This document shows, piece by piece, positions 1-64,000 of a stretch of 64,000 nt of DNA. Every line of letters starts with the position of its first letter. Within the stretch, counting starts at the first letter, position 1. The notes beneath the pieces were generated by a model. That model was given only the letters and a program-made list of their open reading frames with translations. It did not search any database and was not told the DNA's origin. The position numbers and the translations under genes were made by a program. The stretch is from the NCBI GenBank assembly GCA_965662575.1, contig CBFIHN010000002.1, positions 7,087 through 71,086 of the forward strand, given 5' to 3'. The stretch is from Gammaproteobacteria bacterium (GTDB lineage Bacteria > Pseudomonadota > Gammaproteobacteria > Francisellales > CACEW01).

Positions 1-1487
1 CTGTCACTAATGACGTTCATTTTTGTTTTAAATGAGACAATGCCAATATCACTGTCTAGCGACCATAAACATACTGCATCACCATCATATAATACCTGCT
101 CTTTAGATTCAGGTTCTTCAAGCATTCTGGGTGGATACAGTTGGTATTGATAACTATTTGAGCGCTCAATTTTTGTTAGTTTTCCACTTGGCATATTATA
201 GGTGTAGCCATGGTCATAGGCTCGCTGCTGTTTCACCCATTTGGCTAAAATGGTATCAGTCATCGCGTGGCCACACTGAATATCATCAGCAATCCAATCG
301 ATCACTCGTTGCCAACCAATTGACTGCCATAATTCAAATGGACCCAGCTGCCAAGCAAAACCAAGGCGCATGGCTAAATCTAATTCACGTGTGGTATCAC
401 AAATTTCACCCAATGAATAAGCACAGTATAAAAATAACTCGCGATGGCAGGCCCATAAAAACCGGGCTTGTGGATGGTCACTATCACGCAAGGCCGTAAA
501 GCGCTCACTCACATTAGATTGCTTTAAAATGCCTTTCACTTCATCGGCAATTTTGCCAGAGCCTAATGCGTAACTGCCATCCTCCGGGTTAAGTACCAAA
601 ATACCTTCCGTGGTTTTGTGGTAAATTCCTTGATGTGTCTTTTGACCTAGTCTCCCTTTTTCTATTAATTTTTGTATCCATTTTGGCACCTGAAATAAGG
701 AGAGCCAGGGATCTTTCTTGAGATCTGACATGGTTGAGACCACCTGCGCGAACACATCTAGACCCACCAAGTCTAATGTGCGAAAAGTTGCTGACTTAGG
801 TCGCCCTAAATAACGCCCGGTTAACTGATCAACAATATCAAATGGTATCGAGAATTTTTCGGCATAATGACAAGCACATAACAGTGCAAAGGTGCCAATT
901 CGGTTGGCGATAAAATTGGCGGTATCTTTGGCATAAAGTACCGTTTTACCTAAGCGGTTTACCAGCAAATTTTCAGCTTTCTGCAGCAGTGCTGTGTCGG
1001 TTTTTCCGCTAGCAATCAACTCCACCAATGGCATATAGCGCGGTGGGTTGAAAAAATGCATCCCGAAGAATCGTGTCTGTAATGCCTCTGGCAATTGCGC
1101 ACTGAGTTGATTAATCGAGAGACCTGATGTGTTGGTTGCCAATAAAGCCCGTTTATTCAGATGACCTGAAATGGTCTGGTATAGTGCTTGTTTTAAAGGC
1201 AGGTTTTCAGCAATGGCTTCAATCACTAAATCACACTGCTCAAGCCAGGCTAAGTCATCGTCATAATTCGCTATGATAATTCGCTGGCGATTGTCTAAGT
1301 CCATCAGAGGTTCTGGGTGTTCGTGTGCTAATTGATGCAAACGACGACGAATAATGCTGTGTCGATCTTGTCCCTCTGTTGCCAAATCAAATAGATAGAT
1401 GGGAAACCCCGCATTAGCAAAGTGTGCTGCAATTTTTGCCCCCATATTACCGGCACCTAAAACCGCAATACATTTAAAATCACCCAC
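1..1487 (-). CDS. 3-hydroxyacyl-CoA dehydrogenase family protein (FadB/FadN-like). Only the N-terminal part is present; the C-terminus lies beyond the window start.
   Basis: Absent from the ORF track because it runs off the edge. My minus-strand translation from GTG at 1487 (GGAGG about 7 nt upstream) reads VGDFKCIAVLGAGNMGAKIAAHFANAGFPIYLFDLA (Rossmann GxGxxG). Further on it reads TRFFGMHFFNPPRYMPLVE, typical of 3HCDH enzymes. The frame stays open to position 1. Confidence 0.8.
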   Translation of the reverse strand, partial: MGDFKCIAVLGAGNMGAKIAAHFANAGFPIYLFDLATEGQDRHSIIRRRLHQLAHEHPEPLMDLDNRQRIIIANYDDDLAWLEQCDLVIEAIAENLPLKQALYQTISGHLNKRALLATNTSGLSINQLSAQLPEALQTRFFGMHFFNPPRYMPLVELIASGKTDTALLQKAENLLVNRLGKTVLYAKDTANFIANRIGTFALLCACHYAEKFSIPFDIVDQLTGRYLGRPKSATFRTLDLVGLDVFAQVVSTMSDLKKDPWLSLFQVPKWIQKLIEKGRLGQKTHQGIYHKTTEGILVLNPEDGSYALGSGKIADEVKGILKQSNVSERFTALRDSDHPQARFLWACHRELFLYCAYSLGEICDTTRELDLAMRLGFAWQLGPFELWQSIGWQRVIDWIADDIQCGHAMTDTILAKWVKQQRAYDHGYTYNMPSGKLTKIERSNSYQYQLYPPRMLEEPESKEQVLYDGDAVCLWSLDSDIGIVSFKTKMNVISD

Positions 1488-1563
1488 GGATACCTCCAGT
1501 TCGCTCTCTAGCTGATGGTCATTTTTATTGTAGATGATCTTGCCTATAATTTCTCTATGACTC

Positions 1564-1713
1564 TTAAGGGACTGTTGCAAAGCAGTTTCTAGCGGCACTA
1601 GCGTCGTTGAAAAAAATGAAAAACTGCTCATTGATTAGGTATAAACGCCGCTTTTTTAATTTTTTTCGTCTAGCTATTGCTCGCTATAAACCAGCTTGCA
1701 ACAGTCCCCTTAA
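1564..1713. repeat. Long-armed imperfect palindrome (MITE-like element), about 53-bp arms
   Basis: Left arm: TTAAGGGACTGTTGCAAAGCAGTTTCTAGCGGCACTAGCGTCGTTGAAAAAAA. Reverse complement of right arm: TTAAGGGGACTGTTGCAAGCTGGTTTATAGCGAGCAATAGCTAGACGAAAAAAA. It lies between divergent genes, and a related copy is at 14335-14442. Confidence 0.6.
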
Positions 1714-1789
1714 CTGTCTCCTTTTGCTTTTTTCTCACCGTTAAATTACAGTAAGCAGATAGTGATAGTAGCTGCTAGGCAACAGCCCA

Positions 1790-2761
1790 ATGAACTGGCA
1801 AGAAAAAATCTTACAATTTCTGCAAGGCAAAAAACGCTTAGATATCGACACGCAGCCCTTAGTTGTTTTACAACGTCATGAACAGGGTGTTGCGCTAGCA
1901 TTAGCTAAACCCGACACGCCTAACGAAGAAATTTACTCGCATTTCTTACTGAAGAAACGCAAAGAACAAAAGTTTCGCTCGGTAATCAAAAAGTTTTTTA
2001 AGAAGCAATCTATTGCTAACCCCATTTGCCAAACTATCTTGCCATTCGACGACTATCGATTGCTACTGCTCGATGCGCCCCAAGTGCCTGAAGAAGAAGT
2101 CCGTGAAGCCATCCAATGGCAATGCAAAGATCTTATTGACGGTTCAATTGATGACATGGTTATCGATGTTTTTCCTGTTGATGTCTTACCTGGCGCACCA
2201 AAACGCGTCTATGCCGTGATTGCCGAGCGCGCCAAACTGGAACAAGACCGAGGGATGTTTAAGAAAACAGAAATCGATCACACCGCGATTGGCATCAGTG
2301 AATTACCACTTAGTCGATTGATTACACGTCATGAACAGGACAAACCGATTGCCCTATTGTATGGCAACTTAAATTTACTCATTGCACAAAAAGGCCAGCT
2401 GCGTATGATGCGTCAGATTGGTCATCGTGAACAATTAGAAACCATTGATCAGCGTAAGGAATTACTTTCGGAACTGCTCACGTCATTTGAATTTTACCAG
2501 TCACAATTTTCTGATCACTTACCACAAGTTTTACTCGTCGCGCCTGATATTTTGAAAGATCACCACGAATTACTCTCTCAATTAAACGAAGAATTTACTC
2601 TGGCCGTCAAACCGCTTCAAACAGACGATATTATTCAGGGTTCACCAAAGCTTGAACTTGAATGCCTCGGTGTCTTTGCACATATGTGTTCTTGGCTACA
2701 TGATGAACGCCCAGCGCCTGAAGGTCAAAAAGAGGAGGAAGACAATGCAACAGAAAGTTGA
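1790..2761 (+). CDS. mshI: MSHA pilus biogenesis protein MshI-like (PilM-like assembly component)
   Basis: First gene of a co-directional, tightly packed operon whose later members are clearly MshJ/K/L/M/N/E/G. Size and position fit MshI. No motif was independently recognised. Confidence 0.55.
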   Translation: MNWQEKILQFLQGKKRLDIDTQPLVVLQRHEQGVALALAKPDTPNEEIYSHFLLKKRKEQKFRSVIKKFFKKQSIANPICQTILPFDDYRLLLLDAPQVPEEEVREAIQWQCKDLIDGSIDDMVIDVFPVDVLPGAPKRVYAVIAERAKLEQDRGMFKKTEIDHTAIGISELPLSRLITRHEQDKPIALLYGNLNLLIAQKGQLRMMRQIGHREQLETIDQRKELLSELLTSFEFYQSQFSDHLPQVLLVAPDILKDHHELLSQLNEEFTLAVKPLQTDDIIQGSPKLELECLGVFAHMCSWLHDERPAPEGQKEEEDNATES

Positions 2762-3347
2762 TTTTCTTGAATTTCTCCCTAAAGAAGTCAAAGTCTTTTT
2801 GTCACTGAATAAAATTGCCAGTACGGCGATTATTGTTACTGGGTTATTAGTTGCCTTGATGGTCGTAAATTTTTGGCAAAACCAGCAGCTTAAAAGCAGT
2901 GTTAAAAAAGCGCAGCAAGCTGAAGCGACAGCCAGTCAACAGCTACTGACGCTCACTCGCAAGTCCAAAGACTCGAGTAAAATCAAAGCCTTAAAAACCA
3001 GGGTTAATCAGCTTAGTGGTGAAGTAGAAGGTCAAAAAAATATTCTCAGACTTTATAAAGAAAAACAAGTTGCCTTAAGCGATGGTTTTGCTCAAGAGCT
3101 ACAAGCGTTGGCTGAAAATACATTAGAAGGAGCATGGCTTACGCAATTTAATCTACGATCTGGCCAAAACCGTGCCATGCAACTCAAAGGTGAAGCGCTG
3201 TCGACACAAGATGCTGTACGTTACCTGGATACCTTAAAAAAAGCAAAGCGATTGACGGGTTGGCGTTTTGAACTTGGTTCATTACGCCAAGCATCGGTAG
3301 ATGGTAAGTCAGTCACCTTATTTGATCTAAAGGCCATTTATGAATAA
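2745..3347 (+). CDS. PilN-like / MshI C-terminal-half-like bitopic pilus assembly protein
   Basis: AGGAGG precedes the ATG at 2745 (the track ORF begins at 2652). It has a short cytoplasmic N-terminus, one TM (IASTAIIVTGLLVALMVVNFW) and then coiled coil. It overlaps the upstream gene by 17 nt. Confidence 0.55.
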   Translation: MQQKVDFLEFLPKEVKVFLSLNKIASTAIIVTGLLVALMVVNFWQNQQLKSSVKKAQQAEATASQQLLTLTRKSKDSSKIKALKTRVNQLSGEVEGQKNILRLYKEKQVALSDGFAQELQALAENTLEGAWLTQFNLRSGQNRAMQLKGEALSTQDAVRYLDTLKKAKRLTGWRFELGSLRQASVDGKSVTLFDLKAIYE

Positions 3348-4008
3348 TCCACGCAGCAGCCTCGATCATTTACAACAACAGTGGCAGAAGGCCGCTAATA
3401 TTGTTAATGACCTTGCCATTCGAGATCGAGTGATTATCTTGGCCATTGTTATCGCGCTGGTTATCGGTATCATGCACTTGGCCAGCAATTTAACCTTAAG
3501 CAAAGAGCGTCTTCGCCTAGAAAAACAGCTGCAGCAAAGCCAAGAGAAAGTGGCGGTGATTCGCAAAAAAGCCGAGGCTATCGAGCGCACAATTATTGCG
3601 CCAGAAAAAACCAAAGAATATAAAGAACTGCAATCACTAGAAAAGAAAACGGACAACTGGTCTAAAGAAATTGATCAATTTCAAGGAAAAGCCATTAGCC
3701 AAGAAAAGCTCATTGAAATTTTACGTGAAGGCATTGATCGCCAACCCGATTTAAATTTGATTAGCATTAAAGTCCCTGACCCACGCATTTTATTTGCAAC
3801 ACAGCGCCAACAACTTTTGCAGCAGAGTGTGATGATTTCATTTACTGGACATTATTTTGCGACGTTAAATTACTTAAAAGCCATCAATGCCTTGAAACAA
3901 CCCATTTCCTGGGATGAACTGCAGTATCGCGTTGAGAAATATCCCAATGCCATGATTACGTTACGCATCCACACCCTAGGTTATCATGAAGGTAAAGATG
4001 ATGAATAA
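3340..4008 (+). CDS. mshJ: MSHA biogenesis protein MshJ (PilO-like)
   Basis: N-terminal TM (VIILAIVIALVIGIMHL) followed by coiled coil. It overlaps both neighbours, and its position in the operon matches Vibrio mshJ. Confidence 0.6.
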   Translation: MNNPRSSLDHLQQQWQKAANIVNDLAIRDRVIILAIVIALVIGIMHLASNLTLSKERLRLEKQLQQSQEKVAVIRKKAEAIERTIIAPEKTKEYKELQSLEKKTDNWSKEIDQFQGKAISQEKLIEILREGIDRQPDLNLISIKVPDPRILFATQRQQLLQQSVMISFTGHYFATLNYLKAINALKQPISWDELQYRVEKYPNAMITLRIHTLGYHEGKDDE

Positions 4009-4357
4009 CCGTATTGCTCACCGTCAGCTGATCTTACTGGCACTATGTTTTTTATTGCCATTACTTAGCCAAGCTCGACTTGTTGATCCAACTCGTCCGG
4101 CTGGCTATACCACCAAACGCATTTTATCGCCAGAACAGTTACGCCTTAGCTCGGTTATCATTGGCAAACACAGCAGAACCGCTGTCATCAATGGCAAACG
4201 TGTTGCCGTTGGTGATGAAGCGTTTGATATGACAGTACAATCTATTGCACCAACACAGGTTGTTTTGTCTAGTCAACGTCGGGGAAAATTTACTGTCAAA
4301 TTAATCAGCGAAGGCCGTCAGGCAGTCCAAAAAAAACCACTTAACCGATCATCCTAA
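3986..4357 (+). CDS. mshK: MSHA biogenesis protein MshK
   Basis: Small secreted protein with signal peptide LILLALCFLLPLLSQA followed by the DPTRP motif I associate with MshK. The real start may be the MMNN codons at about 3998. Confidence 0.6.
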   Translation: MKVKMMNNRIAHRQLILLALCFLLPLLSQARLVDPTRPAGYTTKRILSPEQLRLSSVIIGKHSRTAVINGKRVAVGDEAFDMTVQSIAPTQVVLSSQRRGKFTVKLISEGRQAVQKKPLNRSS

Positions 4358-4367
4358 GGGCGCATTT

Positions 4368-6059
4368 ATGATTAACAAACATTCTTTATTGGCCGGCATT
4401 TTAGTTTGTGGCTCAACCCTTGTGCTATCAGGCTGTGGCAACGTGATTGATAAGCCAGGAAATCCTACAATTTCCGCCATACAAAAAACGCTACAACAAG
4501 GAATGAAAGACAATCAACAGGTTGAAAAAAAACATCAGGCAATACCAGAGAATGTGCAACAAGCACTACTGCCTAAATTAACCTTGCCTCATGGCCAATT
4601 TATGCAAGTGGAGCCGCGCTTTGATGTATCTGCCGATAATATTGATGCACAAGAATTTTTCTTAGGGCTTGTGCATGATACGAAATACAATATTGTTGTT
4701 AGCCCAAGGATCACCGATAAAATTACTTTGCATTTAAAGGATGTCACGATTGAGCAAGTGTTATCCGCACTACATAATCTCTATGGCTATGTCTACAGCA
4801 AAACAGCGTATGGTTTTGAGGTAATGCCTAACCAATTGACGACACAGATGTTTAAAGTTAATTATATTGATGCCACCCGAACGGGCAGTTCTTATATTGC
4901 CGTACAATCTGGTTTAATTAGTCAACAGCAGCAAACCAGCACAAGTGAAACTGGCACCACATCAACGTCTAGTGAAGGTGTCGCAACACCAAGTAGTAGC
5001 ATTTCCACTAAAACTGAAGTCAATTTTTGGTCGCAGCTCAAAGAGGCGCTCACTGCCATTGTGGGCGATAAAGATGGTCATACCGTCTCAATTAATCCCG
5101 TGACAGGCATTGTCATTATTCGCACGTCCAATGACCAAATGCAGAAAGTGGGTGAGTACTTAGATACCTTGAATAGCATTGTGTCACGCCAAGTCTTGAT
5201 TCAAGCTGAAATTCTCCGCATCACGCTTAACAAAGGATTTCAATCAGGTATTAACTGGAGTAAGCTTGGTATATCACAAACGACCACCGGCAGCAGCGCG
5301 CCAACCACCCCGGGCGACTTCACTTCTGCCTTCACGTTAGATAAAACTTTTGGTGGTGTCGCAACGCTCGTTAAACTGCTCTCAACACAAGGCAATGTTC
5401 AGGTACTGTCTAGTCCTCGCATTGCGACTATCAATAATCAAAAAGCGATTATTAAAGTCGGTCAAGATGAATATTTTATTACCAAAGTATCAAGCACTGT
5501 CACTGGTGGTATTGATAGCCAAGCCACTCAAGATGTCACCATGGAGCCGTTCTTCTCTGGTATATCTTTGGCCGTTACCCCAACCATCATGTCAGATGAT
5601 CGTTTGATGTTACAGATTCACCCGATTATCAGCACAGTAAAAGACCAAAACAAGCAATTTACCATTGGTGGCCGTCAAGATAGCATTCCTTCTGCATTAA
5701 GCGAAGTTGATGAATCGGAAAACGTGGTTTATAGCAACTCTGGCCAATTGGTTATTTTAGGCGGATTGAGCAAAAATAGTACCGAAGAGGAAGCCAGCGG
5801 CGTTCCTTTCTTTAGTAAAATTCCATTCCTTGGAGCTTTATTCCGTGGTACCAAGCAAAACTCACAACGCCAAGAATTGGTCATTTTACTACGTCCAACG
5901 ATTATGAATGATAAAGCACTGGTACAGTCACTAGAACAAACCAATGCGCAATTTGAACGCGTCAATCAGGGATATCATCTTGGTAGTTTCCCTAATCGCT
6001 TTGGCACCCTGGGCGAGACACAAAATCTAGATGTCCGAAATAATAGGCAAGGGGCATAA
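4368..6059 (+). CDS. mshL: MSHA secretin MshL (GspD/PilQ-family secretin, lipoprotein-type)
   Basis: Lipobox LVLSGC. The C-terminal secretin core includes VLSSPRIATINNQKAIIKVGQDEYF and GVPFFSKIPFLGALFR. Confidence 0.9.
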   Translation: MINKHSLLAGILVCGSTLVLSGCGNVIDKPGNPTISAIQKTLQQGMKDNQQVEKKHQAIPENVQQALLPKLTLPHGQFMQVEPRFDVSADNIDAQEFFLGLVHDTKYNIVVSPRITDKITLHLKDVTIEQVLSALHNLYGYVYSKTAYGFEVMPNQLTTQMFKVNYIDATRTGSSYIAVQSGLISQQQQTSTSETGTTSTSSEGVATPSSSISTKTEVNFWSQLKEALTAIVGDKDGHTVSINPVTGIVIIRTSNDQMQKVGEYLDTLNSIVSRQVLIQAEILRITLNKGFQSGINWSKLGISQTTTGSSAPTTPGDFTSAFTLDKTFGGVATLVKLLSTQGNVQVLSSPRIATINNQKAIIKVGQDEYFITKVSSTVTGGIDSQATQDVTMEPFFSGISLAVTPTIMSDDRLMLQIHPIISTVKDQNKQFTIGGRQDSIPSALSEVDESENVVYSNSGQLVILGGLSKNSTEEEASGVPFFSKIPFLGALFRGTKQNSQRQELVILLRPTIMNDKALVQSLEQTNAQFERVNQGYHLGSFPNRFGTLGETQNLDVRNNRQGA

Positions 6060-6061
6060 GC

Positions 6062-6988
6062 ATGTATCTTAAGCACTTTGGGTTAGAGGAGCTGCCATTT
6101 AGCCTAACGCCCAATACGCAGTTTTTTTGTGAATTACCGAGCCATCATGATGCGCTCAAAGCCCTGCTATTTAGTATTGAGCACGGTGAGGGGTTTATTA
6201 AGTTGATTGGAGAAGTGGGGCTTGGTAAAACGTTGCTTTGCCGCAAAATCCTTGATTGCTTAGCCCAGCCTGATATCGTCACTGCCTATATCCCCAACCC
6301 TGATTTAACGCCACAGGAATTGCGCTTAGCCTTTGCCCGTGAGATTGGTTTACATCTTGACTCCGCGACGGATCAACATCAACTACAGCAAAAATTGACC
6401 GAACAATTGATTGTGATCAAACAGCAAGAAAAGCGAGTGGTGATTCTGATTGATGAGGCACAAGCAATGCCTGATCAAACATTGGAAACTCTGCGCTTAC
6501 TGACCAACCTTGAAACCGAGTCAGACAAATTGTTGCAGGTGATCTTGCTCGCACAACCTGAACTCGATCAGCGCCTAGAAAAAAGTCATTTGCGCCAATT
6601 ACAACAGCGAATTACATTTGCCCATCAATTGCGCCATTTGAATTTAGAAGAAACCCAAGCTTATGTTGTGCATCGCCTGTATACTGCAGGCTATCGTACT
6701 GGCTCCCCACTGTTTAGTAAAAAAGCGATGAAATTGCTTTATCGCTATAGTCAGGGCGTGCCACGAGCGATTAATATCTTGGCGCATAAAGCGCTATTGG
6801 TAACCTATGGCCTAGGCGCCCACACAATTAATGCGCGCGCCGTTGCCGCGGCGATATCCGATAGCTCTGGCGTCGTTAAGTCACTGAACACTCCACCAGT
6901 CAGAAACCGCTATTACTGGCTTGCAGGCATAGTGCTTGTCATGATAGTGATGGCGCTGATTAGCTATGACTTATTAATCCACACTTAG
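6062..6988 (+). CDS. mshM: MshM (ExeA-like AAA ATPase)
   Basis: N-terminus MYLKHFGLEELPFSLTPNTQFF, Walker A GEVGLGKT and Walker B VILIDEAQ. Confidence 0.85.
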   Translation: MYLKHFGLEELPFSLTPNTQFFCELPSHHDALKALLFSIEHGEGFIKLIGEVGLGKTLLCRKILDCLAQPDIVTAYIPNPDLTPQELRLAFAREIGLHLDSATDQHQLQQKLTEQLIVIKQQEKRVVILIDEAQAMPDQTLETLRLLTNLETESDKLLQVILLAQPELDQRLEKSHLRQLQQRITFAHQLRHLNLEETQAYVVHRLYTAGYRTGSPLFSKKAMKLLYRYSQGVPRAINILAHKALLVTYGLGAHTINARAVAAAISDSSGVVKSLNTPPVRNRYYWLAGIVLVMIVMALISYDLLIHT

Positions 6989-7030
6989 AGAAGCCATGTC
7001 ATTCACTTCCCTTATACGAGGAATATCATT

Positions 7031-8224
7031 GTGAGTTTACTCAATAATATGTTTAAAGATTTAGAAAAGCGCCGTGCAACAAAAGCTGACGAACAGGTGC
7101 CTGATGCTTTAAAAAGTTTTGCCAAGCGCAGATTACCTCGCTGGCTGCCCATCACAGTTATTTTAGTGATTGTTGTCGTGATTATTGTTGCCGTGTTACT
7201 GATTGATGCAAAATCAATTAACTCCAAGCCGGAGGAACTCTTAAAGCCTAAGGCCCTACAAATTAGGAACATGAAACCTAAAGTCACGGAAGTGAAACAG
7301 TTTGGTTGGAGTTATCAAAAAAATCTGGGGCTATTGACCATTTCTCTTTCCAAAGCGGCACACTATCAATTGGAACATGACGGTAATAAACGCCAGGTTA
7401 CTCTCATACTGTTGGATAGTCAGATGGGAAATATCAAACTACCTACCATTGAAGAGAATCCGTTGCTTGCTGCCATCAATGTGAGCAAAGCCAATAAAAC
7501 AGTAACGCTTAAATGTAAACTCAAAGAGCAAGTTCATCTACAGGCTATTGAGTTAACGCGTGGTAAAGGCAGTAAAATTTTAGTCAAAATTACGCCTTCC
7601 TCCGCAGCGTTGGAAAAAATTCAAGCAGAGGCAACAAAAGTACCACCAACTACAGAAGAACTTGCACTAATCGATTATGAGAAAGCGATAAAATTTGCAA
7701 ATAATGGTGATAAAAAACAGGCTATTAATTTACTTAATCAGTCTTTGTCTAAAAAAACAAATTTTTGGAAAGCGCGTGAAATACTAGCTACACTGCTATT
7801 AGAGCAAGGTAATTTTGCCAAAGCCAACCAGGTTATTGAAGCAGGCTTAACCATTAGCCCTGAGAATATTGCGCTGATTACACTCAAAGCACAGCGATTT
7901 GTTAAACAGCACCAAGACAAAGCAGCGCTTGCATTACTCAGACAGTTTTCACCAACCCTACGCAATCACACACAGTTTTATGGGTTGATTGCTGCACTTG
8001 AGCAAAAACTTGGTCACACCGAACTCGCTGGGGAATACTATGCCCAATTGGCCAAAGTAGAACCAAACCAAGCGAAGTGGTGGCTTGGCCGTGGCATTGC
8101 ATTAGAAGCACAAAATAAACGCCAGGCAGCTTACCAAGCGTATTACCAGGCAATGGTTGTGGGCGGGTTATCCCCTAACTTACAGGTCTTTATCCAATCA
8201 CGGATGAGCCGCCTGAAAGATTAA
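7031..8224 (+). CDS. mshN: MshN (TPR-repeat MSHA biogenesis protein)
   Basis: GTG start, one TM (WLPITVILVIVVVIIVAVLLI) and C-terminal TPR-like repeats (residues about 215-390). Its position lies between mshM and mshE. Confidence 0.7.
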   Translation: MSLLNNMFKDLEKRRATKADEQVPDALKSFAKRRLPRWLPITVILVIVVVIIVAVLLIDAKSINSKPEELLKPKALQIRNMKPKVTEVKQFGWSYQKNLGLLTISLSKAAHYQLEHDGNKRQVTLILLDSQMGNIKLPTIEENPLLAAINVSKANKTVTLKCKLKEQVHLQAIELTRGKGSKILVKITPSSAALEKIQAEATKVPPTTEELALIDYEKAIKFANNGDKKQAINLLNQSLSKKTNFWKAREILATLLLEQGNFAKANQVIEAGLTISPENIALITLKAQRFVKQHQDKAALALLRQFSPTLRNHTQFYGLIAALEQKLGHTELAGEYYAQLAKVEPNQAKWWLGRGIALEAQNKRQAAYQAYYQAMVVGGLSPNLQVFIQSRMSRLKD

Positions 8225-8241
8225 GGGCATGATGATGCCCT
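8224..8241 (+). other. Perfect 7-bp hairpin (AGGGCAT-gatg-ATGCCCT) between mshN and mshE
   Basis: Read directly. It overlaps the mshN stop codon. No T-tract follows, so it is not a classical terminator; it may be an intra-operon RNA element. Confidence 0.3.
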
Positions 8242-8253
8242 AGTGAGGGCTTC

Positions 8254-9939
8254 ATGGATCAAATAACACAACAAATTGGCCAGACACTCATCCAAGAAGG
8301 GGTGATGACACAAAGCACTTTTGATGAGCTCATTGCCAATTTAAAAGATAGTAAAGATAGCTTTGCCGATGCACTTGAGCGTCAGAAAATTTTATCGCGT
8401 CAAGACTATTTACAACGCGTGGCAACAATCTTTAACAAACCACTCTATAGTCTGAAAAATTACCATGTCGATTCAGGTATTTCACAACACTTAAACGAAG
8501 CTTATTCACGTCAATTTAAAGCCATTGTTGTTGCTGAAGATGACACTGGTTTAATTGTTGGCATGGCTAACCCTTTTGATTTGACCGCTATTGATGAATT
8601 AAAGCGTGTACTTCAACACCATTTCCAAATCGTCTTAATTGATGAACGAGAGCTGTTTAAAACATTAGATATTATCTACCGCCGTACCGGTGAGATTAGT
8701 GAATATGCTCATCAATTGACTTCTGAAATCACCACCGCTGCTGAACAAGAAAACCAAGAATCTGGCGAAGTTGATAGTACGGTGATTAAGCTGCTCAAAT
8801 CGATTTTTGAAGATGCCGTGCAAGTGGGTGCATCAGATATCCATATTGAACCCGATGAATATACGCTACGTATACGCCTACGGGTTGATGGGGTCTTGCA
8901 AGAACAACAGATCAATGAAAAAAGGGTGGCCAATGCTTTAGTCGTTCGGCTAAAACTGATGGCAAATTTAGATATTGCCGAACGCCGCTTACCACAAGAT
9001 GGTCGCTTGAAAATTAATGTTCAGAACCGGCGTGTTGATATTCGTCTTTCTACCCTGCCAACACAATTTGGTGAAAGTGCGGTTATGCGGCTACTCGACA
9101 AAGAAAAAAGTTTACTTGATCTCGATAAACTTGGCATGCCCGAGGATATTGAACAACGCTTTCACCGTGCATTAAGTATGCCCAATGGTATTATTCTCAT
9201 TACTGGTCCAACTGGTAGTGGTAAAACGACGACACTCTATAGTGCATTAACCCAACTGAATGTTCCTGAAAAAAAAATCTTTACAGTTGAAGATCCGATT
9301 GAATATAGCCTAGAGCGAATTAATCAAGTCCAAGTGAACACCAAAGTTGGCCTAACCTTTGCTGAAGTGCTGCGTTCTACGCTGCGTCAAGACCCTGACA
9401 TTATTATGCTTGGTGAGATGCGTGATCATGAAACGGCTGACATTGCGATTCGTGCAGCACTAACCGGCCATTTGGTCCTATCAACTTTGCATACTAACGA
9501 TTCGGCCAGTAGTGCTTTTCGTTTGGTTAATATGGATATCGATGGCTTCCTGGTCGCGGCAACCTTGCGCGCAGTTTTAGCACAACGATTGCTGCGTCGA
9601 GTCTGCGAATACTGTCGAGCCAAGCAATCACTCAGTGACGCTGACAAAATGTGGGTCAGTCAATTGCGTCCTGGATTGAGACTGAATGGTGATCAATTTG
9701 TCCAGGGTGAAGGTTGTTCGCACTGTAATAATAGTGGTTATTCTGGACGAATCGGGATTTATGAATTACTCGAGCTTGATCAACAAATGATGAAGGCCTT
9801 AAGCGCCAATGATTCTAATGCATTTAATGATCATGCCTATAAAGTATTAGAAGGAAAACTATTAATCGATCAGGCGTTTAGTTTGGCATTATCTGGCCAT
9901 ACCAGCCTGGAAGAAGTGATGCGGGTGTTTGGTGAGTAA
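8254..9939 (+). CDS. mshE: MSHA pilus extension ATPase MshE (GspE/PilB family)
   Basis: Walker A GPTGSGKTTT, the Asp/His-box region, and the tetracysteine motif CEYC...CSHC typical of GspE-type ATPases. An MshEN-like N-terminal domain is present. Confidence 0.9.
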   Translation: MDQITQQIGQTLIQEGVMTQSTFDELIANLKDSKDSFADALERQKILSRQDYLQRVATIFNKPLYSLKNYHVDSGISQHLNEAYSRQFKAIVVAEDDTGLIVGMANPFDLTAIDELKRVLQHHFQIVLIDERELFKTLDIIYRRTGEISEYAHQLTSEITTAAEQENQESGEVDSTVIKLLKSIFEDAVQVGASDIHIEPDEYTLRIRLRVDGVLQEQQINEKRVANALVVRLKLMANLDIAERRLPQDGRLKINVQNRRVDIRLSTLPTQFGESAVMRLLDKEKSLLDLDKLGMPEDIEQRFHRALSMPNGIILITGPTGSGKTTTLYSALTQLNVPEKKIFTVEDPIEYSLERINQVQVNTKVGLTFAEVLRSTLRQDPDIIMLGEMRDHETADIAIRAALTGHLVLSTLHTNDSASSAFRLVNMDIDGFLVAATLRAVLAQRLLRRVCEYCRAKQSLSDADKMWVSQLRPGLRLNGDQFVQGEGCSHCNNSGYSGRIGIYELLELDQQMMKALSANDSNAFNDHAYKVLEGKLLIDQAFSLALSGHTSLEEVMRVFGE

Positions 9940-9967
9940 CACGCATAACGGCTGAGAGGGGAACACC

Positions 9968-11188
9968 ATGCCAATATTCCATTACCGTGCTTGTAATGAC
10001 AAACAGGAAATTATTAGCGGCTCCTTAGAGGCAAGGGAAAAAATGTCAGTTGCCAACAACCTGATACAAAAGGGGCTAACACCAATCTCAATTACTGTTG
10101 AGAAGAAAGTCTTCTCACTATCACAGCTACTGTCTCTTGAAATCAGCAAGGAGAAAGTGAAAACGGATGAACTCATTATGTTCTGCCGACAAATGTATAG
10201 TTTAACCAAGGCTGGTGTACCACTCCTTGAGTCTTTACGCAAACTCGCTGAGACCACACGTGGAAAACGCTTACGCTTAAGTCTACTGGAGCTGGAAACT
10301 GAAATTGCACAAGGCCAATCATTTAGCGATAGCTTGGCTAAGCTTCCTGATGTCTTCCCAACAATTTTTGTTAGTGTGGTTAAAGCGGGTGAACAAAGTG
10401 GTCAGATGGAAATTGCGTTTGAGCGATTAGCTGCCCACTTCGAGCTTGACGCAAAAACCAAAAAAAAAGTCACCTCTGCCACACGTTATCCACTGATGGT
10501 TATTGGTGTTTTGGTGGTGGCATTTGGTGTGATTAATTTTATGGTTGTTCCTGCTTTTGCGGATATGTTTTCACAATTTCAACAAGATCTACCTATTGTT
10601 ACTCGAGCTTTAATGGGTATGTCGAATTTCCTAATAGGTAATTGGCTTATTTTATTGGTTCTACTTGGCATTATTATTTTTGCCGTGCGTTTTTATTTGA
10701 AGCTTCCCTCCGGCCGATATAGTTGGGATAAAGCCAAGCTCAATATGCCCTTATTTGGTCCGATTATTTACCGAGTGATTATTGCTCGCTTTGCACGGAT
10801 CTTCGATATGTTGGTGAAGTCGGGCGTGCCAATTGTTGACAGTATTAACTTAGTATCTGCCGTATTAGGCAACACTTACATGATCCAATCAATTCAACAC
10901 ATGGGTAAATCTGTTGAAGGGGGTGATAGTTTGACCAAGGCAGCCAAAGAGGCCGATGTTTTCTCACCCATCGCATTACAAATGCTCTCTGTAGGTGAAG
11001 AAGCCGGGATGCTCAATGATATGTTGTCGGAAATTGCGGACTACTATGAGCGAGAAGTTGACTATGACCTAGATCGCCTGGGAGACCTCATCGAACCGAT
11101 CCTTTTAGCAGTGCTTGGCATTATGGTGTTATTGATTGCATTGGGCGTATTTTTGCCTATGTGGAACATGACGAGCTTTTTGTCATGA
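9968..11188 (+). CDS. mshG: MSHA platform protein MshG (GspF/PilC family)
   Basis: 406 aa with a duplicated GspF-type domain and three TM blocks. It sits directly downstream of mshE. Confidence 0.9.
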   Translation: MPIFHYRACNDKQEIISGSLEAREKMSVANNLIQKGLTPISITVEKKVFSLSQLLSLEISKEKVKTDELIMFCRQMYSLTKAGVPLLESLRKLAETTRGKRLRLSLLELETEIAQGQSFSDSLAKLPDVFPTIFVSVVKAGEQSGQMEIAFERLAAHFELDAKTKKKVTSATRYPLMVIGVLVVAFGVINFMVVPAFADMFSQFQQDLPIVTRALMGMSNFLIGNWLILLVLLGIIIFAVRFYLKLPSGRYSWDKAKLNMPLFGPIIYRVIIARFARIFDMLVKSGVPIVDSINLVSAVLGNTYMIQSIQHMGKSVEGGDSLTKAAKEADVFSPIALQMLSVGEEAGMLNDMLSEIADYYEREVDYDLDRLGDLIEPILLAVLGIMVLLIALGVFLPMWNMTSFLS

Positions 11189-11619
11189 GTAGCTATCACC
11201 ATTTGTGTGTCAAGCACGGTCATCAATCTGGCAATCTAAAACATGAACACGGCTACAGTCTGATCGAGCTGATTATTTTTATCGTTGTCCTCGGTATTAT
11301 TGGTGTTTCATTGCTAATGGGCTTAAATACCGCACTGAAAAAATTACCCAATATTCAACACTATGACACCGCGCTGAATTTGGCTCAAGGTCGCTTGGCC
11401 TTTGTCACTAGTCAAAGCTTGTTCCGGGGGTTTAACAGTCTCTCCGATCCATGCGCATCAACCCCAACTCTGCCCATTTGTAGTACCCCAACAGGCTACA
11501 CCGTTAGCTCAACGATTACCAATAACTGGGGAAGTCAAAGCGATTATAAATTAGTGACTGTATCCGTTACGGGTATGGGCCAAGCCAGCCTATCGCAATT
11601 GGTGACCAATTATGACTAG
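11185..11619 (+). CDS. Prepilin-type protein (type IV pilin-like) with a long His-rich leader
   Basis: The ATG at 11185 overlaps the mshG stop (ATGA). Cleavage/methylation motif HG|YSLIELIIFIVVLGIIG with Glu at +5, and a Cys pair DPCASTPTLPIC. Confidence 0.75.
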   Translation: MSSYHHLCVKHGHQSGNLKHEHGYSLIELIIFIVVLGIIGVSLLMGLNTALKKLPNIQHYDTALNLAQGRLAFVTSQSLFRGFNSLSDPCASTPTLPICSTPTGYTVSSTITNNWGSQSDYKLVTVSVTGMGQASLSQLVTNYD

Positions 11620-12133
11620 TCATCACTCAGAAAATACACCTCGCGAAAAAGGCTTTACGCTTGTTGAACTTGTGATTACCATGATTCTAATTGGCGTTAT
11701 TTCAACAGTGGTTGGGCCATTGCTTTATGAAGGTGTGACCAATTTTAAAAAAGCACATGCGCTGGAGTCTTTGTCTTCTCAGGGAAGATCAACGTTGGAA
11801 TTGATGGCTCAGGATGTTCGCAATATTGGCGCGGAACTGAGTCATACGCTTATCAGTATGAATGCAAATCAACTTAGTATGGAAAATATGTACGACCAAA
11901 CGATTAGTTTTTCCCTCTCTGGTAGCGATTTAATTCGTACTATTGATGGCAATAACCAAAATTTAGCAGAGGATGTTAGTAGCTTAAGTTTTAGCTACTA
12001 CAATGTGAATGGGCAAACAACAGCAACCACAGCTGATGTGCGGTATATCAAGCTTGGATTGAGTTTAACTAAAGAAGGTTTGTCACAGCATTTTGAAACC
12101 ATTGTTGCATTAAGAAATGCCGTGTTAGGGTAA
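11612..12133 (+). CDS. Prepilin-type minor pilin-like protein
   Basis: Motif EKG|FTLVELVITMILIGVISTVV. It overlaps the upstream pilin gene by 8 nt. Confidence 0.75.
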   Translation: MTSHHSENTPREKGFTLVELVITMILIGVISTVVGPLLYEGVTNFKKAHALESLSSQGRSTLELMAQDVRNIGAELSHTLISMNANQLSMENMYDQTISFSLSGSDLIRTIDGNNQNLAEDVSSLSFSYYNVNGQTTATTADVRYIKLGLSLTKEGLSQHFETIVALRNAVLG

Positions 12134-12182
12134 CCAACGACTGGGTTAACCCTTCAGCTGAAAAAGACTAGAGGAGTAAGCG

Positions 12183-13799
12183 ATGACAATGCTTAAGCCA
12201 CAAAAAAATCAGCAGGGATTGATGCTCGTTGCTGCCTTGGTTTTGGTCATTATTCTGGGTGTGGTTGCAGTTATTGTTGCCCGCATTGCAACAACTGATT
12301 TAGCCGCTAGTAGCGAACAAGCTGATGCTGTTGATGCGTTTGCCATCGCTAATAGTGGGTTAGAGCGCGCTGTCTATGAGTTATCTCGGGTAGATCCATC
12401 TGACCGCACAGCCTGTGCAGATTTAGCCGGCACTTTTGGTACACAAAATTTTGGTCATGGTCAATACAATATTAGCGGGACGCATTATCATCCAACAGGT
12501 GTGACATTGTCAGTTAATATATTAGCCGCTAGTACAATCGCGCCAATTAGTACACTATCTGGCGTTGCTCCAGCCGGCCAAGTGCGCATTGGTCGTGAAT
12601 ACATTAACTACGGTGGCACAGGTTCAACTAGCGCAGGTTGTGGCGGCGGCTCTGCTCCATGCTTAACAGGCTTGGTCCGCGGTGTGCAAAACACAGTGGC
12701 TAGTGCTCATAGCAATGGCGAAAGCGTTTATCAAGATCAGTGTGTTGTTCGCTCAGAAGCTGGTGTGCCCAACTTAAGCTCTCCTGATGCAAAAAGAACC
12801 CTGGATGCAATAATGATCGCCTATGAAAGTGCCTGGGTGGTTGGTGACACCTTTAACAGCAATGCGACAACTGGCTATTGGGAAAGCCAAAGCTGGAACT
12901 ACCAAGCGCCTTCTCCTGCTATAAACAATAACCTCAATGATGTTTTTTGTTTAAATAATCAAGACTGCTGGGCTGTCGGTGATAACCGCACTTTCCTACA
13001 CTGGGATGGCGCTAGTTGGAGTGCTGGCAATGTCAGAACTTTCGGTCTATTTAGCGCGGTACCTTATGTTGATTTCCAAAGTGTTTACTGCGTTAATAGC
13101 AATGAATGCTGGGCTGTGGGTGACCGGAGTTGGTTGCTTTCAAGCATTGCCTACTGGAATGGCACCATTTGGAGCCGCGTATTTCCCTTTAGTCTTCGTA
13201 GTGAAGATTTGATCAGTGTCACTTGTGCTGCCAGTAATAGCTGCTGGGCCGTCGGTGATGACCGTATTTTTTATTACTTTAATGGTGCCCTATGGTATGA
13301 CGGTTTTGTCGATATTTTTGGTGCCGATGCTGTGCCTTATGAAAACTATACAGGTGTGTCATGTATTGATAGCGGCGATTGCTGGGCTGTTGGCCAAGAT
13401 GGCGCTCTAGCCTATTGGAACGGCAGTATTTGGCGCGGGGACTTATCAGTCGTGCCAAGTAGTGATTATTATGCTGTTAATTGTAGTGCAACCGATGACT
13501 GTTGGGCTGTGGGTGAAGTCTCCAGTGGCGATCCACTCATCATTTACTGGAATGGCAGTAGCTGGCAGCGAGAACCTGAGGCACAAATGGACAGTGTGCC
13601 TGTCGTTAACCTCTACGATATTGATTGTTCTGCCAGTGATAACTGTTGGGCTTCAGGGGCCAGTGGTGCTCTGATTCATTGGGACGGCACTGACTGGAGC
13701 GGTAACGTCACAAGCAATCTACCCACTGTTGCTCTCAGAGGATTAAGCATTCTGCGCGCGGATCGACCAAGACCGGCTGGTTTTTGGCAGCAGATTTAG
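12183..13799 (+). CDS. PilX-N/MshP-like pilin-like N-terminus fused to a 7-blade Cys-pair beta-propeller (candidate tip adhesin)
   Basis: N-terminus QQG|LMLVAALVLVIILGVVAVIVARIATTDL (hydrophobic pilin-like helix without Glu5). Residues about 215-525 carry seven repeats of about 45 aa of the form C-x5-CWAVGD-x6-9-(Y/H)W(N/D)G-x2-W. Confidence 0.6.
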   Translation: MTMLKPQKNQQGLMLVAALVLVIILGVVAVIVARIATTDLAASSEQADAVDAFAIANSGLERAVYELSRVDPSDRTACADLAGTFGTQNFGHGQYNISGTHYHPTGVTLSVNILAASTIAPISTLSGVAPAGQVRIGREYINYGGTGSTSAGCGGGSAPCLTGLVRGVQNTVASAHSNGESVYQDQCVVRSEAGVPNLSSPDAKRTLDAIMIAYESAWVVGDTFNSNATTGYWESQSWNYQAPSPAINNNLNDVFCLNNQDCWAVGDNRTFLHWDGASWSAGNVRTFGLFSAVPYVDFQSVYCVNSNECWAVGDRSWLLSSIAYWNGTIWSRVFPFSLRSEDLISVTCAASNSCWAVGDDRIFYYFNGALWYDGFVDIFGADAVPYENYTGVSCIDSGDCWAVGQDGALAYWNGSIWRGDLSVVPSSDYYAVNCSATDDCWAVGEVSSGDPLIIYWNGSSWQREPEAQMDSVPVVNLYDIDCSASDNCWASGASGALIHWDGTDWSGNVTSNLPTVALRGLSILRADRPRPAGFWQQI

Positions 13800-13830
13800 A
13801 GCCATATTGTAGTTTTATATTGATCGTTTT

Positions 13831-14295
13831 TTATGCGCTTGGCTTATTGCAAAGAGTCATATTTCGTCGCACAGTTTTTATTTGCTCAGTGCTTGCAGTT
13901 TTTAGAGCCTGATGAAAATAAGCTTGTGCTAATGAATAATGCTTTTGCTGACACAGAAAGATGGCATAACCATTTAAAATATCAGGGTTATTTGGCGATA
14001 GATCTAATGCCTGTTCAAACTGCACTCGCGCAGCCTGATTATTTTTGGTATGAATCAGATAATTTGCTTTGGCATAGTGTGCCATCGCTGATTGTGGGTT
14101 TTGCTGCAAAGCTTGATTAAGCTTGATGTTGGCTAAGCTCCAGTGGCCGTCTTTCATATAATCAAAAGCTAGCTCTGTGAAAATATCTGAAGCCGTGTTG
14201 GGATTTTTTTTCGTAATGACTTCGGTGCACTGACAAAGCGATAGCGCGAAACAAGTCAACAGGGTACGTGTGATGAATATTAGACAAATACGCAT
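13831..14295 (-). CDS. Small TPR-repeat lipoprotein (PilF/PilW-like)
   Basis: Signal/lipobox-like N-terminus (TCFALSLCQC) and TPR-like repeats (ALQQNPQSAMAHYAKANYL, ALDLSPNNPDILNGYAIFL). It is convergent with the msh operon. Confidence 0.5.
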   Translation of the reverse strand: MRICLIFITRTLLTCFALSLCQCTEVITKKNPNTASDIFTELAFDYMKDGHWSLANIKLNQALQQNPQSAMAHYAKANYLIHTKNNQAARVQFEQALDLSPNNPDILNGYAIFLCQQKHYSLAQAYFHQALKTASTEQIKTVRRNMTLCNKPSA

Positions 14296-14334
14296 TTGTA
14301 GCTTTCCTTACTATTGTTGTCCTAACAAGCAATT

Positions 14335-14442
14335 GGGGGGAAGTTACACGAATTTCTAGCAGCGCTTGTGTCGTTAAAAAAATGAAAACCATCCATTGAT
14401 TGCGCACAAGACCTCATTCTTTTAGACAGTCTATCATCCCCC
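14335..14442. repeat. Diverged second copy of the 1564-1713 palindromic element
   Basis: Core 14352-14400 (TTTCTAGCAGCGCTTGTGTCGTTAAAAAAATGAAAACCATCCATTGATT) aligns with 1586-1636 at roughly 80% identity by eye. Both copies have GGGGA-type termini in inverted orientation. Confidence 0.4.
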
Positions 14443-14566
14443 ACAAAGACTACATATTGACTAAATTTTAATCAAAAATCAACTGTTTGCTGACAAGCCT
14501 GTCATCCTTTATGCGAAACTGCTTAATCAATGCGGGTTTTAATGACAAGAGCCTTAACTAAGACGG

Positions 14567-15337
14567 TTAATGTTTAGCATAATTGAGTAGAACACTGACT
14601 AGTAAGGTGATCACCAGGCCCACTATCATATGCATAAAGCCTTTCCTATTTCTGCAGTTAGCAACAAACGGAGTATGTCTCAGACCATAAGTGGTTGCTA
14701 AATAGAGAAACACACCCGAAGCCATGCTAATCACGGTTGCTTTAAAAACAAGTACATCACTACCTTTGGCATATTGATTCACGATGGAACCGATCAGAAT
14801 CCCTAGGGGCGTTGCAATAGCAAAACAGCCAAATGCAAGGTAAGTTTGCCATCGTGTCATTTTGCTTTTTACCATGGTGAGCGCTAGAGCAAAGGATGCT
14901 GAACCTTTATGTGCAATGATCGCAATAAAGACCATGATAGCTGATAATGTATCACTGACGCCTAGTGCGGTACCTAGCATAAATGAGCATATCCCGATCA
15001 TCACGGTCATTACAATCGGGATAATCACGGAATGTGGCTCTGCATCTTGTTTTAAATGATCTAAGCGATGTTCTGTTGCCAACAGCAGAATAAACGTACC
15101 AATGCTAATATATGTTGCCATGGGGTAGACATGATGCTGCAATATTTTTTGCCACAGGCCAAAAGCGCCTGGCAGCATCACTGTTAAAGATAATGCCAAA
15201 AAAACACCGGAAGTAAATGCTTTTCCAGATGGAAAGGCATTTTGTGAGTTGGCGTCCTGCCTAACTAAAGGGAAAAATCCACCGGCTAAGCTCACTATAA
15301 GAATAGTAAAAAAGGAAAAAATTTGAAAATGAGTCAT
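14567..15337 (-). CDS. ZIP-family divalent metal (zinc) transporter-like membrane protein
   Basis: About 8 TM segments, a central His-containing loop (EHRLDHLKQDAEPH) and an IAHKGSASFALAL motif resembling the ZIP HK/HN-x-x-E/G-F/L-A-L signature. Confidence 0.55.
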   Translation of the reverse strand: MTHFQIFSFFTILIVSLAGGFFPLVRQDANSQNAFPSGKAFTSGVFLALSLTVMLPGAFGLWQKILQHHVYPMATYISIGTFILLLATEHRLDHLKQDAEPHSVIIPIVMTVMIGICSFMLGTALGVSDTLSAIMVFIAIIAHKGSASFALALTMVKSKMTRWQTYLAFGCFAIATPLGILIGSIVNQYAKGSDVLVFKATVISMASGVFLYLATTYGLRHTPFVANCRNRKGFMHMIVGLVITLLVSVLLNYAKH

Positions 15338-15552
15338 AGTAAAAGGGTAAAATTTATGGCTTTATTAAAAGTATAACAGGGCTGTCAAGCGTTCATCATG
15401 CTTGAAGATTCATCGGAATATGAGGGTGGTAAAGTGAAGAGCTTCAAGCTGGCATTTTTTTGAAAAAGATAGAATGAGAGTTTGACTGTTATGCGCTTAG
15501 AGCTGCCCTTTTAATCGGAGAGACCTGACCCCACGCCATTCCGAATTTGAAA

Positions 15553-15629
15553 TGGCGGACCGGACGGGACTCGAACCCGCGACCTCCGGCGTGACAGGCC
15601 AGCATTCTAACCAGCTGAACTACCGGTCC
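15553..15629 (-). tRNA. tRNA-Asp (GUC)
   Basis: The reverse complement reads GGACCGGTAGTTCAGCTGGTTAGAATGCTGGCCTGTCACGCCGGAGGTCGCGGGTTCGAGTCCCGTCCGGTCCGCCA. It is near-identical in layout to E. coli tRNA-Asp, with anticodon loop CUGUCAC. Confidence 0.92.
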
Positions 15630-15636
15630 GCAAAGA

Positions 15637-15712
<76 letters not shown>

Positions 15713-15799
15713 ACAATTTATTGTCTTTCGACAGCCTCAGCCTTGTCAAAAGAGCTAAGAGGCCGGCTATTATAATGGTTTTTATCGTCAATACAAGCG

Positions 15800-16804
15800 T
15801 TATTGTCGGTGATCATCAATTTTTTTTGCTTGCCAGTGAGCAACAACTTGTTCTACTTGTTTAGGTTTAATGAGATACATTTCTTGTTTGCCATCAATGT
15901 TGCCACTGGCTGACAAGCTTTGGGCTTGTGAACCAAGTGGCCCCCAGCGTGTAACAGATTTTAGAGGCTCTGCTGGAAATAACCCTAAGCAGCACGTGCC
16001 AAGTGACGCCGCAATATGGAGCGGGCCGGTACTACCAATAACCATGCCATCGATATGTGCCAGTAAAACGATAAGTTCATTCAGCGTCAGTTGTCCCATG
16101 ATGTTAATTGCTTGAGGGCATGGCTCAATAATCGATTGGTGAAATCTTTGTTTTTCTTGATTTGTTCCTGTGATCAATACATGAATATTTTTTTTATTGG
16201 CCCATTGGATCAGCTTGACAAAATACTCGCTTGGCCATTCTTTGGTGTTGCCTTGTGAGCCCGGATGGATAATCAAATTGAACTTTTTACTATCCATTAG
16301 TTTGGCAACACGATTGGTCAATTTGGGCTTTTGTATCGTCGTTAAGGCAGTTAGCTCTTGAAGGGAATAGTCGCTGCGCAGACCAAGTCCCGATAAAAGT
16401 TTCATATTGAGTTGTGCTTCGTGTTGCGAAGACCGTGACCGACTGAGATTGACTAAGCGGTTACAATATAGCCAATGAGGTAATCGGCGATTGGTGCCAA
16501 CCCGCTGAGAAATCCCCGCTTTTTTGCATAACTTGGCTAATAGTTTATTGGGTGTAATATGGATAACAGCATCTAAATGAAGTTGTTTAAGGTAAGTGAT
16601 AGCATGTTGTGTTTCAAGCTTTTCAAGTTCTTCTAGTGCAATAAATTGTTGAATCTGAGGGTAGTGTGTGATGACTGCACGGACATACTCACGGCCAAGG
16701 AAGACAAGCTGACTATTGGTGATGGTCACTTTAAGGGCGCCAGCAACTGGTAAACTTAGGATAACATCACCAATATGGTCAGTACGAATCAGGAGTATAC
16801 GCAT
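15800..16804 (-). CDS. Glycosyltransferase family 9 (LPS heptosyltransferase-like)
   Basis: N-terminus MRILLIRTDHIGDVILSLPV is typical of GT9. Its start overlaps the stop of the upstream gene (TAATG). Confidence 0.75.
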   Translation of the reverse strand: MRILLIRTDHIGDVILSLPVAGALKVTITNSQLVFLGREYVRAVITHYPQIQQFIALEELEKLETQHAITYLKQLHLDAVIHITPNKLLAKLCKKAGISQRVGTNRRLPHWLYCNRLVNLSRSRSSQHEAQLNMKLLSGLGLRSDYSLQELTALTTIQKPKLTNRVAKLMDSKKFNLIIHPGSQGNTKEWPSEYFVKLIQWANKKNIHVLITGTNQEKQRFHQSIIEPCPQAINIMGQLTLNELIVLLAHIDGMVIGSTGPLHIAASLGTCCLGLFPAEPLKSVTRWGPLGSQAQSLSASGNIDGKQEMYLIKPKQVEQVVAHWQAKKIDDHRQ

Positions 16805-18627
16805 TAATGTCCTCGGCGTTTTTGATAATATTGGCGGTAGAAGGTACTGCTTTTTTTCCAGAATTTAAACCAGTGGTCACTGGGAAACATATTGACACGA
16901 AATATTTCAAATAGATCATCTTCAATATGCATACCACCATTGTCTGTTGCCACAGCACAACTAAATCCAGCTTTTTGAGTGAGTGCTTTCATTGTTTGGT
17001 TGTAATTGCCAAAAGGGTAGGCAAAGCTAACAATGGGAATGTTAAATTCTTTCTCGAGAGCCGTTTTACTTTGTTTAATTTCTCGATAAGCATTGTTGTC
17101 ATCGAGTTCAGTTAGTTTGGCATGCGTCATTGTATGTGCGCCAATCTCCATGCCATTGTCGAGCAATTGTTGTAGTTGTTGTCGAGACATGAGTGCATCT
17201 AGCTGTTGCTCATCATCTCGATCCCAATCGTTATTGCGAATGCCGCGATCACCCAGAATAAACCAGGTTGCTTTGAAGTGGTACTTTTTCAGTAGGGGTA
17301 GAGCATAATCAAGATTATTCTGATATCCATCATCAAAAGTAATCATAATCGGCTTTTTAGGGAAGTTTTTTAATGATCGTTTTCCATTGCGATAGGCGCA
17401 GTATTCGCCGAGTGTTAGTGTGCTGAATCCTCTGAGTTTTAATGACTTTAATTGCGTCTCAAAGCGTGCTTTATCAACAAATGTTCGGTGATGGTAGGTT
17501 TTATCGTCATCGGTGATTTTATGATACATCAAGATGGGGATATGTTTTGGATGGTAGTGGCGCATACGTGTGCTGAGGTATAAGTCCATGATTTTTGGGT
17601 AAACATAATGACTGGAATACTGTTTGACAATTGTTTTAATTAATGTTTTCGAAATGGGCTTGTTACGATTGAGTGTTTTTATCAGGTCGTTATAAACAGC
17701 TTGATATTCAATGACAGCATATTTCTCCTGTATATCAATATCGCCAAAGTTAGATGCGATGGCTTGCTCAAGTGTTTTTGAGTTAATTAATCCACTATAG
17801 CAACCTTCGCCTAACGCCAATACCGGTCGGCCAAGCATTAATGCTTCAATCGCAATGCGCCCAGCAGCGATCACACATGTCGCCGAGGCCAGATATTCGG
17901 GTAAATTTTTAACAAAGCCTATGTTGATAATTCGCTCAGGATAGGTGGTGCTCAACATGTTGAACTGTCGTTGGCCGGCAGCGGGTAAATCTTGAATTTT
18001 ACCGCCAATGAGTTGGATCTGTATGCTAGGATATGCGTTGAGAATAGTCTCAGCCAGGTGCTGTAAAAATTCACTCGTACGCCTTCCTTTGGCGCCGGTT
18101 GTGCGTCCAGCGATGATTAACTTTTGTACTGCACTATATTCAGTTGTGTCATCAGAGTTCAGATCGACTAAATTGGGGATGACAGCAATACGTTGTTGAT
18201 CTATTTTTAATGGTGTCATTTGCTGTTTGATATTGTCACAAACAGCAATAGCTGCATCGCCGTAGCAGTTAAATAGTTTTTTGCCTAGGCGTGGTGACTG
18301 CCGGCCGTGAATCGTTGAGATACAGGGTATGTGAGCAAGTTTCGCAGCAATAGACGCCACCCAACTTGCCGCACGTGAGTGAGCATGCACGATGTCAATA
18401 TGATGTTGACTCATCATTCGATGCAAGGATTTGATATTGCGGATACGGCTGGTCAAACGTCGGTTATCAATATTGAGAGAAAGATATTTCGCTTGAGTAG
18501 CTGAATGGAGTTGATCTGAACAAATAAAGACATGATGGCCTTTGCTAATTTGCTGCTCGGCTAGGGCAATGGCATAACTCTCAGCGCCAGTGAGTTCGAG
18601 TTGAGATAAAACATGAAGAATATTCAC
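16804..18627 (-). CDS. Fusion protein: GT4 glycosyltransferase (N-terminal) plus NodB-type polysaccharide deacetylase CE4 (C-terminal)
   Basis: N-terminus MNILHVLSQLELTGAESYAIALA (GT4-like). The C-terminal half carries ILMYHKI, TFDDGYQNN and HTMTHAKL (NodB Asp-Asp and His-x-x-x-His motifs). Confidence 0.75.
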   Translation of the reverse strand: MNILHVLSQLELTGAESYAIALAEQQISKGHHVFICSDQLHSATQAKYLSLNIDNRRLTSRIRNIKSLHRMMSQHHIDIVHAHSRAASWVASIAAKLAHIPCISTIHGRQSPRLGKKLFNCYGDAAIAVCDNIKQQMTPLKIDQQRIAVIPNLVDLNSDDTTEYSAVQKLIIAGRTTGAKGRRTSEFLQHLAETILNAYPSIQIQLIGGKIQDLPAAGQRQFNMLSTTYPERIINIGFVKNLPEYLASATCVIAAGRIAIEALMLGRPVLALGEGCYSGLINSKTLEQAIASNFGDIDIQEKYAVIEYQAVYNDLIKTLNRNKPISKTLIKTIVKQYSSHYVYPKIMDLYLSTRMRHYHPKHIPILMYHKITDDDKTYHHRTFVDKARFETQLKSLKLRGFSTLTLGEYCAYRNGKRSLKNFPKKPIMITFDDGYQNNLDYALPLLKKYHFKATWFILGDRGIRNNDWDRDDEQQLDALMSRQQLQQLLDNGMEIGAHTMTHAKLTELDDNNAYREIKQSKTALEKEFNIPIVSFAYPFGNYNQTMKALTQKAGFSCAVATDNGGMHIEDDLFEIFRVNMFPSDHWFKFWKKSSTFYRQYYQKRRGH

Positions 18628-18916
18628 AGCACAGAGAAGTCATGATTTTTGTTGATATTACTGTGAATGGATAAAATTTTCCAGGTAGCTAGTAGCTAAT
18701 ATATGGGCAAATAAAAGGGTTAAAAATTAGACAAAAGATTTTATTTTGGCTAAAATATAAGCATAAGTTATCATATATCTAAGTTTGGTTGAATAGATGA
18801 GTCTGTCCTCATCCCCGTGCAGGTGGGAACAAAATCTCATTGAATATCAACCAATTAGGTGCGGCCCCAAATGCTAGTTATCAATTTGTGGCAAATGGAT
18901 TTGAGAGATACAATGA

Positions 18917-19471
18917 ATGAAAACTCATGATACTTTACATGTTGAGATCACTGGAGCAGATATTTTGAACTTGATTAATCATGCAGCAACCCAAGATGAT
19001 ATACAGCGCCTGTCAGTGGAATCTGCAGAAGGGTTTAATAAAGTAGGGCAGCAGTTCGAGAAAATTAGCCAGCAATTCAAAAAGGTTGATGAGCGGTTTG
19101 AGAAAATTGACCAGCAATTCAAAGGGATTGATCAGCAGTTCGAGAAAATTGACCAGCAATTTAAAGGGATTGATCAGCAGTTCGAGAAAATTGATCAGCA
19201 GTTCGAGAAAATTGACCAGCAATTCAAAGGGGTTGATCAGCAGTTCGAGAAAATTGACCAGCAATTCAAAGGGATTGATCAGCGGTTTGAGAAAATTGAC
19301 CAGCAATTCAAAGAGGTTGATCAGCGGTTTGAGAAATTAGAAGCAAAATTTGATAAGCGTTTTGAGAAATTGGAAATCAAAATGGATAAGTTAATGTTTA
19401 CCGTTGTCTCAGGCATAACATTTCCATTAGTGGTTGGGCTAGTGCTGTTTGGGATTCATTTATTTTTATAA
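18917..19471 (+). CDS. Tail-anchored coiled-coil protein made of about 15 heptads (I/V)DQ(Q/R)F(E/K)(K/G)
   Basis: Heptads VGQQFEK ISQQFKK VDERFEK IDQQFKG IDQQFEK and so on, then a C-terminal TM (FTVVSGITFPLVVGLVLFGIHLFL) followed by the stop. Confidence 0.6.
   Translation: MKTHDTLHVEITGADILNLINHAATQDDIQRLSVESAEGFNKVGQQFEKISQQFKKVDERFEKIDQQFKGIDQQFEKIDQQFKGIDQQFEKIDQQFEKIDQQFKGVDQQFEKIDQQFKGIDQRFEKIDQQFKEVDQRFEKLEAKFDKRFEKLEIKMDKLMFTVVSGITFPLVVGLVLFGIHLFL
19043..19336 (+). repeat. In-frame tandem 21-nt (heptad) / 42-nt DNA repeats
   Basis: Units ATTGACCAGCAATTCAAAGGG and ATTGATCAGCAGTTCGAGAAA alternate nearly perfectly from 19085 to 19336. One extra EK unit breaks the alternation. Confidence 0.9.
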
Positions 19472-19547
19472 TTGACCTATCATGTCATTTAGTTTCTTTG
19501 TCGGTGCTTGTGATAAGATGACTAATTTTACAGTCAATTAAACGAAA

Positions 19548-20309
19548 ATGCGTTTCCTATTCAGTCGATTAATCAAGGTTTTGGCTAACCTGTTGAAGTT
19601 GTTTTGTTATGGTTTTCATGCGGTGTTTCCTAAAAAGCGGTTTACTATCCCTAAGCAAGCTAATCCACTATGGCGTAGCAAAAAAAAGCGGCAGATTCCC
19701 CAAATTCTATGGCAAACCAATTATACTAACCAGGTGACTTTACCTGTTTATCTTAACTATCTATGCAATCGTTTATTAGCGCCAACTTATGAATATCGTT
19801 ATATGAGTACAGAAGATCGCCAAGCATTGATTGAAAAAACGTATGATCAGCGTACTGTGGATGCCTATTCACGATTGTCAGTCGGTGCCGCACAGGCAGA
19901 TATGTGGCGATTATTGGTGCTTAATCAATACGGTGGTGTCTATATGGATATCGATGCGCATTTAATTTGGCCATTATCAGCAACGGTTAAGCCGAGCATG
20001 TCAGCATTATATATCAAGCATAAGCGAGGTGAATTTACCAATTATTTTATCGCTAGTGTTGCCAATAACCAGAAGCTTCGGGCAATGGTTGACTTGATTA
20101 TTGATAATATCAATCAAGGAGATCCAGAGTCAGTCTATAGCCTAACTGGACCAACAGTAACCAATACTGTGTTGAAAGGGCAGCAAGTCGAATGGCGGAT
20201 GTATCGCGATATTTGTTTGCAAGGCAATTTTACCAATGAATACTTCCAATATATTGATCACCCCAGAGGCAAATGGACGAAAGTAAAGGCTAATGAGATT
20301 TTGCACTAA
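19548..20309 (+). CDS. DXD-motif glycosyltransferase (GT32 / Gly_transf_sug-like)
   Basis: [10 protein letters not shown] near the N-terminus and [24 protein letters not shown] (DXD). Confidence 0.6.
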
Positions 20310-20632
20310 GCGTCAGGAAGAAATCGCTTTTTATTTGGTTTGCCTTTCCATTGTGCTGCATCAATGGGCGGATCGCATTTTTCGGTGATATTTGGCCAAA
20401 TTTGAGAAAATTTCGTATTGATTTCTAAGAAATCTTCTTCTTGTTCCGTGAGATCATCTTCGGATTTAATCGCTTCAATTGGGCACTCAGGTTCACATAG
20501 TGCGCAATCAATACATTCGTCCGGGTTGATAACCAACATGTTGTCGCCTTCGTAAAAACAATCGACAGGGCAGACTTCAACGCAGTCGCCATACTTGCAC
20601 TTAATACAGTTCTCGGTTACAACAAAGGTCAT
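20306..20632 (-). CDS. fdxA: 7Fe ferredoxin (FdxA-type)
   Basis: [29 protein letters not shown]...[12 protein letters not shown]. Start placed at the conserved MTFVV rather than the track start at 20650. Confidence 0.88.
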
Positions 20633-20805
20633 GGAAATATCAGGAGTCAAAATAAATATTGGTCCATATTTTGGCTGAGATATCGATTATTGTCTACCGT
20701 TTTAGCTATCTCTATCTTTAAATAATTGGTTTGGTCCTTCATTTGAGAATTCACAACAGATCGTTATACACTAGCTAAACTGACTATTCATGGTGAGTAT
20801 GACTT

Positions 20806-21264
20806 ATGCAAAAAACATTACAAGTTAAAATTCTGAATCCTAAGATTGGCCGTGAAATCCCCTTGCCACATTATGCCACCACAGGTTCAGCTGGTATGGA
20901 TCTTCGGGTTTGTATTGATCATTCATTTTCCATTAACCCAGGTGAAAGCACTTTGCTGCCTACAGGCTTGGCGATTTATATTGCGGATCCCAAGTTGGCA
21001 GCAATGATCTTACCACGCTCTGGCCTGGGTCATCGGCATGGTATTATTTTAGGCAATTCTGTGGGTTTAATTGACTCTGATTATCAAGGAGAGTTAAAAA
21101 TTTCCTGTTGGAATCGTAGTCAAGAATCTTTTATCATTGAGCCAGGTATGCGGGTTGCACAATTGGTTTTAGTCCCTATTGTGCAAGCAGGGATGGAGGT
21201 GGTTGATACCTTCGATGCAAGTGTTCGTGGTGAGGGTGGTTTTGGTCATAGCGGTATCCAATGA
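20806..21264 (+). CDS. dut: dUTP diphosphatase
   Basis: 152 aa with [26 protein letters not shown] and GGFGHSG motifs. Confidence 0.95.
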
Positions 21265-22493
21265 TCCAGAGCTTTAAACCATCTTTAGCGTGGATTGAGG
21301 CGCAGCAGCAAGCGATGCTTGACAGATTATTACAATGGTCAGCAGTTAACTCAGGAAGTTTTCATCTAGCAGGTTTACAGCGCATGGCTCACCTGGCTGA
21401 ACAGGCATTTGCAATATTAGAGCCGGATAGCATACAGCGGCTGAAAACCAAACCAATGTTGCAAGTCAATGCACATGGCGAGGAAGTTAGCCAATCATTA
21501 GGTGATGTGCTTGAATTCAAAAAACGTCCTAATGCACCGTTGCAAGTTTTACTCTGTGGCCATTTAGATACCGTTTTTGCTAAAGATCATCATTTTCAAA
21601 ACACAACTTTTTGCGACAGGAACACCTTGAATGGGCCAGGTGTTGCTGATATGAAAGGCGGTATATTGGTGATGCTCACAGCCTTGCAAGCCCTCGAGCG
21701 TTGCACAATGAAATCATCTATTGGCTGGACTGTGTTATTAAATTCTGATGAAGAAATTGGCTCATATGGCTCGCGTCCGTTGCTAGAGAATGCAGCCAAA
21801 CAACATCACCTGGGTTTAGTCTACGAACCGTCAGCAACGCCACAGGGTATCTTGGCAGGAGAGCGCAAAGGCAGTGGTAATTTTTCTATTATTGTCCGTG
21901 GGCAGTCGGCACATGCTGGGCGGGCATTTGATCAAGGGCACAATGCAGTTTGTGCTGCGGCTGAAGTCATCACCCAGCTCGATGCATTAAATGGTCAGCG
22001 TGATCAGGTGACTATTAATGTTGCTAAATTAGACGGTGGTTCAGCATTAAACATTGTACCTGATAACGCGGTGATTCGTTTTAATGTACGTACCAAACAA
22101 GCAGGAGACCAACATTGGTTAGTGAGACAAATGAATCAGATGATTCAATCGCTCAATCAGAAATCAGGTGTTCACGCAAAACTCTATGGTGATTTCACTC
22201 GGCCACCGAGACCGCTGGCTGGTCAAACCAAGCGCTTATTTGAGTTCGTCGCCGAAACAGGTGATTTACTGAACTTACCAGTGAGTTGGCAAGCAACCGG
22301 CGGTGTTTGTGATGGCAACAATCTCTGTGCAAGTGGTTTGCCCACTGTCGATACGCTGGGTGTTCGAGGGGGCCTAATCCATAGTGAGCAAGAATATGTT
22401 TTAATCGATAGTCTAACTGAACGTGCTAAGCTGTCAGCATTATTACTGTTTCGCTTGGCTAGTGGGGAATATGATGGCATGTTTACAACCTAA
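21261..22493 (+). CDS. M20-family metallohydrolase (ArgE/DapE/CPG2-like)
   Basis: [19 protein letters not shown] and NSDEEIGS motifs. Its start overlaps the dut stop. Confidence 0.8.
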
Positions 22494-23511
22494 TTTGATT
22501 ATTCGCCCAGTTGATATTAACGATCTTGCTGCTCTGTATGATTTGGCTGTTGCTGCAGGGGTTGGCTTTACTAGTTTGCCTGCCAATAAGGCCGTGTTGC
22601 GCAAAAAAGTGCAATTATCCGAGGATAGTTTCACTCGAGAGCTAGCCAGTTTGACTAGTGAATATTATTTGATGGTTGCAGAAGATAGCGCAACGGGTCG
22701 AGTGGTTGGTTGCTCGGCCATTGCCGCCAATGTTGGGCATGATGAGGTTTTTTATACCTATAAAGTGGGGCGGTTGACCAAGGCCTGTCAAAATTTAGAC
22801 ATTCGTATTGAGCATCAGACCTTGACATTGACGACGGATTATCAAGGTTCAACCGAATTATGTACACTATTCTTAATGCCAGCATGTCGACAGCATTTTG
22901 GGGGCCAGTTATTGTCGCGTTGTCGCTTTTTATTTCTTGCGGAATTTAAACAACGCTTTAATCAGTATGTTATCGCTGAGATGCGTGGTGTCTCTGATGA
23001 GTCTGGTGTGTCACCCTTTTGGGAGGCTATTGGTCAACACTTTTTTGGTGGCGTCAAATATCCGCAAGCAGATTACTTAACAGGCTTGGGCGAAAAACAG
23101 TTTATTGCCGATTTGATGCCTGAGTTTTGCTTGTATACCTGTATGCTGCCACAAGCGGCGCAGGATGTCATTGGTCAAGTTCATGATGATACCAAGTCTG
23201 CATTGGCCATGCTGAAAAAAGAGGGCTTTAACTATCGTCACTATGTTGATTTGTTTGATGGCGGACCAACGGTTGAAGCGCGTTTAGAACGCATTCAGTC
23301 CGTTAAGCACAATCAACGTGCAACCATTAGTTCAATCGATGAGACAACCGATGGTAAAGCCTATGTAATCAGCAATACACGTTTAAATTTTCGTGCCTGT
23401 ATCGGCACGCTTCAGCCGCTAGAAAATGGTTTGGTTATGTTGCCAAAGACTGTCGCTGATGCACTGCAAGTTACATCAGCAGATTCAATTCGATATATGG
23501 AGGTTAATTAA
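22471..23511 (+). CDS. astA: Arginine N-succinyltransferase
   Basis: IIRPVDINDLAALYDLA...GFTSLP is typical of the AstA N-terminus. Start chosen at MMACLQ, after GGGGA. Confidence 0.8.
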   Translation: MMACLQPNLIIRPVDINDLAALYDLAVAAGVGFTSLPANKAVLRKKVQLSEDSFTRELASLTSEYYLMVAEDSATGRVVGCSAIAANVGHDEVFYTYKVGRLTKACQNLDIRIEHQTLTLTTDYQGSTELCTLFLMPACRQHFGGQLLSRCRFLFLAEFKQRFNQYVIAEMRGVSDESGVSPFWEAIGQHFFGGVKYPQADYLTGLGEKQFIADLMPEFCLYTCMLPQAAQDVIGQVHDDTKSALAMLKKEGFNYRHYVDLFDGGPTVEARLERIQSVKHNQRATISSIDETTDGKAYVISNTRLNFRACIGTLQPLENGLVMLPKTVADALQVTSADSIRYMEVN

Positions 23512-23513
23512 CG

Positions 23514-24992
23514 ATGGCACACTTTATTCATGGTCAGTGGCTAAAAGGTGACAGCAAAATTGACATTCACTCAACCGACCCGATTTACAACACGTTACTA
23601 TGGCAAGGTTTGGCAGCTAGCGACAAGCAAGTTGATATGGCGGTTAAATCAGCACGGAAAGCCTTTGATCATTGGTCATGTAAAGACTTCTCAAAACGCT
23701 TAACGATGATGGAAAAATTTCGTGATCTACTGACGGCAAACCAAGAGCATTTAACCCAATCATTGGCTGAAGAAACGGGGAAGCCACTGTGGGAATCAAA
23801 AATTGAAATTACTGGCATGATTAGTAAGCTAGCTAGTTCACTGACAGCTTATGAAGAGCGGACGGGTCAGAAAACAATTGATATGGGCAGTGCACAGGCA
23901 ATGCTGCGCCATCGGCCACACGGAGTGATCGTTGTTTTTGGTCCATTCAATTTCCCGGGGCATTTACCCAATGGGCACATCATACCCGCACTATTGGCAG
24001 GCAATACCATTGTCTTTAAACCCAGTGAGTACACACCGCGCTTCGCTGAGGAAACAATAAAACTTTGGCAGCAAGCCGGATTGCCCGATGGGGTGCTCAA
24101 TTTGGTGCAAGGGAAGCAAGATACGGGTAAAGCATTGGCCTCTCACCCTGATATTAATGGTTTATTCTTTACTGGTAGTTCACGTGTTGGTCGATTGATT
24201 CATCAACAGTTTGGTGGGCAACCTGAGAAAATTCTGGCATTAGAAATGGGCGGGAATAATCCACTCATTGTGTTTGAAGCACAAGACTTAAATGCAGTTG
24301 CTTATCACACAATTCAATCTGCTTTTCTAACAGCGGGGCAGCGCTGTGTTTGTGCGCGTCGTTTGATTATCCCTGATGGTGCGGTTGGCGATGACATTAT
24401 CCACCATTTGCTTGGAATGACAGAAAAGATGGTCGTCGCTGCCTATGATGCAGAGCCACAACCTTTTATGGGATCGTTGATTTCAGCCGTCGCAGGGCAA
24501 GGTATTTTAAAAGTACAAGATGATTTAATGACCCAAGGTGCTGAACCTTTGCTCAAAGCTTGTGCCTTAAATGATAGTGGTAGCCTATTGTCACCTGCTA
24601 TTATCGATAGCACAGCCATTAGGCGGTCTGACCAAGAATATTTTGGTCCATTACTGCAGGTGATTCGGGTTCCAAGTTTTGCTGCAGCAATCATTGAAGC
24701 AAATAATACGCAGTATGGTTTATCTGCCGGTATTTTGACAGATAACCCCGAATACTATGCGCACTATTTAGCCTGCTCACGTGCGGGTATCGTCAACTGG
24801 AACCGTCAAACAACCGGTGCTAGTGGTGATTTGCCTTTTGGAGGGGTTGGTTGTAGCGGTAATCATCGGCCCAGTGCCTATTATGCGGCAGATTATTGTG
24901 CTTACCCTGTGGCAAGTGTCGAAGATCATCGTTTGACAGTGCCAGATGCACTAACGCCGGGGTTTAATCAGGGTTTGTGCATGGTGTCATAG
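23514..24992 (+). CDS. astD: Succinylglutamate-semialdehyde dehydrogenase
   Basis: Aldehyde dehydrogenase fold (FTGSSRVG, LEMGGNNP, catalytic-Cys region GQRCVCARR) placed 2 nt after astA. Confidence 0.85.
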   Translation: MAHFIHGQWLKGDSKIDIHSTDPIYNTLLWQGLAASDKQVDMAVKSARKAFDHWSCKDFSKRLTMMEKFRDLLTANQEHLTQSLAEETGKPLWESKIEITGMISKLASSLTAYEERTGQKTIDMGSAQAMLRHRPHGVIVVFGPFNFPGHLPNGHIIPALLAGNTIVFKPSEYTPRFAEETIKLWQQAGLPDGVLNLVQGKQDTGKALASHPDINGLFFTGSSRVGRLIHQQFGGQPEKILALEMGGNNPLIVFEAQDLNAVAYHTIQSAFLTAGQRCVCARRLIIPDGAVGDDIIHHLLGMTEKMVVAAYDAEPQPFMGSLISAVAGQGILKVQDDLMTQGAEPLLKACALNDSGSLLSPAIIDSTAIRRSDQEYFGPLLQVIRVPSFAAAIIEANNTQYGLSAGILTDNPEYYAHYLACSRAGIVNWNRQTTGASGDLPFGGVGCSGNHRPSAYYAADYCAYPVASVEDHRLTVPDALTPGFNQGLCMVS

Positions 24993-25103
24993 ATTCGCTC
25001 GTCTTTGGCGATTTAACACCTGGAGGCACCGAGGTCAGGGCGGTCATGCGTTGCTATTGCGTAATAAGCAGAGTAACATAAACATAGTGACTATCTGTCT
25101 GCC

Positions 25104-26396
25104 ATGATGAGCAGAATTGTCGCGAAGATGACAGTCCTGACCATAACTGAAAGCGAACCCATGCATTACTATACGTTAATCAGCAGCATTTTACTGTTTG
25201 CTGTGATCATCCATTATATTAATCAGCGTTTTTTTGCAGTCCAAACAACTATTGCCATCACAATCGGTGCACTGCTAGCGGCACTCGTATTTTTTATGCT
25301 GCAATATTTGGATATTTTTCAAAGTACACAATGGGCGCAATCGGTGATTGGCGATATTGATTTTAAACAGATGTTGCTCAATGGCATGTTGGGTTTTCTA
25401 TTGTTTGCTGGGTCACTGACCGTCGATGTCAGCCGGCTTAAAAAATATGCCTGGGAAATCGGCACACTGTCGCTATTGGGGACAGTAGTTTCTGCCATAT
25501 TAGTCAGTTTGTTCATCAAGGGTATGTTGTCATTAATCGGCTTAGATCTGCCTTATGTCCTTTGCTTACTATTTGGGGCATTGATTTCTCCAACTGATCC
25601 GATTGCGGTGCTGGCGACATTAAAAGAAGTCAAAGCGCCTAAAGACCTGGAGGTTAAAATTGCGGGGGAATCGTTGTTTAACGATGGTATTGGTTTGGTT
25701 TTGTTTGTTACTTTTTATCACTTGGCCTTTTCTGATCATGCCGTTACAGCACTCGGCACCTTATGGATTTTTATTCGTGAAGCCCTAGGGGGGCTAGTTT
25801 ATGGTGCCATCTTGGGTTGTGCTGCCTATTGGCTCATTAAGCCGCTAAAGGATGCCAAACTTGAGATCTTAATTACCGTTTGTATTGCGTCGGTAGGTTA
25901 TGTTTTTGCGCAGCATATGGCCATTTCTGGACCATTAGCGATGGTTGTTGCCGGTTTAATTACGGGCAGTGTTATCCGAGAAAAAGGGCTCACAGAGCAT
26001 GGTCGTTTAAGCCTGGATGTCTTTTGGGAGTTAATTGAAGAGGTCTTAAACGCGGCATTATTCTTGTTGATTGGTTTAGAACTCATCAGCATGCACTTTG
26101 CACCAACTGATTTTTTGGCCGGTGTATTGGCAATTGGTTTGGTTTTAATGGCGCGATTCTTGAGTGTTTTAGGCCCGGTGCATTATTTCAAACGTCATTA
26201 TGCGCAATTGCCATTTACCGTATCAATTTTAACGTGGGGTGGATTGCGAGGTGGTTTAGCACTAGCAATGGCGTTGTCTTTGCCTAATATCCCTGCGCGT
26301 GATTTAATTTTGGTTTTGACCTACAGTGTAGTTGTTTTTTCCATTGTCGTTCAGGGATTGACTGCCAAGCCTTTGGTCAAGTTGAGTCGTAGCTAA
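25104..26396 (+). CDS. CPA1-family Na+(K+)/H+ antiporter (NhaP-like)
   Basis: 12-13 TM segments, with LISPTDPIAV and ESLFNDGIGLVLF motifs. The true start may be the ATG at 25161 (MHYYTLISS). Confidence 0.8.
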   Translation: MMSRIVAKMTVLTITESEPMHYYTLISSILLFAVIIHYINQRFFAVQTTIAITIGALLAALVFFMLQYLDIFQSTQWAQSVIGDIDFKQMLLNGMLGFLLFAGSLTVDVSRLKKYAWEIGTLSLLGTVVSAILVSLFIKGMLSLIGLDLPYVLCLLFGALISPTDPIAVLATLKEVKAPKDLEVKIAGESLFNDGIGLVLFVTFYHLAFSDHAVTALGTLWIFIREALGGLVYGAILGCAAYWLIKPLKDAKLEILITVCIASVGYVFAQHMAISGPLAMVVAGLITGSVIREKGLTEHGRLSLDVFWELIEEVLNAALFLLIGLELISMHFAPTDFLAGVLAIGLVLMARFLSVLGPVHYFKRHYAQLPFTVSILTWGGLRGGLALAMALSLPNIPARDLILVLTYSVVVFSIVVQGLTAKPLVKLSRS

Positions 26397-26438
26397 AAGC
26401 AGTATAAGCTTGGCAAAATTTTTTAATTCACTCGTGTA

Positions 26439-29400
26439 ATGAAACTGTCTGAAATTTGTATCGAACGTCCGGTATTTGCGACGGTCTTAAGCCTATTGCT
26501 GATTATCTTCGGTTGGATTGGCTATAGCCACTTGGAAACACGATATTTTCCCAAAGTCAAAGAGCCTTATGCGCAGGTTTCTGTGAGTTATCAAGGGGCT
26601 AGCCCAAGCCTAATGAATAATGAAGTCACCAAGCAGCTCGAAAATGCGCTGATTAATATTTCAGGTTTAACCAGTATTCATTCTCGTAGTTCCTATGGGT
26701 CAACTCATATTGACTTGACCTTTGAAGATGGTGCCAACATGACGGAGAAAATGGGTGAAATCCGTGATGAAGTGTCATCAATACGAGATAAATTGCCTGC
26801 AGATATTGATCCCCCTTCCATCAGCTCAGGAGGTGTGCTGCGGCCTGTCTTAAATATTGGGTTTATGGATCCGCAGATGACCCAGGCACAAATCCGTGAT
26901 TATATCAGTCAAGAGATTACCCCCATTTTATACAATCTACCAGGAATGGGTGCAGTATGGGCCTATGGCGCCAGTACCTATGCCTTGCGAATTTGGTTGA
27001 ACCCACAAAAAATGGCGGCATTGAATGTTACAGTCACTGATGTCCAGACAGCGCTGACTAATAATAATATCGATTTCTCAGGGGGGTCGATTCGTGGTGC
27101 TGATCGTAATTATTCCATTGTTTCAAACACACGATTAAGTTCGGTGAAGCAGTTTGCCAATATGATTGTCAAACAAGAAGGCAGTCAGTTTATTCGTTTA
27201 AAGGATATTGCCAAGGTTGAGCTCGGTAGCAGTAGCTTGCAAGATTCCCCCATGCGAATTAATAGCCAACCAGGCATTGATCTAGAAATTCGCCCACTGG
27301 ATACGGCCAATCCAATTACAGTCGCGCAAGAAACCAAGGACGCCTTGGCTAAGCTGAAGACAAAGCTGCCCAAAAGTATGACAATGTTAGTGACCTATGA
27401 TCAATCTGAATACCTCAAAGGGGCAATTCATGAAAGTTTTATGACACTGGTCGAAGCCATTATTTTGGTCATGCTCGTGGTGTTCTTGTTTTTAGGGTCG
27501 ATCCGTGCGGCATTGGTGCCGATTGTCACGATTCCCGTTTGCGTGATTGCTGTTTTTGGTGCGATGTTATTAGCGGGTTTTTCAATTAATGTCGTGACCC
27601 TGCTGGCCGTGATTCTCGCCATTGGCTTGGTGGTGGATGATGCTATTGTCGTTCTAGAAAATGTTCATCGTCATATTGAAACTGGTTTGGCGCCCTACAA
27701 AGCAGCATTGAAAGGGAGTAAAGAAATTGGTTTTGCTATTATTGCGATGACCATCACCCTAGCTGCTGTCTATGCGCCAGTTGGTTTCACCAGTGGTTTT
27801 AGTGCAACGGTATTCCGTGAATTTGCCTTTACACTAGCTGGTGCGGTCTTGATTTCAGGCTTTGTTGCCTTAACCCTATCGCCGATGATGTGTGCACGCA
27901 CGTTACCGCCGCATGAAAATGAAACCCGCTTTGAACTGTGGTTGGTTAAGGCTTTTGATTTGCTCAATGCCAAATATCGTCGTTTACTGGCCGTGCTATT
28001 GCAACGTCGTTGGTGGGTTGTAGTTGGTTTGTTTGTTATTGGTGGATTAGGCTATTTCGTTTATCTCTCGATGCCACAAACATTTATCCCCAAGGAAGAT
28101 ATTGGTTATTTTACTGTGAGTGTTGATTCTCCGCCAGGATCAACGGTTAAATACACCAATAGTTATATGCAGCGATTAGATAAAATTTATGCCAAAGCGC
28201 CGGATGTATTAAGTTATGCATCGTTTATTTTTTCAGGTAATGCAACCAATTTTGTCACCATGAAGCCTTGGAATCAGCGTGAGCAAAGCACACAGCATTT
28301 CTTAAAAACTTTGATGCCAAAACTCGATAATATTCCTGGTATTACCGTCAGCTCAGATATTCCTGATCCAGTCAGTTATGGTAGTGGAAGTGATGGTGCC
28401 GCGGTGACTGTGCATATTATGAGTTTAAAGGGCTATGCTGCATTGCAAAAAACAATTGATCGACTCAAAGCAACATTCAATCAATATCCGGGAATGACCA
28501 ATGTTAAAACCAACTTAAAATTTGATAACCGTGTATTTGAAGTGCAATTCAAGCGCAATCAGGCGGCAACCTTGGGTGTGTCACCACAAGATATTGCCGA
28601 TACCATGAGCATCTTAATGAGTGGTAAACATATTGGCGATATTCAACGGGGAAACGACAGTTATGATGTTCTGGTGCAAATGCAGATGAAAGACCTGAGA
28701 AGCTTTTCAGGGCTGAATAATATTTATGTTCGTGGTCGCAGCAGTGATGGTGCAAGTGATAGTGCAGTCAGTGCAACCATGGTGCCACTGAGTAACCTGG
28801 TGACACTCAGTTCAAAAGTCCGTCAGAATAATTTGTACCGCTATGGTCAGTCGCCCTCGGCAGACATCACGGCTGATTTGGCTCCGGGCTATGACTTGGG
28901 GACGGTGGTTAATTATATCAATCAAGTCATGGCAACAGATTTGCATGCCGATGAGCAATATGCCTATAGTGGACGCATACAAGCATTTCTAAAGTCCAGT
29001 GGGACAATGTTGGGTTTGTTTGCGTTATCAATTTTATTTATTTATCTAGTCCTAGCGGCACAATTTGAAAGTTTTATTGACCCATTTATTATTTTATTAA
29101 CGGTTCCCTTGTGTATTGTTGCAGCGATTGCAACACTGAAAGTCTCTGGTGGCTCACTCAACCTTTACACCAATATTGGGCTGATTACTTTAGTGGGTTT
29201 GATTACCAAGCATGGGATCTTAATTACACAATTTGCCAATACAAAACTCAACGAGGGTGCTTCCCTGATTGAATCAGTGATTGACGCTGCTGTTGTGCGT
29301 TTACGACCCATTTTGATGACAACATCGGCGATGGTCTTAGGTTCGATTCCTTTAGCCCTAGCAACTGGACCGGGTTCTAACAGTCATCAACAAATTGGTT

Positions 29401-29522
29401 GGGTAATTGTCGGTGGTTTATTATTTGGCACAGTATTTTCATTACTGGTGGTGCCGGTGGCTTATTACTTGCTGTCACCAATCGATCATCGCAAAAAGAA
29501 ACGACTCGCGCAGAAGCAGTAA
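26439..29522 (+). CDS. RND efflux pump inner-membrane subunit (AcrB/HAE1-like) with no adjacent adaptor gene
   Basis: 1027 aa with the canonical RND N-terminus MKLSEICIERPVFATVLSL and GLVVDDAIVVLENV. Confidence 0.9.
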   Translation: MKLSEICIERPVFATVLSLLLIIFGWIGYSHLETRYFPKVKEPYAQVSVSYQGASPSLMNNEVTKQLENALINISGLTSIHSRSSYGSTHIDLTFEDGANMTEKMGEIRDEVSSIRDKLPADIDPPSISSGGVLRPVLNIGFMDPQMTQAQIRDYISQEITPILYNLPGMGAVWAYGASTYALRIWLNPQKMAALNVTVTDVQTALTNNNIDFSGGSIRGADRNYSIVSNTRLSSVKQFANMIVKQEGSQFIRLKDIAKVELGSSSLQDSPMRINSQPGIDLEIRPLDTANPITVAQETKDALAKLKTKLPKSMTMLVTYDQSEYLKGAIHESFMTLVEAIILVMLVVFLFLGSIRAALVPIVTIPVCVIAVFGAMLLAGFSINVVTLLAVILAIGLVVDDAIVVLENVHRHIETGLAPYKAALKGSKEIGFAIIAMTITLAAVYAPVGFTSGFSATVFREFAFTLAGAVLISGFVALTLSPMMCARTLPPHENETRFELWLVKAFDLLNAKYRRLLAVLLQRRWWVVVGLFVIGGLGYFVYLSMPQTFIPKEDIGYFTVSVDSPPGSTVKYTNSYMQRLDKIYAKAPDVLSYASFIFSGNATNFVTMKPWNQREQSTQHFLKTLMPKLDNIPGITVSSDIPDPVSYGSGSDGAAVTVHIMSLKGYAALQKTIDRLKATFNQYPGMTNVKTNLKFDNRVFEVQFKRNQAATLGVSPQDIADTMSILMSGKHIGDIQRGNDSYDVLVQMQMKDLRSFSGLNNIYVRGRSSDGASDSAVSATMVPLSNLVTLSSKVRQNNLYRYGQSPSADITADLAPGYDLGTVVNYINQVMATDLHADEQYAYSGRIQAFLKSSGTMLGLFALSILFIYLVLAAQFESFIDPFIILLTVPLCIVAAIATLKVSGGSLNLYTNIGLITLVGLITKHGILITQFANTKLNEGASLIESVIDAAVVRLRPILMTTSAMVLGSIPLALATGPGSNSHQQIGWVIVGGLLFGTVFSLLVVPVAYYLLSPIDHRKKKRLAQKQ

Positions 29523-29625
29523 TTAGTCATGCCAGGCATGACGCATATGCTGTGCTTAATTTGCCTGTCACGCTATTGTGCCCTAAAATGCGGCGATTAT
29601 CAGCAAAACAATCTTGAGCTTTTTT

Positions 29626-29799
29626 ATGCAAGACTATAAGCAGTATATGTGCGTTATTTGTGGTTTGATCTACAACGAAGAAGACGGTTGGCCAGATGAC
29701 GGTATTGCTCCGGGTACTCGCTGGGAAGATGTTCCATTGACTTGGATTTGCCCAGATTGCGGTGCGACCAAAGATGATTTTGAAATGATTGAGCTTTGA
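29626..29799 (+). CDS. Rubredoxin
   Basis: [38 protein letters not shown], with two CxxC pairs. ATG at 29626 is preferred to the TTG at 29614. Confidence 0.9.
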
Positions 29800-30003
29800 T
29801 CGTTACTGCCCTGCCCTGAATCAATTCAAATTTTTAATCCCTTCGTGATATATCCCCTGGCGCTTGCGGCGTTAAAGCCATAGTTGCTAACACCATTCAG
29901 AAAACCCTGCTGGGCTTGCAAAGTCGAGCGGAGTGCGTGCCCCGGAGTTATTCATTCCCGCCTACGTGGTTAACAACAGGCACTCAATTCCTTAGTTATT
30001 TAA

Positions 30004-30048
30004 TCAGCTGATATCTAATAAATAAAAATTTATTCACCTGATATCAGT
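30004..30048. promoter_or_regulatory. Pair of 10-bp perfect palindromes (ATCAGCTGAT, CTGATATCAG) sharing CTGATATC and flanking an AT palindrome
   Basis: Read directly, about 140-180 nt upstream of the giant ORF. Any operator function is inferred only. Confidence 0.25.
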
Positions 30049-30186
30049 CGGTCATGACCTAAGTGTTATTTTTAAGACATTTTTGCAGATTTATTGGTTA
30101 GAATGAGATATCGCTAGTATCTTTTAGTTCTCAGTTAGTGGGCAAAAAGTTCTGGGCAAAAGGAATCCAAGCCAAGGAGGTGGTAG

Positions 30187-33100
30187 GTGTTTGATGAGCT
30201 TAAAAACATAGATGTCGAATTAAAAAACGCGAAACCAACAGGTAATCCGGCAACTGATGACCAAATCGAGCTATTTGCAAGAATTTGTCAAGCGTATATT
30301 TCGCTCAAACAAGATAAAAATATTGCACTGAATAACAATATCATTACGCTCTATGGGCAAGAAATTAGCATTGATGGATGTAGTCCTTTTATTGCATATT
30401 TGGTGGCAGATGTTGTTCTGTATAAGGATGGATATTTAAATAAACAATATGAAGTTTTTTTCGATAGTATTAATGGATACAGTGAAGCATTAAGTAGTGA
30501 AAATTTACAATCTGTTTTAGACAATCTCTCAGAGTTAGAAAAATATAACAATAAAAATGAACAGTTAAAAATAACAATTGAGCTGCTTACACAAGATGTA
30601 CATGAGCTTAACCATGCTAACCAAAAAGCACGTTCTAATCTCAATAAATTTTTGCAAGAATTAGACAGTTCGCTAGGACAGGAGGCCCATAATCTAGAAG
30701 ATTATTCTATTGAGGATGTAGAACAAAATATTCAAGCAAGAATTTTCCAAGTGCAGGAGATAAGAAAATTCTACAATTCACACAAAAATAATTTTTTAGA
30801 AGGAGAAAAACAAGAGATTATAACTGAGGAGGAAGAACGAATAAGAGAGCTAGAGGAATCTCTTGAAGGTCTAGAATTAAATCTTGATAGTTATAAAAAA
30901 ATAGTCGATGACCAAGATAAATCAAAACAAGAAAACGATAAAAAAATCGAAAGCTTATACGAAGAAATAATAGCTTTTGATAAGCTTTTAGAAAGTGAAC
31001 GCACGAAATCCGAGGAATATCAAAAACATAATAAAGAATTAAGAGAATTTATCGGTCAAAAAGATAAGGATCAGAAGAGTCTGCAGCATGAAATTGATAC
31101 TTTTAAACAATGGTTAGATTCTGAGATTAAAATATGCCAAAAAGCGCTACAAGACAACGTTGACAATACACAAAAAGTTGAAGCAGAGTCGACTACGGAT
31201 AATTCTCTGAAGAGCAGTCATAAACAGCTATCCAGGATGCTACAAGCGATACAATGCCAAATGGCTGCTCTACGAGAAGAAAATATGGCACTCAGGCTGT
31301 CAAACGATATGGTGTCCGGTCAGTTTGATTACGGCAACAATGACTGTCTAGATTTCGACAAGTTCTTGCCGGATCCAAAACAATCCACAAAAAATATTCA
31401 ACTGCTCAAGGATACTTATCAGAAGCACAATGCAGCGAATGATAAATTAGAAGAGAAAAAACTTGCGTTTGATAGTGTCAGTACGGATGCAACTAATAGT
31501 GATCTGATTGATTCATATACGAATGATCTCGAAGAAATTAACAACGTAGTTGACTTCTCTGCTGTGCCAAAATTGGACAATATAGTTGATTTTACTCAGC
31601 AAATTGATTACGAAATTCAGTTCATAGATGAACAGGCTAACAATTATGAAGAATATGCAAAACTTATTGAAGACGCTAAAAAAAATACAGTCAGTCGAGA
31701 TAATCAAGTCAGTAAGAAGCCTAGCAGAAAAAATAAGAGTGAAGAGTCTAATAATAGTGATAATGTCAATCGTGAATTTGATAACATTGTTGTCGAAATA
31801 AAAAAAGATGCGAGAAGCTTTCAACAATTTAAGGAAAAGTATCAGCAACTAAGTGAAGATGCCAAACTTTTAAACGTATTAAATACAACGCTTAGTGACG
31901 AGTCGAAAAAATATCAACGTTCAATCGGGCATTTGCAGAGGCTCAATAACCGGTTGCTTAAAGAAATTAAGCAATCTAAAGAATTAAACACCCAGCAGCT
32001 TAGTTCTCTCCAAAATGAAATTAAAAAAAATAACCAAAATATTGAGAGATTTAAATCAACCATTCAAGATCTCAATAAGGAAATTAAAGATAATCAAGTT
32101 CGTTTTGAAGAGAAAAATTTGCAGAATCAGGGCAAAATTTCTAATTTAGAAGCGCTAACTATAAAACTTGAGGCGTTGAATAGAGAAAATCAAAGTAAAA
32201 TTGAAAGCAGCAAACAATTAATTAACGAGCTAAATGCAAAGAATACTGATTTAGAGAATCTTCTATCGGCTCAGGTGGTTATTAATAAAAATTTGGATGA
32301 ACAGATTCAATCACTAGCAGAAGAACTTAATAAGAGCACAAGTGATAATAAAGGGCTTTCGAACACAATTGACCAACTCAAGACGCATAATAATCAGCAA
32401 AAACAAACTATTGGTGATATGAAGAATGAGCTTCAACAAGCAAAAAAGAAAATTGATCAATTAACCATATATAAAGATTTGTATGAAAAGGAAAGGGAAA
32501 ATAACTTGGAGTTATTTAGGCTAAATAACCAGTTAAACCATCAGTTGTCCCGTGCTAACAAACATTTAACAGACCTACAGAGAAAGGTTAAGAATTTAGA
32601 ATCATATCAGAGATCCGTAAGCCGGGAAAATAAAGCGGTTATCCAGCAGTTAAAGGAAAAATCTGAGCAAGAGCAAGCCAAAGTCAATGAGATGCAGTTA
32701 GCATTGAAAAAGAATCAGCAATTGATCGCTGAAAACAATCAGATCAAACCACAGCTCAAGACGCTTGCAGATAAAGTGAATGAATTGGAAAACAATGCAG
32801 TTTTAACTCAGGGAACGATTAAGCACTATCAAGAACTCAATCAATCACTAAATGCTGAGAATGATAGGCTTAAGTCTCAGGTAGACAATTTAAGTGATAA
32901 TAATTATGAATTGTTAAATGAAATTTATGAGAAAGAGTCGAAGATAAGCGATTTAACTGAGAAAACTGATGACCTAAATATGAAGCTTGGGAACACTTTG
33001 ACTCAGAATAAAGAATTAGTTAAGGAAAATCAAAAGTTAAAAAACAATCTTAGCCAATGTGAAGGTGAGTTAGAGCTCTATAAATGTTTAGTTGAGAGTT

Positions 33101-36100
33101 ATGAAAAGGAGCTAAAGGATAATAATTTCGCATCTGAGAAGAAAAAACAATTTTGGTCTGATGAGTTTTCATGTCAGTTGCAAGAAAATATTCAGTTAAT
33201 GTCTCAAAATGCTGAATTATTCAAGAGCCGTGAAAATCTGTTAATGAATAGTAAGCAGGACGGAAAAACGATCAATAGCCTAAATGCATTAGTTGCTGAA
33301 CAAAAAGAACAACTTGCATTGCTAAAAGACAAAAACACAGACTATAAACGCCTAAATGACATCATTAAGACTCAATCTGAGTCAATTAAAGGTCTAAAAA
33401 ATAAATTTAAAGAAATTCATGCTGAAAATAGTTCATTATCTGTCGTGCATAAACAGACTGTGGCTCAGAATAGTACCCTGAAAAACTCAGTTGATCTTTT
33501 AAATCAGGAAGTGGAACATTTAAAACAATGGCCAGAAATTGAGCAAAAAATTGGTACACTGACTCCAACTTTATTTAAAGCGTTAAAAGAGGTTAGTTTT
33601 GATGCAAGTACTATCGAGCTTTTGGTTGCTCAAGACATTGCACATGATGAGCCTGATGATAGTAATCAGGATGAAAAACCCCCTGTTGAAATAAAAGAAT
33701 ACTTAGCATCGATAAAAGACTACTCTTGGTATAATAATGTATTTAATAAAATCGTTGCTAAATACATCACCACAAAACTAGATCTTAACCAAATCCAAAA
33801 TCTTAGCCAGTTGATAAATGCGAATGATACAAGTGGAGATACGAGCTCTACGACTCTTGGCAGTGAGGGCAACAATACTGATCATAATCAAATTAATCTA
33901 CACAACGATGATTCAGATGAAAATCAAAAATTAAAAGCACTAGCCAATTTGATAAAAGGTGATGATCGGCTTATTGCAGAGGTTCACGAGCGTGCGACTA
34001 TTGATTGTGCGAGTTATCTTAGCTCTGACCGTCAACAGTACGAATATTATGAACAATATTTTCCAAATGGAGTGACTGCATGGCGATGGGTTTTAGGCAT
34101 TACGGCGACATTAACTATAGGCGGTGTTTCTGCAGCTGTTGTCTTAGGTGTATTAAGCGCCATGGGGTATTTTTCCTCCGATGCTGTTGTAGAGCCTATA
34201 TATAAAGCCCCCGAAATCAAACCTGGTGCTAGCTTTATTTTAACTGGAATCTCTGAGGATCCGGACCCCGAAGTTAATCATGGTGATTTGATCTCTGAGT
34301 TTTTAGCTGGCAATGTAATATTTGATAATGATACTGTCACCCTAAAGGGCATAGCGGTCACTGATAATAAAAGTGGCGACGATGGCGCTTACGAATATTC
34401 GTTAGATAGTGGTAATACTTGGGCAGTTCTGCCATCTGATTTAAGAGATAGCAATGCTTTATATTTACCAGCTAATGCGAAACTGCGTTTTATGCCCAAT
34501 GAAAATTACAATGGTACGCCAGGTGCGTTGCTCTTTAGGGCAATTGATAGTAATTACTCCAGTGAGTTAAGCAGTGATCAACTATTTGATGCCAGTCAGA
34601 ATGGCGGAGAAGCTTCTATTTCTGCTGATACAGTGCCGATCAATATTGCCGTTTTAGAAGTCTATGATCAGCCAAAGGTAACTGGATCCAATTTGGATAA
34701 AAATTACCGCGAGGGTAGTGGTCAGCAAAATATCTTTGAGATTGCTAAATTTGATGCGGTTGATCAAAATCAGTCAGTTCTTGAGGCCCAGGTTGGTTTC
34801 TCTGGGGTGACGGATAAAGATAAGCTAGTTATCGGTGACTGTTCATTTGCCTTCGATGCCAGTTCACAACAAGAGTGCAAACTGACTGTTGGTGATACAA
34901 ATTATCAGTTTACTCTTGCAATAGACAGTGTTAATAAGATCTATACGCTTAGCCATGTTGTTAATGAAGAAAGTGTGCCTGCAAGTAGTGATCAATTTCG
35001 CCAGGTATTTAATGCGATTCAATATAAAAATAGTGATGAAAATTTGGAGACAGATCGATTCGTCACATTTAGCTTATTATCCTTTAAAGATAATGGGAAG
35101 GAAAATAATCAAAGCATTTTGTCTGAAGCTGAGCCAATCAAAACACAGTTTACAGTTCAGTATGTTAATAATGCCCCCACAGCCGTAAATGGTAGCAATC
35201 AGGCTGAGTTTTTAGAAAATGGCGAGCCAGTAAAAATATTTAATCAAGACCTCAGTTTGTCTAGTGGTGGTGAATTAAGTCAAACCATATCAACACTGAT
35301 ATTTCGAATTTCTAATGCATCAGAGGCTGATCAATTGTCGCTTGAAAATGGGGTTACTATTGATCTTGGTCAGGATAAAATTAACGTTAATTTTACATAT
35401 CGTGATCATATTTATAGTTATTCACGCTCAAAAAATTTAGGAACTTTAACACTGACTAATAGTGGTAATGCATCCGTTGAGCATATTGAGTCTTTGTTGA
35501 AGAGTTTGAGCTATAAAAATAATTCTAACCATATTTTGCAAAACTATACCTTTTCTATAGCCCTGGATAAGGTTCAAGATGATGGCGGTACTCAAAATGG
35601 CGGCCTTAATACAACGGAACCTGACGGCTTTACATCTTCTATCTTTGTAAAGGCAGTCAATGATGCGCCTAAAATTGAAATTAATGATCAAAGTCATGTT
35701 TCTGTTGATACTCAGGAGCCTGGGCAAAAAATTAAAGCGGTGACGTTCACAATGAGTAGTAGTGTTATTCGTCCATCGCCAGAAGGTGTTTTAACAATTG
35801 ATAATAACCGTATTGATTTGGCACAAGCTGAAAGTTTCCCTCCTGGTTTTTCAGTCACTACCAATGGTGACAATAGTAAAACCATCACCTATGAACCCAG
35901 TACGCCGATGACAGTGCAAAAGGCAGAAAACATTATTAATGGCATGCAATATAGCTATGTTGACGATAATGATAGTGCTCGGAATGTGACGTATAAAGAT
36001 AAATTGACAGTTAGTGTTTCTGAGGCAGAGGTAACAGAAAATGCAAATTCTAGTGCGATCAGTTTGGGCTTTAAAAGTGGTTATTATCAGTGGGATATTT

Positions 36101-36675
36101 CCCCTGAGGTTCAGCACTCACTCTCTGGCTCTGCAGTGACAGTGACGTTTGATAGGCCAGACAATTTAAGTGTGCTGGATCCATCGAGATGCGGCTATAG
36201 CAAAGATAATGGCGATTTAATTCCTTTTACTGAAAATCAATTAGAGCAGGGAAGATTTAGTTTGTCCCTTGAACAAGACACAACGGTTAAAGTAGTCTTA
36301 GAGTTGAATCAAGAGAATACCGATCCAAATAGTCCACAAGGATCTTACTCTCCTAATGAGCTTTCATGTTTTGTTCCGTCGGGTTTTGGTGGCACTTATA
36401 ATTGTCACGAGATAAGCCATGGTGGTTCGCGACAATTATTTGAGATAGGCTTGTCTAATAACATGATGTCACCTAACACGGTGCTGATGCTTGCCTCGGC
36501 AACTTCCATGGGGATAAGCCCACTTGCACTGCCGATTTTTGGTCTTGGTATTTGGTTTTATTACAAACACTATCATAGGCAACAGAATCATGGGACTTCT
36601 TATGAAAATTCGAATACTTTTATGAATATTGAGGAACTGAATAATCCTGAAAATGAAGTACATATAGTTGACTGA
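30187..36675 (+). CDS. Giant (2162 aa) bitopic protein: about 1300-aa coiled coil, TM, about 770-aa cadherin-like (VNDAP-type) module region, TM, acidic tail
   Basis: GTG start 7 nt after AAGGAGG, and a single uninterrupted 6.5-kb frame. TM1 WRWVLGITATLTIGGVSAAVVLGVLSAMGYF (nt about 34081-34170). TM2 VLMLASATSMGISPLALPIFGLGIWFYY (nt about 36481-36565). Module signatures GIAVTD..YEYSLDSGNTW..RFMPNENYNGTPG, VNNAPTA and VNDAPKI. Confidence 0.8.
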   Translation: MFDELKNIDVELKNAKPTGNPATDDQIELFARICQAYISLKQDKNIALNNNIITLYGQEISIDGCSPFIAYLVADVVLYKDGYLNKQYEVFFDSINGYSEALSSENLQSVLDNLSELEKYNNKNEQLKITIELLTQDVHELNHANQKARSNLNKFLQELDSSLGQEAHNLEDYSIEDVEQNIQARIFQVQEIRKFYNSHKNNFLEGEKQEIITEEEERIRELEESLEGLELNLDSYKKIVDDQDKSKQENDKKIESLYEEIIAFDKLLESERTKSEEYQKHNKELREFIGQKDKDQKSLQHEIDTFKQWLDSEIKICQKALQDNVDNTQKVEAESTTDNSLKSSHKQLSRMLQAIQCQMAALREENMALRLSNDMVSGQFDYGNNDCLDFDKFLPDPKQSTKNIQLLKDTYQKHNAANDKLEEKKLAFDSVSTDATNSDLIDSYTNDLEEINNVVDFSAVPKLDNIVDFTQQIDYEIQFIDEQANNYEEYAKLIEDAKKNTVSRDNQVSKKPSRKNKSEESNNSDNVNREFDNIVVEIKKDARSFQQFKEKYQQLSEDAKLLNVLNTTLSDESKKYQRSIGHLQRLNNRLLKEIKQSKELNTQQLSSLQNEIKKNNQNIERFKSTIQDLNKEIKDNQVRFEEKNLQNQGKISNLEALTIKLEALNRENQSKIESSKQLINELNAKNTDLENLLSAQVVINKNLDEQIQSLAEELNKSTSDNKGLSNTIDQLKTHNNQQKQTIGDMKNELQQAKKKIDQLTIYKDLYEKERENNLELFRLNNQLNHQLSRANKHLTDLQRKVKNLESYQRSVSRENKAVIQQLKEKSEQEQAKVNEMQLALKKNQQLIAENNQIKPQLKTLADKVNELENNAVLTQGTIKHYQELNQSLNAENDRLKSQVDNLSDNNYELLNEIYEKESKISDLTEKTDDLNMKLGNTLTQNKELVKENQKLKNNLSQCEGELELYKCLVESYEKELKDNNFASEKKKQFWSDEFSCQLQENIQLMSQNAELFKSRENLLMNSKQDGKTINSLNALVAEQKEQLALLKDKNTDYKRLNDIIKTQSESIKGLKNKFKEIHAENSSLSVVHKQTVAQNSTLKNSVDLLNQEVEHLKQWPEIEQKIGTLTPTLFKALKEVSFDASTIELLVAQDIAHDEPDDSNQDEKPPVEIKEYLASIKDYSWYNNVFNKIVAKYITTKLDLNQIQNLSQLINANDTSGDTSSTTLGSEGNNTDHNQINLHNDDSDENQKLKALANLIKGDDRLIAEVHERATIDCASYLSSDRQQYEYYEQYFPNGVTAWRWVLGITATLTIGGVSAAVVLGVLSAMGYFSSDAVVEPIYKAPEIKPGASFILTGISEDPDPEVNHGDLISEFLAGNVIFDNDTVTLKGIAVTDNKSGDDGAYEYSLDSGNTWAVLPSDLRDSNALYLPANAKLRFMPNENYNGTPGALLFRAIDSNYSSELSSDQLFDASQNGGEASISADTVPINIAVLEVYDQPKVTGSNLDKNYREGSGQQNIFEIAKFDAVDQNQSVLEAQVGFSGVTDKDKLVIGDCSFAFDASSQQECKLTVGDTNYQFTLAIDSVNKIYTLSHVVNEESVPASSDQFRQVFNAIQYKNSDENLETDRFVTFSLLSFKDNGKENNQSILSEAEPIKTQFTVQYVNNAPTAVNGSNQAEFLENGEPVKIFNQDLSLSSGGELSQTISTLIFRISNASEADQLSLENGVTIDLGQDKINVNFTYRDHIYSYSRSKNLGTLTLTNSGNASVEHIESLLKSLSYKNNSNHILQNYTFSIALDKVQDDGGTQNGGLNTTEPDGFTSSIFVKAVNDAPKIEINDQSHVSVDTQEPGQKIKAVTFTMSSSVIRPSPEGVLTIDNNRIDLAQAESFPPGFSVTTNGDNSKTITYEPSTPMTVQKAENIINGMQYSYVDDNDSARNVTYKDKLTVSVSEAEVTENANSSAISLGFKSGYYQWDISPEVQHSLSGSAVTVTFDRPDNLSVLDPSRCGYSKDNGDLIPFTENQLEQGRFSLSLEQDTTVKVVLELNQENTDPNSPQGSYSPNELSCFVPSGFGGTYNCHEISHGGSRQLFEIGLSNNMMSPNTVLMLASATSMGISPLALPIFGLGIWFYYKHYHRQQNHGTSYENSNTFMNIEELNNPENEVHIVD

Positions 36676-36948
36676 GTTTAGTTTGAGCTGATATTTCTTA
36701 TCTAAGCTTTTTTCTATACTAAAAAAATGATTTTAGGTCTAGATAATGGCGAGAATTAGGGCTAGGATAAATGAGTAAACTAGGTAAACAGTCTGTGGAA
36801 GTATTGGGTGTTTGTGAGTGAAAATTAGAACTTTTAGTTTGTCTTAGTCTCTTCGTCACATCATCTCTGTTTTGCCTAGCCATTACTCTGATGAAGTTTT
36901 TTGAGTTTTTGCCTTCATTAGGGGCTGCATACAATTAGGAGATCCAGG

Positions 36949-39900
36949 ATGGATAATAGGAAGCAGGGACGTTTTCCGTATCAAAAAATTTGTTTCAATA
37001 TATCATTGGCAGTGGCTACTGCATTGTTATCTGCTTGTGGCGGCGGTGGCAGTAGCTCTTCACCACAGCCTGTGCCACCAGTTGGACCTGTCGCTAAACT
37101 GGAAGTTTCTAGTAATAATCAGGTTGCTTTAGGTGATAGCATGGATGTCCATGTTAAACTGCAGCCCTTGTTAATGAGTTTTCACCTTGGTGCGCAAACA
37201 TCGCCAGAATCTGCTGCAACGAATCTTAAATTTAATTTTGTTAGCCCCGCTGATGCCAATGATTTTGTGGTGACGAAAAGTATCAGCTGTAACCGGTTTA
37301 CACCAAACCAAGCTTGCACAATTACTTTGGCAGCTAAAGATTCTGCTTATCAAAGCTTGGCTAATTCTTTAGTGCAATATCAAGTGCAGGCCACTGTCGA
37401 TGGTATTGTACAAAAGTCGACGGTACAAACCCTTCGAGTGAATGCATTATCATTGCATGCAGATCGTGATACTGTCGCTAGTGGTGATGCGAACACGGTC
37501 ACAGTCAGTAATATAACGGGTAAAGCAATAGATTTAAGTAAAGCACAGTTTACTTTGGCTCAGGCTGATCAAGCTGATGGTGCTGCTGTTCATATTTTTG
37601 ATAATCAGTGTGTAAAGTTACTGCCGAATAATGCGCAATGTACCTTCAAGCTCCAAGCAAGTAATGATGCGCCAACCCAAGATGTTTCTTATCAAATTAA
37701 TGCCAATGATGATAAGTTGGCAGAGGGTGCGGTGTCGGTTGTTAGGCCTGAGCTTGCATTTAGCTCGTTGGAGCCGAGTCAGACAGAGTCTATCCCCAAT
37801 CAGGACTTTAGCTTGTTAGTGACCAATAATTCATCTGTTACTGCGCAAAAAGTCTCAGCAACGCTTACGTCAGAGTCGGGACTTAACCATGGTGAAGCTC
37901 TAGATGTTGTCAAAAATGACTGCGATGGTATTAATCTATCTGCAGGTAATAGCTGTGAAATCATTTATAGGCCAACTAATGAGACGATTGCAACAGATAT
38001 TATGGTAACGGCGGCTAATGCTGATTCAGCACAGGAAAAAATTACGAATCGTAAGAGTATGTTGTCACTAGCTGTTGATCCAAGTACTGTCACTATCACC
38101 GATGGCATTGCTCATGATATTAAAGTCACGGTTAACAATAATGGTGCTAATACTCAGCCTATAGCGATTGATGCGCCAATATTAGGCCAGCCAGTTGCCA
38201 AAGATTCAAATTGCGGTAACATTTTGGGTGCTGGAAAAAGTTGTGTTAACACTTATCAGTTTACAGGGCGGGCATCCCAATCTAATCCGATTAAAACAGA
38301 TGTGACACTCAGCAATGGCATGTCTGCAGGCTTGCAAGTTAATCATTATCCAGCATTTTATAGTTTAACCGCGAGTATGCATCCGGTCTCTACATCACTT
38401 GCAAGTCATGTTGGCCGGTTTGTATTGCCCTATAACTATACAGATTCAAGTGGTGTGTCTCACCAAATACTGCTTTTTGCGGGAACACAAGGGCTCTCCA
38501 TATCCCGTGATCAAGGTAAAAATTGGAAAAATTTGACGGCAGCAGATGGTCTCGGTGGTAATGGCATTAATGATATTAAAGTTAATGATAATAGCTTCTA
38601 TGTGGCAACCAATGCAGGAATTAGTGTTTCTACAGATTATGGTAAAACCTGGCATTTCCGCTCAGTTAATGGTGATCAAGTCAATAGTTTAACTTTTTCT
38701 GGCAAGACGATCTATGCGGGGACTGCAGAGGGAAGTGTTGATATTTCTAATGATGGCTACACTTGGGTGCAGCATGATGTTGATGGGGTAAATCAAGGTA
38801 ATCAGGTTTTTCAAGTGGTAGTTAGTGGGGATAAAATTTATGCATTAGCGATCAGGGGGGTATTTGAGTCTTCTGATGGGGGGCTAACTTGGCAGCAGGT
38901 GAATTTGCCAGGCAGCCCAGTAGCGATTCAGATGTCAATGCAAAATAATCACTTATACCTGGCAACAACTTTAGGTATTTATCAGTCGGCAGATCAGGGG
39001 TCAACTTGGCAAATCTCACTGCAAAATAAAGGTTTTGTCTATGACATATTGTTTGATGATAACCATCAACCATTAGCAGCTGCTACAGATACAGGTGCTT
39101 ATTTCTTTACTAGTGGTGACACCAATAACTACCATAAATATGATGCTGGCAGTGGTTTGCCAAGTAGTAAGGTTTATAGTTTGGGTGTTGATTCTACGGG
39201 TTGCTTTTATGCCGCAACCTCTGCAGGCCTAACAAGTCTTCATCATAAAGCAACAACATGGCAGTCATTAGGTGCTGTCAATACGCCCTTTTTGCCGTTA
39301 GATTCAAGTGTTGGCGCATACCCTGGGATAGATAAAAGAATTAACCAAGTAAATGCGTTGTTTGATTATAAAAATCATCTATATGTCTCTACACAATATA
39401 ATGGTATTGGAGTTTCCGATGATGGCGGACAAACTTGGCAGGTTATAACCACTGGGAATGGGCTGCCTTCTGACCAAATCAGGCAGGTGGTTAGTGATAG
39501 TAGCGATAAGCTCTATGCGGCAACCCGTCATGGTTTGGCGGTTTCCAATGATCAGGGACATACTTGGCGGATATTGTCAGGGGATAGTTTGTTTAGTGTT
39601 TATGCTCAAGGTCAGAATATAGTTGTTGGCATTGTCAATGGTGGGATTAAGTTTTCAGAAGATGCAGGTGCTACTTGGCAAGAGGCACAAGGTGTTGCAG
39701 CAAGAAGTGTTTATGCTTTTGCAAAGTTGGGAAGTACCTTATATGCAGGTATTAATGGCGATGGTGTATATAAATCTTTGGATAATGGTAAGAGCTGGGA
39801 TCAGCTTCCGAGTACCAATAGTTTTGGTTCGATTAATGCCCTTACTGTGTCTGGTAGTATGTTATATGCCGGTGGTCAAAAAGGGCTATTTGAGTCACAA

Positions 39901-40140
39901 GACAATGGTCAGACATGGACAGTTGTATTGACAGCAAGTCATCAGGTTAATGGTATTCTTGATAATGACGGCATACTTTATGCATCCACTGACAATGGGC
40001 TGTACAAGATAAATGGTAATCAGCATCAACAATATTTAACAACCTCTGGACTACCTGGGAATAGCATCAATGATGCATTGTTAGTTGATCAGCAGTTATA
40101 TGTTGGTACGCAGGGTGGTTTGGCGCGGATGGATCTATAG
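36949..40140 (+). CDS. Lipoprotein with four Cys-pair Ig-like modules and an Asp-box (BNR) double beta-propeller
   Basis: Lipobox LLSAC followed by a GGGGSSSS linker. Cys pairs at residues 114/123, 221/231, 325/336 and 422/432. At least 10 S-x-D-x-G-x-(T/S)-W boxes (SRDQGKNW, STDYGKTW, SSDGGLTW, SADQGSTW, SDDGGQTW, SNDQGHTW, SEDAGATW, SLDNGKSW, SQDNGQTW and others). Confidence 0.75.
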   Translation: MDNRKQGRFPYQKICFNISLAVATALLSACGGGGSSSSPQPVPPVGPVAKLEVSSNNQVALGDSMDVHVKLQPLLMSFHLGAQTSPESAATNLKFNFVSPADANDFVVTKSISCNRFTPNQACTITLAAKDSAYQSLANSLVQYQVQATVDGIVQKSTVQTLRVNALSLHADRDTVASGDANTVTVSNITGKAIDLSKAQFTLAQADQADGAAVHIFDNQCVKLLPNNAQCTFKLQASNDAPTQDVSYQINANDDKLAEGAVSVVRPELAFSSLEPSQTESIPNQDFSLLVTNNSSVTAQKVSATLTSESGLNHGEALDVVKNDCDGINLSAGNSCEIIYRPTNETIATDIMVTAANADSAQEKITNRKSMLSLAVDPSTVTITDGIAHDIKVTVNNNGANTQPIAIDAPILGQPVAKDSNCGNILGAGKSCVNTYQFTGRASQSNPIKTDVTLSNGMSAGLQVNHYPAFYSLTASMHPVSTSLASHVGRFVLPYNYTDSSGVSHQILLFAGTQGLSISRDQGKNWKNLTAADGLGGNGINDIKVNDNSFYVATNAGISVSTDYGKTWHFRSVNGDQVNSLTFSGKTIYAGTAEGSVDISNDGYTWVQHDVDGVNQGNQVFQVVVSGDKIYALAIRGVFESSDGGLTWQQVNLPGSPVAIQMSMQNNHLYLATTLGIYQSADQGSTWQISLQNKGFVYDILFDDNHQPLAAATDTGAYFFTSGDTNNYHKYDAGSGLPSSKVYSLGVDSTGCFYAATSAGLTSLHHKATTWQSLGAVNTPFLPLDSSVGAYPGIDKRINQVNALFDYKNHLYVSTQYNGIGVSDDGGQTWQVITTGNGLPSDQIRQVVSDSSDKLYAATRHGLAVSNDQGHTWRILSGDSLFSVYAQGQNIVVGIVNGGIKFSEDAGATWQEAQGVAARSVYAFAKLGSTLYAGINGDGVYKSLDNGKSWDQLPSTNSFGSINALTVSGSMLYAGGQKGLFESQDNGQTWTVVLTASHQVNGILDNDGILYASTDNGLYKINGNQHQQYLTTSGLPGNSINDALLVDQQLYVGTQGGLARMDL

Positions 40141-40195
40141 GGAGTAATTTGAGTCACAGTATTGCTGTATTGCTGTATTGCTGTTTTCTCGGTAT

Positions 40196-41152
40196 TCAAT
40201 TACAGTTGCTGACTGACAAGACATCAATCAAATTTTGCATATCTTGTGGCAAAGGAGCTTGCCAAGTCAGCTCATGATTTGTGATCGGATGTCTTAAGCT
40301 TAGCTGATAGGCATGTAACGCTTGATGCTTGAACTGGCGCAAAGCTGCAATGAGTGATTCACTGGCACCAGCTGGCATGTGTAAGCGCCCCCCGTAGACG
40401 GGGTCGCCAACCAGTGGGTAGCCTTTATCGCTAAGATGAACCCGAATTTGATGTGTGCGGCCGGTCTCTAGAATCACGCGCAAGAGACTATGTGCAGCGA
40501 AACGTTGTAATACCCGAACATGAGTGACAGCATCTTTGCCCATGCCTTGTGGGGCAATTGCCATTTTGATGCGGTTTTTTGGATGACGGGTAATAGGCTT
40601 ATTAATTGAAAAACCGGCGGTTAATAGGCCACAAACAATGGCTTGATATTCGCGGTGAATGTCGCGGTTTTGCATCATGGCAATCAGTTTGGTGTAAGCA
40701 GGCAATGTTTTGGCAACCAATAACAGACCGCTAGTTTCTTTATCCAGACGATGCACAAGTCCAGCGCGTGGCAGCTGTTCTAAGCGAATGTCGTGATGTA
40801 ACAGCGCGTTGACAAGTGTGCCGCAACTGTTGCCCGCGCCTGGGTGAACCACCAGGCCGACGGGTTTATTAATGACCAGTAAATGAGCGTCTTCAAAAAT
40901 GATATCCAAAGCAATAGCCTCGGGTTTAGAGAAAGTCTCGGGGTCTTTTTGAATTGTGAGAGTAATCTCCTCGCCACCTTTGACCTTGTGCTTCGCCTCA
41001 GTTTTTTGGCCATCAAGTAAGATGTGACCGTGTTTTAACCACTTCTGTAGTCGTGAGCGTGAATAGTCCTTGAAGATTTGGCTTAGAGCTTGGTCAAAGC
41101 GCTGTCCGCATAGATCGGGTGAAATGACGACCCGTTGTCTATTGCTCATCAA
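40196..41152 (-). CDS. rluD: 23S rRNA pseudouridine synthase RluD
   Basis: S4 domain at the N-terminus, the HRLDKETSGLLLVAK catalytic motif and GRTHQIRVH. Confidence 0.9.
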   Translation of the reverse strand: MMSNRQRVVISPDLCGQRFDQALSQIFKDYSRSRLQKWLKHGHILLDGQKTEAKHKVKGGEEITLTIQKDPETFSKPEAIALDIIFEDAHLLVINKPVGLVVHPGAGNSCGTLVNALLHHDIRLEQLPRAGLVHRLDKETSGLLLVAKTLPAYTKLIAMMQNRDIHREYQAIVCGLLTAGFSINKPITRHPKNRIKMAIAPQGMGKDAVTHVRVLQRFAAHSLLRVILETGRTHQIRVHLSDKGYPLVGDPVYGGRLHMPAGASESLIAALRQFKHQALHAYQLSLRHPITNHELTWQAPLPQDMQNLIDVLSVSNCN

Positions 41153-41158
41153 TGTATA

Positions 41159-41965
41159 TTATTTGCTAGTACGCAGCGAGTCAGCAATCAAAGCGATAGC
41201 AATCACAATGACGCCGGAGAGAATCAGGCTGACAAGAATCAATAGGCATGCCAGTATGCTTCGGCTTAATCCGGTTTTTTCTACAACCAGTGTTGATAAG
41301 GCCTGATTGTTTGTCGTTAAGCTCTGTTGCTTCAGTTGTAGTTGATTTAATGTTGTTTGAATCTTAGATAAAACTGCGGCATAGCTTGAAGCAATCAAGT
41401 GGTAGTCAAGGGAATTTTTTGTGTTGTGGCCTGCCGCGTTGATTTGTCGAATGTAGAACAGGCGCTGTTTGTTCAGTAGTGCTTGTTCACTTTTCCAATT
41501 ATTAAGAATTTTTGCAATGGCAGGTTGCTGTAGACCATCAATTTGTTTGATCACCTGGTTAAATAAGTGCACTGCTGATTTGATCTGTGATTTGCGTAGT
41601 TTGACTGTTAACTGCACATACAGGGGAGTCGTGTTGTTTGCTGAGCCGGCGACATGCATGTCATGGAAAAGCACATTGCTAGCATTCTCTACTAGACTTG
41701 GTAGTACCATGGTTTTTGCGAGCTCGCTACTTGATAGCTGTTGCGTTAGTAGCGGTAATAGTGTCTTCGTGTCAGTGTTATTGCTGTTATTGACATTGTT
41801 ATAGTGCGGTGCGATAAAAGTTTGTGAGACTTGATACTTTTGTTGGTGAAAAATAAGAAAAATAGCACTGAGGATGACAAGGATAATAAATAAACTAATC
41901 GCTTTCTTTTTGTGCTTGAAGAGGATCGAAATAAGATCAGCGAGTGAGATAACGTCAGCTTGCAT
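41159..41965 (-). CDS. Wzz/PCP-like polysaccharide chain-length-determinant-type membrane protein
   Basis: N-terminus ISLADLISILFKHKKKAISLFIILVILSAIFLIF, a periplasmic coiled-coil-like middle, and a C-terminal TM (ILACLLILVSLILSGVIVIAIALI). Confidence 0.5.
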   Translation of the reverse strand: MQADVISLADLISILFKHKKKAISLFIILVILSAIFLIFHQQKYQVSQTFIAPHYNNVNNSNNTDTKTLLPLLTQQLSSSELAKTMVLPSLVENASNVLFHDMHVAGSANNTTPLYVQLTVKLRKSQIKSAVHLFNQVIKQIDGLQQPAIAKILNNWKSEQALLNKQRLFYIRQINAAGHNTKNSLDYHLIASSYAAVLSKIQTTLNQLQLKQQSLTTNNQALSTLVVEKTGLSRSILACLLILVSLILSGVIVIAIALIADSLRTSK

Positions 41966-42078
41966 GGATGACCAGTGTGTTAATGGTTTGGTCTCGACTT
42001 TACGCTAAATGGTAGTAATATCATAGCGTTTGGTAGCGATTTGCCTGGCTAACCATCAATCACAGTCACCGACCATAG

Positions 42079-42792
42079 CTACAGTTGCCAATTAATTGTT
42101 GATTTACCATGAGCTTTAAGATAATCATTTGTTTTTGAAAAGGGCTGACTACCTAAAAAACCACGGTGTGCTGATAGCGGCGAGGGATGTGGTGATTTAA
42201 TGACTAAATGACGGTTACTGTCAATAAATGCGCCTTTTTTTTGTGCATAGCTGCCCCAGAGTAAAAAGACGAGATGTTCGTGTTGCTCATTGAGTTGATG
42301 AATAATCACATCGGTGAAGCGTTCCCAGCCTTTGCCCTGATGTGAGGCCGCCAGGTTTTTTTCTACCGTGAGGACACTGTTTAAGAGTAAAACACCTTGC
42401 TGTGCCCAGGGGGTCAAGCAGCCGTGATTGGGTATTTGAAAGCCAATATCATGATGTAGCTCCTGATAGATATTGCGCAAAGAGGGTGGAATGGCGATGC
42501 CAGGTTTGACTGAAAAGGATAAACCGTGCGCTTGATTAGGCCCATGATAGGGATCTTGTCCTAATATCACCACTTTAATCTCATCAAATGGTACGGCATT
42601 AAGTGCCGCAAAATAGTCATTACCCTGGGGATAAATCTCTTTGCCCTGCTGCTTTTCTTGGACTAAAAACATACGTAGTCTTTGCATATAATCTTGGGTA
42701 AATTCAGAGGCTAGGCGAATTTTCCAGCTCTCTTGCAGTTGGACTTGGCGGTTCACATCTTGTGTTTTTTTGGTGGCAACGCTACCCTGCAT
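42079..42792 (-). CDS. ung: Uracil-DNA glycosylase
   Basis: [33 protein letters not shown] and HPSPLSA motifs. Confidence 0.92.
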
Positions 42793-42812
42793 AAAAATCT
42801 TTTATTCTATTT

Positions 42813-43667
42813 ATGTTGTTGTCAGTGTACCAAAGCTCACCACATTTGTTGACAGTTGTTGTTGCAGTGATAGGCGCTTGTGTTGGTAGTTTTTTGAATG
42901 TAGTGATCTATCGTGTGCCTTTGATATTAAAGCATCATTGGGAAAAACCAGGTGAGCACTGTGAATTAAGTTTGTGGCATCCGCGTTCACATTGTCTGTA
43001 TTGTCATCAAACGCTGGTTTGGTGGCAGTTATTACCATTCATTAGTTTCATCGCTTTGCGTGGCCGATGTGGTCATTGCGATGGCAAAATTTCTTATCGC
43101 TATCCAGCTGTTGAGCTACTGTCAGCGTTGATATCTGGTTTTGTCACGTGGCATGTTGGTGCGCTGTGGTCATTACCCTTTATTTTGTTGTTTAGTTGGT
43201 TCGTGCTGGCCTTATTTTTCATTGATTATGATCACCAGTTACTACCAGACAGCTTAACTCTGCCTCTGATCTGGCTTGGTTTAATAGCGAATACCTGTGG
43301 TCTTTTTAGTGATTTACATAGTGCCGTGATTGGTGCTGTTGTTGGTTATCTATCATTGTGGCTTGTTTTTTGGCTGTTCAAATTGCTGACAGGTAAAGAA
43401 GGCTTGGGCTATGGAGATTTTAAATTATTTGCTGCGATAGGTGCATGGGTTGGTTGGCAGTTGCTGCCACTAACCCTTCTAATGGCAGGCATTTTGGGGT
43501 TGCTATTTGTTGTGTTAAGAAAGCTTTGTCGTCGGACGGCGATGGACCAAGCCATTGCTTTTGGCCCAGCGTTGATTATTGCCGGGTGGCTTGCCTTGGT
43601 TTGGGGGCCTGCTCTTGCTGCTTATTATTGGCTATACACAGCGCCAATAGTTTTAGGCGCATCGTGA
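42813..43667 (+). CDS. pilD: Prepilin peptidase / N-methyltransferase
   Basis: GSFLNVVIYR, the Cys pairs CLYC...CGHC, and the YGDFKLFAAIGAW active-site region. Confidence 0.9.
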   Translation: MLLSVYQSSPHLLTVVVAVIGACVGSFLNVVIYRVPLILKHHWEKPGEHCELSLWHPRSHCLYCHQTLVWWQLLPFISFIALRGRCGHCDGKISYRYPAVELLSALISGFVTWHVGALWSLPFILLFSWFVLALFFIDYDHQLLPDSLTLPLIWLGLIANTCGLFSDLHSAVIGAVVGYLSLWLVFWLFKLLTGKEGLGYGDFKLFAAIGAWVGWQLLPLTLLMAGILGLLFVVLRKLCRRTAMDQAIAFGPALIIAGWLALVWGPALAAYYWLYTAPIVLGAS

Positions 43668-43707
43668 AAGCATGTATAATCCCAGGCCATATTCATTTTG
43701 CTATGTC

Positions 43708-45273
43708 ATGATTGTGCGTTTTGTTATCAGTTTGACGTTATTATTCAGTGGTGCAAGTTTTGCATTGCCCCTAAAAAATTTGCCGGGCAAACAACCATTT
43801 TTGCCGGCAAAACCAGACAATTTTTTAAGCTTAAATTCGCCGTTGCCCATGGCCAAGGCCAGTAATCTTTTGACCCTTCGTGAGGCCGTGCTGATAGCAC
43901 TGCACCATAACCCGCAATTAATCACCAGCATTAATAATCGCAAGCTTGAGTACTATGATCTCTATGCTGCACAAGAAGCTTTTCTACCGCAGCTAAGTAT
44001 CAGTGGCAGTGCAACATACACCAAAAATGATAATAGTAGCAGTGGTGGTGATCAGCCTGATAGTGATAGCAGTTCTAGTAGCAAAACCTTCGATATTGGG
44101 CCGTCGGTGAGTTGGAAAATGCCATGGGGTGCCACACTCAGTGGTGCTGTCGGCTATAGCCCAAGTTCACAGACAGGCGTAGGCGGTAGTGACGGTAAAA
44201 ATACATCTTGGAATATTAGTATCAGTCAGCCACTGTTGCAAAATTTTGGTGTCGACGTCAATGAGATCTCATTACGCAATGCCAAAGACCAGCAAACAGT
44301 CGATAGCCTAAATTTGAAAAAGCAAGTGTTTAGTACGTTGATTAAAACGGCGCAGGATTACTATGCCCTTTACCAGGCAAAACAAAGCCTGGACATTGCG
44401 AAACAGGCGTTGATACAAAAGCAGCAGGCCTTGCAAACTCGTCAAGCCATGCTGAAAGCTGGGCGCATTCCCAGAATGGATCTGGTGCAAGCGCGTCTTG
44501 ATATTACTTCCCAACAGCAGGCAGTGCACACCGCGATGCAAGGTTTCAGCACAGCTAAAACGACCTTACTGAATGATTTGGGTTTGCCAGAGACAACAGA
44601 TTTTAGTTTGCCCAAGCAGCTTGAGTTGCAACTTACCCAGCCGAGCTTAAAGGATAGTCTAGAGTTAGCGACTAAAAATAATATTGATCTTGCTGTTGCG
44701 CGATTGAACTATATTCAACAGCAACGCAATATGCTCAGTGCAAAAAACCAACGCCGTTGGCAGTTAGATCTTAAACTATCTCGTTCGCATCAGCGGTTTG
44801 CACAAACTTTTCCAGGAGATTCTGATCAAAATAATACTAATTTTGTGAATAATACCTCGGTGTCGCTTGATCTGAGTATTCCGTTTAATCAAGTGGATAT
44901 TGATAAAGCACAACTATCGGCCTCAATTAATCAACAAAATGCACAGATTGCGATGGAAAATGCCAAGCGCAGTTTAAAGACGAATGTGATTACCGCGGTG
45001 AATAATCTAAAACAGCAATGGCAGCAATTAGAGACATCAAAGCAAAATCTCAAGCTCAACGAAGAAAATGTTAAAGCGGCGCAAGTTCGCTTTCAATACG
45101 GCAAGTTAGGTGCCTTTAGCCTATCGCAACAGCAACAACAGTTAATCCAGGCAAAAATTAATTTAGTCGGTGCCAAAATTCATTATCTTGAACAAGTGAT
45201 GAATTACCAGGAATTGGTTGGCACTTTATTGCAAAAATGGCATATTCAATTGAGGGTTCCATCGCATGCGTAA
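43708..45273 (+). CDS. TolC-family outer-membrane efflux channel
   Basis: Signal peptide MIVRFVISLTLLFSGASFA, a duplicated OEP coiled-coil/beta-barrel pattern, and a low-complexity insert NDNSSSGGDQPDSDSSSSSK. The track ORF starts at 43672. Confidence 0.8.
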   Translation: MIVRFVISLTLLFSGASFALPLKNLPGKQPFLPAKPDNFLSLNSPLPMAKASNLLTLREAVLIALHHNPQLITSINNRKLEYYDLYAAQEAFLPQLSISGSATYTKNDNSSSGGDQPDSDSSSSSKTFDIGPSVSWKMPWGATLSGAVGYSPSSQTGVGGSDGKNTSWNISISQPLLQNFGVDVNEISLRNAKDQQTVDSLNLKKQVFSTLIKTAQDYYALYQAKQSLDIAKQALIQKQQALQTRQAMLKAGRIPRMDLVQARLDITSQQQAVHTAMQGFSTAKTTLLNDLGLPETTDFSLPKQLELQLTQPSLKDSLELATKNNIDLAVARLNYIQQQRNMLSAKNQRRWQLDLKLSRSHQRFAQTFPGDSDQNNTNFVNNTSVSLDLSIPFNQVDIDKAQLSASINQQNAQIAMENAKRSLKTNVITAVNNLKQQWQQLETSKQNLKLNEENVKAAQVRFQYGKLGAFSLSQQQQQLIQAKINLVGAKIHYLEQVMNYQELVGTLLQKWHIQLRVPSHA

Positions 45274-46519
45274 GTTTTTATTCTCATCTCGCCTGAGTCG
45301 TCATGTTCTTGCCAGTATTTTTAGCCTGTTACCTTTGTCGGTCATGGCGGCCCCTAAGCTGTATACGGTCAGTTATGGTGAGGCAACACAAACGCTTTAT
45401 TATAGCGGGAGTATTTCGCCACTGAAAAATGTGCCGGTGATTAGCCCTTCAGCTGGCGTGGTCGATCAGGTGTATTTTGCTTATGGTTCCGTGGTTAAAA
45501 AAGGGCAGAAGCTATTACATATCAATTCAAAAAAATTATCCAATGACTTACGTAATGCCAAGGTCAGTTACTTACAAGCGATGGATAATTACCGTAAGTA
45601 TCAAGATTGGCGGCAAAGTGATAGTGTCATCAATGCGCAAGATAGTCTGTTGCGTGCCAAACGTAGCCTGACGACAGCTGAAACAACCTACCAAGAGAAC
45701 CAGCATTTATACAAGATGGGTATTATTGCTAAAGATACGCTTGAGCAAAGTAAAAATGCCGTATCAGATAGTAAAATGAACTATCAGCAACAACAACGAG
45801 CGCTGCAACAAACCCTTGAAAAAGGCAAAGGTGATAGTTTTTTAAGTGTGCAGTTGCAAATGGAAAATGCGAAAGAGAAATATCAATCCTTGCAGCGGCA
45901 GGTTGACCAAAAGACGGTAAATGCTCCCGCAACTGGCATTGTGTTAGTGCCAGAAAATACCAGCAGTAGTGGTGATGATAAAAGTAATGGCAAAGTGATT
46001 GCCGGTTCTACGATTAGCTATCAGCAAGTGTTAATGGATATTGGAGATATGAGTGGTTTGAAGATCGATTTTTTCGTGCCAGAAATCAATATCAATCAGA
46101 TTAAGAAAGGTGACGTCGCAGTCATCACCGGTTCAGCGTTCCCCAAAGTAACACTTCATGGTGTGGTCACCGAAGTAGCAGCACAAGCCTCAGGCGGTGG
46201 CGAAGGTGGTGGTTTGCCGACATTTCCGGTTGAGGTGGTGGTTAAAAAAGTCACGCCGGATCAGGCTAAGTGGATACGCTCGGGAATGGATGCACAGATT
46301 GCAATTACGGTTTATCGGCATAATAAAGCCCTGACGGTGCCAGTGAATGCGGTTAGCCACGATCAATCCGGCAAAAATGTGGTGCACGTCTATAACACCA
46401 AAACTCAAACCAGCAAGGCAGTTGTTGTGCGGGTTGGAAAAGTATTGGTTGATAAAGCTGAAATTTTATCAGGGCTGACAATCGGTGAGAAAGTTGTCCT
46501 ACCATCAGTGAAGACATAA
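45266..46519 (+). CDS. Periplasmic adaptor (HlyD/MacA-like membrane fusion protein)
   Basis: Signal peptide, a lipoyl/coiled-coil/beta-barrel order, and overlaps with both neighbours. Confidence 0.8.
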   Translation: MRKFLFSSRLSRHVLASIFSLLPLSVMAAPKLYTVSYGEATQTLYYSGSISPLKNVPVISPSAGVVDQVYFAYGSVVKKGQKLLHINSKKLSNDLRNAKVSYLQAMDNYRKYQDWRQSDSVINAQDSLLRAKRSLTTAETTYQENQHLYKMGIIAKDTLEQSKNAVSDSKMNYQQQQRALQQTLEKGKGDSFLSVQLQMENAKEKYQSLQRQVDQKTVNAPATGIVLVPENTSSSGDDKSNGKVIAGSTISYQQVLMDIGDMSGLKIDFFVPEININQIKKGDVAVITGSAFPKVTLHGVVTEVAAQASGGGEGGGLPTFPVEVVVKKVTPDQAKWIRSGMDAQIAITVYRHNKALTVPVNAVSHDQSGKNVVHVYNTKTQTSKAVVVRVGKVLVDKAEILSGLTIGEKVVLPSVKT

Positions 46520-47718
46520 TGGTTAGTTTAAAAACCCATTTTTTTGAAGCGATTCGTCAGTTAACGATTTCAAAGTTGCGTGCATTTTTAGCAGTGCTTG
46601 GTATTCTGGTGGGTACAGCGTCAGTTGTGGCAATGGTGTCTATCGGTCAATTGGCGGAGCATCAAATTCTATCCCAGTTCACAAAAATGGGGATCAATCT
46701 ATTGTCTGTTTCAACGTATTCAAATAGCTTTGGTACCCAGCAACAAGCCAATCCGCATGCACACTTAAGTATCAAAACAGCCAATGCCTTGGTGCATAGC
46801 TCTCAAAACATTGCACTAGTTGCGCCTTATTTTGGTAGCTATGGTGGTATTGTCTATCGCGGTAAAAGTATGCAAGGCAGCGCTGTGGGTATAACGCCGA
46901 GTATGGTTGATATTGCCAAGCTGCAGTTATTGAAAGGCCGATTTTTATCTTACCTCGATGTGCATAGTTATTTTTGTGTGATTGGTTATGATTTATATCA
47001 GGCGATGAAAACACGTGGCTTTACTGATCCAATTGGCAGCCAAATTAAATCTGGTTCGACTATTTTCACTATTGTTGGTGTGATGAAAAAATGGCCAACC
47101 AATTTCTTTTTTAATACCGATTTTAATCATGCTATTTTAGTACCCTTAAATATTGCCATGTCATTACAGAAGAATGCGGTCATCAGCAACTTGGCAATTA
47201 AAATTCGTGATACAAATCTTATGGCGACAACACAGTCAGTCATCAAGACCTATATCAAAGCACATACGATTAAGCAAAATGTCAGTATCCGTAGTCCCAA
47301 GTCAATTATTGATAGTATGAAAAAATCCTCTGAAACCATGACCTTATTGTTAGGGTTGATTGGTAGTATTTCCTTGCTCGTTGGTGGTATTGGGGTAATG
47401 AATATTATGTTGGTGTCGGTAACAGAGCGCCATAAAGAGATTGGTATTCGCTTAGCGATTGGCGCAAAGCAGCGTGATATACAACTACAATTTTTAGTTG
47501 AAGCGGTGGTGCTATCTGTGTTTGGTGGCGTTGCTGGTATGTTGCTTGGGGTTCTAGCGACATGGATTGTCTCGATCGTTTCGCATTGGCAATTTGCCGT
47601 ATTTTTCTTGCCGCCATTGATTGGCTGTCTGGTTTCAGTGCTAGTAGGTATTTTCTTTGGATTTTATCCTGCATGGAAAGCAGCGAAACTTGATCCGATT
47701 CAAACACTGCGCGCTTAG
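46519..47718 (+). CDS. MacB/FtsX-type ABC transporter permease (no ATPase domain)
   Basis: 399 aa: TM1, a large periplasmic domain, then three C-terminal TMs with TERHKEIGIRLAIGAKQRDI (FtsX signature). No Walker A anywhere in the protein. Confidence 0.85.
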   Translation: MVSLKTHFFEAIRQLTISKLRAFLAVLGILVGTASVVAMVSIGQLAEHQILSQFTKMGINLLSVSTYSNSFGTQQQANPHAHLSIKTANALVHSSQNIALVAPYFGSYGGIVYRGKSMQGSAVGITPSMVDIAKLQLLKGRFLSYLDVHSYFCVIGYDLYQAMKTRGFTDPIGSQIKSGSTIFTIVGVMKKWPTNFFFNTDFNHAILVPLNIAMSLQKNAVISNLAIKIRDTNLMATTQSVIKTYIKAHTIKQNVSIRSPKSIIDSMKKSSETMTLLLGLIGSISLLVGGIGVMNIMLVSVTERHKEIGIRLAIGAKQRDIQLQFLVEAVVLSVFGGVAGMLLGVLATWIVSIVSHWQFAVFFLPPLIGCLVSVLVGIFFGFYPAWKAAKLDPIQTLRA

Positions 47719-48335
47719 TGCAGTAATTCTTGTAACAGATTTTTTTGTAATTGTGCTTGGCGTTCACGGCGGAAGTGTGCTGTTTCAATAATTTGATATA
47801 GTTGCTCGAGAGTTTGTGCAAAATCATCATTAATTAATAAATAATCAAATTCGTTATAATGACTCATTTCATCTTGCGCTTTGGTCATGCGTCGATTAAT
47901 CGTTTCATAGTCATCTTGACCGCGGTTTAACAGGCGCTCACGTAAAGCCATTTTTGATGGGGGTAATAAGAAGATGCTGGTGACTTGCGAGGTAGGAAAA
48001 TTCTTGCGAATTTGTTCGGCACCTTGCCAATCAATATCGAGTAAGACATCCTTTCCTTGCTCTAGCGGCTGCAAAATCGCGGCTTTACTGGTGGCGTAGT
48101 GATAATCAAAAACTTGCGCATGCTCAACAAAATCACCACGATCTCGATATTCAATAAAGGTTTCATCAGTAATGAAATGATAATGTTGACCAGGCTCCTC
48201 AGCAGGGCGTTGTGCGCGGGTTGTATGAGATACAGCTACCGCTAAACGTGGTTCTTTTTCAAGCAACGCTTTGACTAAACTGGTTTTCCCTGCACCAGAC
48301 GGTGCGGCAATAATAAAAATTAGGCCTGGAAGCAT
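47715..48335 (-). CDS. gmk: Guanylate kinase
   Basis: P-loop APSGAGKTSL, SHTTRAQR and the GD..EHA region. Confidence 0.92.
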   Translation of the reverse strand: MLPGLIFIIAAPSGAGKTSLVKALLEKEPRLAVAVSHTTRAQRPAEEPGQHYHFITDETFIEYRDRGDFVEHAQVFDYHYATSKAAILQPLEQGKDVLLDIDWQGAEQIRKNFPTSQVTSIFLLPPSKMALRERLLNRGQDDYETINRRMTKAQDEMSHYNEFDYLLINDDFAQTLEQLYQIIETAHFRRERQAQLQKNLLQELLH

Positions 48336-48642
48336 GTCATTAAAAGAATAAGTGTCTTAGCTGAATTGTAGCATAGTCGATATTGAATCACTGTTATGTA
48401 GGTCATCACATCTAGAAGGATCTCGGCTTAACAGCTACTTTTTTCTCAAAATGAACATTGCTCACCGTGCAATATATTACCTATGATCAGGCTCACAAAA
48501 ATCCATGGTGAAACAAAACGATTTGCTAAAAAACCATCATTCTACCTGTGATTAGCCGTAACAACTGAGGCGTGGATCGTCCCGCTAGCACTTGAACGCC
48601 GCAGCTGTTAAAACAATGTGGAAATGGGTAAAAAGATGACGG

Positions 48643-48690
48643 TTGCATAATTGGCTTTTGCGAACCGGACATCTCTACTTTGAGTTGACA
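48643..48690 (+). mobile_element. Solo right-end remnant of the same IS family
   Basis: The 20-mer AACCGGACATCTCTACTTTG (48663-48682) is identical to 51050-51069. The terminal AGTTGACA matches the IS terminus GGTTGACA. It lacks the 25-bp internal repeat unit, and no transposase lies to its left. Confidence 0.55.
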
Positions 48691-48858
48691 ATTTGAAACA
48701 AGCGACAACTAAATTATTTTTCTCTTGTTGCCAACGGTAAAGTTGGTTGACATTTGATAAACTACAATTGGAAAAGAGCCCAGAAGAGACTAGATTCAGC
48801 GCTTACGCAATTAATTTAATATTAATTTTACTTTGATATAAAATTTTTCTAGGAATGT

Positions 48859-49593
48859 ATGGGATTTCTTATGGATGAGAAAAAATTATTAGCGAAACTT
48901 AACTCTATATTGACATCTTCAATTCAATGTATGGAATTTAAAAAATATGAAGAATATATGGAATTAAGTTTATCTTTTGATAATGATAAGAAAAAGATAA
49001 AAATAAAAAGGGATCTCCAGAGCTCGGGGGAGGATAAAGAAGAAGCTCTTTTAATTGTATGCATTAAAATATGGATGGCTAGTCTGACAAAAGACCCTTG
49101 TTTTAACCCTTTAAATAGATATGAAGTCCTAGTGGATGAAGAATTAAAAAATAAATTGGGAAGTATACTTCTCGTAAAAACTCTTATTGTAAGACTCTAT
49201 GCTGATATCATATATGGCAATATAAAAGACCATTATAAAAATTTAATTGATCGTAATAGACAATATATTAATTTCAAACAGTTTCTCGAGAAATATAAAA
49301 CATATGAAAAAGAATGTATTGAGCACATTATCAAATTCACCTCAAATCCCGGTCTTAATAGTCATTCTGAACTGTATGAAGGCCTCAAGAAAAGTGAAAA
49401 AAAACTTACCTCAAATTTTATTAATCCCCAGGGAAGGAAAATATTAAGAACTGTTACAGCATTTCCTTTCATTTTATTATTTGTTGTAACTTTTGGTTAT
49501 AGCCAGCGTTGGATAACAAGTGGAAAAGAACGAGAAATTAATAAATATCAAAATAACAGCTTTTTGGAGTGCTGTCATCCGTTTTTTATCAAA
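48859..49593 (+). pseudogene. Very AT-rich orphan gene, 5' part, interrupted by the IS
   Basis: The frame runs into the IS left end at 49594. The track protein's last 40 aa are IS-encoded. Removing the IS and one TSD copy rejoins it in frame to 51118-51186. Confidence 0.65.
49579..49593. repeat. Target-site duplication, left copy (CCGTTTTTTATCAAA)
   Basis: Identical 15-mer at 51103-51117, immediately outside the inverted repeats. Confidence 0.85.
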
Positions 49594-51102
49594 TGTAGCA
49601 CCAAAGTAGTAATGTCCGGTTTCTCCAAAGTTAAAATGTCCGCTTTCAAATTTATAAAGGCGATCAATTTTGCAAGAACCAGGACTATTAACGATGAGTT
49701 TAAAAGAGCGTGATCGAGCCAAAGTTATTGAGCAGGTGCTAAGTAAAAAGCTTAGTCAGTGTGAGGGTAGCATTCAGCTTGGCATAAGTTCTCGTCATTT
49801 TAGGCGTTTACAAAAGTCTTACCAGCAAGACAAGGAGCAGAGTCTTGTTTCAAAGCGTCGAGGTAGGCAAAGCAATAATCGGCTATCGGAGGACCTTAAA
49901 GAGCAAGTGATTACCGTAATTAGCAACAATTATCATGATTTTGGTCCAACATTTGCCCATGAGAAATTAGTTAACATCCACCGACTTAAAATTTCTGTTG
50001 AGAGTGTACGCAAGCTAATGATTAATCAGGGTCTTTGGCAAGGTCGTTCACGCAAGGTTCGTCGTAAAACTCAGCAAATGAGAACCCGTCGCCCATGCTT
50101 TGGTGAGCTGGTGCAAATCGATGGTTCACCACATGCTTGGTTTGAAAATCGTGGTGCTTCTTGTTGTTTGATTGTTTTTATTGATGATGCTACTTCCAAA
50201 CTGGTTGCGCTTCATTTTGTGGAGACGGAATGCACGCAAGGCTACTTTGATGCAACTAGAAAACATATTGAACAACATGGCCGCCCCCTTGCCTATTACA
50301 GTGATAAACATAGTATTTTCAGAGTTAATATTCCAGAGGCTAAGCTCGGCAATGGTGAAACCCAATATGGCAGAGCATGTCGTGAGCTGGGCATAGAAAT
50401 CATTAATGCTAATTCACCTCAAGCAAAAGGTCGAGTTGAACGCGTCAATCAAACGTTGCAAGACCGCTTAGTCAAAGAGCTGCGCTTGCGGGGAATCAGC
50501 AATATTGATGACGCAAATAAATTTTTACCAGAATATATTGATCAGCACAATGAAAAATTCCACTCTGATCCTGCATCAAAGACAAATGCGCATCGCAAGG
50601 AACTGCCAACAAAAGAAGAGCTTGATTTAATCCTTTGTGAGCAGGCAGAAAGAACCATCAGTAAGCAACTTGAAATAAGCTACAAAAACAAGATCTACCA
50701 AATTCAAACTAAAAGCCAAAGCTACAATATGCGTAAGGCAAAGCTTAACGTGTGTGATCGCAAGGGTAAAATCACATTGCTATACCAAAGCAAAATTTTA
50801 GACTACAAAGTATTTGATAAGAAAAATCGGCCGGCACCAGTGGTCGATAGCAAGAACATCAATAAAACCATAGACAAGCACATCAAAAAACATAAGCCAA
50901 AACCGGACCACCCTTGGCGATGTTACTCTGAAGTACTTGCAAAACAAAGTAGAAATGACCAGGCAACTTATACACAGGGCACACAGGCTCAAGCTTGAAT
51001 TTTTAGGGCTAGCTTGGCCTGTGCACTTGTGCATAAGTTGCTTCAGCCAAACCGGACATCTCTACTTTGCAGAAAAGCGGACATTTCTACTTTGGGTTGA
51101 CA
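49594..51102 (+). mobile_element. Intact insertion sequence, 1509 bp, ISNCY family (IS1202-group-like)
   Basis: IRL is TGTAGCACCAAAGTAGTAATGTCCGGTTTCTCCAAAGTTAAAATGTCCGC. The reverse complement of IRR is TGTCAACCCAAAGTAGAAATGTCCGCTTTTCTGCAAAGTAGAGATGTCCGG. Each end carries two copies of a roughly 20-bp motif. A 15-bp TSD flanks it and it contains a single transposase ORF. Confidence 0.85.
49694..50998 (+). CDS. DDE transposase (HTH plus rve integrase core), ISNCY family
   Basis: MSLKERDRAKVIEQVL...RRGRQSNNRL N-terminus, D (VQIDGSPH), D (YSDKHSIF) and E (NSPQAKGRVER). Confidence 0.9.
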   Translation: MSLKERDRAKVIEQVLSKKLSQCEGSIQLGISSRHFRRLQKSYQQDKEQSLVSKRRGRQSNNRLSEDLKEQVITVISNNYHDFGPTFAHEKLVNIHRLKISVESVRKLMINQGLWQGRSRKVRRKTQQMRTRRPCFGELVQIDGSPHAWFENRGASCCLIVFIDDATSKLVALHFVETECTQGYFDATRKHIEQHGRPLAYYSDKHSIFRVNIPEAKLGNGETQYGRACRELGIEIINANSPQAKGRVERVNQTLQDRLVKELRLRGISNIDDANKFLPEYIDQHNEKFHSDPASKTNAHRKELPTKEELDLILCEQAERTISKQLEISYKNKIYQIQTKSQSYNMRKAKLNVCDRKGKITLLYQSKILDYKVFDKKNRPAPVVDSKNINKTIDKHIKKHKPKPDHPWRCYSEVLAKQSRNDQATYTQGTQAQA

Positions 51103-51117
51103 CCGTTTTTTATCAAA
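51103..51117. repeat. Target-site duplication, right copy (CCGTTTTTTATCAAA)
   Basis: See 49579-49593. Confidence 0.85.
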
Positions 51118-51186
51118 GACTCAATTAATCTTTCTGCAAGGCAAATGACAAACCGATTGATGATGGTCGTGGAGGGTCCTCCCTAA
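51118..51186 (+). pseudogene. Displaced 3' end of the IS-interrupted orphan gene
   Basis: In frame with 48859-49593 after excision. Reads DSINLSARQMTNRLMMVVEGPP followed by a stop. Confidence 0.55.
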
Positions 51187-51250
51187 TTGTCATATAGTTT
51201 GGTTCTTCAGGCAATTAATGTAAACTAGTGAATGATATTAAAACAAAAAA

Positions 51251-51336
51251 TGGTGCCGACGGCCGGACTCGAACCGGCACGGGCTTGGCCCACTACCCCC
51301 TCAAGATAGCGTGTCTACCAGTTCCACCACGTCGGC
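51251..51336 (-). tRNA. tRNA-Leu (GAG)
   Basis: The reverse complement reads GCCGACGTGGTGGAACTGGTAGACACGCTATCTTGAGGGGGTAGTGGGCCAAGCCCGTGCCGGTTCGAGTCCGGCCGTCGGCACCA. It has a long variable arm and anticodon loop UUGAGGG. It lies downstream of secG, as leuU does in E. coli. Confidence 0.92.
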
Positions 51337-51345
51337 AACAATCTA

Positions 51346-51747
51346 TCACTGCTTAGTGAGATTGGGTTTTGTTTGTATGCCTTTTTTTTCAGTCACGACG
51401 GTCTGAGTTTTTAAGGCACCAGACTGTTGAGTTTTAGTCTGTTTGGTTGTTTTAGTTGTCGTTGTAGGCGTTGTTGATTGGATAGCCGGTGCTGCAAATT
51501 GATTTTGTGCTTTGGCTGCGCGTGCATTTAAATAGCCAATTGTTAGGCTGGTAATAAAAAATAAGGCAACCAACCCACCTGTCAGTTTCATGAGAAATGA
51601 TGCCGGTCCACGGCTTCCGAATAGTGTATTAGAAGCACCGCTGCCAAACGCAGCACCCATGTTGGCGCCTTTGCCTTGCTGTAATAACACTAAGCCAACG
51701 ATGGCAAAACAAACAATCAAATGAATTAAGATTAATACTTGCTGCAT
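51346..51747 (-). CDS. secG: Preprotein translocase subunit SecG with a Thr/Gln-rich C-terminal extension
   Basis: MQQVLILIHLIVCFAIVGLVLLQQGKGANMGAAFGSGASNTLFGSRG is the canonical SecG core. Confidence 0.88.
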   Translation of the reverse strand: MQQVLILIHLIVCFAIVGLVLLQQGKGANMGAAFGSGASNTLFGSRGPASFLMKLTGGLVALFFITSLTIGYLNARAAKAQNQFAAPAIQSTTPTTTTKTTKQTKTQQSGALKTQTVVTEKKGIQTKPNLTKQ

Positions 51748-51903
51748 GATAGTCTAAAACTCGAAATTTGGAGGGCAACCATATATGATTTGCTGTCATT
51801 TAGCAATATTCGGGCTGCGTTAATTGAAGAGAGGCTTTCCACGTTGTGCAAAAGCAATTCCATGGCAATGTCTGTGGTTAAGTTGATTAATATCAAAATT
51901 CAG

Positions 51904-51933
51904 CCTTGAGTTTTTGTTACTAAACCCCATATA
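51904..51933 (+). promoter_or_regulatory. Sigma-32 (RpoH) promoter upstream of grpE
   Basis: CCTTGAG, a 14-nt spacer, then CCCCATATA. The consensus is CCCTTGAA-N13-15-CCCCATnTA. Confidence 0.65.
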
Positions 51934-52009
51934 ACTGATCAGTTATCTTTACAGATATGACTTTCATGCGTTGTATCGAATGCCTGAAAAACCCAACGGA
52001 GACTTGTGA

Positions 52010-52555
52010 ATGAGCAAAAAAGCTGACAGTGCGAAAAACACCACTAAAGAACAACCAAAAGAAAAAAAGCAGGATAATCGTTTTGCTGCAGAGATCGAGC
52101 GATTGCAAAAAGAGCTTGAGGAAGCCAATCAAAAAGCTGAAGCTAACTGGGATAAAGCCCTACGTGCTTGTGCTGAACTAGAGAATGCACAGCGTCGCCA
52201 GAGCATTGACCTGGAAAACGCACACAAATTTGCGTTGGAAAAATTCTGCCATGCTTTATTGCCGGTTATTGATAGTATGGAAAAAGCATTGGCAATTGAC
52301 AGTGATCATGAAGAAGTCAAAGCGATGTGCCAAGGCATTGAGTTGACTGAGAAGATGTTTATTGATCATGTTGCAAAATTTGGGTTGGTACAAATTAACC
52401 CTGAGGGTGAGGTGTTTGATCCAGAACTACATGAGGCTATGTCGATGATGCCTAGCCCTGAGGTTGATTCAAATACAGTGATTACGGTGTATCAAAAAGG
52501 GTATCAATTGAATGGAAGATTAATTAGGCCTGCGCGGGTTGTTGTCAGTCAGTAG
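52010..52555 (+). CDS. grpE: Nucleotide exchange factor GrpE
   Basis: 181 aa with a coiled-coil N-terminus, a FDPELHEAM..V.QKGY..GR.IRPA.V C-terminus, and a position upstream of dnaK. Confidence 0.92.
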   Translation: MSKKADSAKNTTKEQPKEKKQDNRFAAEIERLQKELEEANQKAEANWDKALRACAELENAQRRQSIDLENAHKFALEKFCHALLPVIDSMEKALAIDSDHEEVKAMCQGIELTEKMFIDHVAKFGLVQINPEGEVFDPELHEAMSMMPSPEVDSNTVITVYQKGYQLNGRLIRPARVVVSQ

Positions 52556-52585
52556 CCTTGAAATTACAAAAATGATCCCCACATA
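52556..52585 (+). promoter_or_regulatory. Sigma-32 (RpoH) promoter upstream of dnaK
   Basis: CCTTGAA, a 14-nt spacer, then CCCCACATA. Confidence 0.7.
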
Positions 52586-52642
52586 CGACTATGAAATAAC
52601 AAGACGAGGCAGGTAAACTGCCAGAGTAAATTGGAGAACAAA

Positions 52643-54580
52643 ATGTCATCTATTATTGGAATTGATTTAGGAACCACCAACTCTTGCGTGGCCATCATGG
52701 AAGGCGGGAAAACGGCTAAAGTGATTGAGAATTCTGAAGGTCGTCGCACCACACCGTCTATTGTTGCTGAAGATAAAGAAGGAAAGATTTTAGTTGGTGA
52801 ATCGGCAAAACGCCAAGCGGTGACCAACCCGCAAAACACCATTTTTGCGGCGAAACGTTTGATTGGCCGGACTTTCGATGGTAAAGCAGTGCAGAATGAA
52901 ATTATTCCCAAAGTGCCTTACAACATTGTCAAAGCCGATAATGGTGATGCATGGATTGAATTAAATGGTGATAAAAAAGCACCACCTCAGATTTCTGCTG
53001 AAGTGTTAATGAAAATGAAAAAAACAGCGGAAGATTACCTCGGGCATAAAGTGAACGAGGCAGTCATTACGGTGCCTGCTTACTTCAATGATGCGCAACG
53101 TCAAGCAACGAAAGATGCTGGTAAGATTGCCGGCCTTGAAGTTAAACGGATTATCAATGAGCCAACCGCTGCTGCACTTGCCTATGGGATGGATAAAAGT
53201 GGTAAAGGCGACCAAGTTATCGCTGTTTACGACTTGGGTGGTGGTACTTTCGATGTCTCCATCATTGAAATTGCTAAAGTTGAAGGTGATAGCCAAATCG
53301 AAGTATTGGCGACTAACGGCGATACTTTCTTAGGTGGTGAAGACTTTGACCGTCATTTGATGGATTATCTTGTTGAAGAGTTTAAGAAATCTGATGGCTT
53401 TGATTTGCGCCAAGATCCACTCGCATTGCAGCGTTTAAAAGAAGCGGCTGAAACAGCAAAAATTGAGTTGTCTTCTAGCCAAGAAACCGATATTAACTTG
53501 CCCTATATTACGGCGGATGCTTCTGGACCTAAACACTTGCATATTAAGGTGACGCGCGCTAAGTTTGAGTCTTTGGTTGAGGATTTGGTTAAGCGTTCTA
53601 TTGAGCCTTGTCGTCAAGCATTGAAAGATGCTGATTTAAGCGTTAATGATATTACGGATGTCATTTTGGTTGGCGGTCAAACGCGTATGCCGAAAGTACA
53701 AGAAGCGGTTAAAGATTTCTTTGGTAAGGAGCCTCGTCGTGATGTCAACCCGGATGAAGCCGTTGCAATGGGTGCTGCAATTCAGGGTGGCGTATTATCC
53801 GGTGATGTTAAGGATGTCCTGCTCTTAGATGTGACTCCGTTATCCTTGGGTATTGAAACAATGGGTGGCGTATGCACCAAGTTAATTGATCGTAATACGA
53901 CCATTCCAACGAAAAAGAGCCAGACTTTCTCAACGGCTGAAGATAATCAATCCGCCGTGACCATTCATGTGCTACAAGGTGAACGTGAAATGGCAAGTGC
54001 TAACAAATCACTGGGCCGTTTTGACTTGGCTGGTATCTCTGCTGCGCCACGTGGTATGCCACAGATTGAGGTGACCTTTGATATTGATGCCAATGGTATT
54101 TTGAATGTCTCAGCCAAAGATAAAGCTACCGGCAAAGAACAGTCTATCGTGATTAAAGCAGCCAGTGGTTTGTCCGATGATGAAGTTGATAAGATGGTTA
54201 AAGATGCTGAGGCGAATGCGGCAGCCGATAAAGAGTTTCATGAGTTGGTTAGTACACGGAATACCGCTGATACCATGATTCATGCGACTAAAAAATCGAT
54301 TGATGAGTTGGGTGATAAGTTGCCCGCTGATGAGAAAACCAAAATTGATGCAGCGATCAAAGACCTAGAAGAATCAGTTAAAGGTAATGATAAAGCCGAC
54401 ATTGAAGCAAAAACACAGGCATTAACGACGGCATCTAGCAAGTTAGCTGAATTAATGCAAGCTCAACAACAAACTGGCGCAACCCCTGACGGGGGTGAGC
54501 CAGCGGCTGAGAGTCATGCTGCTAAAGATGACGCGGTTGATGCGGAGTTTGAAGAAGTGAAGGATAAAGAAGGTAAGTAA
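52643..54580 (+). CDS. dnaK: Chaperone DnaK (Hsp70)
   Basis: [28 protein letters not shown] and [11 protein letters not shown] motifs. The ATG at 52643 follows GGAG. Confidence 0.97.
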
Positions 54581-54713
54581 GTGTAACCACTGTCAATATC
54601 CTCTTAATGTCATTCCGGAATAATCTGGGGATCCGATTTTCAACACTGGATTCCCGTGCGGATACGACATTTTGTGAGATATTGATCAACCAAACACAGC
54701 AATCAAACGCTAT

Positions 54714-54733
54714 ATCCCCGCTTATGCGGGGAT
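54714..54733 (+). other. Perfect 8-bp GC-rich hairpin (ATCCCCGC-ttat-GCGGGGAT) in the dnaK-dnaJ spacer
   Basis: Read directly. It lies 30 nt upstream of the dnaJ start and no U-tract follows it. Confidence 0.4.
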
Positions 54734-54763
54734 GACTTTATGCAGAAGCCAACAGGAATACCA

Positions 54764-55906
54764 ATGGCAAGAGATTATTATGAAATCCTCGGCGTTGCAA
54801 AAAACGCCTCGGAAGGTGAAATCAAAAAAGCTTATCGTCGCCTTGCGATGAAGTTTCACCCTGACCGCAATCCCAATAACCAAGAAGCCGAAGCGAACTT
54901 CAAAGAAGCCAAAGAAGCCTATGAAGTGTTAAGTGACTCACAAAAACGAGCGGCTTATGATCAATTTGGTCATGCTGGTGTCGACCCTAACAATGCCGGG
55001 GGTGGATTCGGTGGCTTTGGTGCTGGCCAAGGTGGGGCAGGTTTCGCTGATGCATTTGGTGATATTTTCGGTGATATTTTTGGCGGTCGTGGGCGTGGTG
55101 CTGGCGGTGGTCGTGCACAAGCACAGCGTGGTGCTGATTTACAGTATAACTTAGAGATTTCACTTGAGGACGCAGTTCATGGCAGCAAGGCGGAATTAAA
55201 TATTCCGACGATGGCAACCTGTCAGCCTTGCAAAGGTTCTGGTTCACAAAGCCATAGTGGTACAACAGCCTGTGACACTTGTGGTGGTCAAGGTGCTGTG
55301 CGTATGCAGCAAGGTTTTTTTTCAGTTCAGCAAACTTGTCCTAAATGCCATGGCCGTGGCCAAGTCATAAAAGACCCTTGCCATCGTTGTCATGGCGAGG
55401 GTCGTGTGCAAGATCAACGCAAACTATCGGTTAAAATTCCCGCTGGCGTCGATACCGGTGATCGTATTCGTTTGGCAGGCGAAGGTGAGGCTGGTGCTCA
55501 TGGCTCTGTTGCCGGTGACTTATATATTCAAGTGCATATTCGATCACATTCGATCTTTACTCGTGATGGTAATCATTTACGTTGCAAAGTGCCAATTAGC
55601 CTAACGCAAGCATGCTTGGGTGGTGAGGTTGAGATCCCAACACTCGATGGAAAAGTAAAACTCAAAGTCCCGTCAGAGACCCAAAGTGGCAAGTTATTTA
55701 GGCTGCGTGGTAAAGGCGTTAAGCCCTTGCGTGGTGGTTCTGTTGGTGATTTGATGTGTGAAGTGGCAGTTGAAACGCCGGTTAATTTAAATAGTAAACA
55801 AAAAGATCTTCTGAAGCAGTTTGAAGGTTCACTGATTGATGGTAAAAATCATACGCCACAATCGAAAAGTTGGTTTGATGGTGTGAAGAAGTTTTTTGAG
55901 AAATAA
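54764..55906 (+). CDS. dnaJ: Co-chaperone DnaJ
   Basis: [11 protein letters not shown]...HPDRN J-domain, a G/F region and four CxxCxGxG zinc-finger repeats. Confidence 0.96.
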
Positions 55907-55978
55907 GCCATACCACTGCGAACCATAGGAACAGCATCAACTATCACTCAATTAATACAGTGCTAAAAAAGGAGCAAT

Positions 55979-56413
55979 ATGAACTTATTTAAAGGCTTTT
56001 TATTAATCTGGGTTATTGCTGAATTATTGATATTTTTTCTCATTGCTCATTGGGTCGGTGTCTTATTGGCAGTGTTGTTGGTGATTCTTTCCATGGTTGT
56101 TGGTGGTAGTATCATTCGTACACATGGTATGGGCGAAATGCGTAAGGCACAAGAAAAAATGAGTTTGGGCCAGGCGCCTGAATCTGAAGTTTTGCGTGGG
56201 TTGGCTCTAATTCTTGGCGGTATTTTTTTGGTTATTCCCGGTTTTCTTACCAGCCTTCTAGGCTTATTCTTAATTATTCCCCGATGTCGTGAGCCATTAA
56301 CTTCTTGGCTGATTCGTTACGGTTTTATTCGGCCTAAGCCGCGTGTCAATCCGCAAGCTGAAACAGCATATTCAGGCAGAACGATTGATGGTGAGTCTGA
56401 GCGTAGACCTTAA
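55979..56413 (+). CDS. fxsA: FxsA family membrane protein
   Basis: The N-terminal pattern LLIWVIAELLIFFLIAHWVG and the GIFLVIPGFLTSLLGLFLIIP motif. Confidence 0.8.
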   Translation: MNLFKGFLLIWVIAELLIFFLIAHWVGVLLAVLLVILSMVVGGSIIRTHGMGEMRKAQEKMSLGQAPESEVLRGLALILGGIFLVIPGFLTSLLGLFLIIPRCREPLTSWLIRYGFIRPKPRVNPQAETAYSGRTIDGESERRP

Positions 56414-56649
56414 TGTTTTAGCTAGTACTTGAGCACCGCAGGTGTTAAAGCAACGCAGAAATAAGCAAAGAGATGGTTGCTGCGTAGGGTGAGTGTTTTA
56501 GGGGCGGTACATTGATGACACTCATGTTTTTATCCGCATGAAACCCTGGTTATCCGCCCGTGATTTTTATCTTTGATTCAATGCCATAGCAGTTGATAAT
56601 CGATAAAGCACCGGATTATAATCAACAGCCATACGCTCTTAGTGCTTCA

Positions 56650-56796
56650 ATGCCTGGGTGTTTATTCATATCAGGGAAGTTAGTGATAATCTAACGCTGC
56701 CCCCGCAACGGTGATTAGCATGGTAAGATGTTATCAGCCCGGAACCTGGTCGAGATAAAAAATACATCCCTTGCGGGTCGGCTTCCGGGAACATGA
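56650..56796 (+). ncRNA. Cobalamin (B12) riboswitch leader, compact form
   Basis: Core 56672-56752 reads CAGGGAAGTTAGTGATAATCTAACGCTGCCCCCGCAACGGTGA...TCAGCCCGGAACCTGGTC. It matches the conserved GGGAA..GGTG.AA..GCTG.CCCGCAACGGT block and a B12-box-like AGCCCGGAACCTGG. CCCGGAA (56738-56744) is complementary to TTCCGGG (56783-56789), which covers the RBS. Confidence 0.75.
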
Positions 56797-58740
56797 ATGA
56801 AACGACATCTATATCGCTATTTATGGCTAATGCTTAGCCCTGCACTGGTCATCGCCAGTTCACAGCCGGCTATTTATTATTTGCCTACGCTGGTCCAAGC
56901 GCCAAAAATTTCCCCAGATATCAGCAGTAACCAACGCTACACTGGGTTCCCAAGCATTATCACTTCCAAGCAGCTACAACAGCAAGGTGATACTAGTCTC
57001 GGCCAAGCGTTGAGTCATGTGGCAGGATTAAATATCTTTCATGGGGCAGGTAGCAATCCAAGTCTGAGCCTGCGAGGTTTTGGTAGTCAGGCCTCGAGTA
57101 ATACTTTGGTCCTATTAGATGGACAACCGATTAATAGTATTACTCTAGAGGCAGCCAATATTAATGCGATCCCACTAGAGCAGATTAAAGCCATTGAAGT
57201 GCTTACAGGAAGTGCTAGTGTGTTATATGGCAATCATGCTGTCGGTGGGGTCATTAACATTATTACCAATACGGTGATGAAAGATGATGCCAGTGTGCAA
57301 CTCCAAACCGGGATGCCCAGGCAGGACAATATCAACGCACAGTTTGCGAAACGCTTGGGCTCAACGTGGGGTATAGCTGGCGGGGTGACTGATCATAGTC
57401 AGCAGGGTTATCGTGATCATTCAAAGCAAGATCTAAAAAGCGTTAACCTACAATTAAATCAACATGATCAAACCCAGTATAACCAATGGCAAGTTGCCTA
57501 TAGCGATCAATATAATGATTATCCTGGCTCACTGAGTGAGCAAGCACTGAATAACAATCGTCAGGCTGCCTCCCCAACTGGGCAGGGCTGGCTCGATAAC
57601 CAAACAGTCACATTGTCATGGCGACATCAAACTAGGCTAAACCAAACTTGGCGGTGGTTGTTTACTAGTCAGTATCAACATCAACAGGCCAATGGCCAGT
57701 GGTTTTTTACGCCCGTTTCTACTGTGTCGATTCATGCACAACATTGGCAGTTACACCCAAAATTTATTGCCGATGGTTTCTGGCTGAAAAGACCATGGCA
57801 GTGGCAGATTGGCTCAGATATTAGTCAATATCATTATCGTTATCTGTTAAGTGGGAGACCCTATACGGATGCACGACAAAATCAGCAAAGCTTTTATACC
57901 CTCGGGTCGATCGACTTACGCAAACATTGGCAAGCATCTGGCGGTGTTCGCTATTATTGGATTAAACAAAATTCTCAGCTTCATCAGCAACAGCAACATT
58001 TTGCTGGTATCGCTAGTACTATCGGTCTTAATTACCAGCCTAATGCTCATTGGCGGTGGTATGTGAGGCGGGCTGATAGTTATCGGCTGCCACTGGTTGA
58101 TGAATATCAATATATCACTGGCCAGCCGATTGCGATTAATGCGGATTTACAAGTACAAACGGGTGTTTCTTATGAGCTTGGTGGTATTTGGCGCCATCAA
58201 TCAGGTGAGCTGCAATTCAATTTGTATCGCTTGATTATTCACAATGAAATCACATATGACCCTAATGGGGGAAAGAATGTTAATCTCGATAAAAGCATTC
58301 ATGATGGTTTGTTGATTCATGTCAAACAGCAACTGAATCATTACTGGCGGTTACAGGCCAGCCTATCACTGATGAATAATCGCTTAGTTGCCGGGCCATA
58401 TTCAGGTAAAAAAATTCCATGGACAACACCTATTACCAGTGACTGGCAGCTCAATTATCGTATCCGACAGCATTGGCAATGGTTTATTGCTGGTCACTAT
58501 ATTGGCCAGCGTTACGCGATTGGTGATTTATCTAGACAGCAACGTAGCTTTGGTGATATCACGACCTGGGATAGTGGGGTGAGTTATGATCAAAAAAATT
58601 GGTTTGTGACCTTGCGTATTAATAATCTAACCAATCGGGATGACAATGATTATGTTTCATTCTATGCCCCAAGCACGTTTGCCTTTTATCCCGCCCCTGG
58701 GATCAATGGTAGTATTAGTCTGGGGTATCACTTTGTGTAA
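56797..58740 (+). CDS. btuB: TonB-dependent outer-membrane receptor, BtuB-like (vitamin B12)
   Basis: Signal peptide, plug motifs (GFGSQASSNTLVLLDGQPIN, IEVLTGSASVLYGNHAVGGVINIIT), a beta-barrel with an aromatic C-terminus, and a B12 riboswitch upstream. Confidence 0.78.
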   Translation: MKRHLYRYLWLMLSPALVIASSQPAIYYLPTLVQAPKISPDISSNQRYTGFPSIITSKQLQQQGDTSLGQALSHVAGLNIFHGAGSNPSLSLRGFGSQASSNTLVLLDGQPINSITLEAANINAIPLEQIKAIEVLTGSASVLYGNHAVGGVINIITNTVMKDDASVQLQTGMPRQDNINAQFAKRLGSTWGIAGGVTDHSQQGYRDHSKQDLKSVNLQLNQHDQTQYNQWQVAYSDQYNDYPGSLSEQALNNNRQAASPTGQGWLDNQTVTLSWRHQTRLNQTWRWLFTSQYQHQQANGQWFFTPVSTVSIHAQHWQLHPKFIADGFWLKRPWQWQIGSDISQYHYRYLLSGRPYTDARQNQQSFYTLGSIDLRKHWQASGGVRYYWIKQNSQLHQQQQHFAGIASTIGLNYQPNAHWRWYVRRADSYRLPLVDEYQYITGQPIAINADLQVQTGVSYELGGIWRHQSGELQFNLYRLIIHNEITYDPNGGKNVNLDKSIHDGLLIHVKQQLNHYWRLQASLSLMNNRLVAGPYSGKKIPWTTPITSDWQLNYRIRQHWQWFIAGHYIGQRYAIGDLSRQQRSFGDITTWDSGVSYDQKNWFVTLRINNLTNRDDNDYVSFYAPSTFAFYPAPGINGSISLGYHFV

Positions 58741-58747
58741 ATCCCAA

Positions 58748-59485
58748 ATGGTTTTGTTTTGGTGTCGTCGTTTTTGTGCAAAGTGTGACAGTCCGGTCAT
58801 TATCTCCATCATGATCCATCTGTGGCTGTTGGTAGCCATAACCTTTGTTAATCTGCAACAAAAACCCCGGTTGCACCAAGGGTTGTCTGCGCATGACGCA
58901 GGGGTTATCAATACCTATTTGCTGTCAGCTGATAGGCAACCAAAATCGCCCAGACAGAAAATGGTCACCACTTCCCAATCTAGCCATCATCATTTACAGC
59001 CAGCAAAGTCTCAGGGGTTCAGCAGCCAAAAACCTGATTCCCAAGATAATTTACTCCCTACAGCGATGCGGGGTGCGAGTCTATGGTCACCTTTAAAAGT
59101 GCTATCGATAAAGCATTCTCAGCCCAAGAACGACCGTCCTAGGGACATCAGTACTGACAAAATATCCGCATCAGGCCATCGGCAAGTTCAGCATAATCAA
59201 TTGAAAAAAAATCAACAACAAGCTTTGTTAACTCATCTTGCTAGTTTGCTGCAACAGCAACTGGCACAAGCACCAGATCTCGATCAAGCACAAACAGTCA
59301 TCGTTAAATTTAGATTATTACCCTCAGGCATCATTGATTCTATCCATGTTATCAATAAAGTGACTAATAAGATTGTGGCGAAAAGAGCTATTGCCATCAT
59401 CAAGGCCATTAGCCCCATTACCATGCAGCCGGCAATTTTTCAGGCAATTGATATTGTTGTCCCTTTGCATTTTTCAGGCTTTTAA
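58748..59485 (+). CDS. TonB-like energy transducer
   Basis: N-terminal TM with an SxxxH motif (ISIMIHLWLLVAITF), a Pro/Gln/Ser-rich spacer and a TonB-C-like end (VKFRLLPSGIIDSIHVINK...). Start moved from 58640 to avoid a 100-nt overlap with btuB. Confidence 0.55.
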   Translation: MVLFWCRRFCAKCDSPVIISIMIHLWLLVAITFVNLQQKPRLHQGLSAHDAGVINTYLLSADRQPKSPRQKMVTTSQSSHHHLQPAKSQGFSSQKPDSQDNLLPTAMRGASLWSPLKVLSIKHSQPKNDRPRDISTDKISASGHRQVQHNQLKKNQQQALLTHLASLLQQQLAQAPDLDQAQTVIVKFRLLPSGIIDSIHVINKVTNKIVAKRAIAIIKAISPITMQPAIFQAIDIVVPLHFSGF

Positions 59486-59501
59486 CTGACCTGAGAGAGG
59501 T

Positions 59502-59531
59502 ATCGTTTTTTGTACACGTGCAAAAAACGAT
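59502..59531 (+). terminator. 11-bp stem hairpin (ATCGTTTTTTG-tacacgtg-CAAAAAACGAT) after the TonB-like gene
   Basis: Read directly. The stem is AT-rich with no clear 3' U-tract, so terminator function is uncertain. Confidence 0.35.
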
Positions 59532-59609
59532 TGCTATGCATTCCCTATGCTTCACAAGTAGCAGCCTTTATGCGAATATGCTGATTATTCAATTGATTCA
59601 TCACATTTA

Positions 59610-60716
59610 ATGAAGTTGTTGCGCAGTCGCTACACAAAAAAAATTATTTTTTTGTTGTTTATTCTTAGCATCCTTGCGGTGTTTGCTTATGATGGTTTAT
59701 TTGATCGTAGTAAAAAACCATCACTTGACATAAAACCGATTGCGGTGATGGTCAAAAAAGCGATGGCTCAAGATATTCCACTGACATTGTCTGCGTTGGG
59801 AACGTTACTTGCGCCACAGAATGTCACCTTGATGGCACGCCAAGCGGGGCAAATTACTCAGATGAATTTTGTTTCCGGGCAAAAAGTGAGCAAAGGGGCG
59901 GTGTTATTTGTTATTGATGATGCGGCTGAAAAAGCACAATTAGCCATTGATCAGGCCAAACTTTGGCAAGCAAAACTCGATTACCAGCGTTATCAAAAAT
60001 TGGATAAATCACCGGAGCATATCGTCAGTCAATCAACATTGGATAAGTACCAATCAGCCTATCAGCAAGCAAAAGCGACGGTGGATATGGATGAAAAATC
60101 GTTGGCAGATACACAAGTGATCGCGCCATTCTCTGGTTATGTCAGTGCGCCAAAAACTGTCACTAATAGCGATGGCAGCGTGACGCAAATGGCAGTGGGT
60201 AGCTATGTCAATGTGGGCCAAGCCTTAGTTAATTTAGTCAATCGGAGTCAGTTAGTCGTGCAATATACATTGCCTGAAGAGGAATTGGCGATCACCCGGG
60301 TTGGTCAAATGATTCATTTCACAACACGCTCGGCACCCGGTAAAACATTTCATGGCAAGATCAGTTATGTTTCTCCTAGTGTGAATAGTAGTACACATAC
60401 TTTTACGGTGCATGCGACAGTGACGACAAAAACTGAGCAACTGTCGCCTGGTATTCAAGTGAGCGTGAAGCAAATTATTTCTGAGAAGCACCAGGCGATT
60501 GTCATCCCTGCCATCAGTCTATTACCATCGTTAGATGGCTATCATGTCTATATTGTTAAAAAAGGGAAAGCGTTGTTGCGGACAGTTGAAGTCAATGAGA
60601 TGCTGGGCAATCAGGCGGTCATTAGCTCAGGGCTCAAAGCCGGTGAGGCTGTCATTTCAGCTGGTAATCCCGCGATTCATGATGGATCTACAGTCCAGGT
60701 TGTCACCAAGTTATGA
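59610..60716 (+). CDS. RND efflux periplasmic adaptor (MFP)
   Basis: N-terminal TM/signal and the HlyD_D23-like order. Its stop overlaps the start of the RND pump (ATGA). Confidence 0.85.
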   Translation: MKLLRSRYTKKIIFLLFILSILAVFAYDGLFDRSKKPSLDIKPIAVMVKKAMAQDIPLTLSALGTLLAPQNVTLMARQAGQITQMNFVSGQKVSKGAVLFVIDDAAEKAQLAIDQAKLWQAKLDYQRYQKLDKSPEHIVSQSTLDKYQSAYQQAKATVDMDEKSLADTQVIAPFSGYVSAPKTVTNSDGSVTQMAVGSYVNVGQALVNLVNRSQLVVQYTLPEEELAITRVGQMIHFTTRSAPGKTFHGKISYVSPSVNSSTHTFTVHATVTTKTEQLSPGIQVSVKQIISEKHQAIVIPAISLLPSLDGYHVYIVKKGKALLRTVEVNEMLGNQAVISSGLKAGEAVISAGNPAIHDGSTVQVVTKL

Positions 60717-63700
60717 AGCTGTCACAACTCTGTATTCAACGACCTGTTTTTTCAGTCGTTTTAAGTTTGGTTTTGATTTTGCTGGGACTATTAGGCTATC
60801 AGCAGCTGGATTTACGTTATCAACCGACAATATTTGTGCCCAAACTTTATGTTAGCGTTTCTGACCCAGGTGCTAGTGCTGAGCAAGTTGAGCAAACGAT
60901 TACGCAGCCTCTGGAAGATGCGTTGGCGGGCACGCCAGATTTAGATCAAATGACATCTGATTCTTCAGCTGGCTCTAGTGATATTACGTTAAAGTTTGGT
61001 GATGTATCACAAGCTGAGTTCGTGACGGCGCAATCGTCAGTCATGCAAACAGTCTCGGCTGTTAACTTACCTGATTCGGCTAAGCGACCGGAAATTCATA
61101 GTGCGGACAATGGACAAAATACCGTGATGTTTTTGGGTGTTAGCGCCCCTGGTCATGATCAAGCCGCACTGCGACGCTATGTGCAAAATAATATCCAAAA
61201 ACCTATGCAGCAGTTGCCTGGTGTTGGTGGCGTCTATGTTGAAAATGCGAAGACTGCCGTGCGAATAGCCTTAAACCCACAGGCACTTGCTGAGTTTAAA
61301 ATTCCACCATCAACTATTTTACAAAAAATTCAAGAAAGCAGCGATACTATGTCTGCAGGATCATTGGTCAGTAGTGATCAGCTAATTTCAATCACCACCA
61401 GTTCAAACTTGCCAGATTTAAAAGCATTTCGTGAATTGATTATAGCCAAAAGAGGAGGGCATTTTATTAAGCTTGGACAGCTGGCTCATGTGTTTGTTGG
61501 TCAAGACAGTATTAGCGGTGATTTTACCAATATTGGTGGTGACCCAGGCATCGCAATGAATATTGCAGCCAGTGATAATGCCAATCCGATTGAAGTGACT
61601 CAAGCGGTGAAACAAAAAATTCAGCAACTGCAGCAATTTTTACCAACAGGCTACAAAATTACTGTGGTTGCTGATTTGGGCAGCGTGCTTAAACAATCGG
61701 TTGATGAAGTGTACATGACGATTATCGAAGCAGTCATTTTGGTGGTATTGATTACGTTACTGTTTTTGGGTACGTGGCGTGCGACGTTAATCCCGATAGT
61801 AACTATCCCTGTTTGCCTAGTTGCTTCATTCGCCGTGATGTTTGTCCTGGGTTTTAGTATTAATGTCATGACTTTGCTCGCCTTGGTCTTGGCTGTTGGT
61901 TTGGTTGTCGATGATGCCATTGTGGTCTTAGAAAACAACTATCGGCATATTGAATCGGGGATGAAGCCACTTCCAGCCGCCAAGTTGGGTGCAAAAGAAA
62001 TTAGTTTCGCCATTATTGCAATGACCATTTGCTTGATTGCAGTTTATGTTCCCACTGGATTTTTGTCGGGCAAAACAGCGGTCTATTTTCGTCAGTTTGC
62101 TTTTACTTTAGCGGCCTGTGTTTTAATTTCAGGTTTTGTTGCTTTAACTTTATCACCGATGATGTGTGGTCATTTGTTGCCGTATCAAACCAAGCCGTCG
62201 ACATATGAGCAGCGCTTGCGCCAGTTTTTTGATGGTCTCCGCCAATACTATCAACAGTTTTTACAGGGGGTTTTCCGTTATCGTTTGGGACTGGCGGTGA
62301 TATTTTTTGTTTTACTTGGTTGTGGCTATTGGGCGTTAACAACACTGCCGGCAGCACTGTTGCCCAAAAGTGAGATGAATGTGGTGGTGGCATTTGTCCA
62401 GGGGCCAGGGACAGCGAGTGCCAATTATGTCTACAAGGTCAATGCCGCCTTGTGGCGCAAAATTGATGCAAAACCCAAACTGAAAAATGCCATCAATACC
62501 TATGCCAGTTTTGCCGGTGGTTCAGGTGGATTTGGCTCTAATTCGGCAGGCAATTTTATTTCATTAAAACCAGCGTCTCAGCGTCAGCTCAGTGCGGATG
62601 CGTTTGCCAAGCAACTCAGTCAAATGATCAATAGTATGCCAGGGGTCAGGGGTGGTGCGCGTGTGCTAGATATGAATAGTAATAGCTGGTTTGATCATGG
62701 TGCAATTCGTTTTGTTGTGCAAGGTTTTACCAGTTATCCTCAGCTGGCTGCAGCGGCCAATGAATTGGCTGTACATTTAAAAAAATACCCGGGCTTTACC
62801 GATGTTGATTCAGAACTGCAGTTTGATAGTCAGCAATATGATTTGCAAATTAATCAAAAAATGGCGGCAACCTTAAACGTTCCCTTGTCAAATATTACCC
62901 AGGCGGTCAATATTTTTTTTGGTGGTAGTGAAATTAGCCAAGGGTTTTATTTTGATGGCGTGAGTTATCCCGTGGTGGTGCAATTACCAAGAAAAGATTT
63001 GGCTGATTTTTCGGTATTGAAGTCTTTGTATGTATTGGATGAAAATAGCCAACTGGTGCCGCTATCGCGCTTAGTGCATATCCATGCCAAATTGGGCTTA
63101 AGTTCGCGGATGCATAATCAAGAAATGCGTGCAGCAACATTGAGTTTAAATTTGAATAAAGGCTATTCAACTGGCGATGCCATTGCGCAAATTTTAGCGC
63201 AAGCTAAACAGAGCCTACCACAAGGTTTGCAAATTCAGTTTATGGGACAAGCACGAGACTACCTAGAAGGTCACCACCAAATCACGTTAATTTTTGTGTT
63301 AGGCCTAATTTTTATTTATTTAGTGTTAGCAGCGCTGTTTGAAAGTTTTATTGATCCGCTGGTCATTTTACTGACGGTGCCGTTATGTATTGTTGGTGCT
63401 TTATTAATGCTAAAGCTAATTGGTGGGCAGCTTAATCTCTATACGGGCATTGGCTTGGTTACCTTAATTGGTTTGGTTTCTAAGCATGGTGTGTTAATCA
63501 CTCAATTTGCTAATCGTTTGCATGAACAAGGTAAATCATTGCAAGAGGCAGTGACAGCCGCTGCGGCCATTCGTTTACGTCCAATTTTGATGACAACAGC
63601 GACGATGGTTTTGGGTGCATTGCCGTTGGTGTTGGCCAGTGGGCCTGGGGCGACAGGACGCATCCAAGTTGGCTGGGTAATTATTGCTGGTCTGTTATTG

Positions 63701-63790
63701 GGTACCGTATTTTCATTATTGGTTGTGCCAGTGGCTTATACGATTTTGGCGAAGTTGAAGCGTGGTGACCTTTCGTCAAATATCAACTAA
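60713..63790 (+). CDS. RND efflux pump inner-membrane subunit (AcrB/HAE1-like)
   Basis: 1025 aa, MKLSQLCIQRPVFSVVLSL and GLVVDDAIVVLENN. It is a paralogue of 26439-29522. Confidence 0.9.
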   Translation: MKLSQLCIQRPVFSVVLSLVLILLGLLGYQQLDLRYQPTIFVPKLYVSVSDPGASAEQVEQTITQPLEDALAGTPDLDQMTSDSSAGSSDITLKFGDVSQAEFVTAQSSVMQTVSAVNLPDSAKRPEIHSADNGQNTVMFLGVSAPGHDQAALRRYVQNNIQKPMQQLPGVGGVYVENAKTAVRIALNPQALAEFKIPPSTILQKIQESSDTMSAGSLVSSDQLISITTSSNLPDLKAFRELIIAKRGGHFIKLGQLAHVFVGQDSISGDFTNIGGDPGIAMNIAASDNANPIEVTQAVKQKIQQLQQFLPTGYKITVVADLGSVLKQSVDEVYMTIIEAVILVVLITLLFLGTWRATLIPIVTIPVCLVASFAVMFVLGFSINVMTLLALVLAVGLVVDDAIVVLENNYRHIESGMKPLPAAKLGAKEISFAIIAMTICLIAVYVPTGFLSGKTAVYFRQFAFTLAACVLISGFVALTLSPMMCGHLLPYQTKPSTYEQRLRQFFDGLRQYYQQFLQGVFRYRLGLAVIFFVLLGCGYWALTTLPAALLPKSEMNVVVAFVQGPGTASANYVYKVNAALWRKIDAKPKLKNAINTYASFAGGSGGFGSNSAGNFISLKPASQRQLSADAFAKQLSQMINSMPGVRGGARVLDMNSNSWFDHGAIRFVVQGFTSYPQLAAAANELAVHLKKYPGFTDVDSELQFDSQQYDLQINQKMAATLNVPLSNITQAVNIFFGGSEISQGFYFDGVSYPVVVQLPRKDLADFSVLKSLYVLDENSQLVPLSRLVHIHAKLGLSSRMHNQEMRAATLSLNLNKGYSTGDAIAQILAQAKQSLPQGLQIQFMGQARDYLEGHHQITLIFVLGLIFIYLVLAALFESFIDPLVILLTVPLCIVGALLMLKLIGGQLNLYTGIGLVTLIGLVSKHGVLITQFANRLHEQGKSLQEAVTAAAAIRLRPILMTTATMVLGALPLVLASGPGATGRIQVGWVIIAGLLLGTVFSLLVVPVAYTILAKLKRGDLSSNIN

Positions 63791-63852
63791 TGAAACACAT
63801 TATTCTATGTTGAATTCTTGTTGTTGGAGGTATATTGATTGTGATTTATAGT

Positions 63853-64000
63853 ATGACAGCATTCGCACGTGAGCAGCAGGTAACCGATATTGGTGAGGTG
63901 AGCTGTGAGTTAAAATCGGTTAACCATCGTTATTTAGATATTCATTGTCGTTTATCTGAGAGCTTACGCCCACAAGAGATGATGATTCGTGACCTGCTGA
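63853..64000 (+). CDS. yicC: YicC-family stress-induced protein, N-terminal fragment (continues beyond the window)
   Basis: My translation reads MTAFAREQQVTDIGEVSCELKSVNHRYLDIHCRLSESLRPQEMMIRDLL, which fits the YicC N-terminal pattern (SMTGF.R.....G....E.KSVNHR.L). Confidence 0.7.
   Translation, partial: MTAFAREQQVTDIGEVSCELKSVNHRYLDIHCRLSESLRPQEMMIRDLL

Follow-up and report, generated by a model that had tools for sequence, protein, structure and literature searches.

A probable PilX/GspK/MshP-type minor pilin with a predicted internal seven-bladed beta-propeller at the end of an MSHA-type pilus gene cluster

Analysis of a 64,000-nucleotide stretch of DNA, referred to here as the window, indicated that the gene at 12183..13799 quite likely encodes a capping minor pilin in a type IV pilus of the MSHA type, equivalent to GspK, PilX or MshP, with the adhesin domain carried in the same polypeptide and standing in for a PilY1/MshQ adhesin from another gene. 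The parts of this picture computed here are the signature in the sequence, the fold prediction and the conservation of gene order, together with the findings that no MshQ/PilY1-like gene is adjacent and that a C-terminal tail co-occurs with the pilin module. The propeller is probably the adhesive head of the pilus.

The gene ends a run of co-directional genes spanning 1790..13799, in keeping with the original prediction that it closes an msh operon, and the protein motifs quoted in that prediction were all found in the open reading frame. A Shine-Dalgarno sequence, GAGGAG, is located 7 nt 5' of the frame, and a promoter and terminator scan near the gene returned no signal exceeding shuffled expectation. 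The features of the cluster and of the gene are as follows.

1790..11188, + strand: MSHA-type assembly machinery (unassigned 323-aa ORF, PilN-like, T2SSM-like, 123-aa ORF, MshL-type secretin, AAA_22, TPR, MshEN-domain ATPase, GspF-type platform)
11161..11619, + strand: GspI/PilV/MshD-like small minor pilin, mature length about 122-125 aa, leader ...HEHG/YSLIE, N_methyl E 3.9e-5
11612..12133, + strand: GspJ/PilW/MshO-like minor pilin, 173 aa, leader ...REKG/FTLVE, N_methyl E 3e-7
12183..13799, + strand: whole gene, PilX/GspK/MshP-type minor pilin (probable) with internal seven-bladed propeller (predicted), 538 aa, ATG start
12183..12218, + strand: class III (prepilin-type) leader, aa 1-12, MTMLKPQKNQQG, ending in an invariant Gly
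12219..12383, + strand: alpha1 helix, aa 13-67, PilX_N region, hydrophobic alpha1N (13-33) followed by amphipathic alpha1C
12384..12788, + strand: pilin module, globular portion, aa 68-202, in which C78/C187 and C153/C160 are conserved pairs
12495..12737, + strand: embedded beta sub-domain of about 85 aa, aa ~105-185 (IDxExIxY...RGxxGTxAxxH), from hmmsearch and Foldseek
12789..13712, + strand: seven-bladed beta-propeller (predicted), aa 203-510, blades 2-7 each with a C-x5-C pair on the A-B hairpin
13713..13796, + strand: C-terminal element, aa 511-538, two extra beta-strands (518-524, 530-537) with the family tail W535-Q-Q-I at the end
13831..14295, - strand: PilW/PilF-type TPR lipoprotein, 154 aa, convergent (TIGR02521 E 6.3e-32, 111 bits, under the cutoff of 154)

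Within the machinery the AAA_22 protein resembles MshM and the TPR protein MshN, and the convergent TPR lipoprotein is likely a pilus-biogenesis accessory. The true start of the smaller upstream pilin probably lies 3' of the listed GTG, and its match to ComGE is weak (E 0.0062); for the larger one the best NCBIfam equivalog-type match is ComGF (E 3.5e-6), far under the cutoff. No major pilin, GspH-like pilin or MshA/B/C/D-type pilin gene was found in the window and no prepilin peptidase was recognised among the window ORFs scanned, so the pilus system may be only partly present here or distributed over several places in the genome.

The gene order is conserved in related genomes. Five related loci were read (L001, L007, L008, L009 and L010), and in all of these except L009 the homologue is preceded by pilin genes of matching sizes, one small and GspI-like and one GspJ-like of about 170 aa, and lies beside MSHA-type machinery as in the window. 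Orthology of the upstream pilins was demonstrated for L007 and L010: the GspJ-like pilin directly 5' of the homologue is 38% identical in L007 and 31% in L010, and at the corresponding place in L007 the GspI-like pilin has an orthologue of 50% identity. L001 encodes two tandem diverged paralogues, while L009 holds a double-propeller variant with T4aP-like (PilMNO-type) machinery. A large MshQ/PilY1-like gene adjoins the pilin genes neither in the window nor in any of the five loci. Of 8000 candidates that were scored, 540 are homologues at E<=1e-3, and the family has at least 370 clusters at 50% identity, with 5-, 7- and 14-blade versions of the propeller. Pfam and NCBIfam hold no dedicated model for it, and full-text literature searches returned no paper on it. 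The relatives recovered by a single-protein genome scan all consist of the propeller alone and come from Bathyarchaeia, Anaerolineae and Chloroflexia.

The N-terminus was evaluated across 56 homologues. The leader is short, basic and rich in K, R and Q, and the glycine at position 12 is conserved in all 56. Residue +1 is F or Y in 46 of these and is Leu in the window protein, the sole Leu among the members, while residue +5 is V, A, S, T, I or L and never Glu (0/56). Pfam N_methyl does not match the 538-aa protein, unlike the two pilins encoded upstream. The Pfam model PilX_N (PF14341) aligns with aa 11-61 of the window protein at E 0.0054 and 17.1 bits, which is under the cutoff of 25.5, and it matches 19 of the 56 members at E<=0.01 (best 2.4e-6), the fragment P0139 scoring 25.7 bits. 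When a profile of the N-terminal module was compared with the PDB, the leader and alpha1N aligned to PilA (9laa, E 0.0086) and MshA (9lab, E 0.035), and the leader/alpha1N of type IV pilins provided the only sequence matches. Read from these residues, the N-terminal signature is that of a GspK/PilX/MshP capping pilin as opposed to a Sec signal. This bears out the 12-aa leader ending in Gly and the PilX/MshP-type N-terminus of the original prediction. The hydrophobic helix of 25 aa proposed there is present as a helix, predicted by DSSP at residues 9-67 of the full-length model and 8-67 when the pilin module was modelled alone, and its length needs correction, as the uncharged stretch covers 21 aa (13-33).

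AlphaFold2 modelled the 538-aa protein with a pLDDT of 92.3 and a pTM of 0.80. In the model a 59-residue N-terminal helix is followed by a small module of beta-strands, then by seven blades of four strands each and finally, at the C-terminus, by two additional strands, and the pTM, for a multi-domain chain, suggests that the predicted domains are held in a fixed mutual arrangement. The pilin module alone was modelled with a pLDDT of 95.2. It contains four further invariant residues (G132, E139, R166 and H176), and two of the 16 cysteines of the protein, C153 and C160, form the second strongest covarying pair. A Foldseek search of the module against solved structures gave no significant match to GspK, PilX or any pilin, the best hits being phage proteins at E 6e-3, so that a canonical pilin fold for the globular part is no more than a possibility. 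The embedded sub-domain is common to phage tail-fibre-like proteins and giant repeat proteins; hmmsearch detected 4-27 tandem copies of it per protein in proteins of about 620-7600 aa, and Foldseek against BFVD returned 44 matches at E<=1e-3 (best 1.3e-6). No model in Pfam or PHROGs matches the sub-domain, nor does PHROGs match the pilin module. Proteins of 208-241 aa that match the pilin module alone were considered as natural propeller-less versions and proved to be contig-end or frameshift fragments.

The propeller rests on a regular repeat. C-x5-CWA[VS]G occurs in six repeats, starting at aa 256, 303, 348, 394, 434 and 482, and [YH][WF][DNE][GS]xxW in all seven, starting at aa 232, 273, 324, 365, 411, 455 and 499; a pattern of 11 residues that recurs exactly six times is not explicable by chance. 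Alignment of the seven units, which are 40-48 aa long and agree with the repeats of about 45 aa first proposed, gave invariant W, G, W and P columns. In the model the strands form seven sets of four from E203 to about 506 with a pLDDT mostly above 90, so that the closed seven-bladed propeller originally predicted was obtained. The cysteine pairs sit on both strands of the A-B hairpin in the model and are invariant or nearly invariant in the family for blades 3-7, and we take them as putative disulfides. Foldseek placed the photosystem II assembly factor Ycf48 first (5ojr/2xbg, E 3e-11, TM(target) 0.60-0.62). The Pfam model PSII_BNR scored 29.9 bits on the window protein against a cutoff of 27 and matched 11 of the 56 members, among which Rax2, DUF2510 and DUF6087 were the other Pfam matches seen; RCC1 matched neither the window protein nor any of the 56. 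Like Ycf48/HCF136 and BNR-like propellers the domain has seven blades, and it differs from them in its C-x5-CWAVG signature, its pilin context and its non-photosynthetic host. An orthologue of Ycf48 was rejected, since NCBIfam NF010237 reaches 21.2 bits against a cutoff of 326 and the likeness holds at the level of the fold only.

That the closest fold belongs to an assembly factor raises an alternative, namely that the protein is a bitopic inner-membrane or periplasmic factor with an uncleaved signal-anchor, whose periplasmic propeller helps to assemble or regulate the MSHA-type machine and which never enters the fibre. The Leu at +1, the sub-threshold PilX_N score and the module without a match to a solved pilin fold would fit such a protein. 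A signal-anchor, however, does not need the invariant Gly, the F/Y at +1 and the short basic leader that make up a prepilin-peptidase signature, nor does the alternative account for a gene that holds the GspK position behind I-like and J-like pilins in several loci. The twelve cysteines in conserved hairpin pairs suit an exposed, disulfide-stabilised domain, and the tandem diverged paralogues of L001 are more easily read as variable binding heads than as a component of the machine. We consider the assembly-factor explanation unlikely.

A second alternative keeps the capping position and places the protein at the tip of a short periplasmic pseudopilus in a T2SS-like secretion system, where the propeller binds cargo or the secretin and meets no external surface. 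The ATPase and platform of the cluster score almost equally against GspE/GspF and PilB/PilC, the order in L010 (major pilin, GspH, I, J, K) corresponds to the G-H-I-J-K order of T2SS pseudopilins, and in GspK, too, Glu5 is missing and an extra domain is inserted (PMC8179133). The rest of the machinery argues against it. The secretin scores 240 bits against MshL TIGR02519, just below the cutoff of 250.2, and 150 bits against GspD; the ATPase is MshE-like with an MshEN domain and its platform MshG-like; the AAA_22 and TPR proteins are MSHA-specific; and GspC/L-type proteins were not detected in the cluster. A propeller of about 35 kDa would moreover be large for a piston within the secretin vestibule. 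We consider a pseudopilus tip distinctly improbable.

The two remaining explanations are very hard to sustain. In the first, the protein would be a Sec-exported soluble propeller lectin with a signal peptide removed by LepB, a possibility named with the original prediction and suggested by the Sec-like N-termini of non-pilin propeller relatives (P0070, P0084 and P0108); it is largely refuted by the prepilin-type signature in 56 homologues, in which G12 stands at the start and not the end of the hydrophobic region, by the single helix in which the 21-aa stretch runs on to residue 67, by the conserved module of about 190 aa behind it and by the pilin genes that always flank the gene in the loci read. 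In the second, the protein would be no pilin but a tip adhesin, orthologous to PilY1/PilC or MshQ and diverged from them, and like PilY1 and MshQ the gene comes last after minor pilins and PilY1 too ends in a seven-bladed propeller (PMC11623550; PMC13533445). None of the 56 members, however, has a PilY1/PilC (Neisseria_PilC) Pfam match at E<=0.01, the 50 best fold matches do not include PilY1, and MshQ is a non-pilin of about 1200 aa encoded after mshP (PMC13533445), from which the 538-aa window protein is set apart, by description, by its size and its own pilin-type N-terminus. The Pfam and NCBIfam libraries did not identify the protein as MshQ, MshP or PilY1.

The protein does not end with the propeller. 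W535 is kept in at least 90% of members, and a W-x-E tail is found in 85 of the 95 homologues with a pilin-like N-terminus, with no genuine case among 26 propeller relatives that lack such an N-terminus. The tail is kept across architectures of about 400-460 aa, of 538 aa and of about 870-900 aa (double propeller). As the two extra strands and the tail track the pilin module, the propeller looks inserted ahead of the C-terminal element and not appended, and the "grafted onto" of the original prediction probably gives the wrong topology. Covariation was calculated by mean-field DCA on 135 sequences (126 effective), which recovered intra-domain contacts and is too weak to place the C-terminal strands. 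The pairs 116-523 and 70-523, both involving I523, ranked 17 and 25 of 28,227, a weak signal, and tail-to-pilin-module pairs showed no overall enrichment among the top scores.

For a capping minor pilin with these parts the following sequence of events is proposed. The class III signal would insert the protein in the inner membrane, and prepilin peptidase would be expected to cleave after Gly12. Since Glu5 is missing, the protein is proposed to occupy the very top of the filament. Together with the GspI-like and GspJ-like pilins from just upstream it would form a trimeric complex that primes growth of the pilus, and owing to this role it would end at the pilus tip with the cysteine-rich seven-bladed propeller pointing outward as a binding head, the ligand being probably a glycan or surface polymer. 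The C-terminal strands and the W-x-E tail would turn back to the pilin-module junction and there probably act in cis as the C-terminal strand of PilY1 or MshQ acts in trans. It is suggested, tentatively and short of an even chance, that the family naturally unites in one chain what PilX-PilY1 (MshP-MshQ) provide as a pair, a chain in which the propeller is inserted and the W-x-E strand is a built-in "licensing" strand for the priming complex.

Several known systems share parts of this arrangement. GspI/J/K correspond to MshD/O/P; PilK, PilX and MshP receive a C-terminal strand from PilY1 and MshQ, and CpaL supplies its own in cis (PMC13533445). The window protein has in common with the capping pilins GspK, PilX, PilK and MshP the prepilin-type leader with Gly-1, the missing Glu5 and the last position after I-like and J-like pilins; past the N-terminal helix neither sequence nor fold searches matched it to GspK, PilX or MshP, and whereas MshP and proteobacterial PilX are small and rely on a separate MshQ or PilY1 as the adhesin, it carries the propeller itself. 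PilY1/PilC resemble it in a seven-bladed propeller, which in their case is at the pilus tip, the place proposed for that of the window protein, in the gene position after minor pilins and in an extreme C-terminal strand, which in their case docks to PilX/PilK, but are non-pilins with no class III signal and without detectable sequence similarity to the window protein, and the fold of the window propeller is nearer to Ycf48. A close precedent is PilX2 of the T4P-2 pilus of the Saccharibacteria TM7x (Nanosynbacter lyticus), a minor pilin of the PilX type whose signal is non-canonical and is followed by a seven-bladed propeller; it is a proposed tip adhesin, and its deletion lowers host binding (PMC11623550). 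A PilX-like N-terminus and a seven-bladed propeller are thus common to both. The TM7x propeller, however, is made of RCC1 repeats, its pilus belongs to a cell-wall-only (monoderm-type) member of the Patescibacteria as opposed to an MSHA-type Gram-negative system, and neither a W-x-E tail nor an embedded phage-like sub-domain has been reported for it. PilX without Glu5 caps the filament, and in cyanobacteria it has a bulky domain ahead of the last strand (bioRxiv 10.64898/2026.02.12.705559). Cyanobacterial PilX, Thermus ComZ and Caulobacter CpaL are all pilin-like tip proteins with such a domain, proposed as PilY1 replacements; they differ in having beta-solenoid or other domains and no propeller and in their pilus classes (T4aP/Com and Tad), and the matching topology of the window protein is the predicted one. 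Propeller- and solenoid-bearing PilX proteins have hence already been described and the architecture is not unprecedented; with TM7x PilX2, cyanobacterial PilX, ComZ and CpaL as precedents, the unusual novelty first claimed was overstated. The modular type IV pilins of Raynaud et al. 2021 (PMC8179133), among them S. sanguinis PilB with a vWA module and PilC with a lectin module, likewise join a pilin module to a functional binding module shown at the tip. That survey required the IPR012902 N-methylation motif and would have missed the present family, which lacks Glu5.

The tip complex governs both the start of type IV pilus growth and the recognition of surfaces, and the C-terminal strand of the tip adhesin was recently proposed to license that complex. 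No new principle is introduced by the family. It does offer a compact natural test case in which a capping pilin, a predicted binding propeller and a conserved C-terminal element are combined in one polypeptide, in MSHA-type systems without MshQ. The family is unannotated and would be overlooked by surveys of modular pilins that rely on the N-methylation motif; its annotation would set right many entries now called "hypothetical protein" and flag candidate adhesins in uncultured Gammaproteobacteria. If the single-chain reading is true, the MSHA-type pili of many of these bacteria need no separate tip adhesin, and swaps or duplications of the propeller (5-, 7- and 14-blade forms, tandem paralogues) would retarget the pilus.

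The target ORF at 12183..13799 (+) starts with ATG, 7 nt after a GAGGAG ribosome-binding site, encodes 538 aa and is the last gene of a co-directional cluster in a window of 42% GC content. The window comes from an uncultured gammaproteobacterium; the DnaK encoded in the window shares no more than 83% identity with any other database protein, and named matches at 75-79% identity belong to Gammaproteobacteria MAGs, Thiotrichales, Francisellaceae and Coxiellaceae. The secretin of this cluster was best matched by the MshL model (TIGR02519, 240 bits), and two pilins with the canonical cleavage sites G|FTLVE and G|YSLIE follow the platform gene. With its MshEN-domain ATPase, AAA_22 ATPase and TPR gene, the cluster that the target closes is MSHA-type, as first noted.

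1790..13799 (+): cluster of PilN-like, T2SSM-like, secretin, AAA_22 ATPase, TPR, MshEN-domain ATPase and GspF-type platform genes, ending in the target
11161-11619 (+): small pilin; the listed GTG gives a 26-residue leader and a 28-nt overlap with the platform gene, and translation probably starts at a later codon, close to ...HEHG|YSLIE
13831-14295 (-): convergent 154-aa TPR lipoprotein matching the PilW biogenesis/stability protein (TIGR02521, E 6e-32); as only ~145/234 model positions are covered, this could be a pilotin-like accessory that is short or truncated
19548-20309 (+): 253-aa protein with a glycosyltransferase region containing a DXD motif and a weak match (E 8e-4) to the TcdA/TcdB catalytic domain, within an LPS/polysaccharide glycosyltransferase gene block (15800-20309)
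30187-36675 (+): 2162-aa ORF, no Pfam match at 1e-5
36949-40140 (+): 1063-aa protein whose propeller repeats are BNR/Sortilin-Vps10/Ycf48-like and which also matches an F510_1955-type glycosylhydrolase; the window's second propeller protein, unrelated to the target

The window's 173-aa pilin was best matched by ComGF (GspJ-equivalent, E 3.5e-6) and the small pilin weakly by ComGE (GspI-equivalent, E 0.0062). The order small pilin, 173-aa pilin, target agrees with the published correspondence table, in which I/J/K equal MshD/O/P (PMC13533445). No major pilin, GspH-like pilin or recognisable prepilin peptidase was found in the 64-kb window, and the pilus system is either reduced or encoded in separate parts of the genome. 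Homologues of the target occupy comparable positions at five related loci, and neither these nor the window has a large MshQ/PilY1-like gene adjoining the pilins.

L007: P0002, 539 aa, closest relative (44% identity), after 133-aa and 164-aa pilins (sharing 50% and 38% identity with their counterparts in the window); convergent MSHA-type operon
L001, 10001-13266: P0010, two tandem 538-aa paralogues, pilin N-terminus and W-Q-E-I tail present in both, after 125-aa and 165-aa pilins; convergent MSHA-type operon
L008: P0056, 577 aa (contig of 2.4 Mb), last gene after six pilin genes; MSHA-type machinery within the operon of the homologue
L010: P0088, 453 aa, after 124-aa, GspH-like, 132-aa and 173-aa pilins, together in T2SS-like G-H-I-J-K order; MSHA-type machinery within the operon of the homologue
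L009, 10001-12613: P0008, 870 aa, double propeller, after pilin genes beside PilM/N/O and secretin, not MSHA-type, machinery; the pilin gene directly upstream has a Y1 transposase domain annotation

Additional pilin genes directly follow the platform gene at L007, L008 and L010.

The target begins with MTMLKPQKNQQG, followed by 21 uncharged residues. Across 56 homologues the Gly at the leader end is invariant, the next residue is F/Y in 46 and is followed by L-L-I, and mature position 5 is V/A/S/T/I/L and Glu in none. It is by the lack of Glu5 that terminal GspK/PilX subunits are known (bioRxiv 10.64898/2026.02.12.705559). Pfam PilX_N was matched by 19 of the homologues at E<=0.01 (best 2.4e-6), the window protein itself being sub-threshold (E 0.0054). 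Among all PDB sequences, a profile built from residues 1 to ~200 hit nothing but the leader and alpha1N of type IV pilins, in PilA (9laa, E 0.0086) and MshA (9lab, E 0.035). These sequence features identify the N-terminus as a prepilin-type signal, of the capping class, in line with the PilX/MshP-type start originally proposed. An invariant Gly opening a hydrophobic helix that is continuous with a 59-residue helix is unlike a LepB-cleaved signal peptide.

Structure was predicted with AlphaFold2 from an alignment of the 56 full-length homologues (30-44% identical), giving a model with pLDDT 92.3 and pTM 0.80.

Residues 9-67: long single helix
Residues 87-195: small beta region
Residues ~105-185 (window 12495-12737): self-standing ~85-aa beta domain inside the pilin module
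Residues 203 to ~506: seven blades, as seven sets of four strands
Residues 518-524 and 530-537: two additional strands

In Foldseek searches of the PDB the top matches were seven-bladed Ycf48 structures (5ojr, 5ojp, 2xbg; E 3e-11 to 7e-10, TM 0.60-0.62 on the target), followed by WD40-type propellers, and PilY1 was absent from the best 50. The blades and this ranking support the closed seven-blade propeller that had been proposed and leave homology to PilY1 unsupported. All motifs on which that proposal drew are present: there are six copies of C-x5-CWA[VS]G (from aa 256, 303, 348, 394, 434 and 482) and seven of [YH][WF][DNE][GS]xxW (aa 232-499), the first unit (AWVVGD...YWESQSW) having no Cys pair. 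W, G, W and P columns are invariant among the seven aligned units of 40-48 aa. As for the propeller being disulfide-stapled, the Cys pairs of blades 3-7 are invariant or almost invariant in the homologue alignment and sit on the two strands of the first hairpin of their blade in the model; for an exported protein, disulfides between them are likely.

The pilin module, residues 1-202, is itself composite. Modelled alone (pLDDT 95.2) it had no significant PDB fold match (best E 6e-3), with phage capsid, baseplate and tailspike N-terminal domains heading the list. In an exhaustive profile search the full module turned up, at E<=1e-30, in no fewer than 370 clusters (50% identity), the best 150 full-profile matches being mostly 500-600 aa, while profile positions ~95-183 (IDxExIxY...RGxxGTxAxxH) recurred as 4-27 tandem copies in proteins of ~620-7600 aa. 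The embedded sub-domain has no model in Pfam or PHROGs; in BFVD it gave 44 matches at E<=1e-3 (best 1.3e-6) to predicted phage tail-fibre-like, tip-attachment and structural proteins, the compact ones covering 78-99 aligned columns at 2.2-4.4 Å. One of its loops reads C-x-G-x-A-P-C in many family members and 'SGNxF' in simpler ones.

The family ends in ...W-[QRE]-[EQ]..., and 90% or more of the members have W535. Versions that keep this tail as well as the pilin N-terminus are of ~400-460 aa, 538 aa and ~870-900 aa (double propeller). P0006, P0008, P0025, P0053, P0169 and P0226 are double-propeller (~14 blades, 850-900 aa) or shorter (~390-460 aa) homologues, all retaining the N-module type and tail. 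Of 121 proteins counted, 95 had a pilin-like N-terminus and 85 of these the tail, exceptions being mostly fragments, near-misses (...FWQN) or false pilin calls; the remaining 26 included no genuine case. Propeller relatives with Sec-like or other N-termini end in ...FYRAxxP, dockerin-like or TM tails. Mean-field covariation (135 sequences, 126 effective) recovered the intra-domain contacts C153-C160, 134-161 and hairpin 133/142 and 135/140, and ranked I523-A116 17th and I523-V70 25th of 28,227 pairs; its support for tail-module contact is weak, since tail-to-module pairs were not enriched overall. Co-occurrence of tail and module, covariation and the high pTM suggest that the tail packs at the propeller/pilin-module junction. 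It may there complete the pilin sheet, as happens in GspK, CpaL and cyanobacterial PilX (PMC13533445; bioRxiv 10.64898/2026.02.12.705559).

The original premise, by which no propeller tip adhesin is a pilin and the domains of modular pilins are of other kinds, is out of date. TM7x PilX2, a PilX-type pilin for which a host-binding phenotype is reported, has a seven-bladed propeller of RCC1 type (PMC11623550). Cyanobacterial PilX and Thermus ComZ place a solenoid before the last strand (bioRxiv 10.64898/2026.02.12.705559), and CpaL, which has an adhesin domain, supplies a C-terminal strand of its own (PMC13533445). The target family is set apart by its type of propeller, which is Ycf48-like with C-x5-CWAVG, by its pilus class, MSHA-type in Gammaproteobacteria, and by the phage-like sub-domain of its pilin module. 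Neither Pfam nor NCBIfam holds a dedicated model, members are named 'hypothetical protein' or 'PilX', and full-text literature search found no paper describing the family, which a survey of modular type IV pilins keyed on IPR012902 (Raynaud et al. 2021) would not have caught.

The target is most likely the capping pilin of an MSHA-type pilus, equivalent to GspK/PilX/MshP and carrying its propeller binding head in the same chain. It would be inserted in the membrane, cleaved after Gly12 and joined with the two upstream pilins in a priming complex; as the pilus then grew from below, the propeller would stay at the tip. The C-terminal element would tie propeller to pilin module and may stand in for the trans strand from PilY1/MshQ. 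The L001 tandem paralogues suggest alternative pilus tips. The Cys-stapled, Trp-rich propeller, the tandem diverged paralogues and the variable blade number suggest a putative glycan- or surface-polymer-binding head.

What the first reader, a model, noticed from the sequence alone, without database searches (positions are those of the whole stretch)
30187..36675. Giant chimeric protein: cytoplasm-sized coiled coil joined through a TM to adhesin-type cadherin-like modules, then a second TM and an acidic tail
The architecture does not match any family I know.
- There is no N-terminal signal peptide.
- About 1100 aa are heptad-rich, Lys/Glu/Asn/Gln-dominated coiled coil.
- A clear TM follows at residues about 1299-1330.
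- Next come about 770 aa of modules bounded by VYDQPKV, VNNAPTA and VNDAPKI, containing GIAVTD..YEYSLDSGNTW..LRFMPNENYNGTPG.
- That signature is normally seen in T1SS-secreted RTX/Bap-like surface adhesins.
- A second hydrophobic anchor follows at residues about 2099-2126, then a 35-aa tail.

Adhesin modules trapped between two TM segments behind a huge signal-less coiled coil imply one of two things. Either this is an inner-membrane protein with a periplasmic cadherin-like loop, or it is a translocated protein that inserts into a host membrane. The tail (..NIEELNNPENEVHIVD) is Glu-rich and polar, like the E-block of Dot/Icm substrates. That reading is speculation unless the genome encodes a T4BSS.
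Basis: partly seen in the sequence, partly recalled or inferred. Interest (0 to 1): 0.78.

Follow-up and report, generated by a model that had tools for sequence, protein, structure and literature searches.

The report
Orphan giant membrane protein: coiled coil plus cadherin-like loop
A single intact 2,162-residue gene joins a long cytoplasmic helical rod to four adhesin-type cadherin-like modules held between two hydrophobic segments; no other sequenced organism was found to have this combination, and it is most likely a resident inner-membrane scaffold rather than a secreted effector.

Summary
Window 30187-36675 (+) is one uninterrupted ORF of 2,162 codons with a GTG start and a good Shine-Dalgarno. 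It has no signal peptide. About 980 residues are predicted alpha-helical and heptad-rich. A strong hydrophobic segment sits at residues 1299-1329 and a weaker one at 2097-2126. Between them lie four beta-sandwich modules.

The modules are homologous to extender modules of giant DUF4347/RTX type I-secreted adhesins: 1,418 library hits, several colinear over about 450-560 residues. The AlphaFold model matches protocadherin EC1-4 and an Aeromonas RTX adhesin repeat.

Nothing found matches residues 1-1250 or 1950-2162. The full-length protein is a singleton in a collection of about 15 billion proteins.

The best reading is an N-in/C-in inner-membrane protein with an 83-kDa periplasmic cadherin-like loop and a cytoplasmic coiled-coil scaffold. 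The Dot/Icm-effector reading is disfavoured. Legionella transmembrane effectors mostly have periplasmic loops under 30 residues, and an 8.6-kDa insert into the SidF loop cut translocation by 80% (PMC11602083). The window holds no dot/icm genes.

Function is inferred, not shown. The second hydrophobic segment is only marginally membrane-like.

The parts
30174..30180 (+). Shine-Dalgarno AAGGAGG, 6 nt upstream of the GTG start
   Evidence: Read directly from the sequence.
30187..36675 (+). Whole gene, 2,162 codons plus stop; predicted 244 kDa
   Evidence: ORF list, translation without stops, molecular weight. An identical protein, P0002, is in NCBI as a singleton cluster from a 73,019-bp contig.
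30187..30486 (+). N-terminal region, res 1-100: hydrophilic start, no signal peptide, small alpha/beta region of unknown fold
   Evidence: KD profile. Low-confidence AF2 secondary structure. No Pfam or PDB match.
30484..33420 (+). Cytoplasmic alpha-helical, heptad-rich rod, res ~100-1078, with breaks at ~377-400, 411-463 and 500-523
   Evidence: Composition, heptad proxy, AF2 DSSP helices up to 193 residues long. SMC/Rad50-type matches are only sub-threshold. No Walker A motif. No homologue found.
33421..34080 (+). Juxtamembrane linker, res 1079-1298: acidic (pI 4.4), Asn/Ser/Thr/Asp-rich, mostly non-helical
   Evidence: No homologue found.
34081..34173 (+). TM1, res 1299-1329 (WRWVLGITATLTIGGVSAAVVLGVLSAMGYF): proposed signal-anchor, N-in
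   Evidence: KD19 2.03. Hessa sum about +0.9 kcal/mol.
34195..34677 (+). Module A, res 1337-1497: cadherin-like beta-sandwich with an Asp-box (SLDSGNTW, res 1405-1412), ending in VYDQP
   Evidence: pLDDT above 90. About 700-780 aligned stretches among the top 150 library hits. 33% identity to P0001 res 353-512. Motifs located.
34678..35178 (+). Module B1, res 1498-1664, ending in VNNAP
   Evidence: pLDDT 60-87. Colinear matches to DUF4347/RTX giants. About 20% identity to B2 and B3.
35179..35670 (+). Module B2, res 1665-1828, ending in VNDAP
   Evidence: pLDDT 54-94, mostly above 70. Covered by 63-86 aligned stretches.
35671..35967 (+). Module B3, res 1829-1927 (core; may extend further): same helix-strand motif (AENIINGMQYSY) as B1 and B2
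   Evidence: pLDDT ~46-78. 10-40 aligned stretches. Alignment of the three B modules.
35968..36474 (+). Unassigned C-terminal part of the loop, res 1928-2096, with three Cys (2002, 2061, 2073)
   Evidence: No homologue beyond res 1950. pLDDT below 45. No PDB match.
36475..36564 (+). Second hydrophobic segment, res 2097-2126: marginal TM2 or stop-transfer
   Evidence: KD19 1.63. Hessa sum about +4.7 and two prolines. Followed by KHYHR.
36565..36672 (+). C-terminal tail, res 2127-2162: basic/His at the membrane edge, then Asn/Glu-rich
36949..40140 (+). Downstream neighbour and possible (unproven) partner: 1,063-aa lipoprotein with BNR/sortilin-type propeller repeats
   Evidence: Lipobox LLSAC. 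Pfam and NCBIfam hits. GC3 of 0.32, similar to the giant gene.

Best explanation
This is one real gene for a resident inner-membrane protein of a diderm gammaproteobacterium.

**Proposed topology.** The signal-less N-terminal 1,298 residues stay in the cytoplasm and form a long alpha-helical, largely coiled-coil rod or scaffold. TM1 acts as a signal-anchor. The next 767 residues are exported to the periplasm. They fold as a string of four cadherin-like beta-sandwich modules, one Asp-box type and three of a second type, followed by a Cys-containing region of unknown fold. The second hydrophobic segment brings the chain back through the membrane and leaves a 36-residue tail in the cytoplasm.

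**Origin of the loop.** The periplasmic string was derived long ago from a contiguous block of extender modules of a DUF4347/RTX giant adhesin. It was cut at a module boundary.

**Proposed role.** The likely role is structural. The protein would tie a cytoplasmic coiled-coil scaffold to the envelope (peptidoglycan or an outer-membrane lipoprotein), in the way 2-TM-anchored giant helical proteins organise poles or membranes.

**Shown:** gene integrity, domain composition, homology and fold of the modules, uniqueness of the fusion.

**Inferred:** topology, periplasmic location, scaffold or tether function, and any partner.
For: - Intact ORF with Shine-Dalgarno.
- No signal peptide, and a 1,298-aa hydrophilic N-terminal region that Sec could not export.
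- TM1 is strongly hydrophobic.
- The module string starts 7 residues after TM1, at a vestigial linker: YKAP aligns with VNDAP of P0001.
- The modules are homologous to 1,418 library proteins. The colinear ones carry DUF4347 at the N-terminus, and P0148 also carries RTX repeats at the C-terminus. An annotated E. coli plasmid example lies next to a TolC gene.
- The AF2 model has pLDDT above 90 for module A and mostly 70-90 for B1 and B2. Foldseek matches protocadherin EC1-4 (6e-10) and the Aeromonas RTX adhesin repeat 6xi1 (4e-9).
- K, H and R lie just after the second hydrophobic segment, consistent with the positive-inside rule.
- There is no RTX nonapeptide, so the usual T1SS route of these modules is not available.
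- GC3 is equal in the two halves, the modules are only about 20% identical to each other and at most about 40% to any hit, and no repeats or IS flank the junction. This points to an old, maintained fusion.
- The genomic context is chromosomal housekeeping of a diderm: secretin, TolC, LPS heptosyltransferase, lipoproteins.
- A functional precedent for a giant 2-TM-anchored cytoplasmic helical scaffold exists: Agrobacterium GPR, 2,115 aa (PMC8262873).
Against: - No orthologue was found, so conservation and purifying selection cannot be shown.
- TM2 is marginal (Hessa about +4.7 kcal/mol, two Pro), and AF2 did not model either TM confidently.
- No dedicated topology predictor could be run.
- The charge bias around TM1 is weak.
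- The N-terminal model has mean pLDDT 44.5.
- Nothing in the neighbourhood points to a specific process.
- The protein search index is leaky: it missed the query's own database copy in 2 of 3 searches. Only the top 150 of 1,418 representative hits could be inspected.
Confidence: 0.5

Rival explanations
1. Type II (single-pass) inner-membrane protein. TM1 is the only membrane span. The whole C-terminal 830 residues, including the weakly hydrophobic 2097-2126 segment and the tail, lie in the periplasm. The C-terminal hydrophobic patch would dock onto a partner or onto the outer membrane's inner leaflet, making a trans-periplasmic tether.
For: The second segment is marginal: KD19 1.63, Hessa sum about +4.7 kcal/mol, two prolines. 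Four cadherin-like modules of roughly 4-5 nm each (established cadherin dimensions, my knowledge) would roughly span a periplasm. An outer-membrane-type lipoprotein with Gly at +2 is encoded next door.
Against: The segment is about 30 residues long and is followed directly by KHYHR, as a stop-transfer would be. It and TM1 are the two strongest hydrophobic segments in 2,162 residues (a third window, res 60-78, reaches KD 1.62 but contains two Asp) and they exactly bracket the beta-rich part.
Confidence: 0.22
2. Translocated effector (Dot/Icm T4BSS or another system). It would insert into a host membrane with the coiled coil in the host cytosol, as a golgin/SNARE-like tether mimic, and the cadherin-like loop in the lumen.
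For: Coiled coil plus two hydrophobic segments plus an N-in/C-in layout resembles Legionella TMD-effectors such as LegC2/3. The tail has Glu at -14, -13, -8 and -6. The gene has lower GC3 than its surroundings. The nearest AcrB relatives (59% identity) are Fastidiosibacteraceae. PMC11338181 groups that family with Legionellales, Francisellaceae and Piscirickettsiaceae as deep-branching intracellular gammaproteobacteria.
Against: Most Legionella TMD-effectors have periplasmic loops under 30 aa, and an 8.6-kDa insert into the SidF loop cut translocation by 80% (PMC11602083). Here the loop is 767 aa of folded domains. No dot/icm, T3SS or T6SS genes occur in 64 kb. The E-block is not canonical. 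The AcrB similarity carries no synteny, so the taxonomic hint is weak. The window encodes MSHA pili, an arginine succinyltransferase, an aldehyde dehydrogenase and efflux pumps, which suggests a free-living lifestyle.
Confidence: 0.06
3. Non-functional or accidental chimera: a recent in-frame fusion or assembly join of a coiled-coil gene with a fragment of a giant adhesin gene, not maintained by selection.
For: Singleton with no orthologues. GC3 below the local mean.
Against: A 6.5-kb ORF in 33-39% GC DNA stays open. Hydrophobic segments sit exactly at both ends of the module block, and the block begins at a module boundary. GC3 is identical in both halves. The modules are highly diverged from all known relatives and from each other. 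No repeats, IS or join signature occur at the junction. The Shine-Dalgarno is good.
Confidence: 0.1

Closest known systems
Giant DUF4347 / RTX (type I secreted) repeat adhesins, e.g. library proteins P0148 and P0034, and the 4,459-aa 'Ig-like domain-containing protein' WP_153681168.1 next to a TolC gene on E. coli plasmid NZ_CP081687.1
   Same: The ~160-aa Asp-box module and the ~165-aa B modules are homologous. They occur in the same order over about 450-560 residues and are bounded by the same VNDAP-type linkers.
   Different: This protein has no DUF4347 N-terminal domain, no RTX nonapeptides and no C-terminal T1SS region. It has only 4 modules rather than tens. The modules are flanked by hydrophobic segments and preceded by 1,300 cytoplasmic residues.
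Eukaryotic classical cadherins and protocadherins (PDB 5dzy, 3q2w, 5iry)
   Same: The predicted fold is a tandem of cadherin-type beta-sandwiches with DxNDxP-like linkers. The overall logic is also shared: an extracytoplasmic cadherin string, a membrane span, and a cytoplasmic part that could engage a scaffold.
   Different: Sequence identity is only 10-13%, with no sequence-level relation to any PDB chain. The orientation is opposite, with the N-terminus cytoplasmic. There is a second hydrophobic segment. Two of the three linkers are degenerate (VYDQP, VNNAP).
Agrobacterium growth pole ring protein GPR (2,115 aa). From my own knowledge, also other membrane-anchored coiled-coil scaffolds such as Caulobacter TipN and Bacillus EzrA
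   Same: A giant protein with about 1,000-1,700 residues of cytoplasmic alpha-helix, held at the inner membrane by two transmembrane segments (PMC8262873).
   Different: GPR's two TMs are N-terminal and it is classified in the apolipoprotein family PF01442. Here the segments are C-terminal and 767 residues apart, there is no PF01442 match, and no sequence similarity was detected.
Legionella Dot/Icm transmembrane effectors (SidF, LegC2, LegC3)
   Same: N-in/C-in two-segment layout, coiled-coil content, and an acidic C-terminal tail.
   Different: Their periplasmic loops are mostly under 30 aa and larger loops block export. No homology and no T4BSS genes were seen here.

Membership tests
DUF4347/RTX giant T1SS adhesins | Tandem extender modules of this sequence family | tested here: met
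   phmmer over 1.84 billion representatives gave 1,418 hits, 677 of them at E<=1e-10. Matches are colinear.
DUF4347/RTX giant T1SS adhesins | N-terminal DUF4347 (PF14252) or retention domain | tested here: not met
   The Pfam scan of the whole protein and of res 1-135 shows no PF14252. It is present in relatives P0034 and P0148.
DUF4347/RTX giant T1SS adhesins | C-terminal RTX nonapeptide repeats (GGxGxD) and T1SS signal; adjacent T1SS genes | tested here: not met
   No GGxGxD motif and no HemolysinCabind hit. The TolC/HlyD/MacB-like genes at 43.7-47.7 kb are 7 kb away and of the MacAB type.
Cadherin superfamily (fold) | Tandem cadherin-type beta-sandwich domains | tested here: met
   Foldseek against PDB: protocadherin beta-8 EC1-4 at E 6e-10, with desmocollin, N-cadherin and E-cadherin ectodomains also matched. 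The model is confident for modules A, B1 and B2.
Cadherin superfamily (fold) | Ca2+-binding linker motifs (DxNDxP and partners) and Ca2+ dependence | tested here: inconclusive
   VNDAP is intact at 1824, but the other two linkers read VYDQP and VNNAP. Ca2+ binding is not testable with these tools.
Pfam cadherin-like families (PF17892, PF17803, PF00028, PF17963) | Score above the gathering threshold | tested here: not met
   No hit even at E<=10 on the isolated modules. These families sit elsewhere in relatives such as P0001 and P0148.
Dot/Icm (T4BSS) transmembrane effectors | Genome encodes a T4BSS | not testable with these tools
   Only 64 kb is available, and it holds no dot/icm genes. The organism was not identified.
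Dot/Icm (T4BSS) transmembrane effectors | Short periplasmic loop (mostly under 30 aa) between the TM segments | tested here: not met
   The loop is 767 aa. The criterion comes from PMC11602083.
Dot/Icm (T4BSS) transmembrane effectors | C-terminal signal or E-block (EExxE-type) in the last ~20-30 residues | tested here: inconclusive
   The tail ...MNIEELNNPENEVHIVD has four Glu but no canonical block. The motif has low specificity.
SMC/Rad50-type coiled-coil ATPases | Walker A/B head domains; score above the NCBIfam cut-off | tested here: not met
   Best score 38.9 bits against a cut-off of 567. No GxxxxGK[ST] motif.
Apolipoprotein-like GPR/RgsE scaffolds | PF01442 apolipoprotein repeats; two N-terminal TMs | tested here: not met
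   No PF01442 hit. The hydrophobic segments are C-terminal. Family features are taken from PMC8262873.

The most novel reading that the evidence does not exclude
A bacterial 'cadherin-to-cytoskeleton' linker. Adhesin extender modules would have been repurposed from the cell surface to the periplasm. There, anchored in the inner membrane, they would mechanically couple the envelope (peptidoglycan or an outer-membrane lipoprotein such as the adjacent BNR propeller protein) to a ~150-nm-class cytoplasmic coiled-coil scaffold. This would be a new class of trans-membrane structural organiser, found so far in one poorly sampled lineage.
Probability: 0.25. Interest if true: 0.7.

Novelty: new variant of a known kind. 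Interest (0 to 1): 0.45.

Why it matters
The modules used here are otherwise found in type I-secreted surface adhesins, which fold outside the cell. If this protein is made and sits in the inner membrane as predicted, those extender modules can be recruited for a job inside the envelope, physically attached to a giant cytoplasmic coiled coil. That would add a new architecture to the short list of bacterial membrane-anchored cytoskeletal scaffolds. It would also be a natural example of domain capture that respects module boundaries. Because the protein is an orphan, the finding currently says more about the plasticity of giant-protein evolution than about any general mechanism.

Tried and rejected
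- **Family libraries.** Pfam, NCBIfam and PADLOC on the whole protein and on six sub-regions gave only sub-threshold noise: BigA_N, TMF_DNA_bd, SMC/Rad50.
- **Solved structures by sequence.** Four searches (the loop, the N-terminus, the C-terminus, and a profile of A1) found nothing significant.
- **Exact look-ups.** The giant protein, DnaJ and dUTPase are not on record in the contig index, so the source organism stays unidentified.
- **Genome collection.** No relative of the C-terminal half was found. The AcrB neighbour gives at best 59% identity to Fastidiosibacteraceae, without synteny, so this is not reliable taxonomy.
- **Metagenome scan.** The whole protein found no relative.
- **Word-index protein searches.** The C-terminal half found one weak hit. 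The N-terminal 1,300 aa found only itself. A chimera of the four non-repetitive regions found nothing. The index missed the query's own copy twice, so these negatives are soft.
- **Plasmid tblastn.** Only module A hits.
- **Single-sequence AF2 of res 1-1200.** Too low in confidence (pLDDT 44.5) for a fold search; used only for helix content.
- **DNA-level scans.** DNA repeats, flanking repeats and the terminator/promoter scan were all at chance level. The hairpin at 33991-34011 is one of 3 found against 4.4 expected.
- **Ideas rejected.** An SMC-like ATPase (no Walker A). An internal start before TM1 (no Met between res 1100 and 1325). A C-terminal sorting signal of the PEP-CTERM/GlyGly-CTERM type, because the 36-aa tail is too long (my knowledge).

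Full report

Yes. The window holds one ORF at 30187..36675 on the + strand, 2,162 codons with a GTG start. It translates without an internal stop. An AAGGAGG Shine-Dalgarno lies at 30174-30180, 6 nt before the start. No competing ORF longer than 111 aa overlaps it on either strand.

The first 50 residues are hydrophilic and acidic, so there is no signal peptide.

Residues 121-1180 are dominated by L, K, E, N and Q. A simple heptad proxy is high over about 100-350 and 550-1100. A single-sequence AlphaFold2 run predicts helix almost continuously from about 100 to 1078, with unbroken helices of 193, 147 and 103 residues. That model has mean pLDDT 44.5, so I use it only as a secondary-structure indication.

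The rod is not perfectly continuous. There are non-helical breaks around 377-400, 411-463 and 500-523. Residues 1079-1298 form an acidic, Asn/Ser/Thr-rich, mostly non-helical linker.

The two strongest hydrophobic segments in the whole protein bracket the beta-rich part exactly:
- Residues 1299-1329: KD19 2.03, crude Hessa sum about +0.9 kcal/mol.
- Residues 2097-2126: KD19 1.63, Hessa sum about +4.7, two prolines.

The first is a convincing transmembrane helix. The second is marginal. The tail is 36 residues.

**2. What are the modules?**

Pfam and NCBIfam do not recognise them, even module by module at E<=10. No PDB chain is related by sequence.

A full phmmer scan of 1.84 billion cluster representatives with residues 1278-2162 found 1,418 proteins at E<=1e-3 and 137 at E<=1e-30. 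Apart from the query's own database copy, the 150 best are repeat proteins of 444-7,607 aa. I re-aligned them locally. They cover residues ~1330-1500 with 200-780 aligned stretches (about 700-780 across 1376-1475). They cover ~1500-1950 with tens of stretches. They cover nothing at all before ~1250 or after 1950.

Twenty-six matches at E<1e-8 are colinear over at least 250 residues, several over about 450-560. So modules A-B1-B2-B3 occur in this order in other proteins. P0034 and P0148 start with DUF4347, and P0148 ends with RTX nonapeptides and cadherin-like or Big_9 domains; P0140, another colinear hit, instead carries He_PIG and lactonase domains. An annotated example is a 4,459-aa 'Ig-like domain-containing protein' next to a TolC gene on an E. 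coli IncF plasmid.

Module A contains a perfect Asp-box (SLDSGNTW). The module boundaries are VNDAP-type linkers: VYDQP, VNNAP, VNDAP.

I built a 48-row alignment of these segments (A1) for AlphaFold2. It gave pLDDT above 90 for module A, mostly 70-90 for B1 and B2, about 60 for B3, and below 45 for residues 1928-2162. Foldseek against the PDB returned protocadherin beta-8 EC1-4 (E 6e-10), desmocollin-1, N-cadherin and E-cadherin ectodomains, and the tandem repeat of an Aeromonas RTX adhesin, 6xi1 (E 4e-9).

**3. Is the fusion unique?**

As far as these tools can see, yes.
- The identical protein is in the collection as P0002, from NCBI, on a 73,019-bp contig. It is a singleton at both 90% and 50% clustering.
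- Searching the N-terminal 1,300 residues returned only that copy.
- A chimera of the four non-repetitive regions (1-135, 350-560, 1100-1335, 1940-2162) returned nothing at E<=0.1.
- A genome-collection scan with the C-terminal half, a metagenome scan with the whole protein and a plasmid tblastn found no relative beyond module A.
- None of the other 149 module-bearing proteins has a coiled-coil-like composition.

Two caveats apply. The word-index search failed to return the query's own copy in two of three runs. Only the top 150 of the 1,418 representative hits could be inspected.

**4. Is it one gene, and old?**

GC3 is 0.30 in the N-terminal half and 0.31 in the C-terminal half, against 0.389 +/- 0.04 for 33 other ORFs in the window. 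The two halves therefore share a history, and the gene may be of foreign origin. The next gene has GC3 0.32.

There are no DNA repeats, IS elements or flanking repeats at the junction or around the gene. Promoter-like and terminator-like sites are at or below shuffle expectation. There is no Met between residues 1100 and 1325 that could start a separate product.

The three B modules are only about 20% identical to each other. Module A is at most about 40% identical to any relative. This is not a recent duplication or a recent capture.

The module string starts 7 residues after TM1, at a vestigial linker: YKAP aligns with VNDAP of P0001. The junction therefore respects a domain boundary.

**5. 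How it most likely works**

The reasoning runs in steps:
- A 1,298-residue hydrophilic N-terminal region without a signal peptide cannot be exported by Sec. This rests on established knowledge and makes it an inference.
- TM1 should therefore act as an N-in signal-anchor, and the following 767 residues (83 kDa, pI 4.3) should be periplasmic.
- These modules normally fold outside the cytoplasm. The region contains closely spaced Cys pairs (1552/1564 and 2061/2073), which is compatible with an oxidising compartment.
- The second hydrophobic segment is followed at once by KHYHR, as a stop-transfer would be. This gives an N-in/C-in hairpin with a very large loop.
- There are no RTX repeats, so the usual T1SS route for such modules is not available.
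- The surroundings are chromosomal housekeeping genes of a diderm: an MSHA-type pilus cluster, LPS glycosyltransferases, an arginine succinyltransferase and aldehyde dehydrogenase, RND pumps, rubredoxin, RluD, Wzz, prepilin peptidase, TolC/HlyD/MacB, and grpE-dnaK-dnaJ.

I therefore commit to a resident inner-membrane protein that couples a long cytoplasmic coiled-coil scaffold to a periplasmic cadherin-like string. The role would be structural: a tether or organiser.

The Agrobacterium growth-pole-ring protein is a functional precedent. It is 2,115 aa, has about 1,700 aa of cytoplasmic helix and is held by two TMs (PMC8262873). It is not a relative: there is no PF01442 match and the TMs are at the other end.

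The adjacent gene encodes a 1,063-aa lipoprotein with BNR/sortilin-type propellers and similarly low GC3. It is a candidate periplasmic partner, but nothing tests that here.

**6. Rivals**

(a) Type II single-pass protein, with the whole C-terminus periplasmic. This is plausible because TM2 is marginal.

(b) Dot/Icm or other translocated effector. The layout and the acidic tail are reminiscent of such effectors. However, Legionella TMD-effectors mostly have periplasmic loops under 30 aa, and an 8.6-kDa insertion into the SidF loop reduced translocation by 80% (PMC11602083). A 767-aa folded loop is the opposite of what that pathway tolerates. No secretion-system genes of that kind are in the window. 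The only taxonomic hint is weak: an AcrB neighbour 59% identical to Fastidiosibacteraceae, with no synteny.

(c) Accidental chimera or assembly artefact. This is disfavoured by section 4.

**7. Novelty and interest**

The parts are known kinds: a coiled-coil rod and RTX-adhesin extender modules of cadherin-like fold. The arrangement is not described in any library or paper I could reach. I file it as a new variant of a known kind, namely membrane-anchored coiled-coil scaffolds with a captured adhesin block as the periplasmic domain.

Interest is moderate. The architecture is odd and the domain capture is neat. But the protein is an orphan from an unidentified organism, function is inferred only, and one of the two membrane spans is uncertain.

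Noticed in passing
window 1790-13799: An MSHA-type type IV pilus gene cluster: a PilN-like protein, a secretin, an AAA_22 MshM-like protein, a TPR protein, a T2SSE ATPase with an MshEN domain, a T2SSF platform protein and N-methyl pilins. It is followed by a 538-aa BNR-repeat protein.
   Followed up: partly
window 36949-40140: A 1,063-aa lipoprotein (lipobox LLSAC|GGGG, Gly at +2) with BNR/sortilin-Vps10-type propeller repeats. Its NCBIfam F510_1955 glycosylhydrolase score is 173 bits, just under the 175-bit cut-off. Its GC3 of 0.32 resembles the giant gene, so the two may have been acquired together.
   Followed up: partly
window 48859-50998: A low-GC ORF (GC3 0.27, no Pfam match) overlaps an HTH_29 winged-helix ORF. 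This may be a mobile-element remnant. There are no PADLOC hits.
   Followed up: partly
window 56631-58740: A cobalamin riboswitch (42.5 bits) lies directly upstream of a TonB-dependent receptor, presumably BtuB-like.
   Followed up: no
window 15556-15712 (-): Two adjacent tRNA genes between a ZIP transporter gene and the LPS heptosyltransferase gene.
   Followed up: no
window 26439-29799: An RND pump gene with no adjacent membrane-fusion gene. Its best relatives (59% identity) are all Fastidiosibacteraceae, with no shared synteny. It is followed by a 57-aa rubredoxin gene at 29626-29799.
   Followed up: partly
window 18917-19471: A small 184-aa coiled-coil protein with sub-threshold EzrA-like and other coiled-coil matches. 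It is unrelated in sequence to the giant protein.
   Followed up: no
tool behaviour: the search for homologous proteins returned the query's own database copy (P0002) in only one of three searches. Negative results from that index should therefore be treated as soft.
   Followed up: yes

Follow-up and report, generated by a model that had tools for sequence, protein, structure and literature searches.

The described systems closest to the protein reported here share with it either a pair of β-propellers or an Ig-like fold. The hybrid two-component sensors BT4663, BT4673 and BT3049 of Bacteroides thetaiotaomicron (4a2l/4a2m, 3ott/3va6 and 3v9f, respectively) possess twin seven-bladed propellers of the Reg_prop type, and we take their sensor domains to be non-catalytic glycan binders. 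The GH74 xyloglucanases/OXG-RCBH (1sqj, 2cn2, 6p2k and 6mgj, among others) arrange two propellers as a clamshell. PorZ of the Porphyromonas gingivalis type IX secretion system (5m11) also has two propellers, is located at the surface and lacks catalytic activity. The photosystem II assembly factor Ycf48/HCF136 resembles the present protein in being a lipoprotein and in having a seven-bladed propeller of the BNR type, but this propeller, of about 330 aa, is its only one, and it occurs in photosynthetic organisms. As for the Ig-like fold, the HYDIN/CFA65/VesB-like Ig (ASH) domains, the choice-of-anchor D domains and the Ig domain of the Vibrio cholerae protease VesC (6bqm) are β-sandwiches that share with the present protein a C-x(8-10)-C motif, written '..C...L..G.SC.v.v.f'.

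Here we analysed a lipoprotein gene within a window of 64,000 nucleotides, the whole stretch of DNA under study. Its product belongs to a small uncharacterised family in which two known fold types are joined. We propose, with a probability of about 0.5, that it is a stand-alone outer-membrane lipoprotein in which an Ig stalk carries a non-catalytic double-propeller binding head, probably exposed at the cell surface. The features of the gene, its product and the upstream region are listed below.

Table. Features of the lipoprotein gene and of the region upstream of it, in window positions.
Feature	Position	Strand	Basis or detail
Giant gene, 2162 aa	30187..36675	+	Co-directional with the lipoprotein gene, 273-nt gap
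Weak hairpin and T6, directly 3' of the giant gene stop	36685..36715	+	MFE -9.8 kcal/mol, z -1.68
AGGAG, Shine-Dalgarno-like	36937..36941	+	7 nt 5' of the ATG, read from the sequence
ORF of the lipoprotein gene	36949..40140	+	ATG start, 1063 aa
Lipoprotein signal peptide, residues 1-30	36949..37038	+	Lipobox L-S-A-C, Cys30 as the lipidated residue
Gly/Ser/Pro tether, low-complexity, residues 31-47	37039..37089	+	Model pLDDT <50
Ig-like module 1, residues 48-166, Cys114-Cys123	37090..37446	+	AF2 model, family alignment A1, hhalign
Ig-like module 2, residues 167-266, Cys221-Cys231	37447..37746	+	AF2 model, A1, hhalign
Ig-like module 3, residues 267-370, Cys325-Cys336	37747..38058	+	AF2 model, A1, hhalign
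Ig-like module 4, residues 371-468, Cys422-Cys432	38059..38352	+	AF2 model, A1, hhalign
β-propeller 1, blades 1-7, residues about 490-777	38416..39279	+	Asp-boxes 519, 561, 641, 680
Inter-propeller linker, residues about 778-800	39280..39348	+	Low confidence, model residues 311-326 pLDDT <50
β-propeller 2, blades 8-14, residues about 801-1063, and stop codon	39349..40140	+	Asp-boxes 823, 866, 903, 943, 983

The N-terminus displays the three elements of a lipoprotein signal, namely a positive n-region (R4, K5, R8 and K13), a hydrophobic h-region within residues 14-32, which is the sole hydrophobic segment of the whole protein, and a lipobox of the form [LVI][ASTVI][GAS]C. Cys30 of the lipobox is followed by GGGGSSSSPQPVPPVGP, and the tether that a preliminary description of this DNA had placed behind Cys30 is indeed present. 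The lipobox Cys is found in all 13 aligned family members, and G/S/D-rich linkers occupy the tether position in relatives. The residue at +2 is Gly31; relatives have S, K, N, G, H or T at this position, and none of the 13 has Asp; under the Lol avoidance rule of E. coli, which may not hold in this lineage, the lack of Asp at +2 points to sorting of the lipoprotein to the outer membrane.

Behind the tether lie four Ig-like modules, each with one Cys pair, giving four pairs where about 0.34 would be expected from composition. The single pair per module had already been recognized in the preliminary description; its spacing is C-x8, x9, x10 and x9 in modules 1-4 rather than x9-10 throughout, and within each module the pair is found at about two thirds of the length, not at the end. 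Profile-profile comparison by hhalign revealed that modules 2-4 are mutually homologous (probability 91%-97%), with module 1 more divergent (16%-80%). The junction motif of the family, H-Y-P-A-F-Y (466-471), closes module 4. The eight module cysteines are invariant or nearly so across relatives of only 22%-27% identity, the sole exception being P0007, which is devoid of pair 2. Such conservation indicates disulfides and thus a non-cytoplasmic location.

The AF2 model of the N-terminal half, resting on a shallow alignment of 13 sequences from this small family, shows four β-sandwiches at pLDDT 81.3. Its top 15 Foldseek matches are ciliary central-apparatus chains with tandem Ig domains (E 6e-14 to 2e-11), which we take to be ASH/HYDIN-type proteins, in line with an ASH-like Ig fold for the modelled modules. 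Later matches comprise S-layer proteins, an RTX adhesin, PrgB Ig domains and cadherins, all of them stalk or surface-array proteins. At the sequence level, the N-terminal region of the protein matched no Pfam family and no NCBIfam model even at E≤1, so none of PF15780, PF22544 and NF012200 came above its cut-off. Relatives gave weak matches to ASH (E 0.012), PF22544 (E 0.019) and, in two of them, choice-of-anchor D (choice_anch_D, 18-21 bits against a cut-off of 45); P0021, distantly related by sequence, scores above the cut-off of Pfam HYDIN_VesB_CFA65-like_Ig (PF22544), and the module 2 profile weakly matches the VesC Ig domain (E 0.11). The earlier assignment of four Ig-like modules of ASH/choice-of-anchor-D type thus gains support from the ciliary tandem-Ig matches, from P0021 and from the two relatives. 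Unlike ASH and choice-of-anchor D proteins, the present protein carries four such modules in a row at its N-terminus, following a lipobox; no library or paper covered by the searches describes this arrangement.

The N-terminal half, used in an exhaustive HMMER search, recovered 19 representatives of this array including the query, whereas a word-indexed search with the full protein returned only the protein itself and two weak propeller matches. Organism names could be attached to four of the 19, namely Fangia, a Thiotrichales isolate, a Francisellaceae MAG and a Gammaproteobacteria MAG, and all four belong to Thiotrichales or other Gammaproteobacteria. The genome and metagenome collections searched contained neither a close relative nor the source genome, and all relatives are distant, with identities of at most about 30%. 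Alignment A1 of the family has no conserved stretch of 7-10 columns, and literature searches yielded no characterised homologue. In the lipoproteins P0020 and P0022 the same modules precede a GH18 chitinase, and in P0019 a BspA-type LRR domain. Such heads are normally extracellular, which gives the module array the appearance of a display stalk.

The C-terminal half of about 590 aa contains 14 blades of about 40-42 aa each, modelled as two seven-bladed propellers (pLDDT 87.4, pTM 0.74). Nine strict S-x-D-x-G-x-x-W Asp-boxes were found, seven of which have T at position 7, compared with a composition expectation of about 0.007. The count of at least 10 given previously is therefore a little high for strict boxes; a tenth box, SNDGYTW at 599, lacks one residue, and four further blades are degenerate. 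In propeller 1 the degenerate boxes are those at 599, about 720 and about 766. Assignment to the BNR/Asp-box superfamily is supported by Pfam BNR (47.7 bits against a cut-off of 27), Sortilin-Vps10 (58.5 against 33) and PSII_BNR (55.8 against 27), and Reg_prop scores 30.3 bits against 20.4, with its best stretch at residues 1034-1055. These results substantiate the two propellers related to GH74, sortilin and Ycf48 that had been suggested from the sequence. Matches to BamI, Tli3, PorZ_N and DUF6242 were set aside as generic Asp-box matches, below cut-off or unspecific. The propeller half has more than 1274 homologues, and many of them carry the T9SS sorting domain PF18962, which indicates exported proteins.

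Foldseek placed the sensor domains of BT4673, BT4663 and BT3049 first among the matches of the C-terminal model (E about 2e-23 to 5e-20), followed by GH74 enzymes and PorZ (E 1.5e-16, TM 0.47). Both the short blades of about 40 aa and the twin Reg_prop propellers are shared with the Bacteroides sensors. Superposition on them nevertheless gives a TM of only about 0.4 and an rmsd of about 22 Å, because the angle between the propellers differs, and the modelled inter-propeller arrangement is nearer to the GH74 clamshell. Moreover, the present protein is lipid-anchored, has an Ig stalk and possesses canonical Asp-boxes. It also lacks the Y_Y_Y domain, transmembrane helix, histidine kinase and response regulator of the hybrid sensors: no Y_Y_Y, kinase or regulator match was found in Pfam, no transmembrane segment exists beyond the signal peptide, and the chain ends at blade 14. 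PorZ differs in having a T9SS C-terminal domain, no lipid anchor and no Cys-pair Ig stalk, and in belonging to another phylum; the Pfam PorZ_N_b_propeller match is weak. Judged from the predicted model, the Bacteroides sensor domains and PorZ are the nearest structural models for the binding head.

It is improbable that the protein is an active, surface-anchored glycoside hydrolase, be it an endo-glucanase of the GH74 type or a BNR hydrolase of a new kind, despite several features that recall such enzymes. A profile of the propeller half finds its best PDB matches in GH74 enzymes (E about 1e-46), and the two modelled seven-bladed propellers form a cleft whose clamshell superposes best on GH74 structures (TM 0.52-0.57). 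We examined the catalytic Asp corresponding to D35 of OXG-RCBH, which lies in the motif (Y)A/V-R-T/A-D-I-G-G and is changed between 2cn2 and 2cn3. At this blade-1 position hmmalign sets Gln514, which is A, T, F or N in relatives, and the DIGG loop is shortened to Q-G. The second GH74 catalytic Asp is D465 of OXG-RCBH, which falls in blade 1 of the enzyme's C-terminal propeller; by internal symmetry, its blade-8 equivalent would read V-S-T-Q-Y-N-G, a stretch not conserved in relatives. A single-sequence search against PDB gave no GH74 match at E≤1. In addition, the propeller region comprises 596 aa compared with 690-790 aa in GH74 chains, and with minimal blades of about 42 aa and about 100-190 fewer residues the long GH74 loops are missing. 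Across family members this region ranges from about 486 to about 900 aa, a variation that is hardly what a fixed catalytic cleft would predict. By its sequence, the protein is not a GH74 enzyme. The previous statement that no catalytic residue can be asserted may accordingly be extended: the GH74 catalytic Asp is replaced.

The case for a hydrolase also draws on the 'F510_1955 family glycosylhydrolase' model NF045728 (246 positions), on which the protein scores 173.2 bits, just short of the cut-off of 175, and on the genuine GH18 domain borne by relatives of the stalk. The NF045728 score is, however, the sum of six partial repeat matches, and the function of the founding protein is stated as unknown (PMC3948429). 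The sialidase signature of GH33 is also lacking: neither a FRIP motif ([FYWL]R[IVL]P) anywhere in the protein nor an Arg triad was found, the 7+7 short blades differ from a six-bladed propeller, and BNR_2 reaches 24.4 bits against a cut-off of 31.4. An acidic residue in blade 6 is semi-conserved (D/E/E/E/D in five members), which a hydrolase would accommodate.

The propeller pair most likely acts as a ligand-binding head. In the putative arrangement, lipidation at Cys30 and the flexible G/S/P tether would be followed by four tandem ASH/HYDIN-VesB-like Ig domains, each stapled by one conserved disulfide. This stalk would hold the two seven-bladed BNR/Reg_prop propellers away from the membrane, where the pair could bind a ligand, whether a glycan or some other extracellular or envelope molecule, in the cleft between the propellers or on their faces.

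Alternatively, the protein might face the periplasm from the outer membrane as a scaffold or assembly factor similar to Ycf48, BamB or the Bacteroidota BamI, with the Ig stalk spanning the periplasm; we consider this unlikely. Ycf48 proteins are the best single-sequence PDB matches (E 1e-7), the Fangia homologue is named 'YCF48-related protein' by NCBI, and disulfides are explained equally well by a periplasmic orientation. NCBIfam likewise gives scores for Ycf48 (PRK13684, 58.9 bits) and BamI_Bacteroidota (60.1 bits), but these lie far under the curated cut-offs of 326 and 370 bits and stem from the generic Asp-box repeat, and the present protein has two propellers and four Ig modules. Such a chain would be long for a periplasm, and the same stalk bears GH18 chitinase and BspA LRR heads that are expected outside the cell. 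An AcrB gene is located two genes upstream of the lipoprotein gene, and at locus L008 MFP and AcrB genes immediately precede the homologue. Identity between the two AcrB proteins is only 34%, and an RND pump adjoins the gene at none of the other loci, so we rejected this synteny as an ancestral context. Surface exposure of the lipoprotein is the likelier topology.

A broader and more tentative idea is that the array constitutes an undescribed, lineage-restricted display cassette that shows interchangeable heads on the cell surface, the propeller-headed members possibly serving intracellular or amoeba-associated bacteria as adhesins for host or prey glycans. The heads seen so far are twin or triple propellers, GH18 chitinase and BspA-type LRRs. 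Dot/Icm genes are present at two relatives' loci and direct attention to a poorly studied group of Thiotrichales. If correct, this would be the first description of a small lipoprotein family whose architecture is annotated by no domain library, and this family could be a marker of modular surface display relevant to attachment to hosts, prey or chitin. The names 'glycosylhydrolase' and 'YCF48-related' would be misleading for it, given the missing catalytic residue and the non-photosynthetic organisms.

The lipoprotein gene had further been proposed to form a two-component module with the giant gene upstream, and the co-directional orientation and the gap reported between them are exact. In such a module the head or stalk would contact the extracytoplasmic region of the giant protein in a trans-envelope or host-interaction assembly. 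The giant protein has two transmembrane segments that bracket an extracytoplasmic region of cadherin-like repeats (about 760 aa), and GC3 of the giant and lipoprotein genes (0.305 and 0.320) is below that of their neighbours (0.39-0.47), as partners might show. Adjacency in relatives had been chosen beforehand as a check that could overturn the proposal, and it went against it. A large cadherin-like or coiled-coil gene lies beside family members at none of the seven distinct loci, where all neighbours differ; these loci are all from distant relatives, as the collections searched hold no close one. The large neighbour at L005 is unrelated to the giant protein (E 0.7), which is itself an orphan with one weak match in 5.8 billion proteins. 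The absence of a giant-type neighbour in relatives implies that the lipoprotein family functions independently of the giant protein. We therefore regard a functional pairing as very improbable; the position beside the giant gene appears incidental, and the pair is not a conserved system.

The intergenic signals are modest. No confident promoter or terminator separates the two genes, a point in favour of a pair: consensus scans for both gave counts not above those of shuffled sequence. The hairpin behind the giant gene stop was not called by the consensus terminator scan and is not significant (9 of 200 shuffles fold equally well), and it may be a weak terminator. Together with the AGGAG preceding the lipoprotein gene, it speaks against the pairing, and the lipoprotein gene is probably a stand-alone, monocistronic unit. 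A search around the giant gene and the intergenic region for tRNAs, Rfam elements and flanking direct or inverted repeats gave nothing meaningful. Separate insertion of the giant gene was considered from its composition (total GC 35.6% against 42.0%) and rejected, GC3 being nearly equal. Also consistent with the proposed reading, the gaps upstream of relatives' genes measure about 120-420 nt, and on the downstream side the window and the loci L006, L007, L008, L009 and L010 each have a convergent gene.

The lipoprotein gene is preceded by an AGGAG 7 nt 5' of its ATG and starts 273 nt 3' of the giant gene on the same strand. The encoded N-terminus combines a basic n-region with one hydrophobic stretch (residues 14-32), and the lipobox L-S-A-C closes the signal peptide at the lipidation site Cys30, which is followed by Gly at +2 and then by GGGGSSSSPQPVPPVGP. 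Besides Cys15 in the signal peptide, Cys30 in the lipobox and Cys752, the only cysteines of the protein are those of four pairs (114/123, 221/231, 325/336 and 422/432) with a spacing of x8-x10, against ~0.34 such pairs expected by chance. The preliminary description of the ORF, lipobox, Cys pairs, Asp-boxes and spacing to the giant gene thus proved right in all essentials.

Features of the window and of the loci of family members, which share the N-terminal Cys-pair array
Source	Feature	Positions	Strand	Length
Window	MSHA/T2SS-like type IV pilus gene cluster	1790-13799		
Window	Secretin (pilus cluster)	4368-6059		
Window	MshE-like ATPase (pilus cluster)	8254-9939		
Window	Two N-methyl pseudopilins (pilus cluster)	11161-12133		
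Window	Protein at pilus cluster end	12183-13799		538 aa
Window	AcrB, giant gene and family member	26439-40140		
Window	Giant gene	30187-36675	+	2162 aa
Window	Lipoprotein ORF	36949-40140	+	1063 aa
Window	Tandem repeat, three copies	40160-40185		
Window	IS-like integrase/HTH ORF (rve_3, HTH_29)	49670-50998		
Window	tRNA-Leu gene	51251-51336		
L003, L009 (Fangia hongkongensis)	DotM and TraG/DotL-like gene (L009)	1-2579		
L004 (Thiotrichales bacterium 19X7-9)	Family member			
L006 (Gammaproteobacteria MAG)	IcmW and DotI/IcmL	2655-3781		
L007 (Francisellaceae MAG)	Family member			
L005, L008, L010/L011 (three further assemblies or metagenome contigs)	Family members			
L005	Two head-to-head paralogues and flanks	1-17578		
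L008	MFP-AcrB pair and family member	5453-14065		

As a sequence family, the Cys-pair array is absent from the libraries searched: the N-terminal half matched nothing in Pfam or NCBIfam, even at E<=1. Residues 40-475 were used for an exhaustive HMMER search, covering 1.84 billion representatives, that yielded only 19 proteins at E<=1e-3, query included, 13 of which, again with the query, were aligned across the whole N-terminal region (alignment A1). The members of A1 are 22-27% identical to the window lipoprotein. All 13 possess the lipobox Cys, and the eight module cysteines are fully or almost fully conserved, with P0007, in which pair 2 is missing, as the sole exception. The propeller part begins at a junction motif, N/H-Y-P-x-F/Y-Y. 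When the four slices were compared profile against profile, modules 2-4 proved to be homologous repeats (probability 91-97%), with module 1 as a more divergent copy. AlphaFold2 on A1 predicted four beta-sandwiches with a mean pLDDT of 81.3. The best PDB matches of this model in Foldseek are tandem-Ig chains of the ciliary central apparatus from Chlamydomonas and mouse (E 6e-14 to 2e-11), which we take to be ASH/HYDIN-type proteins; S-layer proteins, an RTX-adhesin stalk, PrgB Ig domains and cadherins rank next. At the level of fold, AlphaFold2 and Foldseek agree with the ASH or choice-of-anchor-D-type Ig domains suggested earlier, but sequence support for an ASH/HYDIN-type assignment is thin: module 2 aligns at E 0.11 with the Ig domain of VesC, a Vibrio cholerae protease (6bqm), the distant match P0021 passes Pfam HYDIN_VesB_CFA65-like_Ig, and choice-of-anchor-D gave sub-threshold matches in two relatives.

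The C-terminal 590 aa contain nine strict S-x-D-x-G-x-x-W boxes (~0.007 expected) in addition to one shortened and four degenerate ones, all of which align as 14 blades of ~40 aa each. Sortilin-Vps10, PSII_BNR, BNR, DUF6242 and Reg_prop score above the Pfam cut-offs in this half, and a semi-conserved acidic residue is seen in blade 6 of family members. Given a 69-sequence alignment of the propeller half (A2), AlphaFold2 yielded a confident model (pLDDT 87.4, pTM 0.74) with two groups of seven four-stranded blades and a low-confidence linker between them; the aligned blades and the model together bear out the two propellers proposed from the sequence. For this head model, Foldseek's best matches were periplasmic sensor domains from Bacteroides hybrid two-component systems (BT4673, BT4663 and BT3049; E 2e-23 to 5e-20), PorZ (E 1.5e-16) and GH74 xyloglucanases, the last of which gave the best global superposition (TM 0.52-0.57). 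The propeller half has more than 1274 homologues, mostly named 'photosystem II stability/assembly factor-like' by their sources, many of which carry a T9SS sorting domain and are thus exported proteins.

The lipoprotein might be read as an unrecognised hydrolase, since the A2 profile matches GH74 structures at E ~1e-46 and NCBIfam 'F510_1955 family glycosylhydrolase' reaches 173.2 bits, near its cut-off of 175, as a sum over six partial repeat matches. The only paper on F510_1955 gives its function as unknown and its name as derived from InterProScan (PMC3948429). As a single sequence, the window lipoprotein matched no GH74 structure at E<=1. Alignments to GH74 structures placed a catalytic Asp within YAR(T/A)D-IGG, a motif that reads ...ARADIGG... 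in 2cn2 versus ...ARAAIGG... in 2cn3, presumably the catalytic D70A mutant, with the mutated residue equivalent to D35 of OXG-RCBH. When the window lipoprotein and four family members are aligned to the A2 HMM together with two GH74 fragments, this one of the two catalytic Asp of GH74 falls opposite Gln514, within a loop two residues shorter in the lipoprotein, and relatives carry A, T, F or N at the same position. This replacement argues against a hydrolase, which we consider unlikely. A motif scan of the lipoprotein found no FRIP-type sialidase motif, and the propeller part varies from ~486 to ~900 aa among family members, which is a poor fit with a fixed catalytic cleft. The propeller head is thus most likely non-catalytic.

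We propose, with a probability of about 0.5, that the lipoprotein is surface-exposed and has a putative binding role as an adhesin or receptor. The lipid anchor, which lacks a residue for inner-membrane retention, would tether the protein to the envelope; a flexible tether would lead into four Ig domains, each stapled by a disulfide and of a type that serves as a stalk in adhesins and S-layers, and the twin-propeller head would bind its ligand at the end of this stalk. In hybrid two-component sensors such twin propellers bind glycans, and in PorZ they bind lipopolysaccharide. Shorter arrays of the Cys-pair modules are fused, behind a lipobox, to a GH18 chitinase domain in P0020 and P0022 and to a BspA-type LRR domain in P0019, so that the stalk cassette is modular. 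Heads of these two types usually act outside the cell, and their presence on the same N-terminal modules favours surface exposure; a scaffold facing the periplasm is a rather doubtful alternative. Neither the two fold types nor the general principle of a propeller on a stalk is new; the novelty lies in the overall architecture and in the unannotated Cys-pair stalk cassette. Homologues are listed at NCBI as 'YCF48-related' or hypothetical proteins, and the organisms to which the cassette has been traced so far are limited to a few members of the Thiotrichales and other Gammaproteobacteria.

The giant protein was also proposed to form a two-gene surface module with the lipoprotein. It is predicted to comprise an N-terminal coiled coil of ~1300 aa without a signal peptide, a TM segment (~1301-1335), ~760 aa of cadherin-like repeats, a second TM segment (~2099-2117) and a short tail, a topology unusual for a bacterial protein. 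It forms a singleton cluster, matches no Pfam family above cut-off and found one weak cadherin-containing match among 5.8 billion proteins; judged by these searches, it is an orphan. No promoter or terminator signal above chance and no Rfam element was detected in the gap between the two genes, where the one hairpin, followed by T6, is weak and not significant, so co-transcription would be compatible with the sequence. Nor does composition separate them, since the giant gene has a GC3 of 0.305 and the lipoprotein gene one of 0.320, both below their flanks (AcrB 0.409, RluD-like 0.467); these low values could reflect low expression or a shared foreign origin. Comparison of seven distinct family-member loci, all from distant relatives in the collections searched, revealed a large coiled-coil or cadherin-like gene upstream in none of them, an outcome that the preliminary description had itself named as speaking against the module. 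The two-gene surface module is therefore not upheld, and a lineage-specific partnership of lipoprotein and giant protein, the latter being an orphan, is unlikely. The divergent upstream neighbours are a paralogue, a TPR gene and an MFS gene; the others are a GerE regulator with a 62-aa ORF, rplT, an MFS transporter and an MFP-AcrB pair. Since these differ and the downstream gene is mostly convergent, as in the window, the lipoprotein gene looks stand-alone.

Several further observations were made around family members. A 1061-aa neighbour in L005, considered as a relative of the giant protein, is unrelated (E 0.7). On either side of the two head-to-head paralogues of this locus (1384 and 1381 aa) are genes for an ankyrin-repeat protein of 1120 aa, a 1062-aa protein with a weak B_lectin match and an RHS-repeat protein, surroundings that resemble an effector or toxin neighbourhood. 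The family member of L008 comes immediately after the MFP-AcrB pair; the AcrB of this pair is only 34% identical to that of the window, and the shared proximity is probably coincidence, though an old linkage could also account for it. In L006 and L009, Dot/Icm type IVB secretion genes are located no more than 10 kb from the family member, and none was seen among the scanned window ORFs. The tandem repeat, GTATTGCT, occupies the 55-nt gap between the lipoprotein gene and the convergent RluD-like gene and belongs to a modest, non-significant hairpin (-15.1 kcal/mol). Elsewhere in the window, the integrase ORF adjoins the tRNA-Leu gene, and this region may be a mobile-element insertion site. The pilus cluster also holds an AAA_22 ATPase, a TPR protein and a T2SSF platform protein, and its terminal 538-aa protein, with an N-terminal hydrophobic segment, about nine 'CWAVGD' repeats and a weak PSII_BNR match, could be a pilus-associated propeller.
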